DNA from: an uncultured Myxococcales bacterium
Lineage (GTDB): Bacteria; Myxococcota_A; UBA9042
Reading direction: 5' to 3'
Length of the DNA: 64,000 bases
Assembly (NCBI GenBank): GCA_903840165.1
Contig: CAIMEY010000075.1
Location: 44,365-108,364 of the forward strand
In this document: one piece after another, positions 1 to 64,000 of the stretch
Position numbering within the stretch: position 1 is the first letter of the stretch
How the letters are laid out: each line of letters starts with the position of its first letter
Notes under the pieces: model-generated
The model's database searches: none
Seen by the model: the letters and a program-made list of their open reading frames with translations, nothing else
Told to the model about the DNA's origin: nothing
Position numbers and translations under genes: made by a program

Positions 1-238
1 CGCCCCGGGTCAGCGACAGGTAGACCGTGCGTAGGCCCCGCTGGCCCGTCAAGTAAGCGATAAGCCGCGTGTTTTCATCGTCAGGATGGGCTGCAACGTA
101 CAGCACCGTGCCGACCGTCCCCAGGCGTCGCAGTCCCAGGGCCAGGTCAGCCGCCCCCAGCGCGCTCGGCTCCAGGGCGTGCAGACCCGGCCCCAGCAGG
201 CCCAGTGTGCCAAGGCAAAAGACCAGGGCCATGATCAT
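1..238 (-). CDS. bshB: PIG-L/LmbE-family deacetylase, 5' part only (gene runs off window start); putative bacillithiol BshB
   Basis: Minus-strand translation from ATG at 238 gives MIMALVFCLGTLGLLGPGLHA...VLYVAAHPDDENTRLIAYLTGQRGLRTVYLSLTRG with the AHPDDE zinc-binding motif of LmbE/PIG-L deacetylases; divergent from bshC-bshA. Start could also be the ATG at 232 or an upstream TTG. Confidence 0.5.
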   Translation of the reverse strand, partial: MIMALVFCLGTLGLLGPGLHALEPSALGAADLALGLRRLGTVGTVLYVAAHPDDENTRLIAYLTGQRGLRTVYLSLTRG

Positions 239-535
239 CCCCAAGCGCAGCCGGCGGAATTGCGGCCAGATGGTGCCGCAATTGCGCAGTAGTTTCAGAT
301 TACTAAGTGTCTGAGGCTGGCTCAAGTACAGGGGCATGTCCACACTCCCAGGAGGCTCGAACCGTCGCCGCCTGCCACCGGCTGCCACCGCGGGCGCCTT
401 TCGACCGTCCAGCCTTGGGTCAGTCAGAGCGCGTGAACCTACCAGAGGTGGCCAAAACTGGGTACTCTACCGCCGCCAACTGCCCGGAACCCGTGGTGGT
501 TGGTGCGCGACCTGCGTCGCTGGGAAAAGAGCTAG

Positions 536-2146
536 ATGGTTCGCACCTTTACCCCTGATTGGCTGGCCGATCAGCCCCAAGCTTTGGCGATGCTGCCACG
601 CGGCTACACCCAGCCGGCCGCGCGGGCCCATGCCGTGGCGACTGCGGCCAAGCGGCAGGTGCATCCAGGTGTTCTTGCTGCGATTGCAAGGACTTCACAA
701 ACGCTGCCTCCCCGGCCGGCGCGCGATGCCGCGCTGGCGCAGTTGAGCCAAGCGGGGACTGTGGCGGTGGTGACGGGTCAACAGCTCGGGCTGTTCCTCG
801 GGCCTCTGTACACGCTGTACAAAGCGGTGAGCGCCATCGTCAATGCCCGCCAATTGACTGCGGAAACAGGTGTCGCGGCCGTCGCGGTTTTCTGGCTGCA
901 GAATGAAGACCATGACGCAGCCGAGATCGACCACACCTACGCCCCCGGTGCCGGCGAGGCCAGGCGATTCTCCGTGCAACTGCCTGGAACTGGGCGCGAA
1001 TCGATATCGGAGCTCGAATTACCGGCCGAAACGGACAGCGTTCTTGCCCTTTTGCACCAGCATCTCCAAGGGTTGCCCGATGCCGAAGTGGTTCATGCTT
1101 GGCTGTCGAGGTCCTGGCAGTCCCACCGTGACCTAACAGAGGCTTTCACCAGTAGTTTGGATGCCTTGCTGGGCGATTCGGGGCTCTTGTTTCTAGACCC
1201 TCGCGCGCCCGAACTGGCAGAGGCGGCCGGCGATTTTCATAAGCGCTGCCTGGATTTTGCCGAGCCGTTGGCGATGGTTTTGCAGGAGCGGGCGACCGCA
1301 TTGGCCGAGCAAGGCTGGGACGTGCCAGTGCACATTCGGCCGGCCGCGCCTCTGTTCTTTTACGCGCCGGATGGTGAGCAAGGGCCGCGTTTTCGCCTTC
1401 AAGCTCAAGGGGATGCCTACGCGCTGGTGGGCGATGCCGCGCAACGGACGATTCAGGCACACGCCCTGCGCCAAGCCTTGGACGTCCACCCGCGGGCGTT
1501 TTCGACTTCCGTGCTGTCGCGACCGCTGTGGCAGGACACCTTGCTGCCGTGCGTGGCCTATGTCGGTGGGCCAGGAGAAATTGCGTATTTTTCCCAACTT
1601 GCGCCGGCTTACGCCCTTCTCGGACTACCGATGCCGTTGCTGGTGCCTCGGTCGCGGTGGCTCATCACCGATGCGCCGACCCAGACGGCGCTGCAACAGG
1701 CGGGGGTCAGCTTGGCCGATCTGGCTGCGGGCCCGGCGCGTTGGACAGCCTCTTTGGCAGGGCTGGCAGGGTCTCAGCAGCAAACCATGGACGCCCTGCA
1801 GGCCCGGTTGACCGAGCCGTTCGTGCACGAACTGAGCCTGTTGGAAGGAGAAATGGCTGCTGCGGACCCGGGCCTCACCAAGGCCGTCAAGCAGACGCAG
1901 GCCGCTGTGGCAGAAAGCGTGGCCCGTCTGCTGGGCAAATGGCAGCGGGTGCTGGCGTCCCAGCAATCGGCGGAGTTGGCTAAGCGCATGAGATGGCGAA
2001 CGATCTTGACGCCTGATGGAGCGCCTCAAGAGCGCGTGCATGGCCTGCCTTGGTTCGCGGCGCGTTACGGACTGCAGCACGTGGTCGCCAGTGTGCTTGA
2101 ACAAACGGTGCCATTTTCCGGTGAAATCAAGGAGTTGTTTCTGTGA
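536..2146 (+). CDS. bshC: Bacillithiol biosynthesis cysteine-adding enzyme BshC
   Basis: VVTGQQLGLFLGPLYTLYKAVSAI and AVFWLQNEDHDAAEIDH closely match the B. subtilis BshC blocks (GGQQAGLLTGPLYTIHKI / VFWIAGEDHDMDEINH); length 536 aa is typical; stop overlaps bshA start (ATGA). Confidence 0.75.
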   Translation: MVRTFTPDWLADQPQALAMLPRGYTQPAARAHAVATAAKRQVHPGVLAAIARTSQTLPPRPARDAALAQLSQAGTVAVVTGQQLGLFLGPLYTLYKAVSAIVNARQLTAETGVAAVAVFWLQNEDHDAAEIDHTYAPGAGEARRFSVQLPGTGRESISELELPAETDSVLALLHQHLQGLPDAEVVHAWLSRSWQSHRDLTEAFTSSLDALLGDSGLLFLDPRAPELAEAAGDFHKRCLDFAEPLAMVLQERATALAEQGWDVPVHIRPAAPLFFYAPDGEQGPRFRLQAQGDAYALVGDAAQRTIQAHALRQALDVHPRAFSTSVLSRPLWQDTLLPCVAYVGGPGEIAYFSQLAPAYALLGLPMPLLVPRSRWLITDAPTQTALQQAGVSLADLAAGPARWTASLAGLAGSQQQTMDALQARLTEPFVHELSLLEGEMAAADPGLTKAVKQTQAAVAESVARLLGKWQRVLASQQSAELAKRMRWRTILTPDGAPQERVHGLPWFAARYGLQHVVASVLEQTVPFSGEIKELFL

Positions 2147-3324
2147 GTTCAGACTGTTGCAGCGCTGCTAGCCAGGGGCCTCATATCGGCCTGGTTGGGC
2201 TGCCCGGTTGGGGCGGAACGGGCGTTGTCGCCGCGGATTTGGCCTATGGTCTGGCGCGCGATCATATGCAAGTTAGCCTATTTGCATTGGAATCGCCGAC
2301 ACGTTTCCGAGCCCCGGACCCGCACCTAACCTTGTGCGGCGTCGACTTGGGCGACCACCCTGCGGCCAATGGTCTTGGGTTGTATCCCCTTGCTTTGGCA
2401 GGCAAAATCCTCCAACGCAGCCGCGATCAGCCCATCGATGTGCTGCACCTTCACTACGCCGTCCCGCACGTGGCCGCAGCGGTGCTGGTCAAGCAAGCAC
2501 TAGGGCAGGATTCCCCCAAGGTTATCCTAACTTTTCACGGCACCGATGCGACCGACCTCGCCGCCGACCCGCGCTATCAGCCCCTCTTGCGCAGCGGCGT
2601 TCTGGCGATGGATTTTTGTACGGGCCCCTCGCGGGCCTTGTGTGAAATAGCGCAAAATCATCTGCAGTTACCCAAAGAAGCCGCCTTGACGGTGGTCGCC
2701 AATGGCATTGACACCGACCGTTTCTGTCCGCCGCCACAGCGAAATCGTCAAGTGTTGCGAAGTCTTTTCCCGCACGCCGACGACAACTCGCCGATTCTGC
2801 TCCACGTCTCCAACCTGCGACCGGTCAAACGTCCTCAGGATTTGGCTGCGATCGCTGCCGCCGTACAGGCGCGGATTCCGTGTCGGTTGCTGGTCGTCGG
2901 CGATGGGCCGGGCCGGGCAAACCTCGAGCAATCCCTAGAAAATTCACCGCTGCAGGGCCGCGTCGCCTTCCTTGGTAACCGCGCCGATTGCGTCGACCTG
3001 CTGCAACACGCCGACCTCTTGCTGCTGCCCAGTGCCTCAGAAGGTTTTGGTTTGGCGGCGTTGGAGGCTTTGGCCTGCGGCTTGCCAGTGGTGGCCTCGC
3101 GCACCTGTGGTCTGCCCGAAGTCGTGCAAGACGGCGTGACAGGCCGGCTGCATCCGGTCGGCGATGTGGCCATGGCAGCTGCCTATATTGTTGATTTGCT
3201 TGTAAATTCTGCGGAACATGCCCGCATGTCGGCCCTGGCGCGGCGCGACGCGGTCCAGCGCTTTGACCACCAGCAGGTCGTGGCGCGCTGGCAGGGAATT
3301 TACCGAAGCTTGATGGCTAACTAG
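2143..3324 (+). CDS. bshA: GT4 glycosyltransferase, BshA-like (N-acetyl-alpha-D-glucosaminyl L-malate synthase)
   Basis: N-terminal Gly-rich loop GLPGWGGTGVVAADLAYGLA, block DVLHLHYAVPHV (BshA: DVLHVHYAIPHA), GT4 C-terminal EGFGLAALEALACGLPVV; translationally coupled to bshC. Confidence 0.7.
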   Translation: MSSDCCSAASQGPHIGLVGLPGWGGTGVVAADLAYGLARDHMQVSLFALESPTRFRAPDPHLTLCGVDLGDHPAANGLGLYPLALAGKILQRSRDQPIDVLHLHYAVPHVAAAVLVKQALGQDSPKVILTFHGTDATDLAADPRYQPLLRSGVLAMDFCTGPSRALCEIAQNHLQLPKEAALTVVANGIDTDRFCPPPQRNRQVLRSLFPHADDNSPILLHVSNLRPVKRPQDLAAIAAAVQARIPCRLLVVGDGPGRANLEQSLENSPLQGRVAFLGNRADCVDLLQHADLLLLPSASEGFGLAALEALACGLPVVASRTCGLPEVVQDGVTGRLHPVGDVAMAAAYIVDLLVNSAEHARMSALARRDAVQRFDHQQVVARWQGIYRSLMAN

Positions 3325-3326
3325 GC

Positions 3327-4187
3327 TTACTTCTTGCCTTTCCAATCGACCAGGGCCTTGGCCACTTGGTCCTTATAGAAGAAGTTGGGGTCTTTCTGCC
3401 CCAAATCCCAAGCTTTTTGCGCCAGTTTGTGTGCATCGGCGAAATTGCCGGTCTTGGCGAGGATGTCGGCCTTGATCCAGGTGTTGTACCAAGCCGTCTC
3501 GATGGCCAGCGAGGTGTCGATCAGCTTGAGCGCCTTGGGATAATCCTTTTTCACATCGGCCAGATAGCGTGCTGCATTGGCGTGCGGCCGCCATGTGTTG
3601 CCCAGGGCTGCATCCATGCTGGCTTGCACGTGCGCGTCGGTATCGACCGCGATCGGCACTGAAATAGTGAGTTTTTCCCACTGAAGGTCCAAGCGCGTGC
3701 CGTTGTCCGTCGTGTCGCTCAAGACAATGGCCAAGCGTTCGCGAAACGGGGAAGCCTCGGTCTTGGCCGGCGCGCGGGCGACATCATCTTTGATGTCATA
3801 GGATTTTCCGCCAATCCATAGCCCAAGGTCCTTGCTGAGGATGGCCGTCCACGCCTTCTGATTGGGTAGCAACACGAGCGAATAAGTGCCTGCTTTTACA
3901 GGGATACCTCCGAACGTTACGTCGCGACTGAAGGTCAGCTTGGTCGCGGCGTTGGCCCCCGCGCGCCACGGCTTGTCCCATGGCACCACGCCGCCCCAGA
4001 TGTCGGTGCGGCCTTTGACGCCGGGGCTGGAATACTCGACGCCTACATCGGTGAGGCCGACGCGCTGGGCAACCTTGGCTGCCGGGCTCGGTGCCGGCAA
4101 TTCCAATTGTTGTGCGTAGATAGGTAGGGCCATACAGACCGCGCCGGTGGTGATCAGGGCAGCTAGGTAGGGTGCAAATCGCTTCAC
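3327..4187 (-). CDS. Secreted DUF2911-family protein with C-terminal TPR-like helical region
   Basis: GTG start at 4187 preceded by AAGGATG RBS gives signal peptide VKRFAPYLAALITTGAVCMALPIYAQQ; core block WRAGANAATKLTFSRDVTFGGIPVKAGTYSLVLLPNQKAWTAIL resembles DUF2911; the upstream part of the long ORF (to 4505) is non-protein-like. Confidence 0.6.
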   Translation of the reverse strand: MKRFAPYLAALITTGAVCMALPIYAQQLELPAPSPAAKVAQRVGLTDVGVEYSSPGVKGRTDIWGGVVPWDKPWRAGANAATKLTFSRDVTFGGIPVKAGTYSLVLLPNQKAWTAILSKDLGLWIGGKSYDIKDDVARAPAKTEASPFRERLAIVLSDTTDNGTRLDLQWEKLTISVPIAVDTDAHVQASMDAALGNTWRPHANAARYLADVKKDYPKALKLIDTSLAIETAWYNTWIKADILAKTGNFADAHKLAQKAWDLGQKDPNFFYKDQVAKALVDWKGKK

Positions 4188-4883
4188 GGAAACATCCTTG
4201 GTTTGAGGTTGGGCCCTCAAGGTGGCGCAGACTGCCCAGGCCGTCAAGCGCAGAGGCATTGGTGACCAGAGCCGCGCACAAGCACGCTTGCCTAAAGGGT
4301 TTACCAGAATGCTGCAGATCCATGCGTCTTGGTGCTGCATCTGTGAGGTCCGTGCAGCGCCCCTGGACCGGTTGCAGCCACGCTCAAGGCTGAATTTGGA
4401 AGAATCTAAGGAATATTCAACTATTGCATGGCGTCGCGATGAGGGCCGACGATTCCCGTCGGTGGGTCTCAAGGCGCGTGACCCAGCGGTCGGTCGGCAG
4501 TGCATTGAGATGAAAGGGAAATTGCTGATTTGTGCCGGTGGACCTTGTCATGCCGTGCATCGGCAATTGACCCGCCCCAGGTCGCAGCGTAGTGTAGCGG
4601 ATTGGTGAATGTTTGCGGGGGCAAACATTCAGAGGGAAGCCCTTGTTTTGTCAGCAAAATGCGGCCTAGTCTGCGCAAGTAGCGGCCACGCCTTGCCTAT
4701 CGCGCGCGTTCGTTTTGACCGGATCCCCTTCGGCAGCGCACGCGCAGGATAGACCGGCTAGCGGGGAGGCACCAAATGCTGGGCCTATCGCGCAAGCGAT
4801 TGAAATACAACGGGTATGTGTTCGTGCCTGCAGTGCCATAACCGGCTGACTGTGCGCTCGCGGTCCCCACCCCAAAGAGGGCA

Positions 4884-6152
4884 ATGATCATGAAAGAACG
4901 CGTGAATTCTACTGGCGCTGGCCTTGAGTTTCTCGCCGCATCGCCCCTGCCCCTGTTGGCGATGGATCAGGGCTGGAAGGTAGTTCGCGTCAGCCGTGGC
5001 TTCTCTCGCTATTACGACGAGGCTTCCTTGACACAGCCGCCCAGCGCCTTGCCGACAAATGATCATGAAATTCAAGCGACTCTTCGGGTCAAGGATACCT
5101 CCGGCGTGCTGCAGACCTTGGCGGCCCGCGTTTGGAATTGGCATGACGTGACCGTGGTGGCGCTGGCCGGACCCCATGATGCTTCGCAGACGGCCCTGGT
5201 CGGACAGTTGCAACAGCGCTTGACGGAGCTGGAATCTCAGGCGCTGACAGATGCCCTGACCGGCCTATGGAACCGGCGCTACTTCGATGCAGTGGTCGGG
5301 GCTGAGATCGCCCGCGCCGCGCGATACAAGCATCCGCTGAGCCTACTGGTGCTCGATGTGGACCACTTCAAGCGTGTCAATGACGTGTATGGCCATGCTG
5401 TGGGCGATGACGTGCTCTGCGCCGTCGCCGGTCTTTTGAGAAAGCGTTGTAGAAACGGGGATATCCTGATGCGCTGGGGAGGCGACGAGTTCGCCGTCTT
5501 GGCGCCGCTGACCTCGCACGATGGGGCCCTGGCCCTGGCCGAAGGTCTACGCAGGGCTGCTGCCAACATGGCGATCGGCGCGGGAATTGCCGTGACCTTG
5601 AGCATCGGCGTCGCCGAACTGAAGGCCGAAGAATCCGCTGCGGCTTGGTTCCAACGTGTTGACAGCCAACTCTATGGCGCCAAAGCCAAAGGACGCAATC
5701 AAGTCGTCGCCGGCACCGAAGTGCAGCGGGGCCGTCGCGACAGCGCCTTGCAGTTCGCATGGCGGCCGGAATATGCCTGTGGCCAAGCGACCTTGGATGA
5801 CCAGCACCGCATTCTGTTCCAGCTGACGAACCGCGTACTGGCCGATGCAGGTCTGAGCGGCGAGGCGGGCAGGCCGCACCTGCTCGAGGACCTGGACCAA
5901 CTCCTTGACCACGTAGCTATGCATTTTGCCGATGAAATTGATATTTTGACGGCAGCTCAATATCCCGCTGTGCAGGCGCACGCCCAACTCCACGCGGCAC
6001 TTCTCGCTCAGGCGCGGCAGTTGCGGGCGGAACTCGTCGACCCGAAGACCGAACTCACCGCGCTCCTGGATTTCCTGGTCCACGACATGGTCCATGGCCA
6101 TGTTATGGAAGAGGATCGCATGTTTTTCGCCCACGTCGCTGAGCTGTCTTAG
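4884..6152 (+). CDS. Diguanylate cyclase (GGDEF) with C-terminal bacteriohemerythrin-like domain and N-terminal sensory domain
   Basis: GGDEF block LTGLWNRRYFD...LLVLDVDHFKRVNDVYGHAVGDDVL...RWGGDEFAV; C-terminal H/E/D spacing (HFADEID...HAQLH...HDMVHGH...EEDRMFF) typical of hemerythrin. By RBS spacing (AGAGGG) the more likely start is the ATG at 4890. Confidence 0.8.
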   Translation: MIMKERVNSTGAGLEFLAASPLPLLAMDQGWKVVRVSRGFSRYYDEASLTQPPSALPTNDHEIQATLRVKDTSGVLQTLAARVWNWHDVTVVALAGPHDASQTALVGQLQQRLTELESQALTDALTGLWNRRYFDAVVGAEIARAARYKHPLSLLVLDVDHFKRVNDVYGHAVGDDVLCAVAGLLRKRCRNGDILMRWGGDEFAVLAPLTSHDGALALAEGLRRAAANMAIGAGIAVTLSIGVAELKAEESAAAWFQRVDSQLYGAKAKGRNQVVAGTEVQRGRRDSALQFAWRPEYACGQATLDDQHRILFQLTNRVLADAGLSGEAGRPHLLEDLDQLLDHVAMHFADEIDILTAAQYPAVQAHAQLHAALLAQARQLRAELVDPKTELTALLDFLVHDMVHGHVMEEDRMFFAHVAELS

Positions 6153-6176
6153 GCACGGCGCGGCACCCGGCAGAAA

Positions 6177-7550
6177 TCAGCGCGCCGACGAGCCTGGGCT
6201 TTGGCAAACGGGTACCGCCCGATCGACCTGCTGCAACGCCTTGATCTGCTGCTGCAACTGGTCGATCTGCCTCTGCTGATTCTGAATCGTCGCCACGGCC
6301 ATCGATAAATAGCCATACAAATCGACCATGTCCCGCTCGGGGTCGACAGCAGGGCTGTGCGGGTCATCGTCAATGATAAAGCCCAGGTGGCGCCGGCCCT
6401 GGGGCCCCGAGGCGGTGTATCGGTAGCTCGCCAGACGGGTTTGCAGCAACTGGTTGCTCAGTTGGTCTTGGTCCGATGGCGTCAAGTACTGAATTTCCGT
6501 CTTGTACTGCGCCTTGGAGATCGGGCAGCCCTTCTGCTTGGGATCGCTACTGGCGCAAATCAGCATTTGGCCGCAGCCGAGTTTGGGGTCGCATTGGGTG
6601 CCGGCGGCGCTGCAGCTGTCGCCCGTCTTTTCGCTGGTGCACAGCGGGATGCCCGGGGTGGCTTGCCACTGGGTGCCGCAGACCGGATTGCCGCAAGTCA
6701 CATAGTAATTCAGCCCTGTTGCCGGTGCACAGGCGCTGCTACTGGCAACGTTGGTGCCGCTACCCTGGGCGGAGCAGGCGTTGCCGTACGTCTTGCCGTC
6801 GCAGCCACAGACAGGCGCGTACTCGGCCGTACAAGTTTCTGGTTTTGCGACGCAATTTCCTGCCCCGCCGCAGCTTAAGTCGCTAATCATGCAGAACTTG
6901 CCGGTGCCGCAGGTGTCCTTGCCGCCGACCACACAACTTGTTGAAATGCTGCATGAACCTGGGTGATTGATGGTGGTGCCGCCGGCGTTGGCCATGCAAT
7001 CGTTGCAGTAGGCCTTGCCGTCACAGCCGCACAGCATGTCCGCCGCGCAATTTTGCGGGCACATCTGCGGCATGGCGGTGCAAGTTCCTGTTGCGACGCC
7101 ACAACTGCCCGTGGCACCCGCGCAATACTGGTTGGCGGCGCATTGACCGGGGATGCCGACTTGGCAGGCCCCCGCGACTTTGCAACTCCCTGCCTTTGCG
7201 AGGTTTACCCCGGACATCGCTGCCACGCAGGCCGTTGCATAGTCCTGGCCATCGCAGCCGCAGTTGGTCAAGCTGGTGCTAGGAGAACAACCGCTTGGAA
7301 TTACCTTGCATTCACCGTTACCGGCGCAGTCGCCGAGGGCCTTGGCACAAAACTGACCGGCGCTGCAGTCGGTGTTGACCTTGCAATTGCCTGTCACTTC
7401 GCTAGGCGCGGCGTCGGTGTCGCCCAGGGTGCCTGTGTCCCCGCCGTTGCTGCTGGCGTCGGCGGTGCCGCTGCTGTCGTCAAAGACGCAACTGGTCAGA
7501 ACCAAGGTTGAAGAAATGCCCAACAATATCAAATGATTCTTCAGTCTCAC
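6177..7550 (-). CDS. Lipoprotein with three or four Kazal-like Cys-rich modules and a C-terminal intramolecular-chaperone (peptidase S74-like) domain
   Basis: GTG start at 7550 after strong RBS GAGGGAGG; lipoprotein signal VRLKNHLILLGISSTLVLTSC; Kazal signatures CGCDGQDYATAC, CGCDGKAYCNDC, YAPVCGCDGKTYGNAC; C-terminus SKAQYKTEIQYL...RRHLGFIIDDD...LYGYLSMAVATIQNQQRQIDQLQQQIKALQ resembles the endosialidase/tail-fibre chaperone domain (SDxRLKTNI...HIGFIAQEV...coiled coil). Confidence 0.65.
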   Translation of the reverse strand: MRLKNHLILLGISSTLVLTSCVFDDSSGTADASSNGGDTGTLGDTDAAPSEVTGNCKVNTDCSAGQFCAKALGDCAGNGECKVIPSGCSPSTSLTNCGCDGQDYATACVAAMSGVNLAKAGSCKVAGACQVGIPGQCAANQYCAGATGSCGVATGTCTAMPQMCPQNCAADMLCGCDGKAYCNDCMANAGGTTINHPGSCSISTSCVVGGKDTCGTGKFCMISDLSCGGAGNCVAKPETCTAEYAPVCGCDGKTYGNACSAQGSGTNVASSSACAPATGLNYYVTCGNPVCGTQWQATPGIPLCTSEKTGDSCSAAGTQCDPKLGCGQMLICASSDPKQKGCPISKAQYKTEIQYLTPSDQDQLSNQLLQTRLASYRYTASGPQGRRHLGFIIDDDPHSPAVDPERDMVDLYGYLSMAVATIQNQQRQIDQLQQQIKALQQVDRAVPVCQSPGSSAR

Positions 7551-7688
7551 AGCAACCTCCCTCAAACGTCGCGGGCAATCATGCCTGCTCATCCAGTGAA
7601 GGATTCAACGACCGAAAAGTCAAGGCACTTTGTTGCTGGATCAGGGCCTCAAGCCGCACGGGGCGATAGGCCGGCAGCAGGCCCGGGC

Positions 7689-7757
7689 GCCCGCCCTTGA
7701 AACTAGAACCAAACACCGTACCTCTAACCCGCTAGGAACTTCGGGTTAGAGGCACTA
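7689..7757 (-). repeat. Copy 1 of an ~65-80 nt conserved element abutting a stop codon; contains 10-bp perfect inverted repeat cctctaaccc/gggttagagg
   Basis: 86% identical to 39950-40023 (cccttgaaactagaa..aggaacttcgggttagagg..ctag); its final CTA is the TAG stop (minus strand) of the reductase gene; on the gene strand the hairpin is followed by a U-richer tail guuugguucuaguuucaaggg. Confidence 0.6.
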
Positions 7758-8816
7758 GATGCCCGGGCCTTTGAGCGCCAACTCCCGCAGCAAATCGGGA
7801 TGGTTGTGCCGCAGCCACTCAATCGTGTCGGCCAAGGTCTGCCGCGCCGGGCGAGGCTGATACCCCAGTTCTTTCGCGGCGTAACGGGACTTCAGGCCCC
7901 ACCAGCGGCTGCCCATTTCAATGACCACCGGGTCTGGCAGTGGCGAATGGGCACCGGGCCACAAAGCGGTCGCGCGGGCGGCAGCGGAAGCCAATGCATG
8001 GGCAGCTCGCGTCGGTAGCACGCGCGTTGGTGCGATAACGCCTGAAACTTGTTGGCAAAGTTGAAAGAAATCGCCAACGCTCGTTTCGGTGCCGGGCAGG
8101 TGATAGATGGGCCGGCCGGCGGGATGGTCGATGGCGCGCACGATGGCGGTCGCGGCGTCACGAATGTCCGTGAAGTTCATGCCGCCGGACAGCACAAATG
8201 GCAGCTTGTGCCTCAAGAATTTCAAGACGTTGCCTGAGGAGCGGAACTTATGGTCGCCTGGGCCGAGTAAGACCGGCGGACGAATCACCGTCATCGCCAC
8301 ACCCAATTCCACTGCTAGCGCGCGGGCTTGGCGCTCGGCCTTGATCTTGGAGTCGTAGTAAGGCCAACGGCGCGCCAACTTGTCGCAATAAGGCGCATCC
8401 TCATCGGCTTGGTCCCGCGGATTGGTAAAGCAACCCACCGTCCCTGATGTTGAGACAAAGACAAGGCGGCACCGGGTCTTAGCTGCCAAACGCACCATCC
8501 GCAGCGTGCCGCCAATGTTGGTGTCGTACACGTGCTGGGTATTGCGGCGGCTGTGCTGGACCACAGCGGCGAGGTGGAAAATCCCTACAAGACCCTGCAG
8601 TTGAGGGGTATTGGTCCAGCCTTGGTCGTCGGTAACGCTGCCCTGGATGACTTGGACGTCGGGGAAATCCTTAGTCCAATCCATCCGTTGCCACTCGGCC
8701 GGGTGACGCACCAACGCCAAGGGCCTCAAGTCCGGACGCAAAACGCCAAGCGCTGTCAGCACATGGCGTCCAAGAAAGCCGGTCGCGCCGGTCACGAGCA
8801 CTGTCGGTTTGGTCAT
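7755..8816 (-). CDS. NAD(P)-dependent epimerase/dehydratase-family (extended SDR) reductase; candidate acyl/alkyl-DHAP reductase
   Basis: MTKPTVLVTGATGFLGRHVL Rossmann motif at the chosen ATG (8816); last gene of the AGPS / FAR-GNPAT operon. The functional assignment is inferred from operon context only. Confidence 0.6.
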   Translation of the reverse strand: MTKPTVLVTGATGFLGRHVLTALGVLRPDLRPLALVRHPAEWQRMDWTKDFPDVQVIQGSVTDDQGWTNTPQLQGLVGIFHLAAVVQHSRRNTQHVYDTNIGGTLRMVRLAAKTRCRLVFVSTSGTVGCFTNPRDQADEDAPYCDKLARRWPYYDSKIKAERQARALAVELGVAMTVIRPPVLLGPGDHKFRSSGNVLKFLRHKLPFVLSGGMNFTDIRDAATAIVRAIDHPAGRPIYHLPGTETSVGDFFQLCQQVSGVIAPTRVLPTRAAHALASAAARATALWPGAHSPLPDPVVIEMGSRWWGLKSRYAAKELGYQPRPARQTLADTIEWLRHNHPDLLRELALKGPGI

Positions 8817-8906
8817 GGTCTTGCTGGTCCTGGGGCGCTGGAGCTGCACGGACGAGGCCCTCTGGCGCATGGGCAGATGCACAAAATCCCTTGATTTTGC
8901 AGAGGA

Positions 8907-11639
8907 CTACGCCTGGGCGGTACGCATGGGCCGTCCGGCAGCCGCACGTTCTTCCGGCCAAACGCAGGCTTGCTGGTAGGCGGGCAACGTCGCGTGGGCC
9001 GGACCCCAGGCCACTGCGCCCTGGCGGCGGTCCAAGACCAGAATTTCTCGCTGGGCGAGGTCTTCTAAGGCCGCCTGGAGATTGGGCAAATGCGCGCCCG
9101 GGGCTTCAGTCAACAGGCTGCGGGCCGAGGCATGGCGCGGCGCAAAATCCGGCGAACCTAGGCGTTCGGCCACCGTCAGGTAGTCGCGGGCAATCGGTTC
9201 GAAAATTGCGCGAAGCAGGCCACGCAGTCGCGCATCACGCAGTTCCAACTCGCCGACTTCGCGCTCCGGGGCGTGAAAGCCGTGGTATTGCGTGTGGTGC
9301 TGCACCGCCGGATGGTCTGGCCACAGGGCGCGCGCCTCGGGGTAAAACAGGTGCAACCACTGGTAACGCATACACATTTCGCTGACGTCATCCATGTCGT
9401 CCTCGATGTCCAGGGGACTGTCGATGACTAGGCCGCCCCGCCGTTCCAGCGCATCGCGCAACCACTGTTCGCTGACGCCGGGCAGGCGATTGTGGTGTAA
9501 AAACGCGCGCAAGTGGTGAGTCGTCGTCGCTGTTTTGTCCTGCAGTTCGGCCATGACATCCATGGCTACGCTGCGAGCGTCGGCCTCGGGCGTCATCACC
9601 ACGGGATCGCCACAGGCAATGTGCACTCGGCCCAGATTCACTTGTCCTTGCGCCATCTTCGCTGACCATGCCAGCAGGGCCCTCAGCTGCATGTCCGGCC
9701 GCGCATGGCCACGCAATTCGCGCAGCAGGGAGGCCTCCTCCGGCATCCGGTCGTAGGTCAGGCTAATCGGCAGAATCGTAAACGTTTTCCCGGTTCCTTG
9801 CAGGCAGCGCAGGAGCCCATGGCGCGGCTGGAGAAATTGTCGACTGCGGCTGCGGGCGCCCTCGATGAAGAACTGAATGGTCTGGCCCTGCCCAACCAAG
9901 CCATGAACATGATTGGTTAATTCCTCGTCAATCTTGCCTTGGCCCCGCCGCAAATAGAAGGCCTGCGTCTTCTTGAACAGTTCGCCAAGAATCGGAATCT
10001 TGCTGAACTCTTCGGCCGCGGCGATGTGCGGAATAGCAATACCCAGGTCAGGCCGGGCAAAGAACAGGTAACTGCACAGCAAAAAGTCCATGTAGCTGCG
10101 GTGCGACGGCACAATGACGTGCAGGCTGCCCGGCGCGGTCTGGGCCACGGCGCGCTCAAAGCTCAGGCGATCAAAGGTGACTTCGGACGTGCACTGTCGC
10201 AGTGCCTTGCGCACGGCCAAGGCAAAGGTGCGGATGGCCCAGTTGCCATCGGGCTGGCCCAAGGCGAACTGCAGATCGCCGAGCTGTCCTGGTAACGCCC
10301 CAGCATCTTTGTGTTTTCGGCCCGCCAGGCTCATCTGCGTTTCATCGCGCTTGTACAGGTGGCGGTAAATGCCGCGGCAGCACAGTTCGATGTAGTCCAG
10401 CTTACGGAACAGCGGGTCTTGTAGGGGCTGGGAGGCATCAAACGCAAACGTGTTGCTGGTGAAGTAGGGAAAAGCTTCGTTGATATACTTCAGTTTTTCG
10501 GCAAGTTTGACCACACGTCGCGCCTGCTTGGCTTGGCCGGTGACCTGCATCGCCGTGCGCGCCAGCCGGGTAGGCAGGCGGTGAAGACGCAGTTCGTGGG
10601 CCTTAAACGTCGCGGAAGGATTGAGAATATAGCGGAGCTCGGGCTTGCGGTCGATGGGATACCGGGCAAAGAAGGAGACGATGGCGTCGGCTGATTCGCG
10701 GATGCCGCCGCAGTTCGCCAGACCCGCAACGGCGTGGCGGATTCCCCATTGAATTTGCGGGCCAAAGGCAGCGTCGAGGACACGGTCGCTAACGACGTCG
10801 CAGGGCACAATATCGAGCTTGGCGGCGCTGTGGCCGGTCATCACCCGCATATGCCCAGAACCAATCAGCAAAACGAAGCCGGCAAAGGCGGCGGCACTGT
10901 CGATCCAGCCCGGAAAGGGATGCTGCCAAGTCGCTGAAACAATGGAAGGACGCACGATGCACAGGGGCACGTCGCCGCGATGGCGCTCGAGCAGGTGCTC
11001 GGTGATGCACTTGGTGAAGGTGTAGGTATTGGGATGCCCCGTCTCAGCCAGTAAAACCTTTTCATCGGCGCGGCCTTGCAAGATGGCCTCGTAGACTTCC
11101 TGCGGGTCGCGCACCATGGGCGCGAGGACTTCCTCCACGAACTGCGGCGCCGTTGGGCCTCCCTCATGGCGATGGGGCGTCACGTAGGCCGTTGAAACGC
11201 TGACCATTTGCTTGAGCTTGCCGCAGGTCTTGGCCAGAGTCAGCACGTTGAGCGCGCTGCTAATATTGGCCGCGGCGGCCTCGGCGATAGGCAGGTCGAA
11301 CTCGACGGAGGCGGCGCAGTGGACGACGTGCGTTACTTTCTCGCGTAGCAGCTTCAGATCATTGCGGTTAAGGCCGCATTCCGCTTGGCTGAGTTCCCCC
11401 GTGGCAACCACGCAGCGCTTGACCCAATCGTCTGGAAGTAGGCGAAAAGCCGGCGATTCGGCGGTTTGTGCAAAGCGCTCTTGCGGCGTCTGCCCCTTCT
11501 TGGGGCGAACTAGGACATAGACGGCTTCAATGCCTAACTCTAGGCGTCGACGCATCAATTCCGCCAGAACGACTTTGCCGACAAAGCCAGTAGCGCCGGT
11601 CAGAAGGACGTGGGCATCGCGTACGGGTGCGAATTTCAT
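8907..11639 (-). CDS. Bifunctional fatty acyl-CoA reductase (FAR1-like) / dihydroxyacetone-phosphate acyltransferase (GNPAT-like) fusion
   Basis: N-terminus LLTGATGFVGKVVLAELM, YVLVRPKKGQTPQER, VSTAY, PNTYTFTK, VRPSIVSATWQHPFPGWID match animal FAR1 almost block for block; C-terminus carries the GPAT/DHAPAT motifs HRSYMDFLL and FFIEGARSRS (human GNPAT: HRSYIDFLM, FFLEGTRSRS); ATGA overlap with upstream AGPS. Confidence 0.85.
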   Translation of the reverse strand: MKFAPVRDAHVLLTGATGFVGKVVLAELMRRRLELGIEAVYVLVRPKKGQTPQERFAQTAESPAFRLLPDDWVKRCVVATGELSQAECGLNRNDLKLLREKVTHVVHCAASVEFDLPIAEAAAANISSALNVLTLAKTCGKLKQMVSVSTAYVTPHRHEGGPTAPQFVEEVLAPMVRDPQEVYEAILQGRADEKVLLAETGHPNTYTFTKCITEHLLERHRGDVPLCIVRPSIVSATWQHPFPGWIDSAAAFAGFVLLIGSGHMRVMTGHSAAKLDIVPCDVVSDRVLDAAFGPQIQWGIRHAVAGLANCGGIRESADAIVSFFARYPIDRKPELRYILNPSATFKAHELRLHRLPTRLARTAMQVTGQAKQARRVVKLAEKLKYINEAFPYFTSNTFAFDASQPLQDPLFRKLDYIELCCRGIYRHLYKRDETQMSLAGRKHKDAGALPGQLGDLQFALGQPDGNWAIRTFALAVRKALRQCTSEVTFDRLSFERAVAQTAPGSLHVIVPSHRSYMDFLLCSYLFFARPDLGIAIPHIAAAEEFSKIPILGELFKKTQAFYLRRGQGKIDEELTNHVHGLVGQGQTIQFFIEGARSRSRQFLQPRHGLLRCLQGTGKTFTILPISLTYDRMPEEASLLRELRGHARPDMQLRALLAWSAKMAQGQVNLGRVHIACGDPVVMTPEADARSVAMDVMAELQDKTATTTHHLRAFLHHNRLPGVSEQWLRDALERRGGLVIDSPLDIEDDMDDVSEMCMRYQWLHLFYPEARALWPDHPAVQHHTQYHGFHAPEREVGELELRDARLRGLLRAIFEPIARDYLTVAERLGSPDFAPRHASARSLLTEAPGAHLPNLQAALEDLAQREILVLDRRQGAVAWGPAHATLPAYQQACVWPEERAAAGRPMRTAQA

Positions 11640-13657
11640 ACCAAACCTCCGCCGCTAGCGGCGCTCGATGGCTTGCTTCGGCTGCGCGAGGGGGCCACAC
11701 GGGCCGGTGCGCTGGCAACAGAAGTCTCAGAAGAGTTTGAATTAGCAGGGAGAACGTCGTCGGCAGTGGCCTGGTTGCCACAGCCGAAAATGTTCGTGGG
11801 GTCCACAGCCTGCTTGAGCTGGGCCTGCCACTTGAGCAGCGCCGGCGAGGCGATTTCCGGCAAGAATCGTTGACGAATCTTGCCAATGCCGTGGTGGTGC
11901 GAGAGTGAGCCGCCCTGGGCCAGCACTTCCTGGCGGGCCGCCAGCTCAATCTCGGAGTAAACCTCGGAAGGATGGGCAACGCCCTTGTAATAGAAGGCGA
12001 AATAGAAGTAGACGCAACAACCTGTGTCGTAGATTTGCGTGACGCGACAAGTGACAAACGGCTTGCCCGGCAGACCGCGGGCGGCGTGCTCTGTATATAG
12101 CCGTTTTTTCACGTTTTCGCACAGGGCAATGCATTGGCTCCAGGGCACGCTGGTCTCAAACGACTCAGCGATGACCCAGTGATCCATCACGAAATCGCGG
12201 ATATAGGCGATGCCGAACGTCAGTTGGTAGCCACGCGCGCCATTTTCGCCGCCAGCGGGCAGACCGCCGTGCTTTTTCGCAATGCCGTAGAGCAGTTCCT
12301 CCTGCTGCTGCACTTCGCGCTTGTCGCCCTCAAACACCAGGGTACAAGCCGTCATCTTGCCGGGGTCAAAGCCCTGAAGCTGCGTGACAAAAGCCTTTTC
12401 AATCTTGGACTTGTGCACTTTCCAGCCCTTGTTGGCGGGCTTGAGCGCCTGGCTGAACTGGAACTGCATGTTGTCCACCAACCGCGCACTGGCGGGCCAG
12501 CGGCCGGTCTGGGTGAGCTCGTACATAAAGGCGACGCCGCGCTCAAAATCAGGAAAGATCACTGAGCCATAGCGTTGAACCTCGGGCAGCGGGAACAGCT
12601 TGACGACGGCGCTGGTAATGATGCCCAACTTGCCTTCGGAGCCGAACAGCCACAGGCGCGGGTCGATGCCGACGGACTCGCGCGGGGCGGCCTGGCTGCG
12701 GGTGAGGGTGCCGGCGGCGGTGACCACGGTCATGTCGAGGACGACGTCTTCGATATTGCCGTATTTGTTCTTCTTCATGCCGCTGGCGTGGGTGGCGATC
12801 CAGCCGCCCATGGTCGAGAACTCGACGCTGTCCGGCTCGTGGCCCAGCGTGAACCCGTGTTCGGCGAGCTGGGTCATCAGGTGGCGACCGACCGCGCCGG
12901 CTTCAATGCACGCCATGCGGTTGACGGGGTCGATCCACAAAATCCGATTCATTTTGCCCATGTCCATCGACACGATGCAGCGGTTTTCGTGGTCGGGGCA
13001 GCGCAGCGCGTCGGTCACATTGGTGCCACCGCCGTAGGGGATGAGGACGACGTTGTGCTTGGCCGCGGCTTGGACCAGACGCTCGACTTGGCCTTGATCG
13101 CTGGGCCACACCACAAGGTCGGGAATACGCCCGATTTTTCCGTGGTTGATCGCCCACATTTCTTCTTGGGTATGGCCGTGGCCGCGGCGCAAGCGGTGGC
13201 GACCGTCGACCGACCAAGCCTCATTGCTTAGGAAAGTCTTGATTTCTTCGAGAAATTCATCGCTCAAAACCGGATCGGGTAACACGGGCGGAAACTGCGC
13301 GGGGTTGACGTCGTCCGGCGGCATATCGGCCTCCATGACGTCACGGATCCATGGCAAAAGATTGGGCAATGGCTCGCCACACAGGCTGTAGCGGCTGCCG
13401 GTGAGGACCACGCTGCTGTCGGCACGGGCCTCAAAGCGCGTGTCGGCAAAGCCCCAGGTGGAGTCGCTTTCCGTTTGGTCGTCGCTGATGGTCAAAGGCG
13501 GCGGAACAAATCGTGTTTCCGTGCCATTGGTGTGGATGTTGCCCGGGGCTCCTGCGGGGGCACCTTGCAGGGTTTGGCGCAACTGACGCGCACCAGCCAA
13601 GATCTTGCCACCGACCGCAAGGGCCGGGCCGATATCAAAGGATGCGAACTTACTCAT
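11636..13657 (-). CDS. Alkyl-dihydroxyacetone-phosphate synthase (AGPS; FAD-linked oxidase family) with low-complexity C-terminal tail
   Basis: FAD-binding PCMH-type blocks (VVLIPYGGGTNVTDAL, KKNKYGNIEDVVLDMTVV, LWLFGSEGKLGIITSAVVKL) and C-terminal HHHGIG characteristic of AGPS; first gene of the three-gene ether-lipid operon. Confidence 0.85.
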   Translation of the reverse strand: MSKFASFDIGPALAVGGKILAGARQLRQTLQGAPAGAPGNIHTNGTETRFVPPPLTISDDQTESDSTWGFADTRFEARADSSVVLTGSRYSLCGEPLPNLLPWIRDVMEADMPPDDVNPAQFPPVLPDPVLSDEFLEEIKTFLSNEAWSVDGRHRLRRGHGHTQEEMWAINHGKIGRIPDLVVWPSDQGQVERLVQAAAKHNVVLIPYGGGTNVTDALRCPDHENRCIVSMDMGKMNRILWIDPVNRMACIEAGAVGRHLMTQLAEHGFTLGHEPDSVEFSTMGGWIATHASGMKKNKYGNIEDVVLDMTVVTAAGTLTRSQAAPRESVGIDPRLWLFGSEGKLGIITSAVVKLFPLPEVQRYGSVIFPDFERGVAFMYELTQTGRWPASARLVDNMQFQFSQALKPANKGWKVHKSKIEKAFVTQLQGFDPGKMTACTLVFEGDKREVQQQEELLYGIAKKHGGLPAGGENGARGYQLTFGIAYIRDFVMDHWVIAESFETSVPWSQCIALCENVKKRLYTEHAARGLPGKPFVTCRVTQIYDTGCCVYFYFAFYYKGVAHPSEVYSEIELAARQEVLAQGGSLSHHHGIGKIRQRFLPEIASPALLKWQAQLKQAVDPTNIFGCGNQATADDVLPANSNSSETSVASAPARVAPSRSRSKPSSAASGGGLV

Positions 13658-13975
13658 ATTTACGACCTACCTTGTGCACACTGCTGCACGACCACTGCCA
13701 GGGGAACCCCGCGAAAGGGGACAAAAAGGGGGGAGATAGGGTAGCAGGGATCGGGGCGGGCAACAAGACTCCACTGCGTGTCGGTGTCTGGTCTCCGTTT
13801 TGTCACAGTTTGGTCAAAGGCGCCAGAGGGGCACGCCGAAATTGCGCGAGCCGGTGCGCAGCAACCCTAGGGCAAGGCGCTGAAAAAGCGTCAGCGGTTG
13901 ACCGTAATGCATCCCCGGGACGGTGCCGCAGTTTTGTCACCGCTCGGGCGTCGATTTGGCCTGATCCGTTGTCGA

Positions 13976-14854
13976 TCAAGGCTGAGAACGGGCCGGTGCT
14001 GCCAAGGCCGCAGCGCTCGCAATGGGCGGATCGTCGGTTGCCGGATAGATGCTGGTAATTTCAAGGAGTTGCTTGTGAATGCGCCCATTGCTCGCCAGTG
14101 TGCTGGCCGCGAAGACTTGGTGGGCTTGGCCCTGCATGTCGGTGACTTGGCCCCCAGCTGCCGCGAGGATCGCGCACCCGGCCGTCAAATCCCAAGGCTG
14201 CAGGCCTGGTTCGTAGAAGCCATCGAGGCGACCCGCCGCCAATTCGCACAGGTCCAGCGCCGCCGAACCGCCGCGCCGCACGCAGTGGGCCCGGTTGAGC
14301 GCGCGGCCAAGCCACAGGAGAATCTGCCCCAGGCGCTCGCGTCGATCGTAGGGAAAGCCTGTAGCAATCAAGGCTTTACTGATATCGCCTACCTCAGAGA
14401 CCTGCAGGCGCATGCCGTTGCAAGTCGCCGCAATCCCTTGGCCACCGACGAAAATCTCGCGACGGGCTGGCGCTAGTACCACGCCAAGGACTGGCTGTCC
14501 CAAGTGCAGCAGCCCAATGGACACGCAGAAATTGAGGTGGCTGTGGGCGAAATTCGTTGTCCCATCCAGGGGATCAATGGCCCAGGTGAACGGGATCTCG
14601 GCGACGCGTTGGGCAAGGGCCCGGGCACCATCGCGACCGTCCGCTTCTTCGGCGAGAAAGGTGTCCTGAGGGAAAGCTGCGCGTAATTCTGAGAGAATTG
14701 CTCGCTCTGACTGGCGATCTGCCACAGTCACCAGATCGATCGGCGATTTCTCTTCAATTGCCGTGAGTTTGCCGTAATGCGACATCAGCACCGCACCGGC
14801 CTGTTCGGCAGCCCGGATGGCGATTTTCAGTCGAGATTCAAGTGCTTGCTTCAT
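13976..14854 (-). CDS. Inositol monophosphatase family protein (SuhB/ImpA-like)
   Basis: Motifs FLAEEADG, WAIDPLDGTTNFAHS, metal-binding D residues; ATG at 14854 has GAAGG RBS and avoids overlap with upstream gene (alternative ATG at 14899). Confidence 0.75.
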   Translation of the reverse strand: MKQALESRLKIAIRAAEQAGAVLMSHYGKLTAIEEKSPIDLVTVADRQSERAILSELRAAFPQDTFLAEEADGRDGARALAQRVAEIPFTWAIDPLDGTTNFAHSHLNFCVSIGLLHLGQPVLGVVLAPARREIFVGGQGIAATCNGMRLQVSEVGDISKALIATGFPYDRRERLGQILLWLGRALNRAHCVRRGGSAALDLCELAAGRLDGFYEPGLQPWDLTAGCAILAAAGGQVTDMQGQAHQVFAASTLASNGRIHKQLLEITSIYPATDDPPIASAAALAAPARSQP

Positions 14855-14879
14855 GATCGCCTTCTGTTGCTGCCCCTGC

Positions 14880-15530
14880 CTACTGGACCGGTTGGCCACT
14901 GAGCAAAGCGTGCAGCCGCGGCACTAGATTGGCCAGGGCGCCGTCGCCTTTGACCGAACCTGAAATTCGCCTATCGGTTCCATGCCCTTGGTCATCGGGC
15001 ATCACGAACAGTGGGACCAAATGGGTGTCGTAGCCGGCGGCGATCAGGCGGTCCTTGTCGGCGTCCCAGTCAAAATCGACTAGGACGAGATCGGGAAATT
15101 CGCCTTGTAAAATACCTTGTTCAGCCGCGGCGTGGAATCGTTTACACGGCTCGCACCACGGCGCTCCAACATAGACCAGCAGGGACTCTTTGGGACCTAA
15201 CCTAAGGCGCAATTGCTTCAATTGTTGAGCAACCTCGCCTGCTTGCGGGTGAACAAAGCGCGGACCGACCGTAGCGGGGGCCGGCGTGGGCGCGATCGCG
15301 GGCAGCGAGGTCGTCGCCGACGGTGTTGGTAAAGCTGTCTTTTGTATTTGAACTACAGGTGGTTGGCGCTCTTTCGCCGCCGGCGGATGCCGATCGCAAG
15401 CCAGCAGGGTGGTCAAGCTCAGCCCCGTGAGCCAGCGCGCTCCTTGAGTCCACTGCCGGCGCGTTGCAGCGCCAGAGGCTTGGGGCCGATGCAGCGGTTG
15501 TTCAAGCAATTTCAAGACGTTTTCCATCAT
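14880..15530 (-). CDS. Thioredoxin-fold lipoprotein (TlpA/thiol-disulfide oxidoreductase-like)
   Basis: Only the C-terminal ~215 codons of the 500-aa ORF are protein-like: lipobox LTTLLAC, then VYVGAPWCEPCKRF (WCxxC thioredoxin motif). Start set at ATG 15530; the remaining upstream ORF is Arg-rich noise. Confidence 0.5.
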   Translation of the reverse strand: MMENVLKLLEQPLHRPQASGAATRRQWTQGARWLTGLSLTTLLACDRHPPAAKERQPPVVQIQKTALPTPSATTSLPAIAPTPAPATVGPRFVHPQAGEVAQQLKQLRLRLGPKESLLVYVGAPWCEPCKRFHAAAEQGILQGEFPDLVLVDFDWDADKDRLIAAGYDTHLVPLFVMPDDQGHGTDRRISGSVKGDGALANLVPRLHALLSGQPVQ

Positions 15531-15665
15531 AGCCGGGGCGCGACGGCCCCACCTCCGGGGCACCAAGAGCGAGCTACCTTGCCGAAATTCGACCGCCTCC
15601 GCTAGTCTTGTCCCAAGCGAACTGCCGGTTCGCACGGTCTCCCTCCCCTTCGCGAGGAACTGCCC

Positions 15666-16505
15666 ATGCCCGCGCCCCAAGCCGCCATGCTCAAGAATAT
15701 GGCCCGCGCCATGTTCAAGGCCCATGCCATTCAACTCCCTGTAAACTGGCAACAACCCAGTGGAAAAGCGGGAGAGCAGTACGTTGACGCGTTCAAGCCG
15801 TCCGAGCGTGCCGTGCCGCCCGATCCTTCCGCGCTGTTTATTCCGGCGTCGCCCAACAAGTACCATGTCGACACGGCCAACTCGATCAGCAACAAATTCG
15901 GGACGTTTATCGACGGCGTTTGCGACGCTGTAGCTCAAGCCTGGGGACAATTTCACTCCATGGCGATGCTGACAGGCATTGTGATCAATGGTCCGGTTGC
16001 TGCCGGAGGGACCTTGGTCGGCCCGCCTTTGACGCCGCTGATCATTGCCTCGGCGCCCAAGGCAACAGCCAATGAAATCAAGTACTCCAAGACGATCGCG
16101 ACGGTGATTGGCACCGCGTTTACCCAGTGGCAGAACGCGGTGAAGGTGCCTGGCCTGCCGTGGTATCCAGCGTTTGCGCTGTTTCCTTCGCCGATGGCGC
16201 CACCAATGCCCAATATTCCCACGCCTTTGGTGGCCATTGGTGCGGCGGGCATGTCCTCGATGATGGATTCGGCGTTGTCGGGGCAAATGACCAGCCAACT
16301 CGGCGATCCGCAGGCGCAGCATCACAAAGAACTGTTTGATTCGATTGCCAAAGCCGTGTTTTCCACCTTCACCCTCTGGCACACCACGACGATGGTCAAT
16401 AACGTCCTCGGCATGGGACCGGTGCCGACCTTTGCGCCGCCTTTTGTGCCCGCGGGGCCGGTCCTGTGCGGCAACAACATCCCAGTGCCTGGAATTCTCG
16501 GCTGA
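15666..16505 (+). CDS. Hypothetical protein (Pro/Ala-rich, no signal peptide)
   Basis: GAGGAA RBS 6 nt before the ATG; consistent high-GC third-position usage; no recognisable domain. Confidence 0.5.
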   Translation: MPAPQAAMLKNMARAMFKAHAIQLPVNWQQPSGKAGEQYVDAFKPSERAVPPDPSALFIPASPNKYHVDTANSISNKFGTFIDGVCDAVAQAWGQFHSMAMLTGIVINGPVAAGGTLVGPPLTPLIIASAPKATANEIKYSKTIATVIGTAFTQWQNAVKVPGLPWYPAFALFPSPMAPPMPNIPTPLVAIGAAGMSSMMDSALSGQMTSQLGDPQAQHHKELFDSIAKAVFSTFTLWHTTTMVNNVLGMGPVPTFAPPFVPAGPVLCGNNIPVPGILG

Positions 16506-16514
16506 TATCGCCGA

Positions 16515-18974
16515 CTACTTCTTAGCGTTTCCTGACTTTTCTGGGCCGGACTTTGCCTGCTTGGCCGGGGCAGGCTTGGCTGGCGCTTTGCCCGGCGGCG
16601 GGGGCGGCGGCATCTTGAGCGGTTTTCCATCGGCACCCACGGCGTCACGCGGCGGAATTGGCTTGCCCTCCGTGACGGCTTTGGCCACTTCTTGGCGACG
16701 GTCTTCTTCCTTTTTCTCCTGATCTTCCAAGGCTTTGATGGCCGCCATCTTCTTGGCGACGTAAGCCTCTTCCTCTTTGCGTTTGCGCTCCTCGGCGGAC
16801 ACATCGACGGTGCCGTCCGACGCCTTTTTGACCCAATCGTCGTCCTCAACCAACCGGTATTGCCCCATCTTTTCAAGGTCTAAGGCCTGCGTATGCTCGC
16901 CAATCGCCACCGGTTCATCGGCCGTGACCGGGGCAGCTGTGGCACCTAGGGCCGCCATCCGCGCCAACTCTTTGTCCAGATTGGAAATATCCAGGACGGC
17001 AGTGCCTTCGCCTTGGGCCTGCTTGAGCCGCGCCGCCCAATCCAGGTCCCGTTTTTGCTGCACATCGAGGTCCAGGACCCACCCGACCATGTGCGGATAA
17101 CTGCCGATTTCTTCCCATGATTCCAACGGGAAATGCGTCCGCCACAGCAGCGTTACCAGGCCCGCTTCGACCTCAACCACCACGGTGTCCAGGGGCATGT
17201 CGCGTCGCTCAACCCCGCGCCCACGGTCCAGCTCCCCTTGTAACACCCGACCGGGCAAGCGAAAAAGCAGCTCGCCATTCTTGGTGAGGTTGCTCAGCTG
17301 CACTTCTTCATCGCCGACGACTTCGGGCCACTGCATCACCGGCGTCGCGCTGTTGAAGTAGGCCGGCCTCATGCCTTGGGGTGGAGATTGCTTATCCAGT
17401 TCACGCAGTTGGCGAACGTCGTCGGGCTTTTCTAGGTCCAAGCTGCGCTTGTAGGCGTCGATCTGCGCAGGCCACAACCCAAGGGCCGAAGGCATGGGCC
17501 CGGCGTAGCCCACGCGCGGTTGGGCTTGGCGCGGATAGGTCGAAAAGCCAGCTGGCAAAGGGACTTTGTCCAGCGCCATGACGTCACGGACCACATCGCC
17601 TGGCGTCAGCGGCACCAGCGGATCTTCGATTTGCGGCAGCTCAGTGCGCGCGATCACCGCAGGATGATTGCTGATCAGAAAACCGCGGCCAAAGGGATTG
17701 GTCGGGCAGGTCAGTTGAGGAAACTCAGCCAAAGCTTCGTTTTCTTTCTTCTTTTTCTCGGCAGCCAACTTCTCGCGGCGGTCCTTGTTGCGCAGGTCAT
17801 CGGCCCCGATCTCCTGGCGCAGGTTGACATCCCATTGCACCGGCACCGGCTCGTCGTCTTCTGGCATCGCATCAAGGACTTGCGTGCCATCGTTTTGCTG
17901 GACCGCCTCCCGCGCGCGTTTGCGGGCCGCCTTGGCCAATTCCTCGTGACGCTGGGCCTGCTCAGCCGCCGATTGCTCAAGCTCTTTGCTGAGTTGCGCG
18001 TCGTCCAAGATGGCCACTTGATCGTCCACCTCGATCCAATCGCCGAGCGCATTCTGGCGCAGTCGACGGTTGCCGTCTTGCTTGCCCTCAGCCGCCAGTT
18101 GAGCAGCAAGATCATCGGCTTGCTGCTTCTCGCGGATCGCCCGGGCCATGTCGGCCAAGCGCTGTTCGTCGAGTTCTTCCAGGTTGAGGACCGCGGTGCC
18201 GTCCTTAGAGGCGGCCTTGTCCCAAAGACGCACGCCTTCGTCATCAAACCCTTCAGAACCATCGCCGAATTTAAGTTTTTCGTCCTTCTCTTTGTTCTTG
18301 CGCCGCGCCGCCTCGCCTAGGGACTCAAAGAGCTCTTTGTCCTTAGCTTCCTTCGCTTTTTTCTCCTCCTCGGCCTTGCGCGCTGCCTCTGCGTCCGCGT
18401 TCTTGGCGTCGTCCTGCTTTTTCTCTTCATCCATCTGTGCTTGCACGGCGCGCTGCAGCTTGAGCACCTCGTCATCTGGAACCGCCCACGTCGTGCCGCC
18501 ATAGGCCAGCGTGAGACTCAGGGGCAAGTCCTTGATCGGCTCGGGCTCGCTAAAGCGCGGCGGCTGTGGCTCAAATTGGTTATCCTTGGCCTTTTTTGCC
18601 GGTGTATACAGCAGCTTACGCGGGCCTAGGATGTGCAACTGGCGCTTGCGGTCGCCGATGCGCACGCCGCACTGCCAAGCCGATTGTGCTTTGCCACCAG
18701 GGGCATAGGTCTTGCCGATGACAATGACGTCGACATGGGCCTTTTCCGGCACCAATTCCGCTTCCAGGGTCGGCGGCGCCACGTCCGGCTTGCCCTCGTC
18801 GCAGCGGTCCTGATCGAGAAAGGGGGGCTGCTCTTCGTCGGGTAGTGGCTGTAATTCTACGTCATCTTTGGCGATTTTGTAGGTTCGTCGCGCCAAAACA
18901 TGAATGGCCAAGGTGCCGTCGCAGCGTTCCGCCGGCAAGAGGTGCACCCAGTATCCTTTGCGAAGATCGGCCAT
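16515..18974 (-). CDS. DUF2169-like N-terminal domain protein with long Lys/Glu-rich coiled-coil region and Pro/Lys-rich C-terminal tail
   Basis: N-terminus EKAHVDVIVIGKTYAPGGKAQSAWQCGVRIGDRKRQLHILGPRKL resembles the DUF2169 core (TDVLLLGHAYAPGG...L.V.G.R.W); central EEKKAKEAKDKE/KRKEEEAYVAKKMAAIKALEDQEKKEED repeats; ends PPPPPPGKAPAKPAPAKQAKSG. Confidence 0.6.
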   Translation of the reverse strand: MADLRKGYWVHLLPAERCDGTLAIHVLARRTYKIAKDDVELQPLPDEEQPPFLDQDRCDEGKPDVAPPTLEAELVPEKAHVDVIVIGKTYAPGGKAQSAWQCGVRIGDRKRQLHILGPRKLLYTPAKKAKDNQFEPQPPRFSEPEPIKDLPLSLTLAYGGTTWAVPDDEVLKLQRAVQAQMDEEKKQDDAKNADAEAARKAEEEKKAKEAKDKELFESLGEAARRKNKEKDEKLKFGDGSEGFDDEGVRLWDKAASKDGTAVLNLEELDEQRLADMARAIREKQQADDLAAQLAAEGKQDGNRRLRQNALGDWIEVDDQVAILDDAQLSKELEQSAAEQAQRHEELAKAARKRAREAVQQNDGTQVLDAMPEDDEPVPVQWDVNLRQEIGADDLRNKDRREKLAAEKKKKENEALAEFPQLTCPTNPFGRGFLISNHPAVIARTELPQIEDPLVPLTPGDVVRDVMALDKVPLPAGFSTYPRQAQPRVGYAGPMPSALGLWPAQIDAYKRSLDLEKPDDVRQLRELDKQSPPQGMRPAYFNSATPVMQWPEVVGDEEVQLSNLTKNGELLFRLPGRVLQGELDRGRGVERRDMPLDTVVVEVEAGLVTLLWRTHFPLESWEEIGSYPHMVGWVLDLDVQQKRDLDWAARLKQAQGEGTAVLDISNLDKELARMAALGATAAPVTADEPVAIGEHTQALDLEKMGQYRLVEDDDWVKKASDGTVDVSAEERKRKEEEAYVAKKMAAIKALEDQEKKEEDRRQEVAKAVTEGKPIPPRDAVGADGKPLKMPPPPPPGKAPAKPAPAKQAKSGPEKSGNAKK

Positions 18975-19057
18975 GGCCTGGTCAAACTAGCCTTGGCGGA
19001 CGGAACTGGCAAGCGCGTCTGCAGGCGGGTATGCTGGCACCGCCTTTGGAGGTCCTC

Positions 19058-20875
19058 ATGGTCAGCCGTGCTATTTGCGTTATCCTGCTGCATTTACTGG
19101 TTATTCTTGGCATTGCGTCACCGGCCATGGCCGCGGACTGGCAGGCCCAGGCGACCGAGTTCTTGCAGGCGTACAATGCGAAATATGTAGGCTTAGTTAC
19201 GGTCGCCAACGCTGCGGAGTGGGCGGCAAGCACCAACGTTTCCAAGCAGACGGAAGACAAACGCACGCAGGCCGACGAAGCGCTGGCGATCTTTCGCGGC
19301 GATGTCAAAATCATCCAACAAACTAAGGAGTTGCTTGGCCACGCTGCTGCGCTGACGCCTAGTCAGGTCAGGCAGTTGCAAAAGGTGCTGCTCGGTGCGG
19401 CACAAAATCCTGCGACAATTCCAAAGGTTGTCAAAGAGCGGATCGAGGCGGAAAGCCGGCAGGCTTCGGTTCAAGACGGCTTTGTCTATTGCGCGCAAGC
19501 CAAGGCCGCCGATGGCAGTTGCGCAAAGCCGCTGATCGCCAATGATTTGGATGAGGTACTGCGCAATAGCCGCGACCTTAGCCAGCGGTTGCAAACGTGG
19601 AACCTCAGCAAGGAAATCGGCAAGCCCCTCAAGCCGGGCCTAGAGAAGCTGCAAAAGCTGCGCAATCAGATCGCGCGCGAGATGGGCTACTCGTCGTTTT
19701 TTGCCTTGCAGGTTGCGGAGTACGACATGACCGTGCCCGAGATGCTGGGCCTGCTCGATGGTCTGCTTGACGACATGCAGCCCCTGTACGACGCCCTGCA
19801 CACGTGGACTGCCCGAGAACTGGCGCGGCGTTACAGCGCGCAGGTGCCCAAGGGCTCTATCCCCGCGCATTGGTTGACCAATCGTTGGGCGCAGAACTGG
19901 GTGGCCTTGGCGCCCGGTGTGGACCTCGACCACTACTTTGCCGATCGCAAGCCCGAATGGATCGTTCAACAAGCTGAAAACTTTTACGTTTCGATGGGCA
20001 TGCCTAAGCTGCCTGCCACGTTTTGGCAGAAGTCGGACTTGTATCCGGTGCCGGCTGGCGAAAAGCGCAATAAAAACAGCCATGCTTCGGCGTGGCACAT
20101 GGACCTGGACCAGGACGTGCGGTCGCTGATGAGCGTGCAGCCCGACAGCGAATGGTTCTCCACCGCGCACCACGAATTAGGGCATATTTACTATTACTTG
20201 AGCTACAGTCGGCCCCAAGTCCCCGTGCTGTTGCGCGAAGGGGCCAACCGCGCTTTTCATGAAGGCATTGGCGAGTTGATCAGCATCGCCGCTACGCAGC
20301 TGCCCTACCTACAAGCCCAAGGGATTATTCCCAAAGATGCCAAGATCGACCAGAACGCTTGGCTGCTCAATGAGGCGCTCGAGCACACCGTGTCGTTTAT
20401 TCCCTGGTCGGCTGGCGTCATGACGCGCTTTGAATACGAGCTCTATGAGCACGACTTGCCGGCCGACAAGTGGCAGCAAACCTGGTGGAATCTTGTGGAA
20501 AAATACCAGAAGGTTTCCCCGCCCTCGGCCGATCGTCGCGGCGATCCGCTGGCTTGCGACGCGTGCACAAAGACGCATATCAATGATGACCCGGCGCAAT
20601 ACTACGACTACGCCATCGCCACCGTGCTGAAGTACCAACTGCACGCCTACATCGCCAAGAAGATCCTCAAGCAAGACCCGCACTTCTGCAATTACTACGG
20701 CAACAAGCAGGTGGGCGATTTCTTGCGGCACATTCTCGAACAAGGGGCGACCCGCGACTGGCGCGTGGTGCTGCAGGAAGCGACGGGCGAGCCCCTGTCG
20801 ACGCGGGCGATGGTCGAATACTTCGAGCCGCTGGGCCGTTGGTTAGAGGCGGAAAATGCCAAGGCTGCTAAGTAG
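19058..20875 (+). CDS. Peptidase M2 (angiotensin-converting-enzyme-like peptidyl-dipeptidase), secreted
   Basis: Zinc site HHELGHIYYY...HEGIGELIS matches ACE HHEMGHIQY...HEAIGD; ATG at 19058 follows GGAGG and starts signal peptide MVSRAICVILLHLLVILGIASPAMAADW. Confidence 0.8.
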   Translation: MVSRAICVILLHLLVILGIASPAMAADWQAQATEFLQAYNAKYVGLVTVANAAEWAASTNVSKQTEDKRTQADEALAIFRGDVKIIQQTKELLGHAAALTPSQVRQLQKVLLGAAQNPATIPKVVKERIEAESRQASVQDGFVYCAQAKAADGSCAKPLIANDLDEVLRNSRDLSQRLQTWNLSKEIGKPLKPGLEKLQKLRNQIAREMGYSSFFALQVAEYDMTVPEMLGLLDGLLDDMQPLYDALHTWTARELARRYSAQVPKGSIPAHWLTNRWAQNWVALAPGVDLDHYFADRKPEWIVQQAENFYVSMGMPKLPATFWQKSDLYPVPAGEKRNKNSHASAWHMDLDQDVRSLMSVQPDSEWFSTAHHELGHIYYYLSYSRPQVPVLLREGANRAFHEGIGELISIAATQLPYLQAQGIIPKDAKIDQNAWLLNEALEHTVSFIPWSAGVMTRFEYELYEHDLPADKWQQTWWNLVEKYQKVSPPSADRRGDPLACDACTKTHINDDPAQYYDYAIATVLKYQLHAYIAKKILKQDPHFCNYYGNKQVGDFLRHILEQGATRDWRVVLQEATGEPLSTRAMVEYFEPLGRWLEAENAKAAK

Positions 20876-20981
20876 TTGGCGGCGGTACGCTGGACGGGTA
20901 ATGCCTAGTCCGCGCGGGATTCTTGGCCAATGTCCGCTGCACTGTTACGCTGGGTTCGCACGGTTGGGGGAAAGGCAAAGT

Positions 20982-22103
20982 ATGGGTAAGCGCACTTATG
21001 AAAACTTGCTGATACTACTGGGATTTATGACTGCTGGCATGGCCATCGCGGTGGACGCGCAAGCCCAATCAAACGCGCAAGCCCAATCAAACACGCAAGG
21101 GGGCACGCCTGCAGCAGTCACCGCGCCGACTACCGCAGCGCCCGGTGTTGCGCTACCGACTGCCACGTCCGCAACGGTCGATCCGTCGGAAGTTATTAAG
21201 GAATTGACACCGGTCTTCACGCAACACGAGCACGACAAGCAAACCCCAGCCGCGGTGCTCCAGCAGTTCAACCGACTGGCGGCGGCCCATGAAGCGGCCA
21301 AGGATCCCAAGCAAGCCCGCAAGATCTGGCAACATGTGCTGATCGCCTTTGAGCGTGGTGCCTTTGCGCGTAGTGGCGAACCAGAGGCGACGGCGGCGGC
21401 TGAGGCCCATTGGCAGCTCTTGCAAGCCTCGGTGACCAAAGGCATGTCTGTGTCCTTTTCGCCCAAACCCGGGGCGGCCCATCCCTGGGCGGACATGCGC
21501 GCTTTGCTGGAGGAAACGCTGGAACACACCCTGGGGCCCAAGGGCAAGCCGATTGCCGGGATTGCGGAGCCACGGGCGGGAGGCGTTGTTGACCAACTCC
21601 TTCAAACGACAGAGTTTCATGCGCCAGCGTGGCAGGCCAAGGCCGGGCTACAGGCGGGGCGCCTTCTGCTCAAGCAAGCGCGGGCCATGCGCGATGCGGC
21701 GCGACCCAATAGCACTGAGGAAGGTGTTGCTGTGGAGGCCCATTTTCAGCAACATTCCAAGCAGTTTGATGAGCGTGCGGTCTTTATCCTCGAAGACACG
21801 TATCGCGCAGCCGAGGCTGTGGGCGGCGGCGTCATTGCGCAAGAAATTCGCACGGATCTGCGGGCGGAGCTGCACAAACTCAAGCCCAAGGAATACCCAC
21901 TGGCTGAGGACTCTGGTTCTCAGGAAAACATTACGCCTGGCCAGTTAGAGGCCTCCAAGGCGGCTAGCCTAGCCCAAGCGGCCAGCAGTTTAGCTTTGAA
22001 AGTCAAGTACTTGGAGAAAGCAGTGAAGCTCGATCCGCAAAACAACCGCTATTTGGAACTGCTCAATCAGGCCAAAGCGGAGTTAGAAGCCGAGCGGAAG
22101 TAA
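20982..22103 (+). CDS. Secreted hypothetical protein (Ala/Gln-rich, helical)
   Basis: ATG 20982 after GGGGGAAAGG; signal peptide MGKRTYENLLILLGFMTAGMAIAVDAQA; tandem AQAQSN repeat; TPR-like C-terminus. Confidence 0.5.
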   Translation: MGKRTYENLLILLGFMTAGMAIAVDAQAQSNAQAQSNTQGGTPAAVTAPTTAAPGVALPTATSATVDPSEVIKELTPVFTQHEHDKQTPAAVLQQFNRLAAAHEAAKDPKQARKIWQHVLIAFERGAFARSGEPEATAAAEAHWQLLQASVTKGMSVSFSPKPGAAHPWADMRALLEETLEHTLGPKGKPIAGIAEPRAGGVVDQLLQTTEFHAPAWQAKAGLQAGRLLLKQARAMRDAARPNSTEEGVAVEAHFQQHSKQFDERAVFILEDTYRAAEAVGGGVIAQEIRTDLRAELHKLKPKEYPLAEDSGSQENITPGQLEASKAASLAQAASSLALKVKYLEKAVKLDPQNNRYLELLNQAKAELEAERK

Positions 22104-22123
22104 CAGAACCACTTGATTTCTCA

Positions 22124-22597
22124 TTACTTACAGCCGGAGCCGGTGCAGGAATTGCTGCATTTGCCGGAGCCCGTGCAGGTCGCCGTGCAGTCCTTGCTGC
22201 AACCGCTGAGGTCGCAAGCGCCGGTTCCCGAACAAGCCATCTTGCACGCATTTCCCGTGCAATTGAGCGTAGTTGTTCCGCTGCCGGTGCCGTAGACTTG
22301 GCATTTGCCGTCGCCGCCGCAGGCAAATTCGCAGGGGCCACTGCCGGCGCAGGTCAAGGTGCACGCTCCCTCAGGACACGCGTAACTACAAGGGCTTGAG
22401 TCCGTGCAGACGCAAGGCGTGCTGGGGTAGCAGGTGCGCACGCCTTGGGCGGTATTGACCTCGCATCCGCTGAGAATTGCCCAAAATCCAAGGACATAGA
22501 TGGGCAGGCCCAAGCCGAAAGCCCAGGATGGCTGACCATGGCCAAAGCGCCAGCGCCATAGGCCCCAAAGTACCTGTATCCACGGCAAACGGTTCAT
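22124..22597 (-). CDS. Small Cys-rich lipoprotein
   Basis: ATG 22597 after GGAGGA; signal/lipobox MNRLPWIQVLW...WAILSGC; C-terminal half with about 30 Cys (CTGSGKCSNSCTGSGCK); the longer ORF to 23017 is an artefact. Confidence 0.5.
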   Translation of the reverse strand: MNRLPWIQVLWGLWRWRFGHGQPSWAFGLGLPIYVLGFWAILSGCEVNTAQGVRTCYPSTPCVCTDSSPCSYACPEGACTLTCAGSGPCEFACGGDGKCQVYGTGSGTTTLNCTGNACKMACSGTGACDLSGCSKDCTATCTGSGKCSNSCTGSGCK

Positions 22598-22779
22598 CAG
22601 GGTCCTCCGGCCCCTATGCTGGCAGTTGCTGCCGGCGCCAGCAAGGGCCCATGCCCGGGCGCAGGTGGTCGTTGTGCGCCTAATATATTGAAAGGACTCA
22701 GTGATTTTGCCAGCACTTGCCATTGGTCTGCGGGTGGCGATGATGCGCCATCGGTCCCGCTTGGACGAGTTGGAGTTGC

Positions 22780-24111
22780 GTGCGTCGCCTGATCGCCATG
22801 AGCTTGACCATTGTTGTCTTGGTGATCGCCAGCACCGTGGTGCTCTTTGTGCAACTTCGCCAATCGGCAGAGGAAACTCTGTTGGCCCGGGGCCTTGATC
22901 GCGCTTCGGCCCTGGCCATGGCCGCGCGAACGGTTGCGCCGGACGACGGCGTACTGCAGCGCCTTTCCTCGCAACTACTTGACACAACGGTGCTTCACTC
23001 CGTGGTGTTCGACCCAAGAGGCCAACCGCTGACGGCCGCCGATCCAGCCCCGGCCACAGTGGAGGAGGCGGCTACCATCGTTCAAGCCGTTCTGCAGTCT
23101 AACCATTGGCAAGTTCAGAAGAAAGAGGCATGGCTGGCCCTAGACGAATACCGCCTGTGGTACCCGCTGAACGCCGGGCCGGCTGCCGTTCAACTGCAGC
23201 CCGGGCCGCCGACGGGTGGGCCGCGGGTGCTGCTCTTGTCTCTCGACACGACGGCGGCGCAGGCCATGGTGCGCAAGGCGCAACTCCATGCATTTATGAT
23301 TACAGCACTTTTGGCCCTACTGCTGGCCCTGACCGTGCGCCAAGTGCGCCTGGACGCGCGGCAGCGGCAGCAGCGACAACAGCAAGAACAGCAAAGGCGC
23401 TTCTTGGAATTAGGACGTCTATCCGCGGTGTTGGCGCATGAGGTGCGCAATCCCCTGGGGGCCATCAAGGGATTTGCCCAGATCACCGCCGTGCGCTTTG
23501 ACGCCGACGACGACGCGCGGGCCGATATGGACGTAATTGTGAGTGAATGCGAGCGGTTAGAAAGGCTGGTGGAGTCCCTGCTGCGCTACGCCCGGCCTCT
23601 GAGCCTGCAAAGGCAGGCGACAGATGTTTCTGAATTGCTTGATCAAGTCGTCAAGTTGGCGCTGCCGGCCGCGGCAAGTCCGCAGCACACCGTTCACGTG
23701 GCCGTGGCGAGCGCGCCGGTGCTGGCCGACCTCGATCGGGCGCAGATGACCCAAGCCCTGATCAATATCGTGGGCAACGCGCTGCAAGCTATTGGTCCTC
23801 AAGGGGAAATCTGGGTATCGGCCTGGACCGAGGGTTCGACATTGTGGCTCGGGGTCGAAGATGATGGGCCCGGCATTGCGCCGGCGATTCGGCATGAAAT
23901 CTTCGAGCCTTACGTGACGAGCAAAGCCACTGGCACAGGCATCGGTCTAGCCATCACACTGCGCATCGTCCAGGCGCATGCCGGTGAAATCATTGTATTT
24001 GAACGCAATCCGCACGGCACACGCATGGTGGTGAGCCTGCCGAACGCTGTGCTCAGGGGTCAGTTGCCCCAAGCCTTAGCGGCGACCGTCAAGCCAGAGG
24101 TATCGACCTAG
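22780..24111 (+). CDS. Sensor histidine kinase (two TM segments, periplasmic sensor, HisKA + HATPase_c)
   Basis: H-box LSAVLAHEVRNPLGAIKGF, N/G boxes (NIVGNALQAI, DDGPGI, GTGIGLAI); Gln-rich coiled coil after TM2; GTG 22780 or ATG 22798 start. Confidence 0.8.
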   Translation: MRRLIAMSLTIVVLVIASTVVLFVQLRQSAEETLLARGLDRASALAMAARTVAPDDGVLQRLSSQLLDTTVLHSVVFDPRGQPLTAADPAPATVEEAATIVQAVLQSNHWQVQKKEAWLALDEYRLWYPLNAGPAAVQLQPGPPTGGPRVLLLSLDTTAAQAMVRKAQLHAFMITALLALLLALTVRQVRLDARQRQQRQQQEQQRRFLELGRLSAVLAHEVRNPLGAIKGFAQITAVRFDADDDARADMDVIVSECERLERLVESLLRYARPLSLQRQATDVSELLDQVVKLALPAAASPQHTVHVAVASAPVLADLDRAQMTQALINIVGNALQAIGPQGEIWVSAWTEGSTLWLGVEDDGPGIAPAIRHEIFEPYVTSKATGTGIGLAITLRIVQAHAGEIIVFERNPHGTRMVVSLPNAVLRGQLPQALAATVKPEVST

Positions 24112-24198
24112 CGGCAATTGTTTGGGATTGTGCCGCAGCCCTTGGACCGCCGGCCCAAAAGACCTACCCGGGAAATTGTCCAATCGTATTGAGGTTCT

Positions 24199-25551
24199 AT
24201 GACCGAGACTTCGTCCACTGTTGACCAGGCAAAGGCGCGCTTGCTCGTCGTTGATGACCAGTCCGCTTTTCGCCGCCTGCTGCTCCGCATCCTTGCCGAG
24301 GCGGGCTACGAACTGTTTGAGGCGGCCGATGCGCAGACAGCCCTTGAAATGGCCAAGAAAAACGCCGTGGATGTGGTGATTACCGACATCCGCATGCCTG
24401 GGCAGGACGGCCACGGATTGCTTGCGAATCTGCGGCGCGACCTCCCGCAAACGCAAGTGATTTTGCTGACGGCCTACGGTTCGGTGCCCGATGCTGTGGA
24501 GGCGATGAAGCACGGTGCTTGTGACTATCTGACCAAACCTCTTGCCAATCCTGAGGAATTGAGATCGGCTGTTCAACGGGCCCTGCGTCATCGGCGGTCT
24601 TTGCAGGAGCCCCAAGCCCGGGGGCCTGATCCCGAATTGCAACTGGTTTGGGCCGATCCGCAGATGAAGCAAGTCTATGATTCTCTTGTGCGTTTGGCGC
24701 CGACCTCTGCCACGGTCCTACTGCAGGGGGAGACGGGCACGGGCAAGGAAGTGGTGGCGCGGACCTTGCATCAGCTATCCCCTCGTAAAAAGGAGGCTTT
24801 TGTTGCGGTCAATTGCGCCGCGCTGTCCGAAGGGCTGCTCGATTCCGAACTTTTTGGCCATGAGAAGGGGGCCTTCACTGGGGCGGACAGGCAGAGGCAG
24901 GGGCGCTTTGAACTGGCCAATGGCGGTACCCTGCTACTGGATGAAGTGGGCGAAATGAGTCCACTTCTGCAGGTCAAGCTGCTGCGGGTGCTGCAAGAGC
25001 GCAACGTCGTGCGCGTGGGCGGTCATGCCACCCTTGCTGTGGATGTGCGGGTCATTGCTGCGACGCACCGCGACCTGCAAGCAGCAGTGTTAGCAGGGAA
25101 TTTTCGCGAGGATCTCTACTATCGTCTGGCCGTCGTGCCCGTGCGGGTGCCGCCGTTACGGGAGCGTCGTGGCGATATCCTTGTGCTGGCGGAACATTTT
25201 CTGCAGCAACTCAGTCGCCGTTACGGTCGGCAACACATGGTGTTGGATGCTGAGGCGAAAAACGCTTTGCTTGCCTACGTTTGGCCGGGCAATGTGCGCG
25301 AACTCTACAATGTCATGGAGCGAGCCTTGGTCCTGACGACCGGTTCGGTGCTCGGGACTCAAAGCCTCAGCATGGACGGACAACTAGCTGTTTTACAGGC
25401 GGAAACGCCAGTCAACCTGCGCGACATGGAACGGCAGGCCATCCTGCGGGCCCTGGAGGAGTGCGGGGGAAATCGGCGAATGGCGGCGCAGCGGCTCGGC
25501 ATTGGCCTGCGGACTTTGCAGTACAAGCTCAACGACTATGAGTTGCGGTAG
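24199..25551 (+). CDS. Sigma54-dependent response regulator (NtrC family: REC + AAA+ sigma54-activator + Fis-type HTH)
   Basis: REC LLVVDDQSAFRRLL...DVVITDIRMPGQDG; Walker A GETGTGKEV; GAFTGA motif; C-terminal HTH RRMAAQRLGIGLRTLQYKL. Confidence 0.9.
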   Translation: MTETSSTVDQAKARLLVVDDQSAFRRLLLRILAEAGYELFEAADAQTALEMAKKNAVDVVITDIRMPGQDGHGLLANLRRDLPQTQVILLTAYGSVPDAVEAMKHGACDYLTKPLANPEELRSAVQRALRHRRSLQEPQARGPDPELQLVWADPQMKQVYDSLVRLAPTSATVLLQGETGTGKEVVARTLHQLSPRKKEAFVAVNCAALSEGLLDSELFGHEKGAFTGADRQRQGRFELANGGTLLLDEVGEMSPLLQVKLLRVLQERNVVRVGGHATLAVDVRVIAATHRDLQAAVLAGNFREDLYYRLAVVPVRVPPLRERRGDILVLAEHFLQQLSRRYGRQHMVLDAEAKNALLAYVWPGNVRELYNVMERALVLTTGSVLGTQSLSMDGQLAVLQAETPVNLRDMERQAILRALEECGGNRRMAAQRLGIGLRTLQYKLNDYELR

Positions 25552-25807
25552 GCGGCTGTGATTCAGCCGACTTCGATCGACGCCCCGAAGAACGCAGGTC
25601 ATAGCCGCCCAAGGCCTCGACATCGCGCTGGAAACTTGGACTTCCCCGTACCTCAAGTAGTCGCGCCATCCGCGAATCGAGACTGGCGGCCGCCGGGGTC
25701 GCCTCGCTAATGTCTATTTTTTAAGCATGTCGGAATTTCAATCACAACGCCACGCCCGCCCCTCCAGGTAGCCTCCAAAATTTCAAGCAGTTGTCGGATC
25801 GTTCTCT

Positions 25808-25823
25808 TGGCACGCCCCTTGCA
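25808..25823 (+). promoter_or_regulatory. Sigma54 (-24/-12) promoter TGGCAC-N5-TTGCA upstream of the MYXO-CTERM gene
   Basis: Exact match TGGCACgccccTTGCA about 75 nt upstream of the 25898 start, immediately downstream of the sigma54 activator gene; an unusual AT-rich tract with a T6 run lies upstream at 25700-25750. Confidence 0.65.
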
Positions 25824-25897
25824 TTTGCTGTGTACTCAGAGACAATCCTGCGCAGCCCGCCGACAGGGCTTCGCCCAGCACCCAGGGGGAATCGCTC

Positions 25898-28051
25898 ATG
25901 CGCTTACGAAAATTATTGCCAATCGTTAGTCTTTTCACAGTCCTTGCCGGAGCCCGCAGCGCCATGGCCTGTGGCGGTTGCTTTTCGCCACCGACCCCGC
26001 AATTGGACCAGACCGTGGTGCAGAACGCCGAGCGTGTGCTGTTCACCCGCGATGAACAGACAAAGGTTTCGCGGGTTTGGGTCGAGGTGCGCTACAGCGG
26101 CCTGGCCAAGGACTTCGGCTGGGTGCTGCCCCTGCCCAAGGTGCCCAAGGTCGGCGTCGGCTCCAAGGTACTCTTTGACGCACTGGACACGCGGATGGCG
26201 ATGCGCTACGCCATGGCCTATGCCCCTGCAGAGAATTGCCGAGGTACCTGGCAGGGTTGCAAGGACTATCCTATGGTGGGCGGCGGCGACTTTGCCGATG
26301 CCTCAGCCTCCGGTGCGGATGTGGCGGGCAGCGACACGTCCAAGAATGGCGGTGGGCCGGGCGTCGAGATTCTCGCTAGTGGCACCACGGGCCCCTATGA
26401 CTATACGGTGGTGCAAGGCGGCAATGCCGATGTGCTGTATACTTGGCTAAACACGCGCGGTTATGCCACGCCGGACAAGGCCAAACCCATCTTGCAGTCG
26501 CACATCACCAAGGGCGACGTCTTTGTTGCGGTCAAGCTGAGCAATGGCCAAGGCGTCGAAGCCATCCGCCCGATTACCTTGGAAATGGCCGACACCGAGG
26601 CCTGCGTGCCCCTGCGCTTGACGTCCATTGCCGCCGCCGATGATTTGGCGGTTGTGGTCACCATCGCCGGGCCGGGGCGAGCGATCGTTAAGAACCACCT
26701 GGATGTAGAGCCCAATCCCTTGCGCATGGCTCTTCTAAACGACCAAGGTACGCCCAACTACAATGGGACGTACATCCCGTGCAATCAGGATGGCCAGTAC
26801 TACTATAGCTGCCAGATTCCTACGAATCTCGCGCAGGTGCAGTCGGCCGCCATCGACGAGGCGGGAGGCCACGCTTTTGTCACCGAGGCGGCGTTCAAGG
26901 GCAGTGACCTGGGTAATCTCCTGAATATGTCTAAGAATTCGGCGGACTGGCTCGCCAAGGTCAAGAACCTCGATGACGTCGCCAACCAACTGGCCGTCGC
27001 CTCGGATTTTCCCGTGAATTCAGAGGTTGGCGATGCCCTCAGTCTGCCCTTGGCCCTGACGACGACCTTCCCGGGCGTCGATCCGGCCCAAGCGCTGGCT
27101 GACTTGCGCGCGTGTGGTCAGTACTGGCAGATGCCCCAGAGTCCAGAGTGCCAGCTTCCCGGCGGATTGGTGTTGACGCATGAGCAGTTGCAGGCCGTGG
27201 CAATCGATGGCGTCGGAGCGCAGACGGCGATGAAGGTGGGCATTATCGACCCCCTGTTCCTGGTTGGCGACCAGTTGGCTGCCGCGCCGATGCTGACCCG
27301 CCTGAGCATGCGCATTTCGCCCAGTGAAATGGACCGTGACCCCGTGTTTTCCTTCAACAGTTCTTTGCCGAAGGTGGACCCGACGCGGGTCATCCTTTCG
27401 AACCAAGTCTGCCTGGATGGCTGGGATACGGGCCCGCAAGCAACGCGCCTTTCCATCGACGGATTAGGTAGTTGGCTGTTCACGGGCAGCAACACCTTGG
27501 ACCCGCGATTTGTCAACGCGCCGACCGCGCTGTGGGTGCGTTTGCAGGACGAGACAGGGCCGGCCATCGACATCGCCACGGCACAGATCAGCCTGATTGA
27601 TACGGCGATCAAGGGCGCGCTGCCGGGCAAGGCCAGCCTGCCGGTAGACCTGAATGTGCAAAAAGGCAAGCCGTGGCAGGCACCTGCCTCAGACCTGATC
27701 GCGACCAAGCAAGGGCCCTGGCATTCGCCCGGTTCCTGGTGTGAGCCGCGGGCGGGCTGGGTGGACGGCAAGCCGGCCCCGAGTGAAACCGACCTGGATG
27801 CCGGCAGCACCGACGTGGCGGGTGATACGCAAGACACTAATTCTACAGGCACTGTCCCCGGCATTGATGCGGCGGGCGGCTGGACCGATGTGCATTCGCC
27901 CCAAGCCACAGCGGCAACTGGTGTTGCGGCGAGCGATAACAGTGGCTGCACCGCTGGGCGTACGCACCGCAGTCAATCCCTTGGATTGTTGATGATTTCT
28001 GGGCTGTTGGCGGCTGTAGTGCTGCGCCGTCGGCAACGCAAGGAGGCTTGA
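25898..28051 (+). CDS. Large secreted protein with N-terminal CGGCF motif (DUF2330-like?) and MYXO-CTERM-like C-terminal sorting tail
   Basis: Signal peptide MRLRKLLPIVSLFTVLAGARSAMACGGCF; C-terminus GCTAGRTHRSQSLGLLMISGLLAAVVLRRRQRKEA (Cys, hydrophobic span, basic cluster), as in the Myxococcales MYXO-CTERM sorting signal. Confidence 0.7.
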   Translation: MRLRKLLPIVSLFTVLAGARSAMACGGCFSPPTPQLDQTVVQNAERVLFTRDEQTKVSRVWVEVRYSGLAKDFGWVLPLPKVPKVGVGSKVLFDALDTRMAMRYAMAYAPAENCRGTWQGCKDYPMVGGGDFADASASGADVAGSDTSKNGGGPGVEILASGTTGPYDYTVVQGGNADVLYTWLNTRGYATPDKAKPILQSHITKGDVFVAVKLSNGQGVEAIRPITLEMADTEACVPLRLTSIAAADDLAVVVTIAGPGRAIVKNHLDVEPNPLRMALLNDQGTPNYNGTYIPCNQDGQYYYSCQIPTNLAQVQSAAIDEAGGHAFVTEAAFKGSDLGNLLNMSKNSADWLAKVKNLDDVANQLAVASDFPVNSEVGDALSLPLALTTTFPGVDPAQALADLRACGQYWQMPQSPECQLPGGLVLTHEQLQAVAIDGVGAQTAMKVGIIDPLFLVGDQLAAAPMLTRLSMRISPSEMDRDPVFSFNSSLPKVDPTRVILSNQVCLDGWDTGPQATRLSIDGLGSWLFTGSNTLDPRFVNAPTALWVRLQDETGPAIDIATAQISLIDTAIKGALPGKASLPVDLNVQKGKPWQAPASDLIATKQGPWHSPGSWCEPRAGWVDGKPAPSETDLDAGSTDVAGDTQDTNSTGTVPGIDAAGGWTDVHSPQATAATGVAASDNSGCTAGRTHRSQSLGLLMISGLLAAVVLRRRQRKEA

Positions 28052-28824
28052 TGGATCTGCGTGCTCGACTGGGGCTATTGGTGTGTAGTTTTAGCGCCTT
28101 AGCGTCGTGTAGCGGCGCTTCGACCCAAGCCGTGGCCCCTGCCCCAGTCCAGCCGCAACCGTCCGCACAGTGTCCGATGCACGCGGCCCATCATCCCTCC
28201 GCCGATGGTTCTGCGCCTGCCAATCCGCATAAAGCCCATGACATTCATCACCGTTTTGACGACCCAGCGCAGTGGGCACCGGTCTTTGACTCGGCCGACC
28301 GCGACGCTTGGCAAAAGGGCGATGCCGTCGTAGCAGCGCTGGGCCTGCCAGCTCAGGCTCGTGTGGCCGATGTTGGCGCAGCTACAGGCTATTTCTCGGT
28401 GCGCTTTGCCCGCGCTTTGCCCCAAGGACAAGTCTGGGGCACGGACATCGAACCGAGGATGGTCGATTACTTGCAAAAAAGGGCCGCGACCGAAGGTTTG
28501 CCCAATCTACACGCAGTGTTGACCAAGGCGACCGAGCCCGAACTGCCAGGGCCCATGGACGTGGTCTTCCTGTGCGACGTCTATCACCATTTGCAGGACC
28601 GCGTCGCCTGGTTCCACCATCTTCGCAAGTACTTAGCGCCGGGTGGTCGCCTCGTGATCGTCGACTTCACCTTGGGCAATATTCCGGTCGGACCGCCTGT
28701 GGCGCAGCGCATTGGCCCCGAGGCGATGGCCGCTGAACTAGCCCAGGCCGGTCTGGTCTTGCAGCGGCGGGACGATTCCCTCTTGCCATACCAGCACTTG
28801 CTTGTGTTTGTGGCGGCGCCGTAG
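28048..28824 (+). CDS. Class I SAM-dependent methyltransferase lipoprotein
   Basis: Lipobox LASCSG; motif I VADVGAATGYFSVRFA; post-I acidic residue; 4-nt overlap (ATGA) with the upstream gene. Confidence 0.75.
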   Translation: MMDLRARLGLLVCSFSALASCSGASTQAVAPAPVQPQPSAQCPMHAAHHPSADGSAPANPHKAHDIHHRFDDPAQWAPVFDSADRDAWQKGDAVVAALGLPAQARVADVGAATGYFSVRFARALPQGQVWGTDIEPRMVDYLQKRAATEGLPNLHAVLTKATEPELPGPMDVVFLCDVYHHLQDRVAWFHHLRKYLAPGGRLVIVDFTLGNIPVGPPVAQRIGPEAMAAELAQAGLVLQRRDDSLLPYQHLLVFVAAP

Positions 28825-28975
28825 GGTCGCGGCGCGCTTGCTCCTGCCAAATCCGCACGCACGTGCAAATCTTGCACTGCCGGCGGCATCGGCATGGCCC
28901 AACTCGACCCAAGCGCATTTACTCAACTTGTTGAAAAATAAGCTATTTGCGCATTCTTGTGCTCAAGCGATGAAT

Positions 28976-28991
28976 TGGCACGGACCTTGCT
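28976..28991 (+). promoter_or_regulatory. Sigma54 (-24/-12) promoter TGGCAC-N5-TTGCT upstream of the PqqD-like / ATP-grasp operon
   Basis: Exact TGGCACggaccTTGC about 50 nt upstream of the GTG start at 29040; second such promoter within 3.2 kb downstream of the NtrC-like gene. Confidence 0.65.
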
Positions 28992-29039
28992 TCTATCCTG
29001 ATCAGGCACCACGTTTCGGGGCCAGCAGGAAAGCGCACC

Positions 29040-29288
29040 GTGTACGAACACTTGGCACTCAGCGATTCAGGCTTTCTCTTCGACACGCGGACGGGGAACA
29101 CCTATACCCTTAGCAAAACAGGCACTTTTCTGTTGCGCACCCTGATTGCTGGCGGGACGTGGCAGGAACTTCCGACCCAGCTTGCCGCCACCTATGAGGT
29201 GGACGACGAGACAGCTCGGCGCGATGTGGAACAATTCTCCTTTCGTTTGAAAGACTTGGGTCTAGTCGCGCCGGAGGTCGGCTCATGA
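29040..29288 (+). CDS. PqqD-family peptide-chaperone protein (RiPP recognition-element-like), 82 aa
   Basis: GTG start after AGGAAAG; YEHLALSDSGFLFDTRTGNTYTLSKTGTFLLRTLIAGGTWQELPTQLAATYEVDDETARRDVEQFSFRLKDLGLV follows the PqqD profile (flfd..g..y.LN.tg..iw.l..g.t..ei...l...y.v....a..Dv..f...L...gli). Confidence 0.6.
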   Translation: MYEHLALSDSGFLFDTRTGNTYTLSKTGTFLLRTLIAGGTWQELPTQLAATYEVDDETARRDVEQFSFRLKDLGLVAPEVGS

Positions 29289-30343
29289 AGCCCTGCACCA
29301 TCGCGGTCACCGGGCTCAATGCGACCGACAATCCGGGACCGGGCGTGCCGGTCATTCGCGCAATTCGCCAAGCAAATCCCAACTGTACGATTGTCGGCCT
29401 TGGCTATGATGCCCTGGACCCGGGTGCCTACATGGAGGGCATTGCCGACCACGTCTACCTCATGCCATTTCCGTCCCAAGGCGCTGAAGTTGTTGGGCAA
29501 CGCCTGGCAGCGATTCACGCGCAGACGCCTATCGATGTGCTGATTCCTACGCTTGATTCCGAACTAGCCCCCTACATCAAGCTTGAGCCGGTGCTCCGTG
29601 GCATGGGCATTGCGACCTACCTGCCCAGCGCTGAGGGCCTGCAACTGCGCGCCAAGGATAAGCTTTCGGCCCTGTCGGCCAAGGGCGTGCGCGTGCCCAA
29701 GAGCGTGACCTTGACCGATGCGACCGCCATCGCCCAACTCGACCAGCACATCGAGTTCCCGGTGATGGTCAAAGGGCAGTTCTACGAGGCGTTCATCGCC
29801 TACTCGCCTATGGAAGTACATAGTCATTTCGAACGGTTGCGTGCCAAGTGGGGGCTGCCCGTGGTGCTGCAGGCTTACGTGCCCGGCACTGAGTACGACA
29901 TCACGGCGGTGGGCGATGGCCAAGGGGGGCTGGTGGGCTCGGTGGCCATGAAGAAGATGCAGCTCACCGATAAAGGCAAAGCGTGGGGCGGGGTTACCAT
30001 AGCCGATCCCCAACTGGACGCCTTCGTTGCCTTGACGATGGCGGCCCTGCAGTGGCGGGGGCCGTGCGAGCTGGAAGTGATGCGCGCCAAGGATAGCGGT
30101 GAGTGCTATCTTATTGAAATTAATCCGCGTTTTCCGGCCTGGGTCTATCTCACAGTCGGCGCTGGGCGCAACTTGCCCTGGGCAACAGTGCAACTGGCCT
30201 TGGGGCAAGCGGTCGCACCGATGCCGCCGGCTCCGGCAGGAATCCTGTTTCTACGTCACAGTTTAGATCAAGTCTGCGCGATGGCGGACTTTCAGGCCCT
30301 GACCACGGTGGGGGAACTGCACCGCAAGGAGACCGAGCAATGA
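29285..30343 (+). CDS. ATP-grasp family ligase
   Basis: ATP-grasp fold blocks VMVKGQFYEAF, QAYVPGTEYDITAV, ECYLIEINPRFPAW (E-x-N-x-R catalytic motif); ATGA overlap with the PqqD-like gene. Confidence 0.8.
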   Translation: MKPCTIAVTGLNATDNPGPGVPVIRAIRQANPNCTIVGLGYDALDPGAYMEGIADHVYLMPFPSQGAEVVGQRLAAIHAQTPIDVLIPTLDSELAPYIKLEPVLRGMGIATYLPSAEGLQLRAKDKLSALSAKGVRVPKSVTLTDATAIAQLDQHIEFPVMVKGQFYEAFIAYSPMEVHSHFERLRAKWGLPVVLQAYVPGTEYDITAVGDGQGGLVGSVAMKKMQLTDKGKAWGGVTIADPQLDAFVALTMAALQWRGPCELEVMRAKDSGECYLIEINPRFPAWVYLTVGAGRNLPWATVQLALGQAVAPMPPAPAGILFLRHSLDQVCAMADFQALTTVGELHRKETEQ

Positions 30344-31689
30344 CGCGTCTAGCCTATGAAAAACCAACGATTTTGCGACACAATGCCGCCCTAGCCAACA
30401 AGTTCGGTCGCGCGCCAGGCGTGCGGGCCCTCGAGCGAATTGATGGCGTTAAAGTCCTTGATTTGGTGGCGCAATTTGGTAGTCCGCTCTTTGTCTATTC
30501 CGAACACCGTCTGCGCCGCGCCTACCGCGAGGCGTACCGGGCCTTTTCCCAGCGCTACCCCAAGGTTCAGTTTGCCTGGTCCTATAAGACTTTGTATCTA
30601 GACGCAATTTGCCGTATTTTTCATCAGGAAGGGGCCTGGGCCGAAGTTGTCTCGGAGTATGAATACCAAATGGCGCGGGCCTTGGGCATTGCTGATGCGC
30701 ACATCCTGTTCAATGGCCCCTACAAGCCGGAGAAAGACCTGGAAGTTGCCCTACTTGGCGGAGCACGGGTGCACATTGACCACTACGAAGAACTGTACGC
30801 GGCCGAGCGAATTGCCCGCAAAGCCGGCAGAAAGATTGGTGTTACCCTGCGGATCAGCCTTGACGCTGGCATCCATCCGCGCTGGGACCGCTTTGGCTTT
30901 AACCTGGAAAATGGCGAAGCCCTGGACGCCGCCCGACGCATACACAGTGGTGGGCACCTGACCCTGCAGGGTTTGCATTGCCACATCGGCACTTACATCG
31001 CCGATCCGAGCGCGTACGGTCGTATGGCGGCCAAGCTGGCGGCCCTCGCCCTGCAAGTGCGGCGGGAGACCGGCATGCTGGTGGAAAGTCTTGATTGCGG
31101 CGGCGGTTTTGCCTCCCGCGCGACCTTGCACGCCCAGTATACGCCGGGCGTGGATGCGACGCCGCCCGTGGATGACTATGCCGAAGCCATCAGCCGTGCC
31201 ATCCTCGAGGCGGGCTTTGCCCCCAGTGAACTGCCTACTTTGTTTCTGGAAACGGGTAGGGCGCTGGTCGATGAGGCGGGCTTTCTACTGACCCGCGTCG
31301 TCGGCAACAAGCGCCTGGCCGATGGCACGCGGGCTGTGATTGTCGACGCGGGCGTCAACGTCCTGTTTACGTCGTTTTGGTACCGACACGACGTGTTGCC
31401 GGCCGAGGATCGCGGGGGAATGCTTGAAGATACAGTCGTCTATGGCCCACTGTGCATGAACATTGACGTGGTGCGGCCGTCGGTGCAACTGCCTCCCCTG
31501 GAGGCTGGGGATACCCTGGTGGTCAGGCCGGTTGGCGCGTACAATGTCACCCAATCCATGCAATTTATTCGACTAAGGCCGGCGGTCATCCTTCTAGGCG
31601 AAAAGGGCGAAATCGACGTCATTCGCCGCGCCGAGGAGCTAGCAGACCTCAAGGGTCCAGAGTTCTTGCCTAAACGTTTGACTTCGTAG
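30340..31689 (+). CDS. Group IV PLP-dependent decarboxylase (Orn/DAP/Arg decarboxylase family, LysA-like)
   Basis: FGSPLFVYSEHRLR, PLP-lysine block FAWSYKTLY, HCHIGT, LDCGGGFAS, ETGRALVDEAG, C-terminal GAYNVTQSMQF all match the LysA/SpeC family; ATGA overlap with the ATP-grasp gene. Confidence 0.85.
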   Translation: MTRLAYEKPTILRHNAALANKFGRAPGVRALERIDGVKVLDLVAQFGSPLFVYSEHRLRRAYREAYRAFSQRYPKVQFAWSYKTLYLDAICRIFHQEGAWAEVVSEYEYQMARALGIADAHILFNGPYKPEKDLEVALLGGARVHIDHYEELYAAERIARKAGRKIGVTLRISLDAGIHPRWDRFGFNLENGEALDAARRIHSGGHLTLQGLHCHIGTYIADPSAYGRMAAKLAALALQVRRETGMLVESLDCGGGFASRATLHAQYTPGVDATPPVDDYAEAISRAILEAGFAPSELPTLFLETGRALVDEAGFLLTRVVGNKRLADGTRAVIVDAGVNVLFTSFWYRHDVLPAEDRGGMLEDTVVYGPLCMNIDVVRPSVQLPPLEAGDTLVVRPVGAYNVTQSMQFIRLRPAVILLGEKGEIDVIRRAEELADLKGPEFLPKRLTS

Positions 31690-31835
31690 GGTTTCTAGCG
31701 ATCTGGGGCGATTGTGCCATGGTCCAGCGCTGGCTCCAGTGACGCAGGCCGGACCATGGCGCAGTCCATACCCGCAGAGTTTTGAGATTGATGAACGATT
31801 CCAGTTCGCTTGCTTAGGTAGATTTCGGGGCCTTG

Positions 31836-34073
31836 ATGCCGCAACGCTATCCCACAGTGCTTCCTGCCGCCGCCGAGTCGCAGCTCGACATGGGCTCTGC
31901 TCGCGTGGCGATCGCAGAAAATGTGCGCAATAATAGGGTATTAGCGGCCATGCGCTGGCTGGGCGACGAAGTGCTGGCTGTCTACGGCTTAGTGCTCTTT
32001 GGTGCGCCGCTGCACGCTTCGGTCTTGCTGTTGGCCGCAACTTGGGTGGCCGGCGTGCCCAGTGCGGCCTTGGGGTTGCTGAGTCTGCTGCTGGCTCAGG
32101 GGCTTGCAAGGGTGCTACTGCCCAATTCCTCAGTCTCAGAGCGCAATTGGCTGGCATGCAACGCCCTACTGACGGGCCTCTATCTGGGCGCGCTTTATGC
32201 GCCGAACCTGACCCTGCTGGCGCTCGCGGCCATGGTGACGCTGGCGGGGGTGCTCTTGGCCGCCGCGCTCAGGTCTCTGGTCGATCGATACCTTGGGATT
32301 CCCTTGTTATCGCTGCCTTTTGTTGTAGCCAGCTGGGGAGCGCTTTTGCTGGCGCGCCATTTCCCAGGCCTGCCCTTGGCCAAAGCCGCGCTGGCTGAGC
32401 CGTTGTCGCTGCCGCTGAGCGATGGCCCCCGCGAAATCCTGAGGCTCCTTGCCGCAATCTTCATGCAAAACAGCGCAGTTGCCGGCCTGTTGGTGGGTCT
32501 GGCGTGGCTGTTGTGGTCGCGTTGGAGCCTGATCCTGGCTCTGCTGGGAATCCTCAGTGGGCAGGCGATCTTGGCACTGCTTGGTGGGACGCATACCGGT
32601 ACGGAGTTGGCCCACGTCGGCTTCAACGCGGCGCTTGTGGCGGTGGCCTGTGGTGGTGTTTTTGTCGTTCTTTCAAAGTCTTCCCTGATCGCTGCCTGTC
32701 TTGCCGGTGCCTTGGCGACCCTGCTGGGCATCGCTTTGCAAGGAGCGCTGCTGCCCTTGAACCTGCCCGTGCTCGCGGCGCCTTTTGTCTTGTTGACGCA
32801 AGGACTTCTCTTGGCGCTGCACGGCCGGCTGGGCTCTGGTCCTTTGCAACTGGTGCTTGGGCCACCCCTGCGGCCAGAAGACAATCTTCATCAGGTGTTG
32901 CAGAGCGCGCGCCGCTATCCGCCGGTTGGCATGCCTCTGCTGTACTTGCCTGTGCTTGGGCGTTGGCGCGTGACCCAGGGCCCGCGGGGCGCTTTGACCC
33001 ATCAGGGACAGTGGGCCCATGCCTGGGATTTTGAAGTCGAAAACGACCAAGGCGAGCGATTTCGCGGTGAGGGCCAGGCCGTTCAGGACTTCTATGCTTG
33101 GGGAGCGCCGGTGGTGGCTCCGGGCGATGGACGGGTGGTGCGTGTGATAAATCATCTGGAAGATCAAGAGATTGGCCACGTCGACTTGGCCCACAACTGG
33201 GGCAATATGGTGGTCGTGGCCCACAGCGGCGGCGTATTCTCGGCCCTGAGCCACTTGCAGCAGGGCAGCATCGGCGTGCACGAGGGTCAAACCGTCGTTC
33301 GCGGCGAAGTCCTTGGACGCGTAGGCAATTCGGGCCGATCGCCAGTGCCCCATCTGCACGTCCAGGTGCAAGCGTCAGCCGAGGTGGGCGCGCCGACTCT
33401 GCCCGCCCAGTTCCTCCATTTTCTGCAAATCGCAGTCGATGAGCAGAGTTATCAAACCTGCGGCAGCCCTCAAACCGGTGCGCTTCTGCAGTCTCTAGCG
33501 ACCCAGTCGAGTACAGCCCGCGCTTTCGCCTTTGCGCCAGGCACGCAAATTCACTGGCTTATTCACGGTCAGCAGTTGGGACCACCGCGGCGAGAGACGT
33601 GGTCCAGTGAACTCGATGCCCTGGGCCGCCGGACTTTGAAGTCCAACGGCGCTGCTGCCTCGATTTACATCGACGATTCCTATGCCACTGTGCTGGATTA
33701 CACCGGCCCAGCCGACACCTTGCTGGCCATGTACGCGGTGGCGGCGGCGCGTGTGCCCTTCGCAGCGGCCGACGGCGTGACTTGGCACGACAGTCCGTCC
33801 ATTCTGGCCCATCTGTCCAAACCCGTTAGGATTCTACTTGAATTGCTGATGCCCTTTGGTGCCCAGACGGGGGTTCCCACGCACTCCCGGCTCATGCAGG
33901 GCAGCGATGGCACCTTGGTGCTCGAGACCAAGATCCGCCGCCCGCACCGGCTCATGCGCGCCAAACAACTGCCGGATCGCTTGCAGTTGCTGGTGCAGCC
34001 TGGCGTGGGCCCCACGGCGTTGCGCGCCTATCGCGGCGACCTCTTGTGCCTGGATGCTGAGGTAACACTTTGA
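31836..34073 (+). CDS. Polytopic urea-transporter-like membrane domain fused to M23 (LytM-type) metallopeptidase domain plus C-terminal unknown domain
   Basis: About 330 aa of TM helices containing UT-like half-repeat motifs (FMQNSAVAG; HVGFNAALVAVACGG); M23 motifs HQGQWAHAWDF...HVDLAHNWGNMVVVAH...VGNSGRSPVPHLHVQV; possible TTG start at 31833. Confidence 0.7.
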   Translation: MPQRYPTVLPAAAESQLDMGSARVAIAENVRNNRVLAAMRWLGDEVLAVYGLVLFGAPLHASVLLLAATWVAGVPSAALGLLSLLLAQGLARVLLPNSSVSERNWLACNALLTGLYLGALYAPNLTLLALAAMVTLAGVLLAAALRSLVDRYLGIPLLSLPFVVASWGALLLARHFPGLPLAKAALAEPLSLPLSDGPREILRLLAAIFMQNSAVAGLLVGLAWLLWSRWSLILALLGILSGQAILALLGGTHTGTELAHVGFNAALVAVACGGVFVVLSKSSLIAACLAGALATLLGIALQGALLPLNLPVLAAPFVLLTQGLLLALHGRLGSGPLQLVLGPPLRPEDNLHQVLQSARRYPPVGMPLLYLPVLGRWRVTQGPRGALTHQGQWAHAWDFEVENDQGERFRGEGQAVQDFYAWGAPVVAPGDGRVVRVINHLEDQEIGHVDLAHNWGNMVVVAHSGGVFSALSHLQQGSIGVHEGQTVVRGEVLGRVGNSGRSPVPHLHVQVQASAEVGAPTLPAQFLHFLQIAVDEQSYQTCGSPQTGALLQSLATQSSTARAFAFAPGTQIHWLIHGQQLGPPRRETWSSELDALGRRTLKSNGAAASIYIDDSYATVLDYTGPADTLLAMYAVAAARVPFAAADGVTWHDSPSILAHLSKPVRILLELLMPFGAQTGVPTHSRLMQGSDGTLVLETKIRRPHRLMRAKQLPDRLQLLVQPGVGPTALRAYRGDLLCLDAEVTL

Positions 34074-35200
34074 AGTATTTACAGTTTCAACGATGCCTTG
34101 TGCCAAGCCTCTTGGTCGCCTCAGCGATGGCAGCTGTGCCCGCCTGGGCCGACCCGCTGCCGGCGGTCACGCAACCGGAATTGCCGCCGCCGCAACTGGA
34201 ACAGGCTGACTCAACGTCCGCGCAGCCCGCCCCAGTCGCAGTGCCGGCGACGATCACGCCAAGCGACGCGGGCGAAAAAGTCTATGACGGCAGTGCTTTG
34301 CCTCCCTTCTCCCCGCCCACCCACGAGGCTCCGCTGCCGGCCTTTGCCCCCTTCGATGCGCCGGCCGCTGTCCCTGCGCCTGTCGCAGAAGTGCTTGAAC
34401 ATCCGCCGGTTTGCTCGGGCGGGACGGTCGCGCCCGTTGCCACGTGGCATCCCCACGCCAGTCTGTGGGCGACGCAGTTTCAGTATACCAATCCGTGGAA
34501 TCTTTCTAAGATTCAAGCAGTTTCCCTGGTTGCAGGGGCCGATGCGCCCGGGGGCGGTTGGTGGCTTGCCTCGGCGCAATCGCAGACCGGTCTGCGCTAC
34601 CAAACGAGTGATTTTCGCCAAGATCACAATGTGGTAGGCGGCTACCTGCGCTGGGGACTCTGGCAAGCCGAGGCCGTTCTTGGGCAGGCCTGGACAACAG
34701 CTAGCGATACGGACGGCGCGCGTCTGGGCCAGTTGGGCATAGGCTGGCAGTCGCCGCAATTTGCCGCGCATTTGTCTGCGAGTGCTGTCCGTTATAGCGC
34801 TAGAACTACAGCACAAATCGACCCGAAGCTGTCCTATTTCACCCGCTGGCTCGACCTGTCCCTGGCCGGCCAGGTGCAGACCATTGACGACAACGGTCAG
34901 ACCACCGATTGGCTGGGTTCCGCAGCAATTGCAGCAAATTGGCGTCCCTGGACTCAGGTGAGCGCGACCGCCTTGGGCTGGTACGGGCGGCGGCAATGGC
35001 AGGTCGATGCCCAGGGTGCGTCGCTTTGGAGCAATAATGACCTATTTATAGGCGGTTACCGTATCGAGCTGCGCTACCAGTCTCGCGCTTGGTGGGGGCT
35101 GAGCGCGGTATGGCTGGATGATTTTGGCCGTCAGCAGAATGCCCTGAGTCACAGTTTTCAAGTTCGAGGCGCCACACTGGGGGCCCGCTTTCAGTTCTAA
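34070..35200 (+). CDS. Outer-membrane beta-barrel protein with Pro-rich N-terminal linker
   Basis: Signal peptide MKYLQFQRCLVPSLLVASAMAAVPAWA; alternating hydrophobic strands; C-terminal aromatic residue (ARFQF) typical of BAM substrates; ATGA overlap with the upstream gene. Confidence 0.6.
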   Translation: MKYLQFQRCLVPSLLVASAMAAVPAWADPLPAVTQPELPPPQLEQADSTSAQPAPVAVPATITPSDAGEKVYDGSALPPFSPPTHEAPLPAFAPFDAPAAVPAPVAEVLEHPPVCSGGTVAPVATWHPHASLWATQFQYTNPWNLSKIQAVSLVAGADAPGGGWWLASAQSQTGLRYQTSDFRQDHNVVGGYLRWGLWQAEAVLGQAWTTASDTDGARLGQLGIGWQSPQFAAHLSASAVRYSARTTAQIDPKLSYFTRWLDLSLAGQVQTIDDNGQTTDWLGSAAIAANWRPWTQVSATALGWYGRRQWQVDAQGASLWSNNDLFIGGYRIELRYQSRAWWGLSAVWLDDFGRQQNALSHSFQVRGATLGARFQF

Positions 35201-35271
35201 TAACCAGACGATGTCGTCCGCCGCCCAGGGCGTTACGGCTCGCACAGCACAGCCAACCCACGGAGACTCGA

Positions 35272-35925
35272 ATGCTGCCCTCGCAACGCTCATGGAATCG
35301 AAAAATCCTCGTATTTTCAGCATTCTCCTGCCTCATGTCGGCTCCGGGCTCTGCCCAAGGGCCTACCCCTGCGGACCGGGTCGCAGCCTTGTTCGAGTCG
35401 TCATTTGCCTATGAAGCCAAGGGCAATAGCAGCAAGGCCCTTGCCGACACGCAGGAAATTCTGCAACTGCAGCCAAGTCACTACGTGGCTAATTTACGAG
35501 CAGGATGGCTGGCTTATGCAACTCAACGCTACGAAGAATCGCTCAATCACTACAACCGTGCGGCGGAGTTGGCACCGCGCGCCGTTGAACCCCAGCTCGG
35601 CGTGCTCTTGCCGTTGATGGCCCTAAAGCGTTGGCCTCAGGCTGAGACGATTGCCAAAGGAATTCTCGCTGTTGTTCCGCGCAATTACTTGGCCAGCAGT
35701 CGCCTGGCATTCACCGAGTTTTCGCTGGCCCACTACCGGCAAGCCGAAGGGCTCTATGCCCAAGTACTCAGCGATTATCCAGGCGATTTAGAGATGATGC
35801 TGGGTCTGGGCTGGACCCAGGTGCGCCTGGGCAAGAAGGATGATGCCCGGGCTGGATTTACGCAAGTTCTTGGTATTAGTCGACAAAATGCCAGTGCAAA
35901 GGCCGGCTTGGAGGCTTGCAAATGA
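35272..35925 (+). CDS. Secreted TPR-repeat protein
   Basis: Signal-like N-terminus; TPR-type Ala/Leu/Tyr periodicity (ALADTQEILQLQPSHYVANLRAGWLAYATQRYEESLNHYNRAAELAP). Confidence 0.6.
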   Translation: MLPSQRSWNRKILVFSAFSCLMSAPGSAQGPTPADRVAALFESSFAYEAKGNSSKALADTQEILQLQPSHYVANLRAGWLAYATQRYEESLNHYNRAAELAPRAVEPQLGVLLPLMALKRWPQAETIAKGILAVVPRNYLASSRLAFTEFSLAHYRQAEGLYAQVLSDYPGDLEMMLGLGWTQVRLGKKDDARAGFTQVLGISRQNASAKAGLEACK

Positions 35926-36575
35926 CATCCAGCATCTTGGCCCGGCGACTACTGTTGTTCACCGGCCTGTGCCTTGAGATTTGGCTTGCCACCGCCTGCA
36001 GCACGGCCGGCAGTGCTACCGCAGCCAACGGTGCAGCCTGTGTTGAAAAGGGTGACTGCGCGTCGAATTTATGTTTGATGTCAAGTATGTATGGCGTCGC
36101 TACCGGCTGGCAAGATGGCGCTTGTACGCAGTCTTGCCTAGGCAGCACCTGTCCGGGAACGAGCGTATGCATCGCCATGGATTCCAACAGCTATTGCCTT
36201 GGTGCTTGCAAAGCGGCCGCTGATTGCCGCATTGGCTACGCGTGCGATCCCTTGCTCGGCGCGTGCGTGCCCAACTGCACCCAGGGCTTTTCCTGTGGCA
36301 GCAAATATATCTGTCAGACCAATGGCTTGTGCCGGACCGCGAGCAGTGGTGGCACCGGCGTACCGGGCAGTTGCAGCGTCGACAACGACTGTCGCGGCAC
36401 CGCCGCCTGTCCTGGGACCCCAAGCCAGGGCTGCGTTTGTGCAATATTATCGACGGGTACCATGGCTTGCCGCGCCGGCTGCACCGCCTCTGCCGATTGC
36501 CCATTGACGTTCGGCGGCGCGCACCTCACCTGCGCAACCACCGGTTACTGCTTGGATCCTGCGGCGGGGGATTGA
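35916..36575 (+). CDS. Cys-rich secreted lipoprotein
   Basis: Signal RRLLLFTGLCLEIWLATAC; about 30 Cys in CxxxxC/GxC modules; overlaps the TPR gene stop by 10 nt. Confidence 0.55.
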   Translation: MQMTSSILARRLLLFTGLCLEIWLATACSTAGSATAANGAACVEKGDCASNLCLMSSMYGVATGWQDGACTQSCLGSTCPGTSVCIAMDSNSYCLGACKAAADCRIGYACDPLLGACVPNCTQGFSCGSKYICQTNGLCRTASSGGTGVPGSCSVDNDCRGTAACPGTPSQGCVCAILSTGTMACRAGCTASADCPLTFGGAHLTCATTGYCLDPAAGD

Positions 36576-36759
36576 CTGGGGTACTAGGGCTTGACTTGAG
36601 GCCCTCAACCTTCACAATACCCCAGCGCACAGGGGTGCACGGTCACTGAAATTATTGCACAATAGTTAGGCTTGTGCTCAATGGGTGGGGTCTATTGGCC
36701 CGCCGCGCCGTTCGCTGCCGGGCACCTGCGCATTTCCGTCAGCGCAAATACGGGGTGTT

Positions 36760-37563
36760 ATGTCGCTTTTTCCTTCCGTTCACCTTCTGCTGGCCTTGGT
36801 CTTGTTTTCGGCGTGCACAGCAACGACCAAGACGGCCCCCGCCTCAACGACCGATGTTGCTGACGCTTCTGCGGCTGATGCATCGGATGTTGCACAGGTT
36901 TCTGGTCCCGATGCGGTTCGGGCGCAACCCGCGGGGCCAGGCGATGCACAGGCCTGGACCAATGACGATTCTTGGCTGTATGGTGAGACTTTTTCCAGTG
37001 ATGACGCCATGTTCAATGCCGACGGCCTGGGCGATGCCGATGGCCCCTATGACGCCGTTTGCCAAGCCGCCTGCAACAATGTCGCCGCCGCCCATTGCCC
37101 CGCCGAGCCACCGGTTGCCGAATGCTGGTACAAATGTTCCAGCGGTTTTGTGCAAAACAGTCCTACTTGCGGGCCCTTGTATCAGGCCTACATCGCATGC
37201 CTAGCGGGCGTTGGCAAAGTCACCTGCGCTTGGGACGGTCTAGTGGACCCCACGGTGGTTTGCCCCGACCAGGCCAAGGCGCTCAATACCTGTTTCGGCA
37301 TCGTGCCTTTGCCCGGAGGCTGCGAAGCTGGCCCGTGTTTTGTCTCTCCCGGGGGCAATGGCACCGGCAGTTGCGGGTGCAGCGAAGCGTGCCCGCCCAA
37401 TTCGGCGGTCCAGGCGTACAAAGTCGCCTGCGACGAAAAGCAGTGCATCTGCACCCTCGACGGCGTGGACCAGGCGCCCGTGGCCGTCAGCGATGGCTGC
37501 GCCGCCCAGGGCAATACCGTCAAGGCGAAATCCTATCTGAATTCACTCTGTAAGGCGCCTTAA
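36760..37563 (+). CDS. Cys-rich secreted lipoprotein
   Basis: ATG 36760; lipobox LVLFSAC; Asp/Ala-rich linker, then a Cys-rich domain. Confidence 0.55.
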   Translation: MSLFPSVHLLLALVLFSACTATTKTAPASTTDVADASAADASDVAQVSGPDAVRAQPAGPGDAQAWTNDDSWLYGETFSSDDAMFNADGLGDADGPYDAVCQAACNNVAAAHCPAEPPVAECWYKCSSGFVQNSPTCGPLYQAYIACLAGVGKVTCAWDGLVDPTVVCPDQAKALNTCFGIVPLPGGCEAGPCFVSPGGNGTGSCGCSEACPPNSAVQAYKVACDEKQCICTLDGVDQAPVAVSDGCAAQGNTVKAKSYLNSLCKAP

Positions 37564-37877
37564 CGTCTGCTCTCTTGCGGATGCGCGTCAGCCCCAAGGA
37601 CCTCAGCTTGGCGGCATCCTGATCGCGCCACCGGCACGGCACTTGTCTTGAGCTCAGCCCGGTGGCCTTTTGCACATCGCCTGTAAAGACGGGAGATTGC
37701 CGGCAATTCGGCCGCCCCGCGCCCTGCGCGTTCAGCGGCCGAAGGCCTCTTTGTCATCGGCGTTTGGCGTGCAACATCGCGTAGCGCCGCGCATTGCGCT
37801 ACACTGCTGCGCCCTGGTCGACCGCCCCGAAGGCGCCGCGCCGGTCCCTGGCTGTCCGCCCGCCCTCGGAGAATGCT

Positions 37878-39902
37878 GTGTCAGACCTGATTGAACCCAC
37901 TGTTATTACGACTGAAACGCCAGATAAGGGCCCCGGTTTCGCTGAACTTGGCGTCCAGGAATCGCTCGCTCGGACCCTGGTGAGCCTTGGCTTTACCCAG
38001 CCCACGGCGATTCAGGCTCGCGTCATTCCGGCCCTGCTCAATGGGCGCGATGTGCTCGGCCAAGCCCAGACAGGTACAGGGAAAACGGCGGCCTACGGCT
38101 TGCCCCTGCTGCAAAGGCTCAATGCCACCTCGCGGGCGATTCAGGCCTTGGTCCTGGTGCCGACCCGTGAACTGGCAATGCAGGTGACGGCGGCCCTTCT
38201 GGAACTGTCGAGAGATATTGGCAATCCCGGGATTTTGGCGGTCTACGGCGGCAACAGCATGGGCCAGCAACTGCGGGTGTTGCAACAGGGCGTGCGCGTC
38301 TTGGTGGCGACGCCGGGTCGGTTGCTCGACCACTTAGACCGTGGTTCCATTAACTTAAGCGCTGTGCAGATGGTCGTGCTCGATGAAGCCGACGAAATGC
38401 TCAAGATGGGCTTTCTCGACGAGGTCAAGACCATCCTTGATCACGCGCCGCCAGAGCGGCAAACCGCATTACTTTCAGCGACATTGCCGGGCGAAGTGGC
38501 GCGTATTGCCGAGAAGTACCTGCGCAACCCTGACCGGATCAAGGACCTGACCCAAGCCAAGACTGTCGCCACTGTGGAACAACGCTATGCCGTGTGTAAT
38601 CCACAGGATAGGGCTGAAGCGGTTGCGCGAATGCTCGAAGTGGAGCCCTTTGAATCGGCCCTGGTGTTTTCTCGCACCAAGATGGGCTGCGACGAACTGA
38701 CCGATGCCCTGCAACGTCGCGGTGTTCCTTGCGAAGCCTTGCACGGCGACTTGGCCCAAGCAGCGCGTGAGGCCGTGCTGCGGCGCCTGCGCGATGGTCG
38801 GTTGCGCGTCGTCGTGGCGACCGATGTGGCGGCCCGAGGGTTGGATGTGCCGACCTTGGACCTGGTCGTTACGGTGGAATTGCCAGGGCATCTAGAGACT
38901 TATGTGCACCGAATCGGCCGAACGGGGCGAGCTGGCCGTACGGGCACCTCGATCCTCGTGCTTGGGCCGCGCGACGAGCGGAAACTCGTCGAATTGGAAC
39001 GCTTTATCGGCCAGCGTCTCAAGCACCAACGCGTGCCCACGGCGGCGGAAGTCGATGCGGCCAAGCTGGATCGCTTTGTCAGCGATGTCGTTGCCCGCGC
39101 TGAAGAAACGGAGCTGGCGGCCTGGCACGGCGTCATCGAGCGGTGCGTCAGCAAGGGCGCGACCCTGCCTCAACTAGCGGCAGCCCTGTGCCGGATGGCA
39201 GCGCCGCGTGGGCTACAACCGCTGCCCGTGACAGAGATTTTCCACCAGCCCGAGCCGATCGATCCCCTGGACAAACGCGGCGAGAAAAAGCCCCGGGCAA
39301 GCAGTTCGCGCATTGCCATGGCCCAGCCAGCGTCCGTCGCCCCGTTGTCCCCTTCGCCAACGACCAAGCCCGCGCCGGCCAAACCGGCCGCTGTGCCAAG
39401 TCAAGTCACTGCGATTGCAAGGGATTGGCCGATAGCACCTGCCCAAGAGCCGATTCATCGCGAGCCCTCCGCCGTTCAGCCCGCTTCACCGGCCAAGCCC
39501 GCGTCGCGCCAAGACAATTCGCAGCAACGGTCCATGCATCCCAGTGTGACGCTGGTGTCCTTGGGCGTCGGGCGTCGCAATGGCGTGACCCCGGCCATGA
39601 TCGTGGCGTGCTTGACGCGCGAGGGCAATGTGCCGCCCAAGGCCTTGGGACGCATTGAAATTGATGAGAATCACAGCACGGTGGAAATGCCCGCCGACCT
39701 CGGTGCCGCTTTGCCGGACCTGCTGCGCGGTGTGCAGATTTGCGGGCGTTACCTCAATCCGCGGTCGGCCGAAGAGACGGGACGTCCTCAGCGCAGCCGC
39801 CTGCCGCCGAGCAACAAGCCGCGTCCCGGTCAGGGCAACTCGCCACCGATGCAGCGCGCTACGCCATTTCCGGCAGGCAAGGGTAAGCCCAAGAAGTCAT
39901 AA
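37878..39902 (+). CDS. DEAD-box ATP-dependent RNA helicase (DeaD/CsdA-like) with DbpA-type RNA-binding domain and basic tail
   Basis: GTG 37878 after GGAGAA; Q-motif GFTQPTAIQ, AQTGTGKT, DEADEM, SAT, HRIGRTGRAG; C-terminal DbpA-like RBD (VTLVSLGVGRRNGVTPAMIVACL) and Pro/Lys tail. The upstream ATG at 37794 is an alternative start. Confidence 0.85.
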   Translation: MSDLIEPTVITTETPDKGPGFAELGVQESLARTLVSLGFTQPTAIQARVIPALLNGRDVLGQAQTGTGKTAAYGLPLLQRLNATSRAIQALVLVPTRELAMQVTAALLELSRDIGNPGILAVYGGNSMGQQLRVLQQGVRVLVATPGRLLDHLDRGSINLSAVQMVVLDEADEMLKMGFLDEVKTILDHAPPERQTALLSATLPGEVARIAEKYLRNPDRIKDLTQAKTVATVEQRYAVCNPQDRAEAVARMLEVEPFESALVFSRTKMGCDELTDALQRRGVPCEALHGDLAQAAREAVLRRLRDGRLRVVVATDVAARGLDVPTLDLVVTVELPGHLETYVHRIGRTGRAGRTGTSILVLGPRDERKLVELERFIGQRLKHQRVPTAAEVDAAKLDRFVSDVVARAEETELAAWHGVIERCVSKGATLPQLAAALCRMAAPRGLQPLPVTEIFHQPEPIDPLDKRGEKKPRASSSRIAMAQPASVAPLSPSPTTKPAPAKPAAVPSQVTAIARDWPIAPAQEPIHREPSAVQPASPAKPASRQDNSQQRSMHPSVTLVSLGVGRRNGVTPAMIVACLTREGNVPPKALGRIEIDENHSTVEMPADLGAALPDLLRGVQICGRYLNPRSAEETGRPQRSRLPPSNKPRPGQGNSPPMQRATPFPAGKGKPKKS

Positions 39903-39949
39903 GGGAATTGTCGCTCAACGCGGTGCGTCCGGGCTGTCTCTTGAGCCCC

Positions 39950-40023
39950 GCGGCGCGCCCCCTTGAAACTAGAAGCAAACGCAGTAGCTCGGACCCGCAA
40001 GGAACTTCGGGTTAGAGGTCCTA
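39950..40023 (-). repeat. Copy 2 of the ~65-80 nt element abutting a stop codon (degenerate hairpin arm)
   Basis: 86% identity to 7689-7757; its terminal CTA is again the TAG stop (minus strand) of the upstream gene (40021..42888); also sits 50 nt after the convergent helicase stop. Confidence 0.6.
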
Positions 40024-42888
40024 GTACAAGCCCCAGTAGCCAAAGGTCGTGTACGAACTGCCGTAGAACCAGGCGCGGCCGTTGGAGCCTGAGCACCCGT
40101 TTTGATAGCCGAAATAGGCCTTGCCACTCTGAGGTCCGGGTGGTCCCCAGCCGTTGCCGGCGCAGTCGCCGCCGGTGTCCGCGCAGGTGCCAACGCCGTA
40201 GCAGGCTTCGCACGCCGCCTTGGCCTGCACCGAGCTTGCTGGGTCAAGTGCGCCACTGTACTGGAATTTCGTCGCTCCGGTGGGGCAGGCATAGCCGCTG
40301 CCGTTGGCAAACAGGGCGTGGAAGGAGCCGCAACTTCCGTTGGTACACGCGGAGTTGCACACCTTGCCGCAGGCGCTGCAGTTGTTGACGTCGCTCAGCA
40401 GGTTGACTTCGCAGCCGTCCGACTTCTTATTGTCGTTGCAGTCCGAGAAGTTGGCGTTGCAAGCGCCCGTGCAAACGCCGGCCGCGCAGGTGGGCGCGCC
40501 GATATTGTTGTTGGAGCATTTGCCGCCGCACGCCGCGCAGTTGTTGGCGTCCGTTTGCAGGTTGGCCTCACAGCCATTGCTCATGTCGCTGTCGCAATCT
40601 GCGAAATTGGCTTGGCAAGTGCAGGCATAGCTGCCCGGCGTATTGGTGCAGACGGTATTGGCGCCGCACTTGGCCGTGCCGTTCGCGCACTCGTCAATAT
40701 CGGTGCAAATGAAGCCGTTGCCGACAAATCCCTTGTTACATACGCAGGATACGTTCTGGGCTCCCGGCGTGCACAGGGCGTTGGCGTCACAGCCACCGCT
40801 CGACAAGCACTTGCCGCCCGCACAGGTGTCGCCGCCGGTGCAGCCGTTGTTGTCACTGCAGGGCTTGGTATTGTTGATGAATACGCAGCCTTTGTTGGGA
40901 TCGCAGCTGTCGTCGGTGCAGTTGTTGCCGTCGTTGCAGGTAAAGGACGGGCCGATGATGCAAAACCCGTCGGCGCACAGGTCGCCGATGGTGCAAACGT
41001 CGCCATCATTGCATGGTAACTTGTTGTTTTTATGCAGACAACCGCTCGATGGGTCGCAGGCGTCATCGGTGCAGCTGTTGCCGTCATCGCAGGTCAGGAC
41101 CACGCCCGGGGCGCAGCTGCCGGCCGCGCAGGAGTCGCCGGCCGTGCAGGAGTTGCCGTCGCTGCAGGGGGCAATATTGGCCGCGTGCTGGCAGCCAACC
41201 TGCGGATCGCAGGAGTCATTGGTGCACGGATTGCCATCATTGCAACCCACTTCCTGTCCCGAATTGCACTGTCCGCCGGCGCAGGCGTCGCCCAAGGTGC
41301 AGACACTGCCGTCATCGCAAGGTGCGGTGTTGGCCAGGTGCGTGCAACCCAGCACAGAGTCACAGCTATCGTCGGTGCACGGATTGAGGTCCTTGCAGTC
41401 CTGGGCCTTGCCGGGAACGCACTTGGCGGCGACGCAGGTATCGACGACGGTGCAACCGTTGCTGTCGTCGCAAGTCGCTGTATTTGCTGTAAAAATACAG
41501 CCTTTCTTGGTGTCGCAGCTGTCGTCGGTGCACGGATTGCCGTCGCTGCACGGCAGCAGGCCACTGGACTGGCAAATCCCGCCGGCGCAAGTGTCGCCTA
41601 GGGTGCAGATGTTGCCATCGGTGCAAGGTAACTCATTGTTTTTAAATACGCAACCGATGATCGCGTCGCAGGTGTCCGTGGTGCACGCGTTGTTGTCGTC
41701 GCAGACGGTCGCCGCGCCAGGCAGGCAGGCGCCTTTGGTGCAGGCATCGCCGACGGTGCACACATTGTTGTCCGAGCAGCCCGCGCCGCTGCTGGCGTCG
41801 TACTGACAGCCCTTAGTTGGGTCACAAGTATCTGCTGTGCAAGGGTTTTTGTCGTCGCATTGCGTGCCCGTACCCTTGCAGACGCCGTCGCTGCAGTGGT
41901 CATCTGTGGTGCAGGCGCTTTGGTCGTCGCAGGCGCCGGTCTTGGGCGGGTGCTGGCACTGGCCGGCGATGCAATTGTCGTATGTACACGCAAGGTTGTC
42001 GTCGCACATGCCGACAGTCGGCTCGTCGGTCTGGCCGTCGCAGTTGTCATCCTTGAGGTTGCACTGTTCCGGCAAGGCGCTTGGCGCATCGCAGCCACCT
42101 AGGCCATTGGGCCCGCAACTCCGCTTTCCTGTGCAGGTTCCTGCGTCATTGCCGTTCTCGCATGCTGTGCTGAGCGCCAACTGCGTGGCTCGGGCGTCGC
42201 AGCCGCAAACGAGGTCTTGCTTGATGCATTGGCTGGACTTGACGCCGCCAGCGCTGGCCTTTTCCTGGCAGGTAAAGCCGGCAGGGCATTGGCTGGAATC
42301 GCCGCACGGCGCGCCGCAGAAATGTCCCAATAGTGTTCCGGTGTTATCGGAGTAGGGTACGCAGCGATTGTCAGCACCGCCGAGGACGTTGTTGCAATCG
42401 CTGTCGGCTTTGCAGGGCTCGCACAGTCGAGGCGTCGCCGGCGTGCAGACATTGACGATGTCCCCGCCACTGCTGGACAATTGGCTGCACTTAAAGCCCG
42501 TGGCGCACCCGCCGGCGCACAGGGCGGCGCAGGCTTTGCCTCCATCAATCTCGAGACAAAATCCGGAGTTGCAATCGCTATTGGCCTGACAAACGCAGCC
42601 CGCCTCTGTGCAAGCCGCATCGCCGCCAGATCCTTGGTCGCTGGCCGAGTCGTTGCCGGCGTCGGCGCTGTCCGCCACATCGACCGATGCCACGTCTGCT
42701 TGAGAATCATCTGTTACATCAAGAGCTTGCTCGGTATCGCCCAAGGTCTCAGCAACCTGCGCTAAGTCATTGGTCACCTGCAACTCGTCGCCGCCGCTAC
42801 TCGGGGCCGGGCTGTTGCTGCACGCACTTGCACCAACAATAGCTAGCCAAGTTAGGACAATGATTGGACAAATCGGCGATCTTCTCAT
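40021..42888 (-). CDS. Giant (955 aa) secreted lipoprotein made of Myxococcus-type cysteine-rich repeats plus EGF-like/Ca-binding module
   Basis: Signal MRRSPICPIIVLTWLAIVGASAC; more than 15 repeats of the CDDxNxCTxDxCDxxxGC type (DGNPCTDDSCD, CDDNNACTTDTCD); CTDIDECANGTAKCGANTVCTN EGF-Ca motif. Confidence 0.8.
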   Translation of the reverse strand: MRRSPICPIIVLTWLAIVGASACSNSPAPSSGGDELQVTNDLAQVAETLGDTEQALDVTDDSQADVASVDVADSADAGNDSASDQGSGGDAACTEAGCVCQANSDCNSGFCLEIDGGKACAALCAGGCATGFKCSQLSSSGGDIVNVCTPATPRLCEPCKADSDCNNVLGGADNRCVPYSDNTGTLLGHFCGAPCGDSSQCPAGFTCQEKASAGGVKSSQCIKQDLVCGCDARATQLALSTACENGNDAGTCTGKRSCGPNGLGGCDAPSALPEQCNLKDDNCDGQTDEPTVGMCDDNLACTYDNCIAGQCQHPPKTGACDDQSACTTDDHCSDGVCKGTGTQCDDKNPCTADTCDPTKGCQYDASSGAGCSDNNVCTVGDACTKGACLPGAATVCDDNNACTTDTCDAIIGCVFKNNELPCTDGNICTLGDTCAGGICQSSGLLPCSDGNPCTDDSCDTKKGCIFTANTATCDDSNGCTVVDTCVAAKCVPGKAQDCKDLNPCTDDSCDSVLGCTHLANTAPCDDGSVCTLGDACAGGQCNSGQEVGCNDGNPCTNDSCDPQVGCQHAANIAPCSDGNSCTAGDSCAAGSCAPGVVLTCDDGNSCTDDACDPSSGCLHKNNKLPCNDGDVCTIGDLCADGFCIIGPSFTCNDGNNCTDDSCDPNKGCVFINNTKPCSDNNGCTGGDTCAGGKCLSSGGCDANALCTPGAQNVSCVCNKGFVGNGFICTDIDECANGTAKCGANTVCTNTPGSYACTCQANFADCDSDMSNGCEANLQTDANNCAACGGKCSNNNIGAPTCAAGVCTGACNANFSDCNDNKKSDGCEVNLLSDVNNCSACGKVCNSACTNGSCGSFHALFANGSGYACPTGATKFQYSGALDPASSVQAKAACEACYGVGTCADTGGDCAGNGWGPPGPQSGKAYFGYQNGCSGSNGRAWFYGSSYTTFGYWGLY

Positions 42889-43289
42889 ACCCTTTCACCC
42901 TGCGTTGCGCAGCCATTGCAGGCGCGTCGGCCGCGGCGCTGCCTGGGACAATTCCCCGTTCTGGAACAATTCATGGGCATTGGCGACCGACGCCTGCGGC
43001 CGTGTTCCACCGCGCCCGTGTTCAACGCTCAGCTTGAGGTTTTTCGGACCTCTGTGCAAGGTCTTGCCCCACTGCAGCTACAGACGCCCCGGTAGCGGAC
43101 CGCCATTGACCACCCATGGGGCGTAACGCAGAGTCAAGAGCCAATGCCGCCGTGGGCGCGCAGGGAGGGTTGCAGACAGTGAAGCTTAATTCAAGCAATA
43201 GACTCGCATGGTTGTCGGCACGCGCATGGCATTTGGGCCTTGGCGCATGGGGGTTGCTGACCGCTGTTGCCTGAGCTTCGTTCGAGCCG

Positions 43290-43859
43290 GTGACGCCGTC
43301 GACCTCAGCGGATTCAAGCACTTCAGTCGATGCCTTGCCTCAGGACCCCAGCGCCGCCGCTGCCGATGCCCAAGCGGTTGCCGATAGCACTACCGCGGAT
43401 AGCGCCGATGTTGGCGAAACTTCAGGCGGAGCGGTAGCCAAGCCTATCTGCGAGCCGCCGCTGACATTGGTACAGCCAGGCAGCGATGCCCAGGTTGTCG
43501 GCGACGGCACGGCCCAGAGTTGCACTTTGGCCGCCCTGCAAGCTGCTGTTGCCCAAGGTGGTTTCATCTCCTTTGCTTGGGGCGCCCAGCCTACGACCCT
43601 TGCCGTCACCGCCACCCTGACCCTGCCGACGGATCGCGACACGACCTTGGCCGGCGGTGGCCTGGTGACCTTGGACGGTGGCGACGATGCTGCCTGTGTG
43701 CCCGGCATCACCTGGGCCGACCCGCAGTTGGGTGCCCTCGGGCCTCACGGCGGCGCTGTCCCGACGGTGCTGGTCGCTGCTGGTAGTCCCGCGCTGACGG
43801 CTGGCGTCGATTGCCCACCGACGGACGCCCGCGGCAAAGCCCGTCCGGCCCAAGGTTGA
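43290..43859 (+). CDS. Hypothetical ORF (189 aa) with right-handed beta-helix-like N-terminal segment; possibly a truncated pseudogene
   Basis: GTG start only; an in-frame stop 18 nt upstream excludes a signal peptide; QSCTLAALQAAVAQGGFISFAWGAQPTTLAVTATLTL resembles the start of pectate-lyase-fold proteins, but the ORF is far shorter than such proteins. Confidence 0.3.
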   Translation: MTPSTSADSSTSVDALPQDPSAAAADAQAVADSTTADSADVGETSGGAVAKPICEPPLTLVQPGSDAQVVGDGTAQSCTLAALQAAVAQGGFISFAWGAQPTTLAVTATLTLPTDRDTTLAGGGLVTLDGGDDAACVPGITWADPQLGALGPHGGAVPTVLVAAGSPALTAGVDCPPTDARGKARPAQG

Positions 43860-43919
43860 GCGGCCGGGGCCAGTGAAGGGGTGCAATAGCCTGGTCGTGC
43901 ATTGCCGGTCATGCCGTCA

Positions 43920-45035
43920 TTAGGGCGCTAAACCTACCGTCAATACAGCAGATTTTACGGTTGCAGTGCTTTGGCAGCTTGCCTGAGACAGGGGCTTGCC
44001 ATCGATGCAACCGGTGGCGTAATCGCCGCTTAGCCGGTATTGCCCTAGTCCTGGGTTGGCCGGAGCCATCCATGCCTGCGTGTCGGCGTAGGTGCCGGCC
44101 AAGACCTTGACTTCAATGCCTTCCCACAAGCAGTCGGCCTGCACGGGTAGGGCCTTCCAGGTGCTGCCGTCGCTGCTTGATTCGCCGTTGTAGGTGTTGC
44201 AACCGCCTAGATAGATAGGGTTCTTGCTGTTGTTGATCCAGGTCACGGGCACAGACTGTCCGGGTCCGACCATGCCACCGCTGCGCGGCCACAAGATCAC
44301 TTTGCCGACATCGCCGGCGCTTGGCGTGCAGGTGCCCGGCTTGTCTGGCGCGACGCAGTCGGCGTTGGGCGGGCAGATGCTGGCCCCTTCACAGGTGGAT
44401 CCGGGGTAGCAACTGGCTATTTTCTCGCTGCTTTCCGGCCAGCACTGTCCAGGGTCGACGGCGGCCAAGCACCAGCCAGCCTTACCCTGCGCAGGCGAGG
44501 CACCATGGCAGATTCCACTGTCACAGTTGGCATAATCATAGCAATTGCCGGGGATTAGCGTGGGAAGGCACCAGCCCATCGGCTTGGCGCCACAGTTCGG
44601 GCAACTCGGGGTCCAGCAGGAAAGGCCGAGGCCACAGTTGTTACCGCCCATGCCACAGGCCGTCGGTTGTGTCGCGTCGACGTCGGATGATGAAATATCC
44701 GTTGAATCAGGTGGTTGTGTGGCATCTGTACTGTCCGCACCCGTCAGGCCATCGCTCACTGTCGCGTCGGATTCAACGGCGTCCAGACTGTCGGCGTCGG
44801 CCGGCCCCGTGTCGCCCACTGCGTCGACATCGCCAGAAGTGTCCAAAGTTGTGCCTAGATCTGCCGCGGAGTCACTGTCTGCTACCGCGGAGTCACTGTC
44901 TGCGACCGCGTCTGTGCTCGCCGTGTCGGTCGCCGTCGCGTCGGTCCCCGTGCCCACTGGGACCGTTGTCCCGCAGCCTGTTGCTAAGGCGACGAGTCCA
45001 AGACTTGCCGCAATCCATACGTTTTTTGCATTCAT
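43920..45035 (-). CDS. Lipoprotein with Asp/Thr-rich linker and Cys-rich C-terminal domain
   Basis: MNAKNVWIAASLGLVALATGC lipobox; long DTASTDAVADSDSA low-complexity linker; C-terminal domain with 16 Cys. Confidence 0.6.
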   Translation of the reverse strand: MNAKNVWIAASLGLVALATGCGTTVPVGTGTDATATDTASTDAVADSDSAVADSDSAADLGTTLDTSGDVDAVGDTGPADADSLDAVESDATVSDGLTGADSTDATQPPDSTDISSSDVDATQPTACGMGGNNCGLGLSCWTPSCPNCGAKPMGWCLPTLIPGNCYDYANCDSGICHGASPAQGKAGWCLAAVDPGQCWPESSEKIASCYPGSTCEGASICPPNADCVAPDKPGTCTPSAGDVGKVILWPRSGGMVGPGQSVPVTWINNSKNPIYLGGCNTYNGESSSDGSTWKALPVQADCLWEGIEVKVLAGTYADTQAWMAPANPGLGQYRLSGDYATGCIDGKPLSQASCQSTATVKSAVLTVGLAP

Positions 45036-45327
45036 CTGCGCCCCCTACCTCGCCGTCGCTAGGGCGGCGTTTCGCGGTTGGCCTCGCCCGCAAAGTCGTA
45101 AAGACTGCGGCCATCGGCCCTTTGCGTGTACGCCTTCCCCGCGGGCTTTGTCAAAGTCGATTTCGCCCTTCATCCGCGGAGGAGTCACGGCCTAGACAGG
45201 GCCTGGGGCCGTTGCCCATCCTGTCTTGCTTTTCAATGAGTTGGCGAGCTACCGCGACCCGAATCGGCCTGACGCCCGCATCCGGCAGCCAGGGGCAATG
45301 GGTTGTCGCGTCATTGTCCAGGACCCT

Positions 45328-46605
45328 CTACGCCCGAGCAGAAGGCCCGGCCAGCAGGGCGGTGAGGTGCCCTACCGCTTGGTGCATCACGCGATCTGCT
45401 GAAAGCGATTCTAAATCAATAGGTTTCAAGGCGTCGTATTGCAGCAAGATGGACAGCGTCTTGCCCAGGCCAACCGCGTCCTCGGCAGGGTGGCTGAATC
45501 CAAGGCGGTGGCGAGCGATCAAATTGGCCGTGTCACAGCCCGCCGGCGCGATCGCCAGCAAGGGACGATGTTGTCCTAGGATTTCAAAGATTTTCCCCGG
45601 ATAGGCGTAATCAAAGCCGCTCGACACGACCACCACGCCGGCGAGGCTGCCCTGCAGGAGCGCTAGGGCCGCCATGTTGCTCAATTCCCCTACATCATCA
45701 ACGGCATCTGCGACACCAAGTTGGGCGGCTTGGGCCAAGAGGCCCGCCCCATGCGGCCCCGCGTAGGTGAGCCTCAGGGTCTGCGGCCCGATGGCAGGTC
45801 GCAGGCTGGCCATGGCTTGCAACAGTGGCGTCAAGTCGCGGCCATAGGCCAGGGACCCCGCGTACACCAGCCGACCCGGCGGCCCTTGCGGCGCGGCAAA
45901 CTGCGTCACAGCGGGGCCGAGGTAGCCGTTGGTGACCAAGTGGATGGGACGGTTCGTCCTGGGCTGAAGTAGTGCGCAAATAGACGGTGTGACAGCAAAA
46001 ATACAGTCAGCCCGCTGCAGGAGTTGGTTTTCCAACTGCCGGTGGGCCGCCGCTGTGGCCGGCGGTTGCAGTTCTGACCAGGGGTCGCGGTAGTCCAGGA
46101 CCAGTCGGGCTTGACAATTCGTTGCAATTTCAGCGGCTAAGAGGGCACTCGAGTGGGCTGGCAGTGAAGCCAGGACCACGTCAAACCGACGTCCGCGCAC
46201 AGCCCGCGCCGCAAGCCCATTCCAGCCGCGGTATTCATCTGGAAATTCAATTGGATGTAGTGCATTTTGCAGGACACCACGGGCCAAGGTGCGGACGCGC
46301 TGTTGGGCCGTCGGCGGTGTGGACGCCCGGGCCGAACTCGCGGCAGCCGCGGCGGGCGCCTTTGCCACCCGAGCTTTGGCAGCCCGCAGCCAAGTGCGCG
46401 GCATCACGGCCTGAGTGCGCAGTACCTCAATTCCGCTGGGGCCGCATAGACTTGGGTCTACGGGCGGACTGTACCCGGCGTGGGGCGTCAGAACCGTCAC
46501 GTCCCATCCTGCGTCGCGCAAGGCCGTAGCCATCCGTTCCACGCGGCGCCCGCCGATCAGTTGGGAAGGAGCAAAAGCTGCTGAAATCAACAGGATAGAA
46601 CTCAT
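45328..46605 (-). CDS. Glycosyltransferase family 4-like
   Basis: GT-B N-terminal MSSILLISAAFAPSQLIGGRRVERMATALRDAGWDVTVLT; C-terminal sugar-donor domain. Confidence 0.7.
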   Translation of the reverse strand: MSSILLISAAFAPSQLIGGRRVERMATALRDAGWDVTVLTPHAGYSPPVDPSLCGPSGIEVLRTQAVMPRTWLRAAKARVAKAPAAAAASSARASTPPTAQQRVRTLARGVLQNALHPIEFPDEYRGWNGLAARAVRGRRFDVVLASLPAHSSALLAAEIATNCQARLVLDYRDPWSELQPPATAAAHRQLENQLLQRADCIFAVTPSICALLQPRTNRPIHLVTNGYLGPAVTQFAAPQGPPGRLVYAGSLAYGRDLTPLLQAMASLRPAIGPQTLRLTYAGPHGAGLLAQAAQLGVADAVDDVGELSNMAALALLQGSLAGVVVVSSGFDYAYPGKIFEILGQHRPLLAIAPAGCDTANLIARHRLGFSHPAEDAVGLGKTLSILLQYDALKPIDLESLSADRVMHQAVGHLTALLAGPSARA

Positions 46606-46924
46606 CGTCTCGCTGGCTCCATCACCTAGAAACCGTCATCTCGTGGGCGGTAGTCTAGGGCAGCAAGCGCCTCGGCAGCAACGGCATTGGGCCGGGCCGA
46701 TCGCGCGCCTGCCCCGCCGGCCCTCGGGTCGCGGCCCTCCCCAGCATGTGCTAGTCTGGACTCCTGCCGATGTTCGCGCCGCAATCAAAAGCCCCAAATA
46801 CCTATCATTCTAGGCGATTATCGATCAATGGCCGAGCTTCTTCAGGCCTGTGACCCTATGCCCCCCAAAGGCCGTTCAAACAGCGCGCGTGCCCCGCTTT
46901 TCACAGTTGTCCTAGGGAGTTGTG

Positions 46925-47752
46925 ATGTTCTTTCTGCTTGCCCTGCCTCCCTGTGCGCAGGTCGACCTTGCAGCGCAGGCGCTTGGGGCTTTGACGGGGA
47001 CGCCCGCCATTGACGCCCGGCAAATCCTCTTACGCGGTGCACCCTTTATCGCCCAGTGGCTCGAGGACTCGGGGCCGGCTCAAGTCGCAGCCCAGGCTCT
47101 GCGCGATGCCACGTTGGTCAACTGGCCCTTGCACGAGGACGCGCTGGCCCGGGTGCCTCAGGCCCTTGCTGCGCGGAGTTTTCGCTTTGAAAATGATGGT
47201 TTGTGGGCGTCCGATCGGCACACCGAATTGGTCCTGCCCTACAGCGACATCTTGCTGATAGCGCGGATGCGTTCCGATCAAGCGACTGAAACTGTTACGC
47301 AAACGACTGAGCGCAAGACCAACACCTTGGTCATGCTCACCACGGGCATGCCGATTGGGCGCACAGTGACCACGACGGACCGACAAAAATCCGCGCAAAA
47401 CCATTACTTTTCGCTGGTCTTTACCGCCGATGCGGCCGTGCGGTTGCCGTGTGAAGGCCTCGATTACGGTGGCCTGCCCGGGCCGGCTCAGGCGTCATCA
47501 TTTACCAATTACACGCAACTGCTCACAATTTTGGCGCAGAAGTCCCCAGGGGCAGTGGTCGATGCGCGTTTGGAGCGCATTGCCGGCAAATTGCAGCTGC
47601 AGCCGGGCGCGCCAGGGCACCAGCGACTCGAAAGGGAAGGAAAGTCGACCAAGGTGCGCAGTCAGTCCCTGCAGTTTGATAACGAAGACGCGGCCTTACA
47701 GGCAGCGCATCTACTGTACTTGGCCACGCGACGGCAGCGGGCGGGCGGATAG
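46925..47752 (+). CDS. Hypothetical protein
   Basis: GGGAG RBS 5 nt before the ATG; no recognisable domains. Confidence 0.45.
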   Translation: MFFLLALPPCAQVDLAAQALGALTGTPAIDARQILLRGAPFIAQWLEDSGPAQVAAQALRDATLVNWPLHEDALARVPQALAARSFRFENDGLWASDRHTELVLPYSDILLIARMRSDQATETVTQTTERKTNTLVMLTTGMPIGRTVTTTDRQKSAQNHYFSLVFTADAAVRLPCEGLDYGGLPGPAQASSFTNYTQLLTILAQKSPGAVVDARLERIAGKLQLQPGAPGHQRLEREGKSTKVRSQSLQFDNEDAALQAAHLLYLATRRQRAGG

Positions 47753-47777
47753 GGAAAACGTACTCATTCTAAGGTGA

Positions 47778-49010
47778 TTACGGCGGACATACCTCCTGGC
47801 CCGCCGAGGTCAGATGCAGGAGCACCGCCTGGGGATGCGTGCCAAGCCACGTTGTCGTCAGGGAAATCTCGGCCGTCAGCCAAAATGAACCATCGGTTGT
47901 CGCCAGCAGACCGCGAGGGTTGTGCAAATCTGCGGCAAGTAAATGGTTTTCTTCCAGACTCCCGTCCGCTCGCAACCGCGCGAGCCGCGCCGGCGCATCC
48001 CAAGCGAGCCAAACGCTAGGGCCCTGTGCTGAAATAGCCTGAAATACCGAGGGATTGTTGATGAGCAATCGTTGCTCCAGCGCCTGCCCGTGGTTGTCCA
48101 AATGCGTCAGCGTCAACGCGCCCTGCGCTGAACTGCCCGTGACCAGCCAAAGCGTCTGGTCGTTGACTGCCGTCAGGGCCAGAGGCGGACCAAGTGTCGG
48201 AAAAGACTGGAGCCATGCGAATTGACTAGGGTCCGCCGTGACGCACCCTACGGCAAGGCCGCTTGCGCTCGGCTGAGGGCCTACGACGACTGCCGGGCAA
48301 ATCGCTGTTTGCGCCACCATTTGTGGTGTGATCGCCAATGGTTGCGGCGGCCCCAGGGGATGGCCGTCCAGGTCCAGAGACCAGTGTCGACCCGCGTTGT
48401 CGGGCGTGCCCGGCAGCGAACTCAGCACGACGATGCGGTCGGCAAACAGGCCGATTCCTGCTAGCAATTCGGTAACATCGCCACTTAGCGACAGTTCTTG
48501 TCGCCAGGTCGTCTTGCCGCTGCTGCCAGCGAGTGCCTGCACGTAGGCCTTGTGTCCCGGCGTTGGCCAGGGGCTAGAGGCCACAGCCAGCACGACGCGC
48601 GACGACGATTGCCGAATATCTTGAATGAATTGACCTGCATTCTGGCAGTCTTCATGGTACCAGCGCGTGGTGCCATGCAGGTCCGTTCGCAGCACCGAAG
48701 GCACTGGCGGGCCTGCACAATCGCTAGAACCCACTGCCCCGAAAAGCAGCCAATCGCCGCCATCCACGGCCTGCAGGCCGCGAAAGGATGAGTCAAAAAT
48801 GCCGTAGATTTGATGGGTTGTCGCTGTCTCGCTGCATTTGCCCTGTTGGCACTGCACTTGCCCACAGCCGGGGACAGCTTTGGCTCCGGCGTCCAGTTGA
48901 GCCGTGGACGTACCCGCACACGCCCAAAGAAGTAGGCCCAGCGCCCCTAGCATCGCCTTGTATACACTGGGCAATGGGTCTCTCCATCCGCTGCCGGCAG
49001 CATGGCCCAA
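47778..49010 (-). CDS. Hypothetical lipoprotein (possible beta-propeller)
   Basis: Lipobox MLGALGLLLWAC (the internal ATG at 48953 may be the true start); repeated G/W/L-rich blades. Confidence 0.5.
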   Translation of the reverse strand: MGHAAGSGWRDPLPSVYKAMLGALGLLLWACAGTSTAQLDAGAKAVPGCGQVQCQQGKCSETATTHQIYGIFDSSFRGLQAVDGGDWLLFGAVGSSDCAGPPVPSVLRTDLHGTTRWYHEDCQNAGQFIQDIRQSSSRVVLAVASSPWPTPGHKAYVQALAGSSGKTTWRQELSLSGDVTELLAGIGLFADRIVVLSSLPGTPDNAGRHWSLDLDGHPLGPPQPLAITPQMVAQTAICPAVVVGPQPSASGLAVGCVTADPSQFAWLQSFPTLGPPLALTAVNDQTLWLVTGSSAQGALTLTHLDNHGQALEQRLLINNPSVFQAISAQGPSVWLAWDAPARLARLRADGSLEENHLLAADLHNPRGLLATTDGSFWLTAEISLTTTWLGTHPQAVLLHLTSAGQEVCPP

Positions 49011-49485
49011 GACCAGCGACCGACGCTTGCTGGCTCAGGCGGTCCTGCGTCGACGCGTCAGCGCAGCGCTTGGGCCTAGCCGAGGCAGCCAAAGGTTTGC
49101 ACCTACAGCCGCTTGCGCCTGGAGCGGCGATCGCCCGAGTTGCTTGCACTCATTGTCGAGACGCGAAACCCCCGGTTCAATCTTACACTTTCTTGCGCGT
49201 CGGCATGGCGTGCACCAAGGCCGCCAAGGAAACCCGCGCCGTTACAACGGCCAAACCCACACCACCGACAATTGTTCCCACCAGCACGAGGTTGCCCATG
49301 ATCTGCTCCACGCGGCCAATTCACAGCCAAGTGTGGACGCTAGAACGGTCTGGGGAAAACGCAAAAAAACGATCCAGAATGCACGGTTGTCCCCTGTACT
49401 GCCGGGCAAGAATCGCGCGCCGCGGCAGTTGCAAAACAGGTGTAATTCTGCCGCAGAACTGCGGCAGAACTGCCGCGAACTGTCG

Positions 49486-51210
49486 CTAAACCATAATCCG
49501 CTCAGACACTTGTAACGCCTGACGCAGCCTCTGACTCAAGGCCTGACCAAAGGCCTGCAGGGTCAACTCACCAATCCCCTGGGCGCTATGGGCAAAACGC
49601 GGTCGCCACGAGCCGTTGTCTTGTAACTCGGCGGTAATTTGCAGAGAAACCTGTTGTTCGCCGCTGCCAAAGCGCAACTCCACCGCCACCTCGTCGCGCT
49701 GCCAACTCGCGGCCCCAGCTTGGAGTCCAGCCAAGGGCTGCCGCGTCAACTGTTCAACCAGTAACGCTAATTGCTGTCGTGCCCGTTGCAAGGCTTGCTG
49801 TCGAATTCGCGCCGCGCGCAGGGCTGCATCGTGGGCCAGTTGCAGATCGCGCAGGGGCGGCAGGTCACACTCCTGCGAGAAAAGCGTAAAAAGTTCGAGC
49901 ACTTGCTTGTGCAGCTCGGCGCAGTCAACAGCGCCCCGGGGTTGGGAGGCCGCCCTTAGGACCATCTTGTCACTGCGCGCCAGTAGCCAGGGCTTTGCGG
50001 CGATCGGCACCGACGTCGCTTGTACCACAAAGGTGTAACCTTGCAGTTCTATGTGAATTTCTCCGCGAGCCTCGTCGGACTTGACCACGCGACCCGCACG
50101 GGACTGCAACCACGGTTCCAGGGTCGGCAGGGCCAGCAAAGGCAGCAGGCGCCCGCGCAACGGCAACTGCCAAGCCAAGGCCGGTGTGACGGGCTGGAAT
50201 TCAGAATCACCATAGAATTGCCGGTACTTGTCAAACACACCGCCGCAGACGCCATCGAATACGCACTGGCTACAGCCGCTGGGCTTGTGCTTGTCGACGC
50301 GCTTATCCTCGTATTTGTTGAATCCTTCCTGGGTCTTGCCCTGCCCATCGGCCGCAACCGTCACCGTATCCTCGCCGTCATGGTGGATGCGATGTTGCAG
50401 CTCCGGCATGGTGCAATAGGGAATGTTGCCGAAATTCAAGTCGAAATCGTCGCCCTTTTGGCTGCTGAGTCTTGACTCCAACTCCGCCAGCGGCCCGCGC
50501 AACTCGCTGTACTTAGGCATGATCGTCTGCAGATAGGCGTCGGTGCGATCGCCGGCGTCGCGGGGACGGATCATGTCCAGGTGCAGGTTTTCGAAGTGAT
50601 ATTGGCTCGCCAAATCAGCAAGTTCGGGCAGCGATTGCGCGTTAGAGGTGACCACGCAGCAATTGCCACTGAGGCGCTGTCCTTGGCCATCAAGTACTTG
50701 TAACGATTCAATAATTCTCTTCCACGCCCCAGGGTTGCAGGTCGTCGCGTCATGGGCGTCCTGCGTGCCGCCTTGCAATGAAAAACGCCAAATCACCCGC
50801 TGCTGACGCCCTGGGCCCAGTAGGTCCAGAATCTCCCCAACTTGATTGCGGAATCGCGCCTTGGGCGTCATGACGCCATTGGTAAAGATCACCAGTTCGG
50901 CAAAGTCGAGGTCGACCGCGGCGCGCAAGAGATCCAAAAAGGTGCTCTGAAGCGTCGGCTCTCCACCTAGAAACGTAATTTTTTCAGCGCCATTTGCCCT
51001 GGCGGTGCGCAGTTGGGCCAGGATCGGCTCGGCAGGCAACTGCGGGGCTCTCTTCTGCTCAGACAGCTGTCCGGACACGCAGAACACGCAACGATTGTTG
51101 CATAAATGCCCCAGCTGCACTTCCACTTGGCGCTGCGGTTCAGCCACGGTCCGCTTCTCCCTGCGGCAGCGCCCAATTCCGGCGTGCCCGTGTTGTAGAC
51201 TAGCGGGCAT
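49486..51210 (-). CDS. Radical SAM enzyme with partial SPASM/twitch-like Cys cluster and ~230-aa C-terminal domain of unknown function
   Basis: CNNRCVFC (CxxxCxxC) plus GGEPTL; downstream CSQCVFDGVCGG (Cx2Cx5C); 574 aa. Confidence 0.75.
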   Translation of the reverse strand: MPASLQHGHAGIGRCRREKRTVAEPQRQVEVQLGHLCNNRCVFCVSGQLSEQKRAPQLPAEPILAQLRTARANGAEKITFLGGEPTLQSTFLDLLRAAVDLDFAELVIFTNGVMTPKARFRNQVGEILDLLGPGRQQRVIWRFSLQGGTQDAHDATTCNPGAWKRIIESLQVLDGQGQRLSGNCCVVTSNAQSLPELADLASQYHFENLHLDMIRPRDAGDRTDAYLQTIMPKYSELRGPLAELESRLSSQKGDDFDLNFGNIPYCTMPELQHRIHHDGEDTVTVAADGQGKTQEGFNKYEDKRVDKHKPSGCSQCVFDGVCGGVFDKYRQFYGDSEFQPVTPALAWQLPLRGRLLPLLALPTLEPWLQSRAGRVVKSDEARGEIHIELQGYTFVVQATSVPIAAKPWLLARSDKMVLRAASQPRGAVDCAELHKQVLELFTLFSQECDLPPLRDLQLAHDAALRAARIRQQALQRARQQLALLVEQLTRQPLAGLQAGAASWQRDEVAVELRFGSGEQQVSLQITAELQDNGSWRPRFAHSAQGIGELTLQAFGQALSQRLRQALQVSERIMV

Positions 51211-51325
51211 GGGCCCTTGACGCCAGCCTTTTCGATGAATCGCGGTCGTAACTGCTTGGAATAAAGTGGCTTTATTGTGCTGGCGCCTCGTTGTCTAGGG
51301 CGCCTAGCCCTTGGCCCAACGTGTT

Positions 51326-51799
51326 CTACGTGTTACGGCGCAATTGCCAATGAATCAAAGCTGTTCGATTGGGAACCACGGAGCGACGCGTACTCACCTG
51401 CGCCCAAGCCGCGTCTAGGTTCAGTCCTTGGTGGGCCACCAGCCAAGCGATGGCCACGGTCGGCGAGCGATTCAGACCGGCGGTGCAGTGCAAATACACT
51501 GATCTTCCGCCGGCATGCATCGACTGTACAGCTGCCACGGCATCGGGTAGCCCTTGGACCAAGCTGATGTCGTCAAAATCTGTAATCGGCTTGCGTTCCG
51601 CGGAGATTCCTTGGGCCATGAGGAAGCGCCACAGCAGGGCCCAGGTCAAGCCCAGGGCTTCTAAGTCCCGATCGGTCTGAACGCAGACCAGGGCGTTAAT
51701 TCCCTGTTGGCGCAGGGCCTTAATCCGCTCCGGCGAATCCGGGCAGGGACCGACAAAGAGGCGATCAGCCACTTCATGGAACTCAAAGCTTTGCGGCAT
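51326..51799 (-). CDS. Dual-specificity protein phosphatase (CX5R)
   Basis: VYLHCTAGLNRSPTVAIAWLV = HCxxGxxRS P-loop. Confidence 0.75.
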   Translation of the reverse strand: MPQSFEFHEVADRLFVGPCPDSPERIKALRQQGINALVCVQTDRDLEALGLTWALLWRFLMAQGISAERKPITDFDDISLVQGLPDAVAAVQSMHAGGRSVYLHCTAGLNRSPTVAIAWLVAHQGLNLDAAWAQVSTRRSVVPNRTALIHWQLRRNT

Positions 51800-51838
51800 A
51801 GTAGGCGAAATCCTTGGGAATGGCGGACAAGATCCTGG

Positions 51839-52753
51839 CTATTGGTTCGGCGCTGACTGGGACCGATCCGCGGTAGCCTTGGTGCACTCATCGGGCACAA
51901 AGGACGAAAATAATTTGAGATCAATCGGTTGAGGCGTGGGGTCGTCCTCCTGATCGATCCAATGCTTGGCCAGCAGCGTGCCGGTGACGATGCCCGCAGC
52001 ACCCACGCCGACCAGGGTAAAGCGGCTGAAATCGCCGCCTAAGCCATCGAATTTGCTGAATCGGTCTAGCACTGCTGCTCCGGCCAGCAAGGAGGCTCCC
52101 AGGGCAATGGCGGTCCAGGCAGGCCAGCGAGCGTGAGGTTCTTGGGGCGCCAAAGATGCCGAAAAACGAACACTTGAGCCCGGAGTCAACACAAAGTTCG
52201 CTGAGCCCGGCACATGACCCGGTTGACGCAGGACCACGCTATGCGGTCCGGCCGGCAGGGCAGCCATCGGCTCGCCAAGCTTGAGGATCTTGGATTCAAT
52301 TTCAGCAGTACTACCAGGGGCTTGGGTAGAGTCCAAGCCGACTAGGCCCAAGGTGAGCACGGTGACCGGCGTACCTTGCCCCGCGACCACGACCAGCGGA
52401 TTGGGCAGAGCCCGAAGGCGCGTCGCGTCGCCTCCAATGGCCCAAGTGCCCGTCGCCAGATCGCAATGGTTGCTGCCGGGATGCAATGAGAAGTGCGTGG
52501 TTGCGCGCCCATTTTGCAGGTCAAGGGTCAATGTCGCATCGGCCTGGATATCGACATAGCCCGGGGCCTGGCTCGCGGCTTGGGGCAGGGCAACGGCCGG
52601 CGCCGAGGCCTCCGGCTGGGTCGCAGCGGCTGTCCCCGCACTGGGCTGAACACCGGGGCTAGTGGACGCTGGCGGTGCCGCCTGAGCCGGGGCCAGACGC
52701 AGCAGCAGGGCACAACTCAGCGCGAGGCAAGGCAACGGGGCTGCACGGTTCAT
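51839..52753 (-). CDS. Type-I membrane protein, hypothetical
   Basis: ATG 52753 after GGAGA; signal MNRAAPLPCLALSCALLLRLAPAQA; single C-terminal TM (AIALGASLLAGAAVL) and short cytoplasmic tail. Confidence 0.5.
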   Translation of the reverse strand: MNRAAPLPCLALSCALLLRLAPAQAAPPASTSPGVQPSAGTAAATQPEASAPAVALPQAASQAPGYVDIQADATLTLDLQNGRATTHFSLHPGSNHCDLATGTWAIGGDATRLRALPNPLVVVAGQGTPVTVLTLGLVGLDSTQAPGSTAEIESKILKLGEPMAALPAGPHSVVLRQPGHVPGSANFVLTPGSSVRFSASLAPQEPHARWPAWTAIALGASLLAGAAVLDRFSKFDGLGGDFSRFTLVGVGAAGIVTGTLLAKHWIDQEDDPTPQPIDLKLFSSFVPDECTKATADRSQSAPNQ

Positions 52754-52778
52754 CAGGGTCTCCAGCGCGCGATCGGCG

Positions 52779-53408
52779 TTAGGCTCGGGAATCCACGTTA
52801 TGTTCTGGCGATTTGCGTGCCGAGACCAAGGACGGTCGTCGCCACAGCCGCTCCGCCAAATCTTTGAGCCCGGCATGGGCCTGCAGATCGATGCCGTACC
52901 GCTCCAAGATCGACAGTGGCTGCGCCAGACATAAGTCCGCGTATGTCAAAGAGTCTCCGACGAGCCATTGCCGTTGTCCGAGCAGCGCCGCAAACACCGC
53001 CAAGGCCCGCTGAACCCGGTGACCTTCCTGGCGAACGACTTGCAAATCCCATTGATCGGGGTCGCGCCCGCTCATCGCTCGGTCGAGCTTGAGCAACGGC
53101 TCTAGCAGTGCGGCATTGCAGATCTGCTCCGCCATGGCCACGCGCGCCTTCTGCAAGGGATCCGCGGGGATCAGGGCCGGTCCGAGGCTGCCTTCGATGA
53201 ACTCGACGATGGTCAGCGAGCCAAAGATCGGCTTGCCGGCGTCGGTCACATAAATCGGCAAAGTTCCTAAGGGGTTGAGCGAGAGCAGCTCCGGCGGCGG
53301 CAGGTCGCGCACCACCCAGTTGGCCACATGCGCAAGCTCGCGCTCCGCCAAATACGCACGCACGCGCAGGCAGTAGGGGCAATCGTAGTACTGGTAGAGC
53401 GTAGCCAT
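52779..53408 (-). CDS. Glutaredoxin-2/GST-fold protein
   Basis: MATLYQYYDCPYCLRVRAYL (CPYC active site) with a GST-like C-terminal helical domain; the upstream part of the long ORF is an artefact. Confidence 0.7.
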   Translation of the reverse strand: MATLYQYYDCPYCLRVRAYLAERELAHVANWVVRDLPPPELLSLNPLGTLPIYVTDAGKPIFGSLTIVEFIEGSLGPALIPADPLQKARVAMAEQICNAALLEPLLKLDRAMSGRDPDQWDLQVVRQEGHRVQRALAVFAALLGQRQWLVGDSLTYADLCLAQPLSILERYGIDLQAHAGLKDLAERLWRRPSLVSARKSPEHNVDSRA

Positions 53409-53507
53409 TGGCCTCCGTAGCCCGCGAGGATAGACGCAAAACGCCGGTGGCTCAAGGCGGTCCGGGCGCGGTTGCCGAGGCGCTGGCAAATCGCTAGGCT
53501 TGGGTCG

Positions 53508-54623
53508 ATGCGCGGCCGTCGGCAGGCCGGCCAGAAGAGGGTTCGCTTGACATCCACAGACATCCATTGTTGGGCAAGCAAGGCCGTATTGCTTGGGTTT
53601 TTGGGCGGATTCTTCATCGGTTGTGGTGACAAATCCGGCACCACCGGCGTGACCGACACGGCGGCGGCGACCGACAGCAGCGACGCCAAGGGCCAACCAA
53701 GCGACGCCGCGACCGACGCTGTGCTCACCGTCCCAGGACTGGGCAAAGTCTGCGCCGCCAAAACGGATTGCCCCGGCACCTTGTTTTGCCTGGAGACCAA
53801 CAGCGTCTCGGGCACTGGCATTTGCAGTCAAACCTGCATCAACCATGCCGATTGCGGCAAGGGCTACTTCTGCAATCCCGTGGCGGATAAGACCGTGTGC
53901 ACGCCGCCGCGCTATTGCGATCCCTGCACCACGGCTCAGGATTGTGGCGCGGACCTCCCTCTGTGCCTGCCCGGCAGCGACGGCCGCTCGTACTGCACCC
54001 ACAGCTGCGCGGTGGGCGATACCAGCTGTTCGCCCGGTTCATCGTGCAAGACCTATGGCAGTAAGATCAACGAATCCGCGTGTATGCCCGATTTCGGCAG
54101 TTGCAGCGGCGACGGCAGCCAGTGCAGCCCCTGCAGCGCCCAGGCCGACTGCGCCAGCAACGCCCAATGCCTGACATCCCCTGATACTGGCGAGCAATTT
54201 TGCGCCCAAACCTGCAAACCGGGCGATCCCAGCGGTTGCCCAGCCGGCTATGGCTGCTGGGAGCAAAAAACCACGCCAGGAAAGGGACTTTGCTACAAAT
54301 CGATCGCCGGCAAACTCGTCGCCACCTGCGCCAAGGGCGACAAAGGCTTCTGCGATTCGTGCGCCCATGACTGGGAATGTGCGTCGAATCGCTGTGCTAG
54401 CAAGGACAGCAAATCGTTTTGCGTGCAGCCCAATCCGTGCGACAAGACGACCGAAGCCAAGGACTGCCCCTATGGCGGCGAGGCGACGTTTTGCGTGCCC
54501 TCCTCGGTCGGCAATATCTGTTCTCCGCCGCCGGCTTACGGTTGCCAAGGCTTCAAAGGCTGCATGGGTCACGCGTGCGGCAATGGCGAAGTTTGCGACA
54601 ACGGTGTCTGCAAAAAATCCTAG
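53508..54623 (+). CDS. Cys-rich secreted protein (about 40 Cys)
   Basis: Hydrophobic N-terminus ending FFIGC; CxxDC/CxxxxxC modules throughout; start uncertain (TTG 53472 or ATG 53508). Confidence 0.55.
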   Translation: MRGRRQAGQKRVRLTSTDIHCWASKAVLLGFLGGFFIGCGDKSGTTGVTDTAAATDSSDAKGQPSDAATDAVLTVPGLGKVCAAKTDCPGTLFCLETNSVSGTGICSQTCINHADCGKGYFCNPVADKTVCTPPRYCDPCTTAQDCGADLPLCLPGSDGRSYCTHSCAVGDTSCSPGSSCKTYGSKINESACMPDFGSCSGDGSQCSPCSAQADCASNAQCLTSPDTGEQFCAQTCKPGDPSGCPAGYGCWEQKTTPGKGLCYKSIAGKLVATCAKGDKGFCDSCAHDWECASNRCASKDSKSFCVQPNPCDKTTEAKDCPYGGEATFCVPSSVGNICSPPPAYGCQGFKGCMGHACGNGEVCDNGVCKKS

Positions 54624-54658
54624 AGAATCTATCTAGTTTGCTGTCCTGAGAGGTCTTG

Positions 54659-55405
54659 ATGAATTCCGCGCCTCAGCCCCATCTGCCGGTGGCGACTGCC
54701 CGCCAATTGCTCGACGCGTTGCTCTTGCGCGCCAAAGGGGCTCCGGTCCGGCCTTGGGTCGCTCTGGACCTGGATGGAACCCTCTTTGATAACCGTCCAA
54801 GAACGCTGGCAATTCTTCGGGCCTTTGCCCTGAGCTTGCGCGAAGAAGTCCCCGAACTGCAGCAGGCCGTACAGGACGTGCGCATCGAGCAACTGCAGTA
54901 CAGCCCCAGCCAGGCCGTGGCGGCTTTGGGATTGCCTCATGAAGATTTGCCTAATCGTTTCATGGCTTTTTGGCGCGATCGTTTCTTCACCAATGCGTGG
55001 CAGGCTCTTGATGCTGTGGAAGACGGCGCCGCTGCCTTTGCGCACGCACTGGTCGATGCGGACCTCGGCGTGGTGTACCTGACCGGCCGCGACCGCCCGG
55101 GGATGATGGCAGGTGTGCTGCATGGCCTTGATGTTCATGGGTTTCCGTTGATGACGGCGCAAACCCAGGTCGTGCTCAAGCCGAGCTTTGCGATGGGCGA
55201 CATCGAGTTCAAGCGCCAAGCTCTGGGGCAATTGACCCGCAATGGCGCGGTCCTCGGTCTGGTCGATAATGAGCCCGGCATCGTCAACATGGCCCTGGAA
55301 TTGGTGCCTGACCTGCTCGGCGTGCGGATTTGCCGGCCGGCGGCGCCCAATGCGGAGACATTGCGGCAAAACGCTTGGCAGATCGGTTCGTTCCTGCTGT
55401 CGTAG
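54659..55405 (+). CDS. HAD-superfamily hydrolase
   Basis: Motif I LDLDGTLFDN; GAGAGG RBS. Confidence 0.7.
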   Translation: MNSAPQPHLPVATARQLLDALLLRAKGAPVRPWVALDLDGTLFDNRPRTLAILRAFALSLREEVPELQQAVQDVRIEQLQYSPSQAVAALGLPHEDLPNRFMAFWRDRFFTNAWQALDAVEDGAAAFAHALVDADLGVVYLTGRDRPGMMAGVLHGLDVHGFPLMTAQTQVVLKPSFAMGDIEFKRQALGQLTRNGAVLGLVDNEPGIVNMALELVPDLLGVRICRPAAPNAETLRQNAWQIGSFLLS

Positions 55406-55602
55406 CAGCGTACCGGTCTGCGCCCGGTGTTGCCGGCGTCGCTGCGGCGATTGACACTGCGCCAGCAGATCTTTATGCTGCCGCCCCCGCTTGGGCCCTG
55501 CGGCGCGTAGGTTGCCGCAAGCAAGGCCAAATCAGGCCGCGTGAACCCGGACTGGCCCTCAGCCGTCCCGTGTAAACCTAGTGTTATTTCGGAGCTTTTG
55601 CC

Positions 55603-55869
55603 ATGACTGATGCCATCAACGCCCCGGCAGGCGACGCCGCTTTGGTTGCCCGCGTGCAGAACCACGGCTTCTCGCCCGTTGCCAGCCAATGCGTCGGCTG
55701 CGGCCACATCCGCCTTGTCGACGGCGTAGCCTACTGCAACAGCTACGCCAGCCCCGAAGCCAAGTGGCTGAGCGGCATGTGCAATTTCGCTACGCACGCC
55801 AAGATCGAACGCGTCAAGGAAGTCCGCTCGATCAATCCGTTGAAGGCGTCCAAGCGCGGCGGTAAGTAG
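55603..55869 (+). CDS. Small Cys4 zinc-ribbon-like protein
   Basis: CVGCGH...YC...MC arrangement; 88 aa; upstream of the enoyl-CoA hydratase gene. Confidence 0.45.
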   Translation: MTDAINAPAGDAALVARVQNHGFSPVASQCVGCGHIRLVDGVAYCNSYASPEAKWLSGMCNFATHAKIERVKEVRSINPLKASKRGGK

Positions 55870-55903
55870 TCGAAGTAGAACGCAATTCGCAAGCGAGGCA
55901 GCG

Positions 55904-56734
55904 ATGGCCGAGGCCACTGTGGTGCGCAGCGAGGGTTCCGATCCAGGCCAAGCCAGCGACGACCTCGTTACCCGCGAGGACGACGGTGCGGTGGCGATCT
56001 TGCGCGTCAACCGTCCCAAGGCCCTCAACGCCTTGGACGCGGCGACGCTGCGGCGGATTGGTGAGCGAATTGCCGAAGTTGGCGCTGATGATGCGGTGCG
56101 GGCCCTGGTCCTCACGGGCAGTGGCACCAAGGCCTTCGTCGCCGGTGCGGACATCGCGGCCCTGCGCGACATGAATCCCGAACAAGCAAGCGCCTTTTCG
56201 CGACTCGGTGGCGGCGTTTTCCGCCAGCTGGAGCGCCTGGGCAAACCGACCCTGGCGGCCATCAACGGCTTTGCCCTGGGCGGCGGCTTGGAACTAGCCC
56301 TTGGCTGCGACGTGCTGTTGGCGGCTGACCATGCCAAATTTGGCTTGCCTGAAGTGACGTTAGGCGTCATTCCTGGCTTTGGCGGCACCCAGCGCATGGC
56401 CCGCCTGATCGGTGCCAATGCGGCGCGGCTTTGGGTCATGTCCGGGGAAATCTTTAGCGCTCAAGAGGCTTTGCGCCTGGGTTTGGTCTACAGCCTCCAC
56501 GAGCCCGAGGCGCTGCTGCCGGCCGCGATCGCCTGGGCGCACAAGATGGCCAGCCGTGGTCCCCTGGCTGTCGCAGCCGCCAAATCGGTGATTGACCGCG
56601 GCTTGGACCTCGGTTTGGATGCGGCAATTGAGCTTGAATCTCAAGCCTTTGGTCAGTGTTTTGCCACAGCCGATCAGCGCGAAGGCATGGACGCCTTCTT
56701 GGCCAAGCGCCGCCCTGAATTCCGCGGCCAGTAG
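55904..56734 (+). CDS. Enoyl-CoA hydratase/isomerase (crotonase family)
   Basis: LTGSGTKAFVAGADI, oxyanion-hole GFALGGGLELAL, FGLPEVTLGVIPGFGGTQR. Confidence 0.85.
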   Translation: MAEATVVRSEGSDPGQASDDLVTREDDGAVAILRVNRPKALNALDAATLRRIGERIAEVGADDAVRALVLTGSGTKAFVAGADIAALRDMNPEQASAFSRLGGGVFRQLERLGKPTLAAINGFALGGGLELALGCDVLLAADHAKFGLPEVTLGVIPGFGGTQRMARLIGANAARLWVMSGEIFSAQEALRLGLVYSLHEPEALLPAAIAWAHKMASRGPLAVAAAKSVIDRGLDLGLDAAIELESQAFGQCFATADQREGMDAFLAKRRPEFRGQ

Positions 56735-56770
56735 GCCCATCCGCCCGTCATTCGATCTCAGAACGACCCG

Positions 56771-58900
56771 CTACGGCGTCGCGCGCTTGGGCCCAGGCCT
56801 CACGCGGGTCAGTGCCCCCACCTCCGCTGGATCCGTAATCGGCTCCTGCTCTTGGCGCAGGATCAGGCGGTGCTCGGGGCGGTGACCGTCGATGTGCACG
56901 CGGCGGCGAATTTCCCGACCGTCGTAGCGGATATGCAGCAAGTGCTCTCCGGGCGTTACAGCCAGGAACTTCGCGGGTTTATGCGCGGGCACGGTGACCA
57001 GGGGCGCATCATCCAGGGCAGCTACGACCGAAGTGCTCTGGCCCGCCAACTCCACCACAACAGTGACCGTTTCCCGAGTCGGCGTCGGTAGTTCCACCTG
57101 TTGGGCGGGCACAGCCTGGCCATTCCAGACCTGTTGGCGCTGGCTGGTCGTATCGAGCACTTGCACCGACAACTGCCCTGGGTCAATCGGCAATTGCTGG
57201 CGCTTGCCCGGAGCCACAGTGGCCAAGGTCTCGCCGTGGACGACGATCGCCAATTCTGCCCGTCCTTTGTCGGCCTTGTAGCAATTCCCCTTCTCTTTAG
57301 CACAGTTTCCGAGCCGCATCGCCGCATCGATCGCGCCAAAGTGTACCGTCCGCACGTCCCCATCGCGCAGGACAACAGTGCCCTCTGCCAGCAGACCTGA
57401 GCGAACACCGCGTACGGACAGCGGATGCACGCCTGCCTGCACGTCAAAGCGCAAATCCTTGCCCGGTGCCACTTGGCCGCGCGTGAAGTGGTCCAGGGCG
57501 ATCACGACGGCCTCGCGGGCATCATTGTGCACCGTGACCGCCGTAATGGCCGCGCGCACGTCCCAGGAGACAGAAGTCCCTGGTTTGCCCCAAATGCCCG
57601 TTTTTACATGGCGATTGCTACCCTGCAGCTCTGCTTCCACAGCGATCCGCCCGGCCGGAACCTCACTGTGCTCGGTCTGACCCTGGGCCAACTGCCACGC
57701 GCCCACGCCCGTGATCGCCACGAGCGCGGCTTCTCCTGACGTATTGCGGATGTACAGGCTCACCGTGGGCCTGCGGACGACCCAAGTTTTCTCCGCGGGG
57801 TCCTGCTTGGCGATCATGTCGAGCTTGTAGTTGAGATTGGAGTCCAACCCCTTCAGCTTTAAGCCAAATGTCTTGCGCGGTAGCCACCAATCGACGCGGT
57901 GCTTGGCCAGCACGACCGTGCCAAATTCCATCAGTGCGGCAGGCAATTGCAGGTCCTCGCCGCTTTGATTGTCTACGTGCACCAGGACTTCGGCCGATCG
58001 TTCATCCTCGGCCAGTCCCGTGGTCGTGGTCAGGGTCAGTTCGCTGCGGTTACCATCGGCCAGGCTAATAAGAAATGCTTTGTGTTTACCTGGCATTAAG
58101 CCAAGAAGTTGCACCTTCTGGTGCGCATCCAGGGTGCCCCAGCTGTGGCCGTCGATCAGGACCTGCACTGCGTCCGCAGTGTGATTCAAGAGTTCCGTTG
58201 TAGTTGCCAGGGGTTGTAGAATGATGCGCGACGTCTCGCCGGCCCGGGTCTGCAGTTCCATGGGGCGCCACTGCCTACCATGCTTGCCGCGGGCCAGCAG
58301 TTTGTGATCGCCGGGCGCGATCGGCCCCAGCAGGTAGGTCTGCCCGGGCTTGACCTTGCCCGCGCTGCTGCCATCGAGCGTGAGCAACTGGGCATCACCA
58401 CTATGATTGACCAGTTCCACGCTGCCGCCCGGCTCTCGCAGCACCACAGTCCGGCCGCGCAGACCTGTGACGATCGCCGTGCCACTGAGTAGCCAACCCT
58501 TGAAATCGGCTCGTGGTTTTGCCTCCGCGCGCCACGTTGTCTTGGCTTGCTTGACGCAGGTGCGCGCTGTGCCCAGGCCCAGTAACTGCCGCTTGGCCGA
58601 GTTATCTACCTGAATTTCCAGAACTTCCTGAGTCTCATTGCGCAGCAGCAGGCTATGGACGCAGCCACGGGCATCAGCTGTCTCGGCGGCTTGTGGTTGG
58701 ATTCCGGCACTGCGATTCTTGTGGCGCGGATGGGGCTTGGCTTGCAGCGGCGTTGCAGCCAACAGGCCCAGGATCAGCAGTGCGCTTAAGTAGCGGAGGC
58801 GTTGAGGCGGGAGGGGGCCAAACCTCTGCTGTCCTCGCTTGTCCACTGCGCCAACCATGCGTCCACTCTGGCCTTTATACAATCGCGCGTCAACTTTCAC
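56771..58900 (-). CDS. Large secreted hypothetical protein (repetitive beta-rich)
   Basis: Signal LRYLSALLILGLLAATPLQA; start may be the internal ATG at 58858; no known domain. Confidence 0.5.
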   Translation of the reverse strand: MKVDARLYKGQSGRMVGAVDKRGQQRFGPLPPQRLRYLSALLILGLLAATPLQAKPHPRHKNRSAGIQPQAAETADARGCVHSLLLRNETQEVLEIQVDNSAKRQLLGLGTARTCVKQAKTTWRAEAKPRADFKGWLLSGTAIVTGLRGRTVVLREPGGSVELVNHSGDAQLLTLDGSSAGKVKPGQTYLLGPIAPGDHKLLARGKHGRQWRPMELQTRAGETSRIILQPLATTTELLNHTADAVQVLIDGHSWGTLDAHQKVQLLGLMPGKHKAFLISLADGNRSELTLTTTTGLAEDERSAEVLVHVDNQSGEDLQLPAALMEFGTVVLAKHRVDWWLPRKTFGLKLKGLDSNLNYKLDMIAKQDPAEKTWVVRRPTVSLYIRNTSGEAALVAITGVGAWQLAQGQTEHSEVPAGRIAVEAELQGSNRHVKTGIWGKPGTSVSWDVRAAITAVTVHNDAREAVVIALDHFTRGQVAPGKDLRFDVQAGVHPLSVRGVRSGLLAEGTVVLRDGDVRTVHFGAIDAAMRLGNCAKEKGNCYKADKGRAELAIVVHGETLATVAPGKRQQLPIDPGQLSVQVLDTTSQRQQVWNGQAVPAQQVELPTPTRETVTVVVELAGQSTSVVAALDDAPLVTVPAHKPAKFLAVTPGEHLLHIRYDGREIRRRVHIDGHRPEHRLILRQEQEPITDPAEVGALTRVRPGPKRATP

Positions 58901-58941
58901 CGGGTTGCCCCATCGCCGGCGGCCGGCGTTCGCACTTTGGT

Positions 58942-60261
58942 CTAACTCCCCGCACCGTCAAAAAGTTCCTCAACAAAGAGAGCTGCGTCAAAATCTCGCA
59001 AATCACTCATCTTTTCGCCGACGCCGATCAGTTTGACCGGTAGGCCAATGCCGCTAGCGATGGCAAGGACCACGCCGCCCTTGGCCGTTCCGTCGAGTTT
59101 GGTCAGAACAATGCCAGTCACCGGCACAGATTCGCGAAATAATTCAGCCTGTTTAACGGCATTCTGGCCCATGGTCGCGTCAAGCACGAGTAGCGTCTCA
59201 TGGGGCGCTCCAGGCAGCGCCTTGGCAGAAACGCGTGCACATTTGGAGAGTTCCTCCATCAGGCCCTGGTTGGTATGCAGTCGCCCGGCGGTGTCGAGGA
59301 TAACTAGGTCAAATCCCTCCGCTTTAGCCCGCTCGATGGCCGCGAAACAAACGCTGGCTGGATCGGCATTTTCCTTGCCGCGGTGGATGGGGACGTCGGC
59401 GCGTTGGCACCAGACTTCCAACTGGTCGACTGCGGCGGCGCGAAACGTATCAGCAGCCGCCACCAGAACCTTGTGGCCCTCTTTGCTGTAGCGATGCGCC
59501 AACTTACCGATGCTCGTCGTCTTGCCCGAGCCGTTGACGCCCACCACCATGATCACGGCCGGCCCTTGGGCCACCCGCGTCACCACCGGCGCTTGCCCCA
59601 CTTTATCTAGCAATTGCTGGGTCTTTTCTCGCAGCGTCTTCCACACGTGGGCCGGATTGGCCAGCTCTTTGCGACTCGAAGCATCCTTGAGAGATTGCAG
59701 CAGTTCATGGGTCGTCTTGACGCCTAAGTCTGCACGAAGCAAGACTTCTTCGATCTCTTCGTACAGCGATTCGTCGATCTGCTTGCCCGCGAACAGTTTG
59801 CCTAGACGGGCGATAAAGCCCTCAGCTTTGGTCTTCTGCAGGCCTTGGGCCAAGGCCGCCTTCTGTTCTCTGGCAGAAGAATCGCCTGCCATCTCAGCAG
59901 CTTTACGCAGGGCGGCCAGGGCTTCATGCTCGGCCTGATCCTTGGCGATCTGTCTCGCCTGCTCGGGCGTGATCTTGACCGCTTGCCCATCGGCGGACAG
60001 CTTGATCGACCCGGCCTGTTCGCGGTGTTTTTTCCTTTCAGCAGAAGTACTTGCCCCATCATCTTGCTCAGCTCCAGGCCGCGCAAGTTTCGCCGTGTGG
60101 TCCGGTCGCTGTGCAGGTGGCTTGCGCAGGAGTAGCCAAGCACCCACAGCCACAACCGCAAGCACTGCCAGGGCAATTAGGCCTCCGTGGCCGCCGCCAT
60201 CGCTTGCCGGCATTTGGGCCAGGGGCAGGGCGCACAGGGCGTGGATGATGGGCAAACTCAT
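58942..60261 (-). CDS. ftsY: Signal-recognition-particle receptor FtsY with N-terminal membrane anchor
   Basis: NG domain GVNGSGKTTSIGKL, DTAGR, TKLDGTAKGG; ATG 60261 after AAGGAG; N-terminal TM LIALAVLAVVAVGAWLLL and acidic/Lys-rich A-domain; ORF extension to 60627 is spurious. Confidence 0.85.
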   Translation of the reverse strand: MSLPIIHALCALPLAQMPASDGGGHGGLIALAVLAVVAVGAWLLLRKPPAQRPDHTAKLARPGAEQDDGASTSAERKKHREQAGSIKLSADGQAVKITPEQARQIAKDQAEHEALAALRKAAEMAGDSSAREQKAALAQGLQKTKAEGFIARLGKLFAGKQIDESLYEEIEEVLLRADLGVKTTHELLQSLKDASSRKELANPAHVWKTLREKTQQLLDKVGQAPVVTRVAQGPAVIMVVGVNGSGKTTSIGKLAHRYSKEGHKVLVAAADTFRAAAVDQLEVWCQRADVPIHRGKENADPASVCFAAIERAKAEGFDLVILDTAGRLHTNQGLMEELSKCARVSAKALPGAPHETLLVLDATMGQNAVKQAELFRESVPVTGIVLTKLDGTAKGGVVLAIASGIGLPVKLIGVGEKMSDLRDFDAALFVEELFDGAGS

Positions 60262-60521
60262 GGGGCTCCTTTGTGCTATGCCCAGGAAAATACAAAAGAA
60301 AGAGAGCAGACGTGGCACACCCTTGTGGCAAGAGGTCCGGGCCATCGGCGCGGCAAGGTAGGATGGATGGTGCCGCCAAGCAAGCCACCAGCGTGGGCGT
60401 CGGCGTGCCCCAGTGCCAAGATCGGAACACTTCGGGTATCTTCGCTGTACCCAGGGCGAATCGGGCTTGAGCGCCGTGGGCGCGTTTTCCTTGGCACAAG
60501 GACATAAAGGGCTGGCCGCAG

Positions 60522-61778
60522 ATGCAGCGAATGATCGCAAATAGCTTATGGTTCGCTTTGGTTGCGCTGTTGCCGACAGCCGTGGCTGTGGCTGAGCCGG
60601 TACTTCCGGCCGGGCAAGAAGCGGCAATCGGCCAATTGCTGGGTGAAGGCGCGGAGTTGGCAGGCTGCCGACTGATCGATGCGCGCATCGACCGTGACCG
60701 AATCGACGGGCGCTACCATTGTCAGTCGGCGGGGCAGGAGCCCGTGGATGTTGCCACCGTCTGGCGGCACGCCGGCGTCGCTGATCCCAACACGCGAGCG
60801 GCCGGGCCTTGGTCCCTGGTTTTAACCCCAGAATTCGAACCTTTGCGCACTGTCCTGACCCAGCGAATCATCGACCTTGGCGACAAAGTGCATTGGCAGG
60901 AACCCCAAGCGGCACCCACGGTTGCCCCGGTTCAGCGCGATCAACCCTCGGCCGCGGCGTTGCGCCCCATGTCGCCCCAAGCCAAGGCGGCGTATGAGCG
61001 CAGCGAACAGATGCTGCATGATGGAAAACTCCTTGAGATCGTAGACTTGCTTCGACCATTCGCCGCCAAAGAGCCGCACCCGTGGTTGATTGGCCGTATC
61101 GTTGTGGGCGCGGCGGCTCAGGCCAGTGGGCCCGATGGTGTCGCCACGGTCGATCGCTGGATGGCGCAGGCCGATGCCCATCGGGACGACGATTTGGCAC
61201 AGTTCTTGGCCGGTGTGGCGGTGCATTATCGGGGCCATTTGCGGGCGTCGTCGCGCGAAGAAAAGCTGCGTGATTACAACCTTGCCCTGCAGTATTTGGG
61301 CCGTGTAACCCAGCGATTTGGCGACAGTCCTCGCCTTTGGATCTACCTCGCGGTGAGTCAGCTGCGCACTGGCCATCAAGCGGAGGCGGAAGCGGCCATA
61401 GGCCAGGCTGTGGCCCACGATGACGGTGCCGACGCCGACATTTACTATTGCCGCGCCGAGGTTTACCACCGCAAGAACCCCGTGCAAGCCCTGCGCGACA
61501 TCGAGCGCTATGAATCGATGATGGCTGCCAACAAGACGGGCGGTGCCTGGGTTGCCGCCAAAAAAGAGTCACGTGTCAAGCACATGCACGACGTGATGAC
61601 CGACGTGGCTGCGGGGCGACGCGTGGTCGGCGATGAGGAACTGTTCGACCCGATTCTCGGCAGCGGTCGACCGCCGTGGATGCAGCTGGGCCCCGCAGAA
61701 ATCAGCGGAATTGTGCTGGTTTTGGCGGCGCTTGCCTTGCTGCTGCGTCGTCGGCTCAGGCCACCTCGGGGCGCTTAG
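60522..61778 (+). CDS. Secreted helical (TPR-like) protein with C-terminal hydrophobic segment plus Arg cluster
   Basis: Signal MQRMIANSLWFALVALLPTAVAVA; C-terminus ISGIVLVLAALALLLRRRLRPPRGA. Confidence 0.55.
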   Translation: MQRMIANSLWFALVALLPTAVAVAEPVLPAGQEAAIGQLLGEGAELAGCRLIDARIDRDRIDGRYHCQSAGQEPVDVATVWRHAGVADPNTRAAGPWSLVLTPEFEPLRTVLTQRIIDLGDKVHWQEPQAAPTVAPVQRDQPSAAALRPMSPQAKAAYERSEQMLHDGKLLEIVDLLRPFAAKEPHPWLIGRIVVGAAAQASGPDGVATVDRWMAQADAHRDDDLAQFLAGVAVHYRGHLRASSREEKLRDYNLALQYLGRVTQRFGDSPRLWIYLAVSQLRTGHQAEAEAAIGQAVAHDDGADADIYYCRAEVYHRKNPVQALRDIERYESMMAANKTGGAWVAAKKESRVKHMHDVMTDVAAGRRVVGDEELFDPILGSGRPPWMQLGPAEISGIVLVLAALALLLRRRLRPPRGA

Positions 61779-63896
61779 ATGCAGATGCGCGCTTGGGGCC
61801 TAGGGCTGCTGCTCAGTTGCTTGGTGGCGCTGCCTGTAAGTGCTGAAGAATTGCCGGGTTTTGTCCGTCAATTGCTGGCCGGTTCACAGCAGGCCGCGGC
61901 GCCGGATCTGGCGGGCCATCACCTCGTGCGGGCCCAAGCGCAGGGCGGGACTTATCGGACCGTGTGGCGGCCGTTGCAGCCGCCTGCAGCGCCAGAGGTC
62001 GTGATTGTTCTAGCGCCAAGGCCGCCGGATCAGCCGGCTTTTGCCCTGACGCCGTCTTTTCGCGTGTCCTTTGAACTGCCGCATCAGCCCGGGCAAATTA
62101 GCCAAACGCCGCCGGAGGTTCAGGCCCTCACCCAAGCGGTGCGCGACGCGGTGGCGGCCCACGATCCCGGGCAGTTGGTGCTGCCGGTGGCCAAGGCGTC
62201 GAGCCATGGGCTCAATCAGGCGCAGTTTCGTCCAGAAATTCAAGCAGATCGCTGGTTGCGCCTTGGTACCTGGGGCCTGCTCTGGCTGGGGCTCCTCGCG
62301 CTGTCGGTCATTGTCGGCGCTTCGATTTCGGAACTACTTGAACTAAGAAAAGAATCTCCTCGAATCGCAGTTTGGCTGGGCGCCGTCTTGGTCCTTGCCA
62401 CCTTGGCGCGGGCCCTGGTGCCGCAGCGGCTGGTGATGGCGCACATGGGCCATGAACTCCTTGCTTCAGCTCAGCAATTGACGCCGCCGCTCAAGTACGG
62501 TCCAGCCGCACAGCAGTGGCTCCATGTATGGCTGCAATGGACGGGAGGCGGTTGGCCAGCGGCAGTGGCGCTCAATCAGGCTTGTGCGGTCCTGCAACTG
62601 CCTATTTTGGCAGCCTTGTTGCCAAAGTTGGGGGCTCAGCCACGGGCTGTGCTGCTCGCGCTACTGGCCGTGGGGCTCGCCCCAGTGCTGGTCCATGATG
62701 CCGCAAGCGAAAGCATTCTGGTGCCCGCGATGACGGCCGTGCTTGCGGCGTCTTGGGCCCTGGTGACCCACCTGCGCACGGGGCAGCGCTGGCCCCTTCT
62801 GGCGGCGTGGACCCTGGGTCTGGTGGCGATGTTGGCCCGTCCCGAGCTCCTGGCGCTGGTTCCGGCGACCGCCATGGTCCTCTGGGCGCTGACGCCGCCG
62901 CCGCGTCGATTTGCGTGGCGTTGGGCGGTTCTGGGCCTTTTGCTGGCGACCGTCGTGCTGGCGCTGCGCTGGCAACAGGTGACGGCGAGCCTCGAGGTGG
63001 AGAGGCAACTTGGCAATACGCCTCGTATTTTCTCCAATTTGACCCTGACCCGCGCTTGGCATTTGCTGGTCAAGGCTTATTGGCGCAAGAACGGCCTGCT
63101 GTGGCCGGAGATGGTTCCGGCCGCGCTCTGGCTGGGGCTCGGGCTGGGTTTTTGCGCGATGCGACGTCCTTTGTCGCAGCAGACCCGTCTATGGCTGGGC
63201 CTGGCCCTGCTGAGCGCTGGATACCTCCTGCCTACCCCATTGGATTTACCGTGGATTTCTGTGTCGCGGGTTCAGGCGCCGGCCATGCTTTGGGCGCTGG
63301 CCGCCTCCGGTGTGGCGTTGGCCTGTTGGCTAGATAAGGCGCCACGTCATCGTTGGATAACCAGTAGTATCGCAGTCTTAGCTCTGGCTTCGGCGCTGTG
63401 GACGGTGCCGCTTCTGTGGCGCGTCGATTTGCAGACCGCGGAGGAATCTGCGCTGCGGCAGGCCTTGGCCTTGCTGCCACACGCGCCCGCTACAGTGCTG
63501 ACGCGCAGTCACGATGACCTGCCAGACGAGCGGATTCACTTGGGTTTTCCCGATTCCTTGCTGCCACCCCAGGTGGCGACTGGCGCGCTTGCTGACGCCC
63601 TGTCCGGTGCCGTGCAGCCTGGGCAGGATGGTCTTGTTTACGCGTGGTTGGGGACGCGTTGCTACCAGCGGGATTGCTCGGCCCAAGGCGTGCATCCGGC
63701 TTGTGCCGCGATTCTAAAGCAGTTTTACTTGCGCCCGGTGTGGACCGGCCAGGTAGACGTGCAACATTTGGACCTGCCGAGCGCGTTTGGCGGCGGCACG
63801 GACGACCCGTATCGCACAAAGCGCGACCTCGATTTTCCATGGTGCGTCCAGCAATCCAGCATTCCGCTTGGACTTTACGCACTGACGCCGCGCTAG
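61779..63896 (+). CDS. Polytopic membrane protein, possibly GT-C-type (ArnT/PMT-like) glycosyltransferase
   Basis: Signal/TM1 then at least 10 predicted TM helices with large loops; stop of the upstream gene overlaps the start (TAGATG). Confidence 0.5.
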   Translation: MQMRAWGLGLLLSCLVALPVSAEELPGFVRQLLAGSQQAAAPDLAGHHLVRAQAQGGTYRTVWRPLQPPAAPEVVIVLAPRPPDQPAFALTPSFRVSFELPHQPGQISQTPPEVQALTQAVRDAVAAHDPGQLVLPVAKASSHGLNQAQFRPEIQADRWLRLGTWGLLWLGLLALSVIVGASISELLELRKESPRIAVWLGAVLVLATLARALVPQRLVMAHMGHELLASAQQLTPPLKYGPAAQQWLHVWLQWTGGGWPAAVALNQACAVLQLPILAALLPKLGAQPRAVLLALLAVGLAPVLVHDAASESILVPAMTAVLAASWALVTHLRTGQRWPLLAAWTLGLVAMLARPELLALVPATAMVLWALTPPPRRFAWRWAVLGLLLATVVLALRWQQVTASLEVERQLGNTPRIFSNLTLTRAWHLLVKAYWRKNGLLWPEMVPAALWLGLGLGFCAMRRPLSQQTRLWLGLALLSAGYLLPTPLDLPWISVSRVQAPAMLWALAASGVALACWLDKAPRHRWITSSIAVLALASALWTVPLLWRVDLQTAEESALRQALALLPHAPATVLTRSHDDLPDERIHLGFPDSLLPPQVATGALADALSGAVQPGQDGLVYAWLGTRCYQRDCSAQGVHPACAAILKQFYLRPVWTGQVDVQHLDLPSAFGGGTDDPYRTKRDLDFPWCVQQSSIPLGLYALTPR

Positions 63897-64000
63897 GAGA
63901 GGTGGGCGGTTGGGCGGCGCGCGTTGCAGGTCTTTGCGCTGCGTTGCCAAGACTTCGACCTCGCGTGCATCATGCGGCCCGGGCCGTTGCAGAGGGTGGT

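Follow-up and report, generated by a model that had tools for sequence, protein, structure and literature searches.

A Myxococcota-type lipoprotein with Kazal-like modules and a C-terminal domain related to phage S74 chaperones

The stretch of DNA analyzed here (the window; 64,000 nucleotides) encodes a predicted cysteine-rich lipoprotein precursor of 457 amino acid residues in which three Kazal-like modules and a conserved eight-cysteine domain are followed by a domain related to the S74 intramolecular chaperones of phage tail fibers. In our view the protein probably, at odds of roughly 55%, forms a trimeric, self-cleaving display of inhibitor modules tethered to the outer membrane of a Myxococcota-type bacterium. 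The domain calls made in the preliminary description (lipoprotein signal, Kazal-type modules, C-terminal S74-type chaperone domain) are right, and from the sequence we also infer trimerization, autocleavage, and inhibition.

Gene boundaries and lipoprotein N-terminus

All features of the gene lie on the minus strand. The open reading frame spans positions 6177–7592 (471 residues, the numbering of which is used below), and the whole gene 6177–7550, from a GTG start to a TGA stop at 6177–6179. The start at 7550, as previously proposed, is preceded at a distance of 6 nt by the Shine-Dalgarno sequence GAGGGAGG, and gene callers returned an identical 457-residue product (P0001; 100% identity, called on eight contigs). 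A scan for consensus promoters upstream of the gene gave no match.

Inspection of the N-terminus (MRLKNHLILLGISSTLVLTS, followed by Cys) reveals a basic n-region (MRLKNH), a hydrophobic core (LILLGISSTLV), and a lipobox, L-T-S-C, which conforms to the pattern [LVI][ASTVI][GAS]C; the lipoprotein signal called earlier is thereby borne out. The signal peptide (residues 15–34) and lipobox occupy 7488–7550, with Cys35 (7488–7490) as the predicted lipidated residue. The residue at +2 is Val and not Lys, which in M. xanthus marks the retention of lipoproteins in the inner membrane (PMC3222651); sorting to the outer membrane is therefore probable. Among 255 relatives whose N-terminus resembles a signal peptide, approximately 175 show a crude lipobox pattern, and just one of these 175 possesses Lys at +2. 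The lipobox is followed by a low-complexity tether rich in Asp, Ser, Gly, and Thr (residues 36–69; 7386–7487), and similar G/S/D/A-rich tethers occur at this place in short members of the family, for example Sorangium P0281.

Kazal-like modules

Downstream of the tether are three homologous cysteine-rich modules of approximately 70 residues each: module 1 (residues 70–137, 10 Cys; 7182–7385), module 2 (residues 143–214, 12 Cys; 6951–7166), and module 3 (residues 220–288; 6729–6935). The first two were recognized by their homology to module 3, with which they share about 38% identity and E-values of 6e-8 (module 1) and 1.4e-7 (module 2), values which indicate that the resemblance is not due to chance. 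Of the three Kazal signatures originally reported, the CGCDG motifs are indeed present, at residues 111, 188, and 262, but two residues, and not one, separate them from the Tyr, the complete pattern being CGCDG-xx-Y-xx-[A/D]C. The Pfam check suggested at that time (PF00050/PF07648) is passed by one module: module 3 alone scores 31.3 bits with Kazal_1 (cut-off 21) and 27.2 bits with Kazal_2 (cut-off 22.8), whereas modules 1 and 2, searched singly against Pfam, gave no match.

The C-terminal half of module 3 is a bona fide Kazal domain. Its reactive-site loop, C-T-A-E-Y-A-P-V-C, and the ensuing K-T-Y-G-N-A-C, with the canonical Asn, correspond to C-T-L-E-Y-R-P-L-C and K-T-Y-G-N-K-C of ovomucoid, and it can likewise be aligned with the reactive loops of elastase inhibitor and other solved Kazal inhibitors; the predicted P1 is Ala256 (6825–6827). 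In modules 1 and 2 the loop is non-canonical. That of module 1 (SPSTSLTN) has eight residues, and that of module 2 (PQNCAADML) has nine, including one of the two extra Cys of this module, which phmmer nevertheless aligned with an ovomucoid domain. The Kazal halves also depart from the classical six-Cys pattern (C1–C5, C2–C4, C3–C6 spacing): compared with ovomucoid, the Cys three residues past C4 (the classical fifth) is missing and an extra one is found two residues past C3, within CGCDG. The number of Cys remains six, yet the disulfide topology must differ from the classical one. N-terminal to every Kazal half is a sub-domain with five Cys, a follistatin-like layout.

Across homologues the loop scaffold (Y, P, V) is conserved and P1 varies (K, M, A, T, L), a pattern which resembles that of working Kazal inhibitors. 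One of the three modules, module 3, accordingly has the looks of a competent inhibitor, and such a function is supported by its Kazal scores, the loop alignment, the P1 variation, and the Antistasin domains found on paralogues.

The S74-type domain and its cassette

The C-terminal 113 residues (359–471, 12.7 kDa; 6180–6518) constitute the S74-type domain, which is delimited by homology and by a predicted cleavage point between Ile358 and Ser359. PF13884 scores 15.8 bits against the full-length protein (E = 0.018) and 18.0–18.7 bits against the isolated domain, which is below the gathering score of 22 bits, a database threshold and not a biological feature. A score of this kind had been named in the preliminary description as grounds for rejecting the domain; we retain the assignment, since the score is outweighed by PHROG matches, PF13884 matches across the family, the motif alignment, and the fold. 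Four PHROG tail or tail-fiber profiles match the window protein (phrog_5555, E = 2.8e-6; phrog_372, 7.1e-5; phrog_1980, 2.2e-4; phrog_17524, 3.3e-4), all of them starting at Ser359 or the residue before and covering the phage profile at its extreme C-terminal end, and phrog_5555 is matched by 47 of 62 relatives (best E = 4e-10). PF13884 is the sole Pfam family to be matched repeatedly by the relatives (22 of 23 and 50 of 62, including 19 of the 62 at E ≤ 2e-4). Homologues P0112 (24.8 bits), P0135 (23.2 bits), and P0169 (23.0 bits) exceed its cut-off, and one homologue with 52–59% identity passes those of both Kazal_1 and PF13884. Finally, an end-to-end alignment links the family profile to the C-termini of four tail fibers of phages (17.7–38.8 bits), one of which is annotated as "intramolecular chaperone-containing tail fiber protein." An NCBIfam search returned nothing informative.

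AlphaFold modeling of the C-terminal region as a monomer, using a 62-sequence alignment, predicted the helix, β-hairpin, and long C-terminal helix typical of the chaperone fold, and the fold matched each of the four solved structures of chaperone domains. A prediction from a shallow 23-sequence alignment had given a pLDDT of 69 and non-significant Foldseek matches to MyRF and endosialidase, a deficiency which the larger alignment mended. Profile searches of PDB sequences with alignments A1 and A2 (the latter comprising 62 sequences 37–61% identical to the window protein) retrieved no chaperone-domain entry, only chance matches at E-values of at least 0.05. With hhalign, A1 and A2 could be matched to a single K1F chaperone-domain sequence through the terminal helix only (probability ~1%), which we ascribe to the divergence of K1F and its large insertion; used as query for a canonical S74 alignment, the K1F domain recovered three proteins only.

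The predicted catalytic dyad lies in the motif S359-K-A-Q-Y-K364 (6501–6518), identified by conservation and by alignment with phage sequences. The stretches SKAQYKTEI and HLGFIIDDD and the terminal run of three to four heptads are all present as first described. S-x4-K, which lies at the very beginning of the domain, was found in 136 of 137 representatives taken without selection, both residues are invariant in A2, and the motif aligns on SRRELK, SGRDFK, SSREYK, and SDRRLK of phage tail fibers; the loss of the dyad, which had been offered as a second ground for rejection, is thus not observed. The endosialidase counterpart cited previously, SDARLKTNI, was incorrect, as the K1F enzyme reads SNGERKTEP; an SDxRLK form is found in the tail fiber of the T5-like phage AKFV33 (SDRRLK). 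Self-cleavage is predicted to occur between Ile358 and Ser359. The domain ends in a 35-residue helix (residues 425–459, model residues 134–168; 6216–6320) with the heptad pattern I-x2-Q-x3-I-x2-L-x3-I-x2-L. In A2 the core-position Q148 (ORF residue 439) is invariant, and L155 and L162 are conserved in at least 90% of sequences. Weak matches to the trimerization families TolA_bind_tri and Trimer_CC were recorded, and the helix presumably represents a trimeric coiled coil.

Directly upstream of the cleavage Ser is a domain of about 60 residues (292–358; 6519–6719) with the signature YYxTCGxPVC ... GCPI, in which all eight Cys, as well as G, P, and D-P, are invariant across 62 diverse relatives. 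Neither Pfam nor structure comparison gave a match for this domain by itself; the AlphaFold monomer shows three short strands (pLDDT 79–98). It is to this domain, and not to the Kazal array as originally stated, that the chaperone domain is fused, and it is presumably the client.

The eight-cysteine and S74 domains together were found in 1,601 clusters (50% identity; E ≤ 1e-3), always at the C-terminus. The carriers are mostly short Myxococcota lipoproteins devoid of Kazal modules, many of them consisting of lipobox, linker, eight-cysteine domain, and chaperone domain, as in P0281. Some paralogues add an Antistasin domain (26–30 bits; cut-off 21.2), and other cysteine-rich passengers show weak NTR- or Dickkopf-like matches below cut-off. 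The pair is a general C-terminal cassette which can bear different, interchangeable passengers at its N-terminal side, the Kazal array being one of them. More tentatively, and at a little short of even odds, we propose that the cassette is an undescribed, Myxococcota-centered device which trimerizes, caps, and self-cleaves, composed of a domesticated phage chaperone and a disulfide-knotted cap serving as a platform for these passengers. The architecture had been called undescribed, and a literature search indeed found no paper on the combination of Kazal and S74 domains or on bacterial Kazal arrays, but NCBI and JGI already label some family members as "tail fiber domain-containing protein" or "Chaperone of endosialidase."

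Proposed assembly, alternatives, and related systems

We envisage that the precursor would be exported by Sec and lipidated at Cys35 (Cys21 of the 457-residue protein), with probable outer-membrane sorting. The C-terminal 113 residues, by homology a domesticated phage S74 chaperone, would then join three copies through the terminal coiled coil and template a trimer of the eight-cysteine domain, and the Ser359/Lys364 dyad would cut the Ile358–Ser359 bond, freeing a 12.7-kDa fragment. What remains would be a trimer of 324 residues and 31.5 kDa per chain, held together by the eight-cysteine cap and tethered through the flexible linker, the 40 cysteines being enough for 20 disulfides. Motif conservation suggests that each chain would display its three Kazal-like modules, among which module 3, with a standard-mechanism loop and P1 Ala, would most likely act as a tethered multivalent inhibitor. 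Its targets would be serine proteases of the elastase or subtilisin type within the cell envelope, with self-protection in a protease-secreting predator as a possible role. This explanation is weakened by the sub-threshold PF13884 score, the null PDB and hhalign searches, the Lys or Arg after the Ser, the small disulfide-rich client, the degenerate loops of modules 1 and 2, the non-classical Kazal disulfides, the lack of a conserved neighboring protease, and the rarity of inhibitor modules among cassette proteins.

The last point also means that the function of the cassette itself may differ, for instance adhesion or recognition. A Kazal module was detected in only 2 of 137 new representatives, which would make the cap the conserved functional unit. 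One can therefore envisage a cassette which trimerizes and self-cleaves as above, with Kazal-like modules which do not inhibit proteases but serve as rigid, disulfide-rich spacers or binding modules of a surface adhesin or recognition protein, similar in role to the Bdellovibrio MAT fibers and with the eight-cysteine cap as its functional tip. The degenerate loops of modules 1 and 2 fit such an arrangement, as do the weak follistatin matches to the module layout (E = 0.02–0.7), follistatin-type modules being binders of ligands and not protease inhibitors, and a precedent exists in the S74-ended adhesive fibers of another predatory bacterium, Bdellovibrio. We consider it unlikely, though the strongest of the competing views, because it leaves aside the full canonical loop and the Asn of T-Y-G-N in module 3, the variable P1 on a conserved scaffold, and the independent recruitment of Antistasin-type modules onto the same cassette. 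The residue following the S74 cleavage Ser is usually Asp; in 244 of 302 members of this family, Lys or Arg stands in its place. Together with the low Pfam score and a client which is not a β-helix, this could signify that the C-terminal domain is a degenerate relic, functioning as a permanent, uncleaved coiled-coil trimerizer. Such a loss of activity appears improbable, as the near-universal retention of Ser and Lys at exactly the catalytic spacing is hard to explain without catalysis, and phage domains with SR, SG, or SS after the cleavage point exist, while K1F itself has SN.

A prophage tail-fiber remnant, or a chance coiled-coil resemblance to S74, is disfavored and in our estimation very improbable. 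It might be argued from the weak Pfam E-value and from a tblastn search in which the C-terminal domain of the window protein itself, queried against 50,697 phage records, gave a single irrelevant match; tail fibers of phages were reached with a consensus of the family. On the other hand, the gene is surrounded by chromosomal genes of the housekeeping kind (ether-lipid genes, GGDEF, glycosyltransferase) with no phage genes among them, and a scan of 2.9 million viral contigs found no relative. Partial synteny was seen with a 47% identical orthologue, and the closest orthologue alone shares the ether-lipid genes; among the neighborhoods of the relatives compared, none was conserved, and neither a partner protease nor phage genes were found. 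A crude motif screen of the window gave no clear candidate for an S1 or S8 protease, the ORF at 55138–56460 showing an HGT motif only. A "CP.S....K" motif at 51326–51799 proved to be a coincidence inside a phosphatase-like ORF.

The tethered, self-processed inhibitor array which we favor may be compared with several known systems. Phage tail spikes, the eukaryotic MyRF and, recently, Bdellovibrio prey-recognition fibers are the known settings of S74 domains, which in each case assemble a β-helical trimer; to our knowledge, all characterized clients are trimeric β-helices or fibers. The phage domains (MEROPS S74/PF13884: K1F endosialidase, 3GW6; T5 L-shaped tail fiber pb1, 4UW8; GA-1 neck appendage, 3GUD) share with ours the C-terminal position, the S-x4-K at the domain start, the order of helix, β-hairpin, and long terminal helix, and homology at the PHROG and Pfam level. 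They reside in virion proteins with a triple β-helix or fiber as client, whereas the window protein is a chromosomal bacterial lipoprotein with a 60-residue eight-cysteine client, and its family has a short domain (113 residues) without K1F-type insertions in which Arg or Lys usually follows the Ser. The MyRF ICA domain (7DC3) belongs to a eukaryotic transcription factor, the cleavage of which detaches the N-terminal trimer from a membrane anchor at the C-terminus; in the window protein the anchor is N-terminal, and cleavage would release the chaperone fragment only.

Module 3 shares C-T-x-E-Y-x-P-V-C-G-x-D-G-x-T-Y-x-N-x-C with Kazal inhibitors (MEROPS I1; ovomucoid third domain, SPINK1), and the tandem array is common to ovomucoid; bacterial multi-Kazal proteins of Planctomycetota and Myxococcota are also among the closest known systems. 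The window protein differs from Kazal inhibitors by the missing fifth Cys, the extra CGCDG Cys, the five-Cys sub-domains, the lipid anchor, and the S74 cap. Ecotin and other envelope inhibitors, oligomeric proteins which guard the Gram-negative envelope against serine proteases, are analogous in function only; their folds are unrelated, and they lack the combination of a lipid anchor and a self-cleaving assembly domain.

The MAT (mosaic adhesive trimeric) fibers of B. bacteriovorus, such as Bd3182, are likewise S74-ended, secreted cell-surface proteins of a predatory bacterium with modular passenger and tip regions. They are chromosomally encoded, and self-cleavage at the Ser has been demonstrated; they are fibers of approximately 1,000 residues with a conserved β-rich N-terminal domain of about 130 residues, a β-helix before the S74 domain, and an SDxxxK motif (PMC10769870). 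The window protein, by contrast, has 457 residues, is lipid-anchored and cysteine-rich, and is without fiber repeats or β-helix; its residues 36–69 (tether) and 70–288 (cysteine-rich modules) are, by inspection, unlike the MAT N-terminus as set out in the published description (PMC10769870), and it was not filed as a member of the MAT family.

Should the favored reading be correct, the S74 device would be able to mature a small disulfide-rich domain, and a bacterial lineage including protease-secreting predators would have spread it over hundreds of lipoproteins. In the field of protease inhibitors, the family would offer a testable case of avidity, with Kazal and antistasin modules trimerized at the envelope of a bacterium. 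The 180-residue cassette could also serve as a compact, self-removing trimerization tag for disulfide-rich proteins. Experiments are feasible, since P0281 derives from a cultured strain, Sorangium sp. So ce321.

The C-terminal chaperone domain and its eight-cysteine partner

Searched as a whole against PF13884, the window protein scores 15.8 bits (E 0.018), which is below the cut-off of 22. The preliminary description had named such a score as refutation of its S74 chaperone domain. We do not accept it as such; the S74 assignment is retained because relatives match PF13884, PHROG profiles match, phage C-termini align, and Ser359 and Lys364 of the putative dyad are conserved (residue numbers refer to the 471-aa ORF; those of the 457-aa protein are lower by 14). 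The C-terminal domain is kept at 52–67% identity in 64 of the 120 top homologues. PF13884 is the only Pfam family matched consistently, by 22 of 23 close and 50 of 62 diverse relatives, 19 of the latter at E ≤ 2e-4. Homologue P0112 shares 52% identity with the window protein, or 59% when the C-terminal domain alone is compared, and passes for both Kazal_1 (29.0) and PF13884 (24.8); homologues P0169 and P0135 likewise exceed the PF13884 cut-off. The C-terminus of the window protein itself matches four phage tail or tail-fibre families in PHROGs (E 2.8e-6 to 3.3e-4), each match starting at the Ser or the preceding residue and running to the C-terminus of the phage profile.

A tblastn search with the family consensus retrieved 45 phage records with tail-fibre C-termini; most of those listed are annotated as tail fibres, one as an “intramolecular chaperone-containing tail fiber protein.” The family HMM aligns end-to-end with phage tail-fibre C-termini, placing S-x4-K on SRRELK, SGRDFK, SSREYK and SDRRLK; in K1F endosialidase the annotated cleavage site carries SNGERK. 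Ser and Lys are present in 136 of 137 representatives chosen with no selection on the motif, and neither residue varies across a 62-sequence alignment of proteins only 37–61% identical to the window protein. In the terminal helix (residues 425–459), hydrophobic residues recur in a clean 3-4 pattern and an invariant Gln occupies a core position; the helix gives weak matches to trimerisation coiled-coil families.

A profile of the C-terminal region matched 1,601 proteins at E ≤ 1e-3 and 339 at E ≤ 1e-30 among 1.84 billion cluster representatives. Nearly all matches start approximately 28 residues upstream of the Ser, within a conserved domain about 60 residues long that has eight invariant Cys ([WY][YF]xTCGxPVC ... 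C ... C ... CD ... C ... C ... DP ... GCPxS), for which a Pfam search gave no family and a fold search no match of its own. A Kazal signature occurs in two of the 137 cassette representatives outside the earlier homologue retrieval. Since the matches begin in the eight-cysteine domain and few members carry Kazal modules, the real unit is the eight-cysteine domain plus the S74 domain, in which the former probably serves as the chaperone's client. As a passenger, the Kazal array is one type among several and is limited to the branch nearest the window protein. Most members are 200–300 aa long, comprising a signal/lipobox, a low-complexity tether and the cassette. Across the family, 9 to 578 residues precede the cassette. 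In longer members the passengers are other Cys-rich segments that give weak NTR, Dickkopf and ZU5 matches. Several close paralogues combine an Antistasin domain (26–30 bits versus a cut-off of 21.2) with Kazal; in homologues P0037, P0040, P0036 and P0010 the Antistasin-family domain (PF02822, above cut-off) lies upstream of the Kazal domain, and thus two unrelated serine-protease-inhibitor families share one scaffold.

Cellular S74 domains are already known from MyRF and the Bdellovibrio MAT fibres. Bacterial Kazal-domain proteins carry database annotation, and pipelines tag some cassette-family members; full-text literature searching found no publication on the Kazal-S74 cassette architecture. 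What appears undescribed is the pairing of S74 with a small disulfide-rich client, the size, lineage restriction and lipoprotein context of the cassette family, and the cassette as a carrier of inhibitor modules.

Many chaperone domains in the 23-sequence alignment (columns ~125–140) end in C-x6-9-C-[RK], for example ARCAQAAAVCR, possibly an inter-chain disulfide staple or a sorting cue; the window protein keeps one Cys of this tail, Cys463 (6204–6206). The public metagenome protein P0127 (173 aa) shares with the window protein an identical stretch running from GCPISKAQYK to QQQIKAL, with unrelated sequence on both sides; this reflects either chimerism in the assembly or a genuine recombination of the chaperone domain.

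Kazal-like modules and their reactive loops

Three tandem modules of about 70 residues occupy residues 70–137 (10 Cys), 143–214 (12 Cys) and 220–288 (10 Cys). They are mutually homologous (module 3 versus module 1, E 6e-8; versus module 2, E 1.4e-7). The Kazal-type signature reported in the preliminary description is indeed found in all three, in the form CGCDG-xx-Y-xx-[A/D]C. In Pfam only module 3 passes on its own (Kazal_1 at 31.3 bits and Kazal_2 at 27.2 bits, each exceeding its cut-off); modules 1 and 2, searched singly, gave no Pfam match. The solved structures to which module 3 can be aligned (E ~1e-5) include ovomucoid, an elastase inhibitor and SPINK1, and the module's loop C-T-A-E-Y-A-P-V-C-G-C-D-G-K-T-Y-G-N-A-C superposes on the ovomucoid counterpart in the alignment. 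In Kazal inhibitors P1 is the second residue after the loop Cys, so the P1 of module 3 is presumably Ala256. The classical fifth Kazal Cys is absent and an extra Cys is present (CGCDG); the disulfide map must therefore differ from that of a textbook Kazal domain.

Across 66 homologues sharing the C-terminal cassette, the canonical 7-residue loop is found in 108 of 116 loops. Y, P and V are kept while P1 varies (K 28, M 25, A 16, T 9, L 8, others), and a fixed scaffold with a variable P1 is the pattern that would be expected of working inhibitors. The window protein has non-canonical loops in module 1 (8 residues) and module 2 (9 residues). In each module (6729–7385) the Kazal-like half comes after an N-terminal sub-domain with five to six Cys, the same order as in the follistatin (FS) module; weak PDB matches to follistatin and FSTL1 were seen (E 0.02–0.7).

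Lipoprotein signal and proposed maturation

The whole ORF spans 6177..7592 (-), 471 codons. From the GTG start at 7550 (-) proposed in the preliminary description, with GAGGGAGG six bases upstream, a 457-aa protein results, and gene callers predicted a protein 100% identical to it (P0001) on eight public contigs. It starts with MRLKNH-LILLGISSTLV-LTS-C35, typical of a lipoprotein signal with its lipobox; Val stands at +2, and a 34-residue tether rich in D/S/G/T follows. In M. xanthus, Lys at +2 is a mark of retention in the inner membrane, and Ala at +7 is one of export to the matrix (PMC3222651); because the window protein has neither, an outer-membrane location would be the default inference.

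The analyses as a whole establish that the parts are homologous and the dyad conserved; they also establish the fold and a modular architecture. The protein would be exported and lipidated, and would then fold oxidatively: the mature part holds 40 Cys besides the lipidated one, an even number per module. By analogy with the S74 domains of phage proteins and of Bdellovibrio Bd3182, for which such behaviour is experimental (S782A abolishes cleavage in Bd3182; PMC10769870), the C-terminal domain may drive trimerisation. Cleavage at Ile358|Ser359 would release a 113-aa, 12.7-kDa fragment and leave a 324-aa tethered trimer with the eight-cysteine domain as its cap. In the main rival reading, the modules have a structural or adhesive role and this cap is the business end. 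Against this stand the intact loop of module 3, the variability of P1 across homologues and the co-recruited antistasin modules, from which we favour module 3 as a putative protease inhibitor; its small P1 suggests elastase- or subtilisin-like targets.

Genomic setting and distribution

A perfect 11-bp hairpin (cctctaacccg / cgggttagagg, 10-nt loop, 7721–7752 (-)) lies directly 3′ of the stop codon (7755–7757) of the upstream epimerase-like gene, 7755..8882 (-). It was passed over by the terminator scan, its loop exceeding 8 nt, and is likely a terminator; the window gene is therefore probably its own transcription unit. The gene is present once in the window.

Among 185,579 species genomes scanned, the close subfamily is represented by 55 loci. 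Myxococcota or Polyangia MAGs account for almost all of them; many of these MAGs come from lakes or groundwater, and a genome often has two or three paralogues. Within the wider family, a cultured Sorangium strain has a 241-aa member named “tail fiber domain-containing protein” by NCBI, and JGI gives two members the name “Chaperone of endosialidase.” No relatives were found in 2.9 million viral contigs, nor any conserved partner gene or phage genes in the neighbourhoods.

The window gene has chromosomal neighbours, namely ether-lipid genes and genes for a GGDEF-hemerythrin protein and a glycosyltransferase; synteny is partial and limited to the nearest orthologue. At 8907–11639 (-), a 910-aa fusion of Epimerase/NAD_binding_4 and Acyltransferase domains adjoins an FAD_binding_4/FAD-oxidase_C gene, and the region looks like the myxobacterial ether-lipid (ElbD/alkyl-DHAP-synthase-type) gene set; these genes also flank the 47% identical orthologue P0003. 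The GGDEF diguanylate-cyclase and hemerythrin fusion (4884–6152 (+)) converges on the Kazal-S74 gene, the stops lying 24 nt apart. On public contigs carrying the window gene (L001/L002), BshC-type (bacillithiol synthesis), PIG-L deacetylase and DUF2169 genes lie beyond it, within 10 kb. Elsewhere in the window, the “CPDSPERIK” string at 51326–51799 (-) is due to chance; this 157-aa ORF has the motif HCTAGLNRS, which looks like a dual-specificity or tyrosine-phosphatase signature.

Follow-up and report, generated by a model that had tools for sequence, protein, structure and literature searches.

Can a short bacterial operon carry a complete route to alkyl ether lipids like that of the mammalian peroxisome, and does such an operon set its host apart from M. 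xanthus? Here, we describe three co-directional genes on the minus strand (7755-13657) of a 64-kb stretch of DNA (the window) from an uncultured Myxococcales bacterium, encoding an AGPS, a fusion of a fatty-acyl reductase (FAR) with an acyltransferase, and an extended SDR (Table 1). This layout, with its ORFs, domains and quoted motifs, is present as the original prediction gave it. The locus is probably an orthologue of the M. xanthus MXAN_1676-MXAN_1675-MXAN_1674 operon that would make alkyl ether lipids by the four steps set out below; its gene order, domain identities, kept catalytic residues and operon conservation are directly established.

Table 1. Features of the ether-lipid locus, in positions of the window
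Feature	Position	Strand	Description
AGPS ORF	11636..13657	-	673 aa
FARAT-type fusion ORF	8907..11639	-	910 aa
Extended-SDR ORF	7755..8882	-	375 aa at most
Translational-coupling junction	11636..11650	-	read directly from sequence
FAR half	10320..11639	-	aa 1-440; Pfam, motifs, structure matches
Acyltransferase core	9540..10247	-	aa 465-700; blocks I-IV
FARAT C-terminal helical region	8907..9539	-	aa 701-910
Stem-loop	7718..7755	-	14-bp stem, begins at SDR stop codon

The fusion gene was proposed to be translationally coupled to the AGPS gene, and the junction bears this out: the TGA stop of AGPS and the ATG of the fusion (11637-11639) share an ATGA overlap at 11636-11639, and a GGAGG at 11646-11650 precedes the ATG with a 6-nt spacer. 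The hairpin at the end of the SDR gene (RNA fold -26.1 kcal/mol, z = -3.6) is likely the end of the transcription unit. A simple promoter and terminator scan gave nothing useful and missed this hairpin on account of a loop of 10 nt and a weak T tract. A gene of the inositol-monophosphatase family, lying upstream, was weighed as a possible fourth member of the operon, supplying a phosphatase, and was left out because 318 nt separate it from the operon and its adjacency is unconserved in relatives.

Neighbourhoods were compared by tblastn on at least 80 loci from a genome scan, a set of 80 that does not include the M. xanthus locus. The order AGPS-FARAT-SDR (FARAT being the FAR-acyltransferase fusion) recurs in 31 other species-representative genomes, labelled Myxococcota, Gemmatimonadota, Sericytochromatia, Acidimicrobiia, Nitrospira and others, and AGPS adjoins FARAT in 43 of the 44 fused loci with room upstream. 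Because the same three genes recur in the same order in 31 independent genomes, the operon is not a chance arrangement. The host, a freshwater (lake) bacterium of probably myxobacterial affinity, has DNA with a GC content of 61%, and its nearest genome-scan matches are labelled Myxococcales, the best being 61% identical; partial synteny was seen with locus L001.

AGPS is a FAD enzyme that replaces the acyl group of 1-acyl-DHAP with a fatty alcohol. In a search of solved structures, residues 66-628 of the 673-aa protein align with guinea-pig AGPS (4bby; E 1e-173, 582 bits) with 47% identity across 561 aligned positions, a full-length match that takes in the AGPS-specific N-terminal domain and leaves as unconserved ends about 65 N-terminal residues and an S/A/P-rich C-terminal stretch of about 45 aa. 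Dictyostelium AGPS (2uuu) scores 302 bits, and the next-best structure family, glycolate oxidase, 94 bits. R392, Y550 and H587-H589 pair with guinea-pig Arg419, Tyr578 and the His615-617 loop, which we take to be the catalytic residues of AGPS, and the structure of the Y578F mutant (4bca) departs from 4bby at exactly the Y578 column of the alignment. Pfam reports FAD_binding_4 (E 6e-36) and FAD-oxidase_C (E 6e-40), an architecture that AGPS has in common with D-lactate/glycolate dehydrogenase-type oxidases, and the best NCBIfam match is GlcD; were the protein such an oxidase, the cluster would not be an ether-lipid module. GlcD, however, scores 148 bits, short of its 568-bit cut-off, the Tyr, Arg and HHH loop are kept, and the solved-AGPS match of 582 bits, against at most 94 for glycolate oxidase or D-lactate dehydrogenase, rules this identity out, so that its probability is negligible and the FAD enzyme falls with AGPS as originally predicted. 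The comparison clearly points to an AGPS orthologue (EC 2.5.1.26).

The 910-aa fusion joins an N-terminal fatty-acyl reductase (NAD_binding_4, residues 13-285, E 2e-62, 211 bits) and a C-terminal acyltransferase of the GPAT/GNPAT family (Pfam Acyltransferase, residues 507-627, E 3e-18, 66 bits) in one polypeptide. Homologues of the fusion number 1194 at E<=1e-10, the best 120 of which are all about 900 aa long with both domains; across 107 of the homologues, G-x-x-G-x-x-G, YxxxK, HxxxxD and FxEGxRSR are invariant. An AF2 model is confident and two-domained (pLDDT 94.5, pTM 0.91). Foldseek against the PDB, which contains no GNPAT structure, pairs its N-terminal half best with rice fatty-acyl reductase (7eoz) and its C-terminal half best with human GPAT1 (8e4y). 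The C-terminal helical region is conserved among Myxococcota-type homologues, and tblastn matches to FARAT in many loci labelled Gemmatimonadota end near aa 765. Pfam GPAT_C (PF19277), which GNPAT and the eukaryote-like FARAT P0347 have, gave no match in the protein at E<0.01; a divergent equivalent may exist, because the Foldseek alignment with GPAT1 covers 594 columns. As judged from its domains and motifs, the protein is almost certainly of the FARAT type, with two predicted activities, and the fusion might, as the original prediction suggested, channel fatty alcohol and acyl-DHAP to AGPS.

The FAR half has a Rossmann motif GATGFVGK at 15-22 and a catalytic YTFTK at 206-210. It scores 95 bits against the sequence of plant FAR 7eoz, 140-223 bits against the FAR halves of verified eukaryotic FARATs (e.g. 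Balamuthia P0340), and 181 bits against human FAR1 (30% over 408 aa, with an approximate FAR1 sequence as the query). Of the two Pfam domains expected of a FAR, NAD_binding_4 matches strongly and Sterile is sub-threshold (residues 352-403, 19 bits; cut-off 35.4); the alignments with eukaryotic FARATs and with the same approximate FAR1 query extend through this Sterile-like region. The product of this half would be an alcohol rather than an aldehyde.

The acyltransferase core has block I HRSYMD (513-518), block II AFYLRR (560-565), block III FFIEGARSRS (590-599) and block IV LPISLTYD (623-630), with H513/D518 and E593/G594/R596/S597/R598 invariant across the 107 homologues. The original prediction took blocks I and III as the two GNPAT catalytic motifs. 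Both are present, but they are motifs of the GPAT/PlsB family and are also found in E. coli PlsB, where HRSHMD and FVEGGRSR align with them. By BLASTP, the core is 32% identical to primate GNPAT over 235 aa (108 bits) and 31% identical to E. coli PlsB over 181 aa (94 bits), and GNPAT itself scores higher against E. coli PlsB (148 bits) than against the 910-aa protein. A profile of the bacterial cores scores 120-163 bits with eukaryotic FARATs, 123-152 with GNPAT and 102-133 with PlsB-like proteins, to which core identity is 31%, 30% and 28%, respectively. In a neighbour-joining tree of 229 columns, which cannot be rooted since it lacks an outgroup, the bacterial FARAT cores form their own clade in 200 of 200 bootstraps. 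A published tree places Myxococcia FARAT sequences beside eukaryotes (PMC13012113). The bacterial clade stands no nearer to GNPAT than do PlsB-like enzymes, and this separation, if it held in a rooted maximum-likelihood tree, would complicate the published en-bloc myxobacterial origin of eukaryotic FARAT.

These comparisons bear on whether the acyltransferase half is instead a PlsB-like glycerol-3-phosphate (G3P) acyltransferase. The fusion would then link the making of fatty alcohol to ordinary lysophosphatidate synthesis, and AGPS would draw its acyl-DHAP from elsewhere or from a side activity. The best NCBIfam match is indeed PlsB, the top solved matches of this half are GPATs, the catalytic blocks are common to E. 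coli PlsB, and the identity to PlsB-like proteins is close to that for GNPAT. We nevertheless consider a G3P acyltransferase improbable: the two PlsB equivalogs score 113 and 102 bits, where their cut-offs are 610 and 618, the cores stand in a separate clade with profile scores that lean to eukaryotic FARAT and GNPAT, and the domain order matches that of eukaryotic FARATs with demonstrated DHAPAT activity. Moreover, AGPS adjacency is near-constant, and the sole known substrate of AGPS is acyl-DHAP. PlsB, although of the same family, also lacks the FAR fusion and has other flanking architecture. The half is not PlsC-like and falls below the PlsB cut-offs, as anticipated, with weak support for GNPAT over PlsB; its core appears only marginally nearer to GNPAT and eukaryotic FARAT than to PlsB, and its acyl acceptor would be DHAP rather than G3P.

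The third protein follows the fusion as the extended-SDR reductase that was predicted, with GATGFLG at 32-38, S145 and YYDSK at 175-179 (long-ORF numbering). Its Pfam matches are to Epimerase, 3Beta_HSD and NAD_binding_4; adh_short, the classical SDR family, has no Pfam match in this protein, where extended-SDR families alone match. Candidate starts are GTG 8882, ATG 8870 and ATG 8816; alignments with homologues begin at about residue 20-29 in long-ORF numbering, public gene calls are 364 or 371 aa, and translation probably starts at 8870 or 8816. The nearest solved relatives are the Gox2253 oxidoreductase, ketoreductases, dihydroflavonol reductase and cinnamoyl-CoA reductase, and the best NCBIfam match, under its cut-off, is HpnA. 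Among the 42 loci whose sequence extends far enough for a judgement, an SDR lies directly downstream of FARAT in 32 and is absent near it in 8. The protein would be an NAD(P)H carbonyl reductase and a candidate 1-alkyl-DHAP reductase, a role that linkage alone suggests.

The known acyl/alkyl-DHAP reductases (yeast Ayr1, mammalian DHRS7B and the Dictyostelium enzymes) are classical SDRs (PMC13256971), and the third protein, as an extended SDR without adh_short, is not a member of the Ayr1/DHRS7B-PexRAP class, though it may work alike. This difference favours a reading in which a housekeeping enzyme carries out the C2 reduction and the third gene encodes either a reductase of fatty aldehydes, taking the FAR reaction to its end, or a lipid or sugar ketoreductase that has nothing to do with the pathway and is carried along with the operon. 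The sub-cut-off HpnA match, the NAD_binding_4 match (as in thioester and aldehyde reductases) and the 8 loci without the SDR point the same way. We find this reading rather unlikely, since the linkage in 32 loci extends over several phylum labels, the pathway needs exactly one further ketoreduction, and the closest solved relatives are carbonyl reductases. We tentatively propose, as a possibility that falls short of probable, that the SDR is a dedicated bacterial 1-alkyl-DHAP reductase, a non-orthologous replacement of Ayr1/DHRS7B that completes a four-activity cassette; if true, this self-contained cassette would have reached by spread the genomes labelled Gemmatimonadota, Sericytochromatia, Acidimicrobiia and others.

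In the proposed pathway, the FAR half would use NAD(P)H to turn a fatty acyl thioester into a fatty alcohol, and the acyltransferase half would acylate dihydroxyacetone phosphate to 1-acyl-DHAP. The coupled flavoenzyme AGPS would then put the alcohol in place of the acyl group to form 1-O-alkyl-DHAP, and the downstream extended SDR would reduce the C2 ketone of this compound, its presumed substrate, to 1-O-alkyl-glycerol-3-phosphate, which could join ordinary phospholipid or neutral-lipid assembly. An ether-lipid operon of AGPS, FAR-acyltransferase and candidate ketoreductase, the core of the original prediction, is backed by the domains, the conserved order and the literature. No Pfam match to the PEDS1/CarF desaturase was found in any ORF scanned in the window, and a tblastn probe with an approximate PEDS1 sequence found none in the window and clear homologues in five other loci; plasmanyl (alkyl) rather than plasmalogen (vinyl) lipids are therefore predicted from the locus alone. 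To our knowledge, neither a bacterial FARAT nor an MXAN_1674-type SDR has been characterised biochemically. The compact, coupled three-gene cassette would be a convenient construct to reconstitute alkyl ether lipid synthesis in E. coli, useful for acyl-acceptor specificity and for the identity of the reductase.

Among known systems, the eukaryotic FARATs (Tetrahymena TtFARAT, Dictyostelium FARAT, Balamuthia P0340 and Pharyngomonas P0326 were compared) are likewise single polypeptides with an N-terminal FAR, to which the FAR-half scores given above refer, and a C-terminal DHAP acyltransferase, whose core is about 31% identical to the present one. Bifunctionality, with fatty alcohol formation and DHAP acylation in one protein, has been demonstrated only for the Tetrahymena FARAT (Dittrich-Domergue 2014). 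Unlike the present protein, the eukaryotic FARATs are 1000-1400 aa long rather than 910, share no operon with AGPS and reportedly reside in peroxisomes (PMC13012113), and the eukaryote-like P0347 has Pfam Sterile and GPAT_C, which here are sub-threshold and undetected, respectively. The mammalian peroxisomal pathway (FAR1, GNPAT, AGPS, DHRS7B/PexRAP) has the same predicted chemistry, with an AGPS 47% identical to the present one, but its FAR and GNPAT are separate proteins, fused here, and its reductase is classical, where ours is extended. The ElbD route (elbA-E) also yields alkyl ether lipids and has reductase and acyltransferase domains; ElbD, however, has acyl-CoA synthetase and ACP domains and operates without AGPS (PMC9131029), whereas the 910-aa protein has no AMP-binding or PP-binding Pfam match and is coupled to AGPS. 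No elb genes or carF lie within the 64 kb of the present locus.

The original prediction had set this operon apart from the characterised ElbD route of M. xanthus, but it is no departure from that species, which has the same operon beside ElbD: MXAN_1676 (AGPS), MXAN_1675 (FAR and GNPAT-like fusion) and MXAN_1674 (NAD epimerase/dehydratase). A review of 2022 and a PNAS paper of 2026 both describe it (PMC9131029; PMC13012113). Deletion of MXAN_1676 slightly lowers alkyl ether lipids (PMC9131029; PMC13012113), and the AGPS route of M. xanthus is minor relative to ElbD (PMC9131029). Orthology was judged by this literature description and by metagenome-assembled genomes labelled Cystobacter (L012) and Archangium (L020); these have the same arrangement, with FARAT about 43-48% and AGPS about 56% identical to the present copies. 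Published work already covers the layout of the operon, the FAR-GNPAT fusion and the connection of this fusion with eukaryotic plasmalogen synthesis; since both operon and FARAT are known from M. xanthus and other bacteria, the present locus is an ordinary new copy.

The operon consists of three co-directional minus-strand open reading frames, exactly where the original prediction placed them, encoding an AGPS, a fusion of a fatty-acyl reductase (FAR) with an acyltransferase (FARAT), and an extended short-chain dehydrogenase/reductase (SDR). The start of the fusion gene overlaps the stop of the AGPS gene as ATGA, with GGAGG 6 nt 5' of the ATG, which bears out the proposed translational coupling. 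The third gene has an ambiguous start (8882, 8870 or 8816), the alignment of SDR homologues begins only at about residue 20-29 of the long open reading frame, and a 14-bp hairpin (-26 kcal/mol, z = -3.6) starts at its stop codon. An inositol-monophosphatase-family gene (Pfam Inositol_P, E 7e-65) lies on the same strand 318 nt 5' of AGPS, but elsewhere it is not a conserved neighbour of the operon. A gene shortly past the 3' end of the operon encodes a protein with a weak Kazal-type inhibitor match.

Features of the window and of homologous loci (L numbers; taxon labels are those of the MAGs)
Feature	Locus	Positions	Strand	Length
AGPS	window	11636..13657	-	673 aa
FAR-acyltransferase fusion (FARAT)	window	8907..11639	-	910 aa
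Extended SDR	window	7755..8882	-	up to 375 aa
Kazal-type match (weak)	window	6177-7592	-	457 aa
Inositol-monophosphatase family	window	13976-14899	-	
BshC-like, then glycosyltransferase	window	536-3324	+	
Peptidase_M2	window	18845-20875	+	
UT with Peptidase_M23	window	31833-34073	+	746 aa
CTDC repeats	window	40021-42888	-	955 aa
FARAT, metagenomic	L084/L085	6001-9369		1122 aa
AGPS in two pieces	L041	6128-7920		
AGPS in two pieces	L048	6729-7921		
PEDS1/CarF-like	L067	5660-6163		
PEDS1/CarF-like	L039	5565-6083		
PEDS1/CarF-like	L077	3-503		
PEDS1/CarF-like	L046	9988-10596		
PEDS1/CarF-like	L066	3097-3586		

Elsewhere in the window are an unusual fusion of a urea-transporter domain (UT, E 2e-35) with Peptidase_M23 (E 4e-16), an angiotensin-converting-enzyme-like Peptidase_M2 protein (E 1e-101) that is another animal-like enzyme, a protein with seven Dictyostelium CTDC repeats, and a BshC-like gene (bacillithiol biosynthesis, E 2e-71) followed by an overlapping family-4 glycosyltransferase; in what is probably a myxobacterium, these two genes may work together to make bacillithiol.

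The first protein contains FAD_binding_4 and FAD-oxidase_C domains (Pfam), and its residues 66-628 match the solved guinea-pig AGPS (E 1e-173, 582 bits; 47% identity), with 302 bits for the solved Dictyostelium AGPS and at most 94 bits for glycolate oxidase and D-lactate dehydrogenases. Residues R392, Y550 and H587-589 are conserved and align with guinea-pig Arg419, Tyr578 and the His615-617 loop. By sequence this FAD enzyme is an AGPS, as predicted, and does not group with the D-lactate dehydrogenases.

The fusion protein matches NAD_binding_4 (211 bits) and Acyltransferase (66 bits) in Pfam, with a sub-threshold Sterile match, and contains the reductase motifs GATGFVGK and YTFTK. Its family has 1194 matches at E<=1e-10, and the best 120 all share this pair of Pfam domains and a length of about 900 aa; where a name is given, it is chiefly that of a MAG labelled Myxococcales, Myxococcota or Deltaproteobacteria. 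A 107-member alignment shows no variation in the catalytic residues of either the reductase or the acyltransferase, and the AlphaFold model generated from it is very confident (pLDDT 94.5, pTM 0.91); the best structural matches are rice fatty-acyl reductase DPW (7eoz) for its N-terminal half and human GPAT1 (8e4y) for its C-terminal half. The FAR half is 30% identical over 408 residues to human FAR1 (an approximate FAR1 sequence was used). Against its counterparts in eukaryotic FARATs it reaches 140-223 bits, and several of these FARATs were confirmed by name (the Balamuthia "dihydroxyacetone phosphate acyltransferase" of 1339 aa, Pharyngomonas and other EukProt entries). Substrate channelling by the fusion would be speculative, as the high pTM speaks only for a defined packing of the two halves in the model. 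In Gemmatimonadota-labelled loci (L022, L025-L028, L030-L033, L042, L048, L049, L065), tblastn matches to the window FARAT end near residue 765; the helical C-terminal region of Myxococcota-type proteins may have lost its final ~140 residues there, or diverged over them. Metagenomic contigs of 31-65 kb (L084/L085) carry a longer FARAT in which Pfam matches Sterile and GPAT_C in full, with mostly unannotated and ITFG1-like neighbours and no AGPS nearby; this FARAT probably comes from a eukaryote or another non-bacterial source.

The acyltransferase half could be GNPAT-like or PlsB-like. The motifs HRSYMD (513-518) and FFIEGARSRS (590-599) are present as originally quoted, and E. coli PlsB (sequence of MG1655) carries both, as HRSHMD and FVEGGRSR in the same alignment; they are therefore family motifs, not the GNPAT signatures they had been taken for. 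In BLASTP the window protein scores 108 bits against GNPAT (32% over 235 aa) and 94 bits against PlsB (31% over 181 aa), and GNPAT scores 148 bits against PlsB (34% over 266 aa), the GNPATs being database proteins so named and up to 100% identical to the search probe. A bacterial acyltransferase-core profile scores 120-163 bits against eukaryotic FARATs, 123-152 bits against GNPATs and 102-133 bits against PlsB-like proteins, and over 229 trimmed columns the bacterial FARAT core is 31%, 30% and 28% identical to these sets, respectively, the PlsB-like set having been picked as best GNPAT matches and so biased. A PlsC-like identity was rejected, and the window domain falls short of the PlsB equivalog cut-offs, with 113 bits where 610 are required. 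The domain appears to lean slightly to GNPAT/FARAT, with a GNPAT affinity weaker than first implied. We infer DHAP specificity mainly from context, because AGPS needs acyl-DHAP, and from published phylogeny, not from motifs.

When 1.84 billion representatives were searched exhaustively with GNPAT, the best 150 matches included eukaryotic FARATs and PlsB-like proteins, and no bacterial FARAT of the window type. It has been argued that eukaryotes took FARAT and PEDS1 from Myxococcota (PMC13012113). Bacterial FARATs form their own clade in 200/200 bootstraps (neighbour-joining, unrooted, 229 columns), and the eukaryotic cores (mammalian GNPAT, FARAT) share 37-40% identity with the PlsB-like set versus 30-31% with bacterial FARATs, which, in this biased set and unrooted tree, is not easily reconciled with a straightforward en-bloc transfer of FARAT out of myxobacteria. 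The core comparison took in retrieved protein P0129 against L083:4044-6467 and the window fusion, and retrieved proteins P0246-P0394.

NCBI, ENA and Logan already contain the window's proteins, on lake-metagenome contigs up to 289 kb long, ERZ1426548 being a record that carries the operon. The closest species representative is a Myxococcales-labelled MAG from Lake Erken with 61% FARAT identity and some flanking genes in common, and the host is probably an uncultured Myxococcota member living in fresh water. A scan of species-representative genomes gave 80 loci, against which four window domains were searched by tblastn. AGPS, FARAT and SDR are adjacent in the same order in 31 of these; AGPS adjoins FARAT in 43 of the 44 fused loci with room upstream (the exception, L041, has a split AGPS), and the SDR does so in 32 of the 42 with room downstream. 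Among the labels, which are those of MAGs that may in part be mis-binned, are Myxococcales, Cystobacter, Archangium, Bradymonadales, Sericytochromatia, Acidimicrobiia and Nitrospira, along with many Gemmatimonadota; loci labelled Binatia have AGPS-FARAT with the SDR not adjacent where judgeable. Comparison of the flanks of other loci revealed no further conserved neighbour. The two-piece AGPS matches, found in a genome labelled Acidimicrobiia and another labelled Gemmatimonadales, point to frameshifting or a pseudogene. Some loci are arranged differently: a stand-alone FAR comes after AGPS, the acyltransferase fusion is absent and no SDR was detected within the flanks (Spirochaetes-labelled L045, L046, L053, L054, L058 and L059; also L050, L061 and L064).

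No PEDS1/CarF (plasmalogen desaturase) homologue was found within the 64-kb window by Pfam on scanned ORFs or with an approximate PEDS1 probe, which does detect homologues beside AGPS in several Gemmatimonadota-labelled loci; alkyl rather than vinyl ethers are therefore predicted from the locus alone. PEDS1/CarF-like genes, 38-43% identical to human PEDS1 (again an approximate query), lie directly upstream of AGPS-FARAT in Gemmatimonadota-labelled L067, L039 and L077, with further matches at L046 and L066. Together with AGPS-FARAT these look like complete plasmalogen cassettes; there is no adjacent SDR at L039 and L067, and L077 is too short to judge.

With domain identities and linkage as observed and substrate specificities inferred, the FAR half would form fatty alcohol, the acyltransferase half 1-acyl-DHAP, AGPS 1-alkyl-DHAP and the SDR 1-alkyl-G3P. 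The third protein has an extended-SDR profile (Epimerase, 3Beta_HSD and NAD_binding_4, with no adh_short match, in Pfam), and among solved structures it comes closest to carbonyl reductases (Gox2253, ketoreductases, dihydroflavonol reductase and cinnamoyl-CoA reductase), which fits ketoreduction; its linkage makes it a candidate alkyl-DHAP reductase. Known acyl/alkyl-DHAP reductases are classical SDRs, and as an extended SDR it falls outside that class. Acyl/alkyl-DHAP reduction is carried out by short-chain dehydrogenases/reductases, and the cognate yeast enzyme rescues (PMC13256971).

The ether-lipid operon is real and its function was correctly read, and it has already been described: a 2022 review covers the three-gene M. 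xanthus operon, with MXAN_1676 as an AGPS ~42% identical to human AGPS and a likeness to eukaryotic enzymes noted in 2006 (PMC9131029). Figure 1 of a 2026 PNAS paper shows the same operon and calls the fusion FARAT; that study searched GTDB for AGPS, GNPAT, FAR/FARAT and PEDS1, finding individual genes in several phyla, and cites Tetrahymena FARAT as experimentally bifunctional (PMC13012113). Disruption of MXAN_1676 lowers ether lipids only slightly because ElbD is the main route (PMC9131029). The contrast originally drawn with M. xanthus was mistaken, since M. xanthus has both routes and the window locus corresponds to the second, non-ElbD one.

Follow-up and report, generated by a model that had tools for sequence, protein, structure and literature searches.

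Why would two unrelated genes of an uncultured Myxococcales bacterium end on the same short hairpin? In the 64,000-nt stretch of DNA analysed here (the window; contig CAIMEY010000075.1, positions 44,365 to 108,364), a unit of about 80 nt occurs twice, in the same orientation and in unrelated surroundings, each time at the stop codon of a minus-strand gene. An initial annotation had proposed a family-specific intrinsic terminator, a 3'-UTR-derived small RNA or processing site, or a REP/MITE-like element. Read from its sequence, the hairpin is a pair of inward-facing ends of an IS1634-family insertion sequence (IS) with the interior missing. An IS origin of the element is highly probable, and the best explanation, which we hold with good confidence, is a miniature, non-coding, MITE-like derivative of an IS1634-family (IS4-related, DDE transposase) element.

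Within the window, blastn aligned the two copies over 81 nt at 84% identity (E = 1e-17), so they are present and co-oriented as described, and slightly longer than the initial annotation had them. A repeat search of the window returned 7686-7758 against 39952-40024 as a match of 73 nt at 85% (family D5), and each of two conserved cores, a 15-mer and an 18-mer, has exactly two occurrences in the window, where shuffles predict 0.02-0.03. With a word size of 7, blastn gave no third copy within the 64 kb. Among the repeat families listed for the 64 kb, the unit is the sole non-coding dispersed repeat, the others being either internal 153-nt repeats of the gene for a 955-aa protein or short matches of 69-85%. 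Copy 1 lies between the stop codon of an SDR gene and a Kazal-type lipoprotein gene, and copy 2 fills most of the 118-nt gap between two convergent genes, those of the 955-aa protein and of a DEAD-box helicase. The coding flanks of the two copies are unrelated and the similarity stops at ~80 nt, which rules out a local duplication reaching into coding sequence. Past that point, local alignment of the downstream flanks gave no significant similarity (p 0.15-0.2 against random window pieces), and an extended MITE of ~150 nt with a degenerate far terminal inverted repeat (TIR; near 7601-7625 and 39880-39902) was rejected on that ground. The probability that the resemblance stems from chance or from misassembly is negligible. 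The E value of 1e-17 speaks against chance; copy 1 is unchanged across four independent assemblies of the same organism (L006-L009) and is thus not an assembly artefact, and the tail of copy 2 is identical in two Logan contigs. The records of the source organism are ENA assemblies labelled BUCK21-1 and two Logan runs.

The two copies have the following parts, each given with what supports or characterizes it.

7679-7758, minus strand: repeat unit, copy 1, ~80 nt (blastn, repeat search, four assemblies).
7755-7757, minus strand: TAG that ends the SDR/epimerase ORF (7755-8882), separated from the IS terminus by 2 nt, at offset -6 from CTCTAAC.
7734-7752, minus strand: complete IS1634-family TIR of copy 1, CCTCTAACCCGAAGTTCCT, forming the 5' arm and the loop (exact 18-mer at IS boundaries in 11 loci).
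7721-7731, minus strand: inverted outer 11 nt of the TIR in copy 1, CGGGTTAGAGG, forming the 3' arm (10/10 match, p 0 in shuffles).
7686-7720, minus strand: conserved 35-nt tail of copy 1, TACGGTGTTTGGTTCTAGTTTCAAGGGCGGGCGCC (conserved between copies).
39944-40024, minus strand: repeat unit, copy 2 (blastn, repeat search).
40021-40023, minus strand: TAG that ends the ORF of the 955-aa Cys-repeat protein (40021-42888; ORF map).
40000-40018, minus strand: complete TIR of copy 2, identical to that of copy 1 (0/19 positions differ).
39987-39997, minus strand: decayed inverted terminus of copy 2, CGGGTCCGAGC (8/10 scored positions match).
39952-39986, minus strand: tail of copy 2, inside which two Logan contigs end.

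Read along the minus strand, the order is thus C-TAG, 2 variable bases, the TIR CCTCTAACCCGAAGTTCCT, 2 bases, CGGGTTAGAGG and the tail TACGGTGTTTGGTTCTAGTTTCAAGGGCGGGCGCC. The complete TIR measures 18-19 nt, the spacer 2 nt and the palindrome 32 nt, with ~35-45 nt of attached sequence. The outer terminus of the TIR in copy 1 faces the SDR gene, and the loop of the hairpin is the inner part of the complete TIR.

The identity of the longer arm comes from its occurrences elsewhere. A scan for CCTCTAACCCGAAGTTCCT of one genome per species gave four matches, and a scan of metagenomes for the 18-mer CTCTAACCCGAAGTTCCT gave 24 loci. About four matches would be expected by chance under uniform base composition, a reading of the genome matches that was overturned by the metagenome scan and by the match in L004, which adjoins an IS1634 transposase gene. 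On the outer side of the 18-mer the sequence is always unrelated between loci and the preceding base varies. On the inner side a contig end lies within 145 nt in 9 of 28 matches, as is typical of assembly breaks in repeats. Where at least 220 nt were available on the inner side (19 loci), an IS1634-type transposase gene starts ~140-170 nt or ends ~70-95 nt inside the 18-mer in 11 cases, in either orientation (L004, L012-L015, L025, L026, L029, L032, L034 and L035). These transposases match NCBIfam NF033559 at 309.5 bits (cut-off 100) and Pfam DDE_Tnp_1. Complete elements of 1.9-2.0 kb with an inverted repeat at both ends are seen in L012 (12-1918) and L032 (54-2028), where the opposite end matches the 18-mer at 14/18 and 13/18 positions, respectively. 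Its inverted presence at both ends contradicts a reading of the 18-mer as host sequence beside IS1634 insertions. Together, the unrelated outer sides, the contig breaks, the transposase genes inside and the inverted copies show the 18-mer to be the TIR of a clade of the IS1634 family. This family (IS1634, IS1549) has been described as an emerging, IS4-related one with a length of 1.5-2 kb, in agreement with that of the complete elements, and poorly conserved ends (De Palmenaer et al. 2008, PMC2266710).

One end of these IS1634-family elements carries the terminus CTCTAACCCGAAGTTCCT of 18 nt without any change, although their transposases are only ~45-70% identical to the two queries. Subterminal DNA is unrelated among elements that share the exact terminus, and in the complete copies the opposite end is far more degenerate. 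As a marker, the exactly conserved terminus could help to find IS1634-family elements as well as miniature derivatives of them. The MAG DOM43_bin32 contains two copies of a 74-nt sequence that starts with this IS terminus and has no transposase (L003 5730-5803, minus strand, and L002 78-153); one copy lies between ORFs that, from their sequence, look like type III CRISPR-Cas RAMP (Cmr-like) genes, and the other at a contig end. L027 (6930-7040) and L016 (128-145, minus strand) share a TIR-bearing sequence of ~100 nt, placed between host genes and without a transposase gene, and miniature or solo IS1634 ends are thus not unique to the window.

What sets the window element apart from a normal IS end is the short arm. 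Directly after the TIR, the inverted terminus matches at 10/10 positions in copy 1 and at 8/10 in copy 2, whereas 28 other IS ends never exceed 7/10 there, so the arrangement is end to end. The hairpin is then accounted for by two IS ends that face each other after deletion of the transposase gene, and an RNA function is not needed to explain it. The perfect stem reported for copy 1 is borne out, with an 11-bp core that extends to 14 bp around a 10-nt loop. This stem-loop has a predicted free energy of -25.2 kcal/mol (z -6.4); for copy 2 the value is -11 kcal/mol (z -0.7), at the level of shuffled sequence. In copy 2 there are three mismatches in the gene-strand arm CGGGTCCGAGC, and none of these three changes to the inverted 11-mer is matched by a change in the TIR. 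Its view that primary sequence rather than structure is conserved agrees with the two fold energies, and the IS origin accounts for the pattern. A weak second, G-U-rich hairpin is predicted in both tails, in differing registers.

The differences between the copies are unevenly spread, with 0/19 in the TIR against 13/62 in the remainder (Fisher one-sided p 0.022, for a comparison that was picked after the data had been seen and rests on two sequences). Such conservation of the TIR is as expected if its sequence is constrained by transposase recognition. That the TIR is kept and the stem is not fits a propagated unit whose TIR is under selection, not a structure-dependent RNA element.

The other end of the unit is less canonical. 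The 80-nt unit lacks TIR-like sequence on its right, which leaves its mobilisation by the ordinary TIR-to-TIR route unexplained. Neither the 32-nt palindrome nor the 80-nt unit is flanked by a convincing target-site duplication; the TCTAGT to the left of copy 1 is repeated nowhere but inside the tail, and in copy 2 the repetition is limited to CTAG. The tail showed no significant similarity to the sampled IS1634 ends. An assignment of the tail to IS subterminal sequence was not accepted, the best match being to L025 at p 0.04 and 0.13 before multiple-test correction.

We propose that the ~80-nt unit formed once and was then copied to at least one further site. Its internal junction and its extent match in unrelated contexts, which suggests that it moved as a whole. 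Copying would most likely have been done by a transposase acting in trans from a full-length IS elsewhere in the genome, a parent IS that we assume the host to carry; for mobilisation in trans as such we regard the chances as evenly balanced. A tblastn search with two IS1634 transposases detected none in the 64 kb (best E 2.3), none was found in ~4 kb beyond the window, and each copy is bordered by host genes. At 39977 and 39979, inside the tail of copy 2 and just before the hairpin, Logan contigs of two different runs (L036 and L037) break off, and copy 1 is traversed by Logan contigs from the same runs. Logan assemblies use k = 31. At that k, the exact matches between the two known copies are too short to break a graph and would not have caused the contig ends, which suggest a graph branch arising from a further copy or from a strain variant.

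As the initial annotation observed, plus-strand CTA in the element is the minus-strand TAG stop of two unrelated genes, and this is true of both copies. The spacing from TAG to the IS terminus is 2 nt in copies 1 and 2 alike, a conserved CTAG sits 2-3 nt outside the IS terminus in both, and an in-frame TAA follows three codons past the TAG, inside the repeat. None of the other sampled IS1634 ends has a stop codon at that offset or a CTAG beside it. The CTAG may be part of the repeated unit, perhaps left over from the first target duplication; otherwise this element would have a target preference of its own. If the unit brings its own stop, the chance of both genes entering it in the same frame is ~1 in 9. 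The C-terminus of the SDR protein is not shorter than those of its homologues, and no truncation is evident.

The bases adjoining the terminus are ATCTAGTG and TACTAGGA, and the window has a G+C content of 61.6%. Target duplications of the IS1634 family are AT-rich tracts of 5-6 bp (PMC2266710). Since the family targets AT-rich tracts and the genome is ~62% G+C, gene ends are likely targets. Siting at stop codons would then follow from a concentration of AT-rich targets at gene ends, together with selection that would remove insertions elsewhere in genes and tolerate those at their ends.

Three further loci illustrate what the terminal repeat can do to a gene. In L022, L024 and L030, reading frames of the host that exceed 100 codons enter an IS end and stop at the TAA of the TIR (CTC-TAA, offset +3), so the repeat can supply stops to interrupted genes. 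Separately, CTAG is ~2-fold depleted in the window (106 found against ~223 expected from base composition). The unit carries CTAG three times in copy 1 and twice in copy 2, a richness that fits a foreign origin of lower G+C content.

A once-formed and then copied unit has to be weighed against a history in which nothing short ever moved. Full-length IS1634-family copies could have inserted after each gene and lost their interiors separately, for instance through slippage from one inverted end to the other of the kind seen when Tn10 undergoes nearly precise excision, leaving dead remnants that were never mobilised as an 80-nt unit. The lack of a target duplication and of a right-hand TIR in the 80-nt unit is in keeping with two such fossils, as are the decay of copy 2 and the orphan TIR fragments without transposase in other organisms (L016/L027, L022, L023 and L024). 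However, despite their unrelated surroundings the two copies agree in their junction (TIR, 2 nt, inverted 11 nt), in the 35-nt tail and in their outer limit, and independent deletions would hardly yield identical products. The tail would moreover have to come from inside the IS, and none of the sampled IS ends resembles it. Because junction, tail and outer limit are identical, we favour a unit formed once and consider separate fossils unlikely.

The same geometry could be read as function, the IS remnant having been exapted as an RNA element at the 3' end of the message, that is, a terminator, a 3' stabiliser against exonucleases or a translation-coupled regulator resembling the REP sequences near stop codons in E. 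coli. Both copies stand in the same orientation to the upstream gene and at the same 2-nt distance from its TAG, a moderately U-rich tail follows the hairpin, and the copy 1 fold is the most stable among 41 post-stop 60-mers, if marginally so (-25.2 against -25.1 and -24.9 kcal/mol). The stem of copy 2, however, is at the level of shuffled sequence without compensatory changes, and the nearest relative lacks the element in its syntenic SDR-Kazal intergenic region (L005), which is itself quite different. Nor does the element have the G+C-rich stem-loop with an immediate U tract of an intrinsic terminator: a terminator scan gave no terminator-like site in 7400-8000, and a U-rich run begins only ~7 nt past the stem. 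Post-stop hairpins are not generally used in the window, where post-stop 60-mers are no more structured than random ones (median -17.9 against -17.4 kcal/mol) and terminator-like sites are no commoner than in shuffles (19 against 21.6; 9 against 21.0). At the gathering threshold, Rfam gave no match in the window or in 20 IS loci, and at E up to 10 the locus had only two chance-level matches, on the other strand and outside the hairpin; ARAGORN found no tRNA or tmRNA. Two of the original proposals are therefore unsupported: the family-specific intrinsic terminator on the scan, the late U-run, the lost stem of copy 2 and the missing enrichment, and the 3'-UTR small RNA or processing site on the lack of an Rfam match and the absence of the element from the relative's locus. 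A selected RNA function acquired by exaptation is improbable, although an incidental effect of copy 1 on mRNA 3' ends or terminating ribosomes is possible; its stem-loop in the 3' UTR may impede exonucleases or RNA polymerase as a by-product, and copy 2 is already losing its stem. The remaining proposal, a REP/MITE-like element, holds for its class, and the arms are those of an IS1634 TIR. Its REP part, a REP/REPIN-type element mobilised by a RAYT (Y1 transposase), is very improbable. A short extragenic palindrome after stop codons would suit it, as would GTAG (copy 2) or GTAC (copy 1) ahead of the stem on the plus strand, but the arms belong to a DDE-type element, the copies differ in the head tetranucleotide and share a long non-palindromic tail, and the 64 kb contain two copies with no singlet arms elsewhere in the window.

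A small peptide was also considered and rejected because coding is not conserved. In a plus-strand frame starting at TTG, 4 of the first 12 codons differ between the copies, all of them non-synonymously, and the stop codon of copy 1 corresponds to a lysine codon in copy 2. A promoter (sigma-70 or sigma-54), a CRISPR-like repeat (TTGAAAC), an FRT-like site, a PYLIS or read-through signal and an IS630-type TA/CTAG insertion were dropped as well; across this list, the peptide included, the grounds were coding not conserved, a motif not present in both copies, or missing context or terminal repeats. Elsewhere in the window, a strong hairpin on a repeated GCAGTTCTGC motif, followed by TTTTG, lies at ~49429-49488 on the minus strand after the stop codon of the ORF at 49486-51210. 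With -24.9 kcal/mol, it resembles a terminator more than any other post-stop structure observed in the window.

The comparative reach of the unit is narrow. The closest named homologues carry the annotation Myxococcales or Deltaproteobacteria; among SDR homologues, the nearest from another species is only 67% identical. The tail pattern had 0 matches in metagenomes, the tail and junction patterns had 0 matches in viral contigs, and the hairpin had no match among plasmids. The element was not found in L011, the locus of homologue P0148, which has 65% G+C and is probably from another organism. On these sequence comparisons the whole unit looks lineage-specific and the TIR widespread. As a separate observation on the nearest relative, L005 carries GGTTCGGG/GGGAC-type runs followed ~100 nt later by CCGGCTCCGG-type runs (3069-3330), which could pair into a long imperfect inverted repeat.

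Set beside known systems, the window element resembles IS1634-family elements in its 18-19-nt terminal repeat, identical to that of elements encoding NF033559 transposases, in a terminus that starts with C, and in the AT-rich bases next to it. TIRs of both ends are present, the second truncated to 11 nt and placed beside the first. In contrast to a family member, it has no transposase gene and no recognisable 5-6-bp target duplication, and it measures 32-80 nt as opposed to 1.5-2 kb.

Bacterial MITEs, such as the Correia elements of Neisseria and Nezha of cyanobacteria, are non-autonomous IS derivatives that, at gene ends, frequently provide stop codons or terminator-like structures. In the classical form, a MITE is bounded by a TIR on either side, is accompanied by a target duplication and is present in tens to hundreds of copies. 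Like them, the window element is short, non-coding, dispersed and intergenic at gene ends, with IS-type terminal repeats and a hairpin. It differs in having both TIR copies at one end of the unit and none at the other, with no duplication seen and two copies known. Nearly precise excision of Tn10/IS10, reportedly described by Foster et al. in 1981, is said to leave remnants that likewise consist of a short palindrome of two inverted termini with the interior lost, but remnants of that kind remain where the transposon was and do not spread to other sites with a tail attached. REP sequences near stop codons in E. coli contribute to mRNA stabilisation, and those within ~15 nt of a stop codon reportedly stall terminating ribosomes, according to work attributed to Liang, Rudd and Deutscher in 2015. 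The window element is likewise an extragenic palindrome in sense orientation within the ribosome footprint of the stop; unlike REP sequences, it derives from the terminus of a DDE-type IS and not from a RAYT-associated REP, and it has a stem that is not conserved in copy 2.

For this locus the result is mainly a correction, since what had appeared as a candidate regulatory RNA or lineage-specific terminator is best read as transposon debris. In annotation it should be labelled as a mobile-element remnant and should not become the basis for an RNA family. It also shows that, in a G+C-rich genome, gene ends can acquire stop codons and stem-loops from IS termini. A more far-reaching and improbable possibility is an unusual, still active non-autonomous element with one canonical IS1634 end, directed to CTAG at stop codons and co-opted in this Myxococcota-like lineage as a portable gene-end module. 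If true, the module would bring TAG and TAA stops and a stem-loop, that is, a stop codon together with a 3' stabiliser or terminator, and its mobilisation would be one-ended or would take along a former target duplication.

Two other observations concern genes in the window. The gene for the 955-aa protein contains, at 40800-41700, at least six tandem 153-nt (51-aa) Cys-rich repeats of 64-73% identity, with a weak match to Pfam Dicty_CTDC, and Cys-rich repeat proteins of this kind form large families in related MAGs. A BshC-like gene (bacillithiol synthesis) at 536-2146 adjoins glycosyltransferase and PIG-L deacetylase genes, the flanking part being read on L006 and L009; the group may be a bacillithiol biosynthesis cluster of a Myxococcota-like MAG.

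Follow-up and report, generated by a model that had tools for sequence, protein, structure and literature searches.

Among the described systems closest to the locus analysed here are the two-component pairs AtoS/AtoC, NtrB/NtrC and ZraS/ZraR and the NtrC-like activators of Myxococcus xanthus. NtrC-type enhancers can act over kilobases, and the upstream activator sequence of the NifA type reads TGT-N10-ACA. In Escherichia coli, AtoC has two sites, GCTATGCAGAAATTTGCACA and an inverted partner, which span -184 to -144 (PMC3118216). The NtrC-like activators of M. xanthus bind tandem short repeats; for one of them, Nla28, the half-site is CT(C/G)CG(C/G)AG and the targets are mostly intragenic, and the sigma-54 consensus applied to this organism is TGGCACG-N4-TTGCW (PMC9765219).

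Here we describe a locus in a window of 64 kb, the whole stretch of DNA analysed, from an uncultured member of the Myxococcota, in which the genes of a sensor histidine kinase and an NtrC-family activator are followed on the same strand by two sigma-54 promoters, P1 and P2. A sequence-only reading had joined these elements into a compact local regulon. In our analysis, the locus makes more sense as a single regulator-target pair into which a module with its own regulation has been inserted, and we consider it fairly likely that it comprises two separate sigma-54 control units arranged head to tail, with the local activator acting on P2 and a different activator on P1.

The kinase and activator pair

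The sensor histidine kinase (22780..24111, + strand; HisKA and HATPase_c in Pfam) has, by eye, two predicted transmembrane segments around a periplasmic domain of ~145 aa, and its H-box reads AHEVRNPL. The gene that follows (24199..25551, + strand) encodes an NtrC-family sigma-54 activator of the response-regulator type, matching Response_reg, Sigma54_activat, AAA_lid_14 and HTH_8. It combines an N-terminal receiver (PF00072), an AAA+ domain (PF00158, E = 1e-70) with the loop EKGAFTGA and the Walker A motif GETGTGKE, and a C-terminal Fis-type helix-turn-helix (PF02954), the last of which is kept in the orthologues. Judged by these domains and motifs, the activator has every part required for sigma-54 activation. 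Its best NCBIfam match is AtoC (E = 6e-136, 454 bits) and that of the kinase is ZraS, with the activator scoring below the equivalog cut-offs for AtoC (454 vs 714), NtrC (434 vs 559) and ZraR (416 vs 760). The 64 kb window has no further activator or kinase gene, and none of its ORFs that were scanned was identified as rpoN.

Two sigma-54 promoters

P1 (TGGCACgccccTTGCA, 25808-25823, + strand) and P2 (TGGCACggaccTTGCt, 28976-28991, + strand) are exact -24/-12 matches, with coordinates as reported earlier; in both, the GG and GC doublets stand exactly 10 nt apart within TGGCAC-N5-TTGC, and each agrees with the extended consensus TGGCACG-N4-TTGCW at 12/12 specified positions. Both are intergenic, share the strand of the gene that follows and precede a start codon with a Shine-Dalgarno-like sequence. 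From the end of the motif to the start codon we measured 75 nt for P1 (ATG at 25898) and 49 nt for P2 (GTG at 29040), and we infer transcription start sites at ~25834 and ~29002, respectively. The earlier description of both promoters as lying immediately downstream of the kinase/activator pair holds for P1, 257 nt past the activator stop codon, but not for P2, which is 3.4 kb off. No terminators or sigma-70 promoters were found in the two intergenic regions, and the leaders gave no Rfam match to a riboswitch or other RNA element at E values up to 1. An origin of P1 and P2 by duplication of a promoter region was rejected, as only the 16-nt motif is common to both regions.

The exact sequence TGGCAC-N5-TTGC occurs three times in the 64-kb window, compared with 0.53 occurrences expected. 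The third copy (48847, + strand) was rejected as a promoter, being antisense to the minus-strand ORF that encloses it (47778-49010) and followed by no supported + strand gene, and it fits the chance expectation for the window. A near-match, TGGCGCGGACCTTGCA at 24755, falls inside the activator gene on VARTLH codons (frame read by eye) and was treated as coding-imposed. Considering that one exact match in the window evidently arose by chance, P1, P2 or both might be such matches without promoter function as well. We regard this as very improbable, since P1 and P2 are intergenic, have the right orientation and spacing to a start codon, and are conserved across many orthologous loci. A sigma-54 motif (≥11/12 positions) 20-200 nt upstream was found in 14/54 loci anchored on PqqD, where 0.09 were expected, and in 11/39 loci anchored on DUF2330, where 0.18 were expected, and 16 loci keep the equivalent of P2, 53-97 nt before PqqD. 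The sequence-only reading had named lack of conservation in orthologous loci as a result that would speak against its proposal, and both motifs turned out to be conserved; in many orthologous loci, the flanking sequence varies while the motif stays at the equivalent position. On these sequence criteria, P1 and P2 both behave as genuine, conserved sigma-54 promoters.

The PqqD/ATP-grasp operon and its candidate enhancer

P2 precedes an operon of six genes (29040..35925, + strand; Pfam and NCBIfam annotation), all on the + strand, encoding a PqqD-like protein (29040-29288), an ATP-grasp enzyme (29285-30343), an FslC/LysA-like PLP decarboxylase (30340-31689), a fusion of a urea-transporter-like domain with an M23 peptidase (31833-34073), an unknown protein (34070-35200) and a TPR protein (35272-35925). 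Among solved structures, N-citrylornithine decarboxylase 7kh2 is the one closest to the decarboxylase. The order of the six genes recurs in 80 loci spread over Myxococcota, Desulfobacterota, Bacteroidota, Spirochaetota and Elusimicrobia. The conserved intergenic gaps of the cluster look too small for a precursor peptide gene, as a RiPP-type pathway, with a PqqD-like recognition element and a modifying enzyme, would call for. A literature search for the cassette or for DUF2330 found nothing.

Upstream of P2 we found the palindrome GTGCA-N5-TGCAC, which we term UAS-A, in two copies 19 bp apart. The proximal copy (GTGCAAATCTTGCAC, 28863-28877, 23.5 bits) is a perfect palindrome located 99-113 nt upstream of the -24 element of P2 and is the sole exact occurrence in the window, and the distal copy (CTGCCAAATCCGCAC, 28844-28858, 13.3 bits) is degenerate. 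In the orthologous promoters, UAS-A is present in two to three tandem copies with a spacing of 19-34 bp, always just upstream of the sigma-54 motif. In a leave-one-out analysis UAS-A was significant in 15/17 promoters, and in 14 of these promoters 0/200 shuffles scored as high. The element co-occurs only with sigma-54 motifs and is absent from PqqD loci that have none. In two loci (L008, L025), a UAS-A pair with a sigma-54 motif also precedes other genes adjoining the activator orthologue. Between UAS-A and P2 lies an A/T-rich stretch (28921-28936, 65-75% A+T) with one-mismatch matches to WATCAANNNNTTR on both strands, a weakly supported IHF-like element and possible DNA-bending site. Two sequences similar to TGCA-N5-TGCA that precede the kinase gene (22144 and 22186) were rejected as enhancers, being located, as read by eye, in a Cys-rich minus-strand ORF in which no Pfam family was found.

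The regulator genes accompany the operon in related loci. In L001-L008, the activator is preceded by an orthologue of the kinase (39-53% identity), and kinase/activator orthologues are found directly upstream of PqqD in seven loci (L001, L002, L004, L005, L006, L008 and L015), where the activator orthologues preceding PqqD are 55-68% identical to the one described here. The local two-component system thus appears, on synteny and UAS-A, very probably to control the PqqD/ATP-grasp operon, and this half of the earlier proposal that one system switches on both gene sets is upheld. We propose the UAS-A pair (28844-28877) as the site of the local activator; this assignment is made by co-localisation, because the Fis-type helix-turn-helix is alike in many activators.

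The DUF2330/methyltransferase module

P1 precedes two genes. The first (25898..28051, + strand; PF10092) encodes a secreted DUF2330 protein with a MYXO-CTERM-like C-terminal sorting signal, a borderline call with 19.9 bits against TIGR03901 at a cut-off of 20. In its homologues (P0121-P0240) the Cys and the Arg-rich tail are invariant, and JGI names homologues MYXO-CTERM proteins. The second (28051..28824, + strand; Methyltransf_12/25/11) encodes a SAM-dependent methyltransferase of 257 aa, as predicted by gene callers; its N-terminus resembles a lipoprotein signal (LASC), and it has a His-rich linker. Among the loci in which DUF2330 genes occur elsewhere (L081-L131), the methyltransferase was not found beside DUF2330.

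What lies between activator and PqqD varies: nothing in L001, L004, L005 and L006, a B12-radical-SAM gene in L003 and L007, a vWA protein gene in L008, and DUF2330 with the methyltransferase in the window only. Because none of the 80 orthologous loci (L001-L080) has this last pair, we interpret it as an insertion in the window. A recent foreign origin of the insertion was rejected, as its GC and GC3 are not distinctive.

The regulatory elements of P1 also differ from those of P2. No UAS-A was detected within 260 nt of P1, where the best match reaches 2.1 bits and is equalled by 60% of shuffles. At many DUF2330 promoters elsewhere there is a different upstream element, about TGTTGAAAAATTCAACACA, which we term UAS-B; elements of this type occur together with a sigma-54 motif at DUF2330 promoters in L081-L124. 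The window has a UAS-B-like element (TGTCGGAATTTCAATCACA, 25728-25746) 62-80 nt upstream of the -24 element of P1, identified by weight matrix, which may be the site of a different activator. With the full matrix it scores 15.8 bits, the best score in the window; in the leave-one-out analysis the score is a moderate 10.5 bits, reached by 3/200 shuffles (p ~0.015), with a matrix seeded by a consensus chosen by eye and with shuffles that kept base composition only. Promoters of the P1 type are found at only ~1/4 of DUF2330 homologues, and P0122, the closest homologue recovered with its context (60% identical), has none. No cognate activator for UAS-B is consistently present near DUF2330 genes.

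The sequence-only reading had the local system activating P1 as well as P2, which would call either for sites at P1 that went unrecognised or for looping from UAS-A. Because NtrC-type enhancers can act over kilobases, it is conceivable that UAS-A, at 28.86 kb, also serves P1 across a distance of 3 kb. The short distance from the activator gene to P1, the lack of another activator in the window, the equally good consensus matches of P1 and P2, and the example of L008, in which an activator orthologue can have more than one nearby target, are all consistent with such an arrangement. However, UAS-A is missing near P1, and the sole nearby one-mismatch version of TGCA-N5-TGCA, TGCG-N5-TGCA at 25508, was rejected as an enhancer, because the conserved helix-turn-helix codons for LRTLQYK dictate its sequence (frame by eye); the conservation of these codons is also why the match recurs in orthologues. 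In addition, the orthologous activator-PqqD loci all lack the DUF2330/methyltransferase pair, and DUF2330 promoters elsewhere have UAS-B, with no linked orthologue of the kinase/activator system. We therefore judge common control of both promoters by the local system to be unlikely. P1 is most likely driven by another activator whose gene lies outside the window, to judge from the distribution of the two enhancer types, and the DUF2330/methyltransferase half of the earlier proposal is not borne out. Because the inserted pair at the first promoter has its own, different enhancer, the locus as a whole reads, on gene content and motifs, as an ordinary regulator-target pair split by an insertion that carries its own promoter and enhancer.

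A model of two control units

In the arrangement that we favour, the first, ancestral unit would start with the membrane kinase, which would phosphorylate the NtrC-type activator. The activator would then bind the tandem GTGCA-N5-TGCAC sites and from there contact sigma-54 RNA polymerase at P2, perhaps with the aid of bending in the A/T-rich stretch. Using ATP, it would open P2 and switch on the six-gene PqqD operon. In the second unit, the DUF2330 and methyltransferase genes would have been inserted between the activator gene and UAS-A, arriving with their own promoter P1 and the UAS-B-type element.

As the methyltransferase gene is not followed by an evident terminator, transcripts from P1 may read through into the PqqD operon. 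If P1, driven by a second activator, were in this way the main route to PqqD operon expression in this lineage, P2 and UAS-A could be a decaying remnant. The absence of a terminator-like structure between the methyltransferase stop codon and PqqD would suit this explanation, as would the single perfect and single degenerate UAS-A of the window, given that several orthologues have two to three strong copies. A remnant would be expected to have decayed, however, whereas P2 retains all 12 consensus positions and the proximal UAS-A is perfect and identical to that of L001 and L005, and we consider this explanation improbable.

Implications and comparison with known systems

The findings tentatively point to two unexplored regulons, one comprising the six-gene cassette under a dedicated kinase/activator pair and enhancer in one clade of Myxococcota, and the other comprising DUF2330 genes with UAS-B. 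If this were true, the cassette may serve to build or modify an amine or peptide conjugate associated with the envelope, with the enhancer as a handle for its induction, and the secreted DUF2330/MYXO-CTERM family would constitute a separate sigma-54 regulon with its own enhancer and its own activator. An uncharacterised two-component system in uncultured Myxococcota gains a testable target and a likely DNA site, GTGCA-N5-TGCAC, and a cassette found in several phyla could now be induced experimentally. The locus also illustrates that an activator gene near a sigma-54 promoter is no proof of a regulon, as here the inserted module apparently comes with a promoter and an enhancer of its own.

Mechanistically, the regulation proposed here is textbook. 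With NtrB/NtrC-glnA and ZraS/ZraR the locus shares the receiver-AAA+(GAFTGA)-Fis-type helix-turn-helix architecture, tandem dyad-symmetric sites and a -24/-12 promoter, but the enhancer sequence differs and the target genes have no relation to nitrogen or zinc. The NtrC-like activators of M. xanthus, such as Nla28 with its kinase Nla28S, likewise come from a Myxococcota lineage and use sigma-54 promoters of the form TGGCACG-N4-TTGC(T/A), as found here. Unlike the situation with Nla28, both promoters described here are intergenic, and the sequences of UAS-A and UAS-B differ from its half-site. The UAS-B consensus, TGTTGAAAAATTCAACA, resembles the NifA site in its TGT...ACA outline, its A/T-rich centre and its position ~60-110 nt upstream of the -24 element, but its spacing is TGT-N11-ACA and the window has neither a nif context nor a NifA-like activator; we take this resemblance as a lead only.

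The AtoS/AtoC-atoDAEB system of E. coli offers a further parallel. There, as here, the genes of a kinase and an NtrC-family regulator precede a sigma-54 target operon, directly so in ato, whereas in the window a 3.3 kb insertion parts the regulator from its target. The ato target operon serves short-chain fatty-acid catabolism, to which the PqqD/ATP-grasp operon is unrelated, and the half-sites are spaced as TGCA-N6-TGCA in ato compared with TGCA-N5-TGCA here. The ato enhancer and the candidate enhancer here are both made up of a pair of adjacent palindromes rich in TGCA...TGCA, located ~100-190 nt upstream.

Two sigma-54 promoters downstream of an activator gene

The sequence-only reading had placed two exact sigma-54 motifs downstream of a kinase/activator pair, and both are confirmed on the + strand: P1, the promoter before the DUF2330 gene, reads TGGCACgccccTTGCA (25808-25823), and P2, before the PqqD operon, reads TGGCACggaccTTGCt (28976-28991). 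Each matches 12 of 12 specified positions of the extended consensus TGGCACG-N4-TTGCW, as applied to Myxococcus xanthus (PMC9765219), and both are intergenic, 75 nt (P1) and 49 nt (P2) ahead of start codons provided with Shine-Dalgarno-like sequences. The core TGGCAC-N5-TTGC occurs exactly three times in the window versus 0.53 expected from shuffles; with one mismatch it occurs 12 times versus 10 expected, and because this latter count is close to expectation, only exact matches carry information. The third exact match (48847-48861, +) lies within the minus-strand ORF 47778-49010, antisense to the portion that codes for its N-terminal signal peptide; downstream of the match, no supported gene was found on the + strand, and we judged it to be the single chance hit predicted by the background. 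A near-consensus motif (11/12), TGGCGCGGACCTTGCA at 24755-24770 (+), was also rejected, as it lies within the activator gene on VARTLH codons and the coding sequence probably imposes it; its spacer, GGACC, is also that of P2. Neither of the two intergenic regions contains a terminator-like structure, a sigma-70-like promoter or an Rfam family. IHF-like matches, which are weak evidence for candidate bending sites, occur in both.

All genes of the locus are on the + strand. A membrane histidine kinase (22780-24111) precedes the activator (24199-25551), which has receiver, AAA+ and Fis-type helix-turn-helix domains with GAFTGA and Walker A motifs; no further activator, kinase or rpoN gene was found within the 64-kb window. 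The secreted DUF2330 protein (25898-28051) scores 19.9 bits at its C-terminus on the MYXO-CTERM model, for which the cut-off is 20. In the SAM methyltransferase (28051-28824), the SAM-binding fold is preceded by a signal peptide resembling those of lipoproteins (…SALASC) and by a stretch rich in His; export, if real, would be odd for a SAM-dependent enzyme. The cassette then comprises a PqqD-like protein (29040-29288), an ATP-grasp enzyme (ATPgrasp_Ter, 29285-30343), an FslC/LysA-like PLP decarboxylase (30340-31689) whose nearest solved relative is N-citrylornithine decarboxylase, a single protein (31833-34073) in which a urea-transporter-family membrane domain is fused to an M23 peptidase domain, with ~230 additional residues matching no family, an unknown protein (34070-35200) and a TPR protein (35272-35925). 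Elsewhere the window encodes a fused reductase/acyltransferase beside an FAD-linked oxidase (8907-13657, -), which resemble myxobacterial ether-lipid genes, an angiotensin-converting-enzyme-like M2 peptidase (18845-20875, +) and a protein of 955 aa that carries Cys-rich repeats of the Dictyostelium type (40021-42888, -).

Conservation of the cassette, its probable regulator and P2

Anchoring the comparison on homologues of the ATP-grasp protein (alignment A1) recovered 80 genome loci, spanning Myxococcota, Desulfobacterota, Bacteroidota, Spirochaetota and Elusimicrobia. The order ATP-grasp, decarboxylase, urea-transporter/M23 and TPR is kept in 80/80 loci, and a PqqD gene is detectable in most; the urea-transporter/M23 fusion persists across this whole range. 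No curated family names the cassette, and literature searches turned up no paper about either the cassette or DUF2330. The closest relatives carry kinase and activator orthologues (activator identity 55-68%) upstream of PqqD; these directly adjoin it in L001, L002, L004, L005, L006, L008 and L015 and are separated from it by a gap in L003 and L007. A sigma-54 motif is present 53-97 nt ahead of PqqD in 16 loci. Conservation in orthologous loci, on which the sequence-only reading depended, holds for P2, with a motif of at least 11 of 12 positions before PqqD in 14/54 loci versus 0.09 expected. Outside one Myxococcota clade, most cassette loci lack the promoter.

The aligned P2-type upstream regions contain the palindrome GTGCA-N5-TGCAC, a candidate enhancer that we term UAS-A. 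A leave-one-out weight matrix found it in 15/17 promoters, in 14 of which none of 200 shuffles scored as well. It forms two to three tandem copies, 19-34 bp apart and always at most ~190 nt upstream of the -24 element, and was not found at PqqD loci without a sigma-54 motif. The window carries a perfect copy at 28863-28877, the sole exact one in 64 kb, and a degenerate copy 19 bp upstream of it (28844-28858). Many TGCA-rich pseudo-matches to UAS-A at 22124-22597 (-) are due to the Cys codons of a small secreted Cys-rich ORF, without a Pfam match, between the kinase and the gene upstream. Extra pairs of UAS-A with a sigma-54 motif lie beside activator orthologues in L008 (17292-17435), ahead of a 1059-aa lipoprotein gene, and in L025 (4452-4580), ahead of a small Gly-rich secreted ORF, so that an orthologue of the activator can have multiple targets close by. 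Activator orthologues share a conserved helix-turn-helix, and the distribution of UAS-A is the pattern expected of the local activator's own predicted binding site.

The interval between activator and PqqD differs by lineage. It is empty in L001, L004, L005 and L006; in L003 (2297-9401) and L007 (3416-5509) it is occupied by a B12-binding radical-SAM gene that overlaps the activator stop codon and is accompanied in L003 by a Fic protein and an IS110 transposase; and in L008 (8013-9233) a vWA protein is encoded there. Only in the window is it filled by the DUF2330 and methyltransferase genes, which are absent from 80/80 ATP-grasp-anchored loci. Whatever the cargo, UAS-A and P2 always remain beside PqqD, and hence the DUF2330/methyltransferase pair is inserted DNA that separates the activator gene from its enhancer.

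P1 and a distinct upstream element

Using DUF2330 homologues as the anchor (alignment A2), we recovered 51 metagenome loci, none of which has the methyltransferase or an adjacent orthologue of the local two-component system. The P1 motif is conserved too: at least 11/12 positions are matched in 11/39 loci with enough upstream sequence versus 0.18 expected, including the closest homologues (53-56% identity), with three of the 11 being near-identical. A 60% identical homologue in a PriA-DUF2330-DsbA context has no sigma-54 motif, and the P1-type promoter is limited to a subset of DUF2330 loci rather than universal.

These promoters have in common UAS-B (approximately TGTTGAAAAATTCAACACA), a candidate enhancer that differs from UAS-A and often occurs as two tandem copies 57-106 nt ahead of the -24 element. 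It was significant in 10-11 of 12 promoters in leave-one-out tests, for which the matrix was seeded with a consensus picked by eye and the shuffles kept base composition only. UAS-B was not found at DUF2330 loci without a sigma-54 motif, and across 1.68 Mb of fetched sequence the two are paired at DUF2330 genes only; in L100 (1820-7938), where a MORN-repeat gene lies between two DUF2330 paralogues, the first paralogue alone has the promoter and UAS-B pair. The top UAS-B match of the window (25728-25746, 15.8 bits) is moderate by leave-one-out (10.5 bits, 3/200 shuffles as good). Upstream of P1, the best UAS-A score was 2.1 bits, equalled by 60% of shuffles, and motif searches also gave no match; UAS-A may still act on P1 long-range, from 3 kb away.

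Proposed mechanism

The proposal that the local activator drives both promoters is partly supported: a conserved UAS-A and a linked regulator favor it for P2, and it falters at P1, which lacks UAS-A and whose DUF2330/methyltransferase genes are missing from the cassette loci. We infer all binding and transcription steps of two units. In unit 1, the kinase would signal to the activator, which would bind UAS-A and activate P2 and thus the PqqD operon. Unit 2 would be the inserted, separately regulated DUF2330/methyltransferase module, with P1 driven via UAS-B by an activator probably encoded elsewhere. The units may be coupled, because no terminator is evident and P1 transcription may read through into the PqqD operon. 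The locus would provide a clean target assignment for the local activator, a warning that adjacency is not sufficient grounds for defining a regulon, and an entry point to a conserved cassette without an assigned function.

The locus belongs to a well-known kind of system, and the layout closest to the classical arrangement of unit 1 is that of AtoSC-atoDAEB. The paired sites of E. coli AtoC, GCTATGCAGAAATTTGCACA at -184 to -144 (PMC3118216), resemble UAS-A, although the spacing is TGCA-N6-TGCA in ato and TGCA-N5-TGCA in UAS-A.
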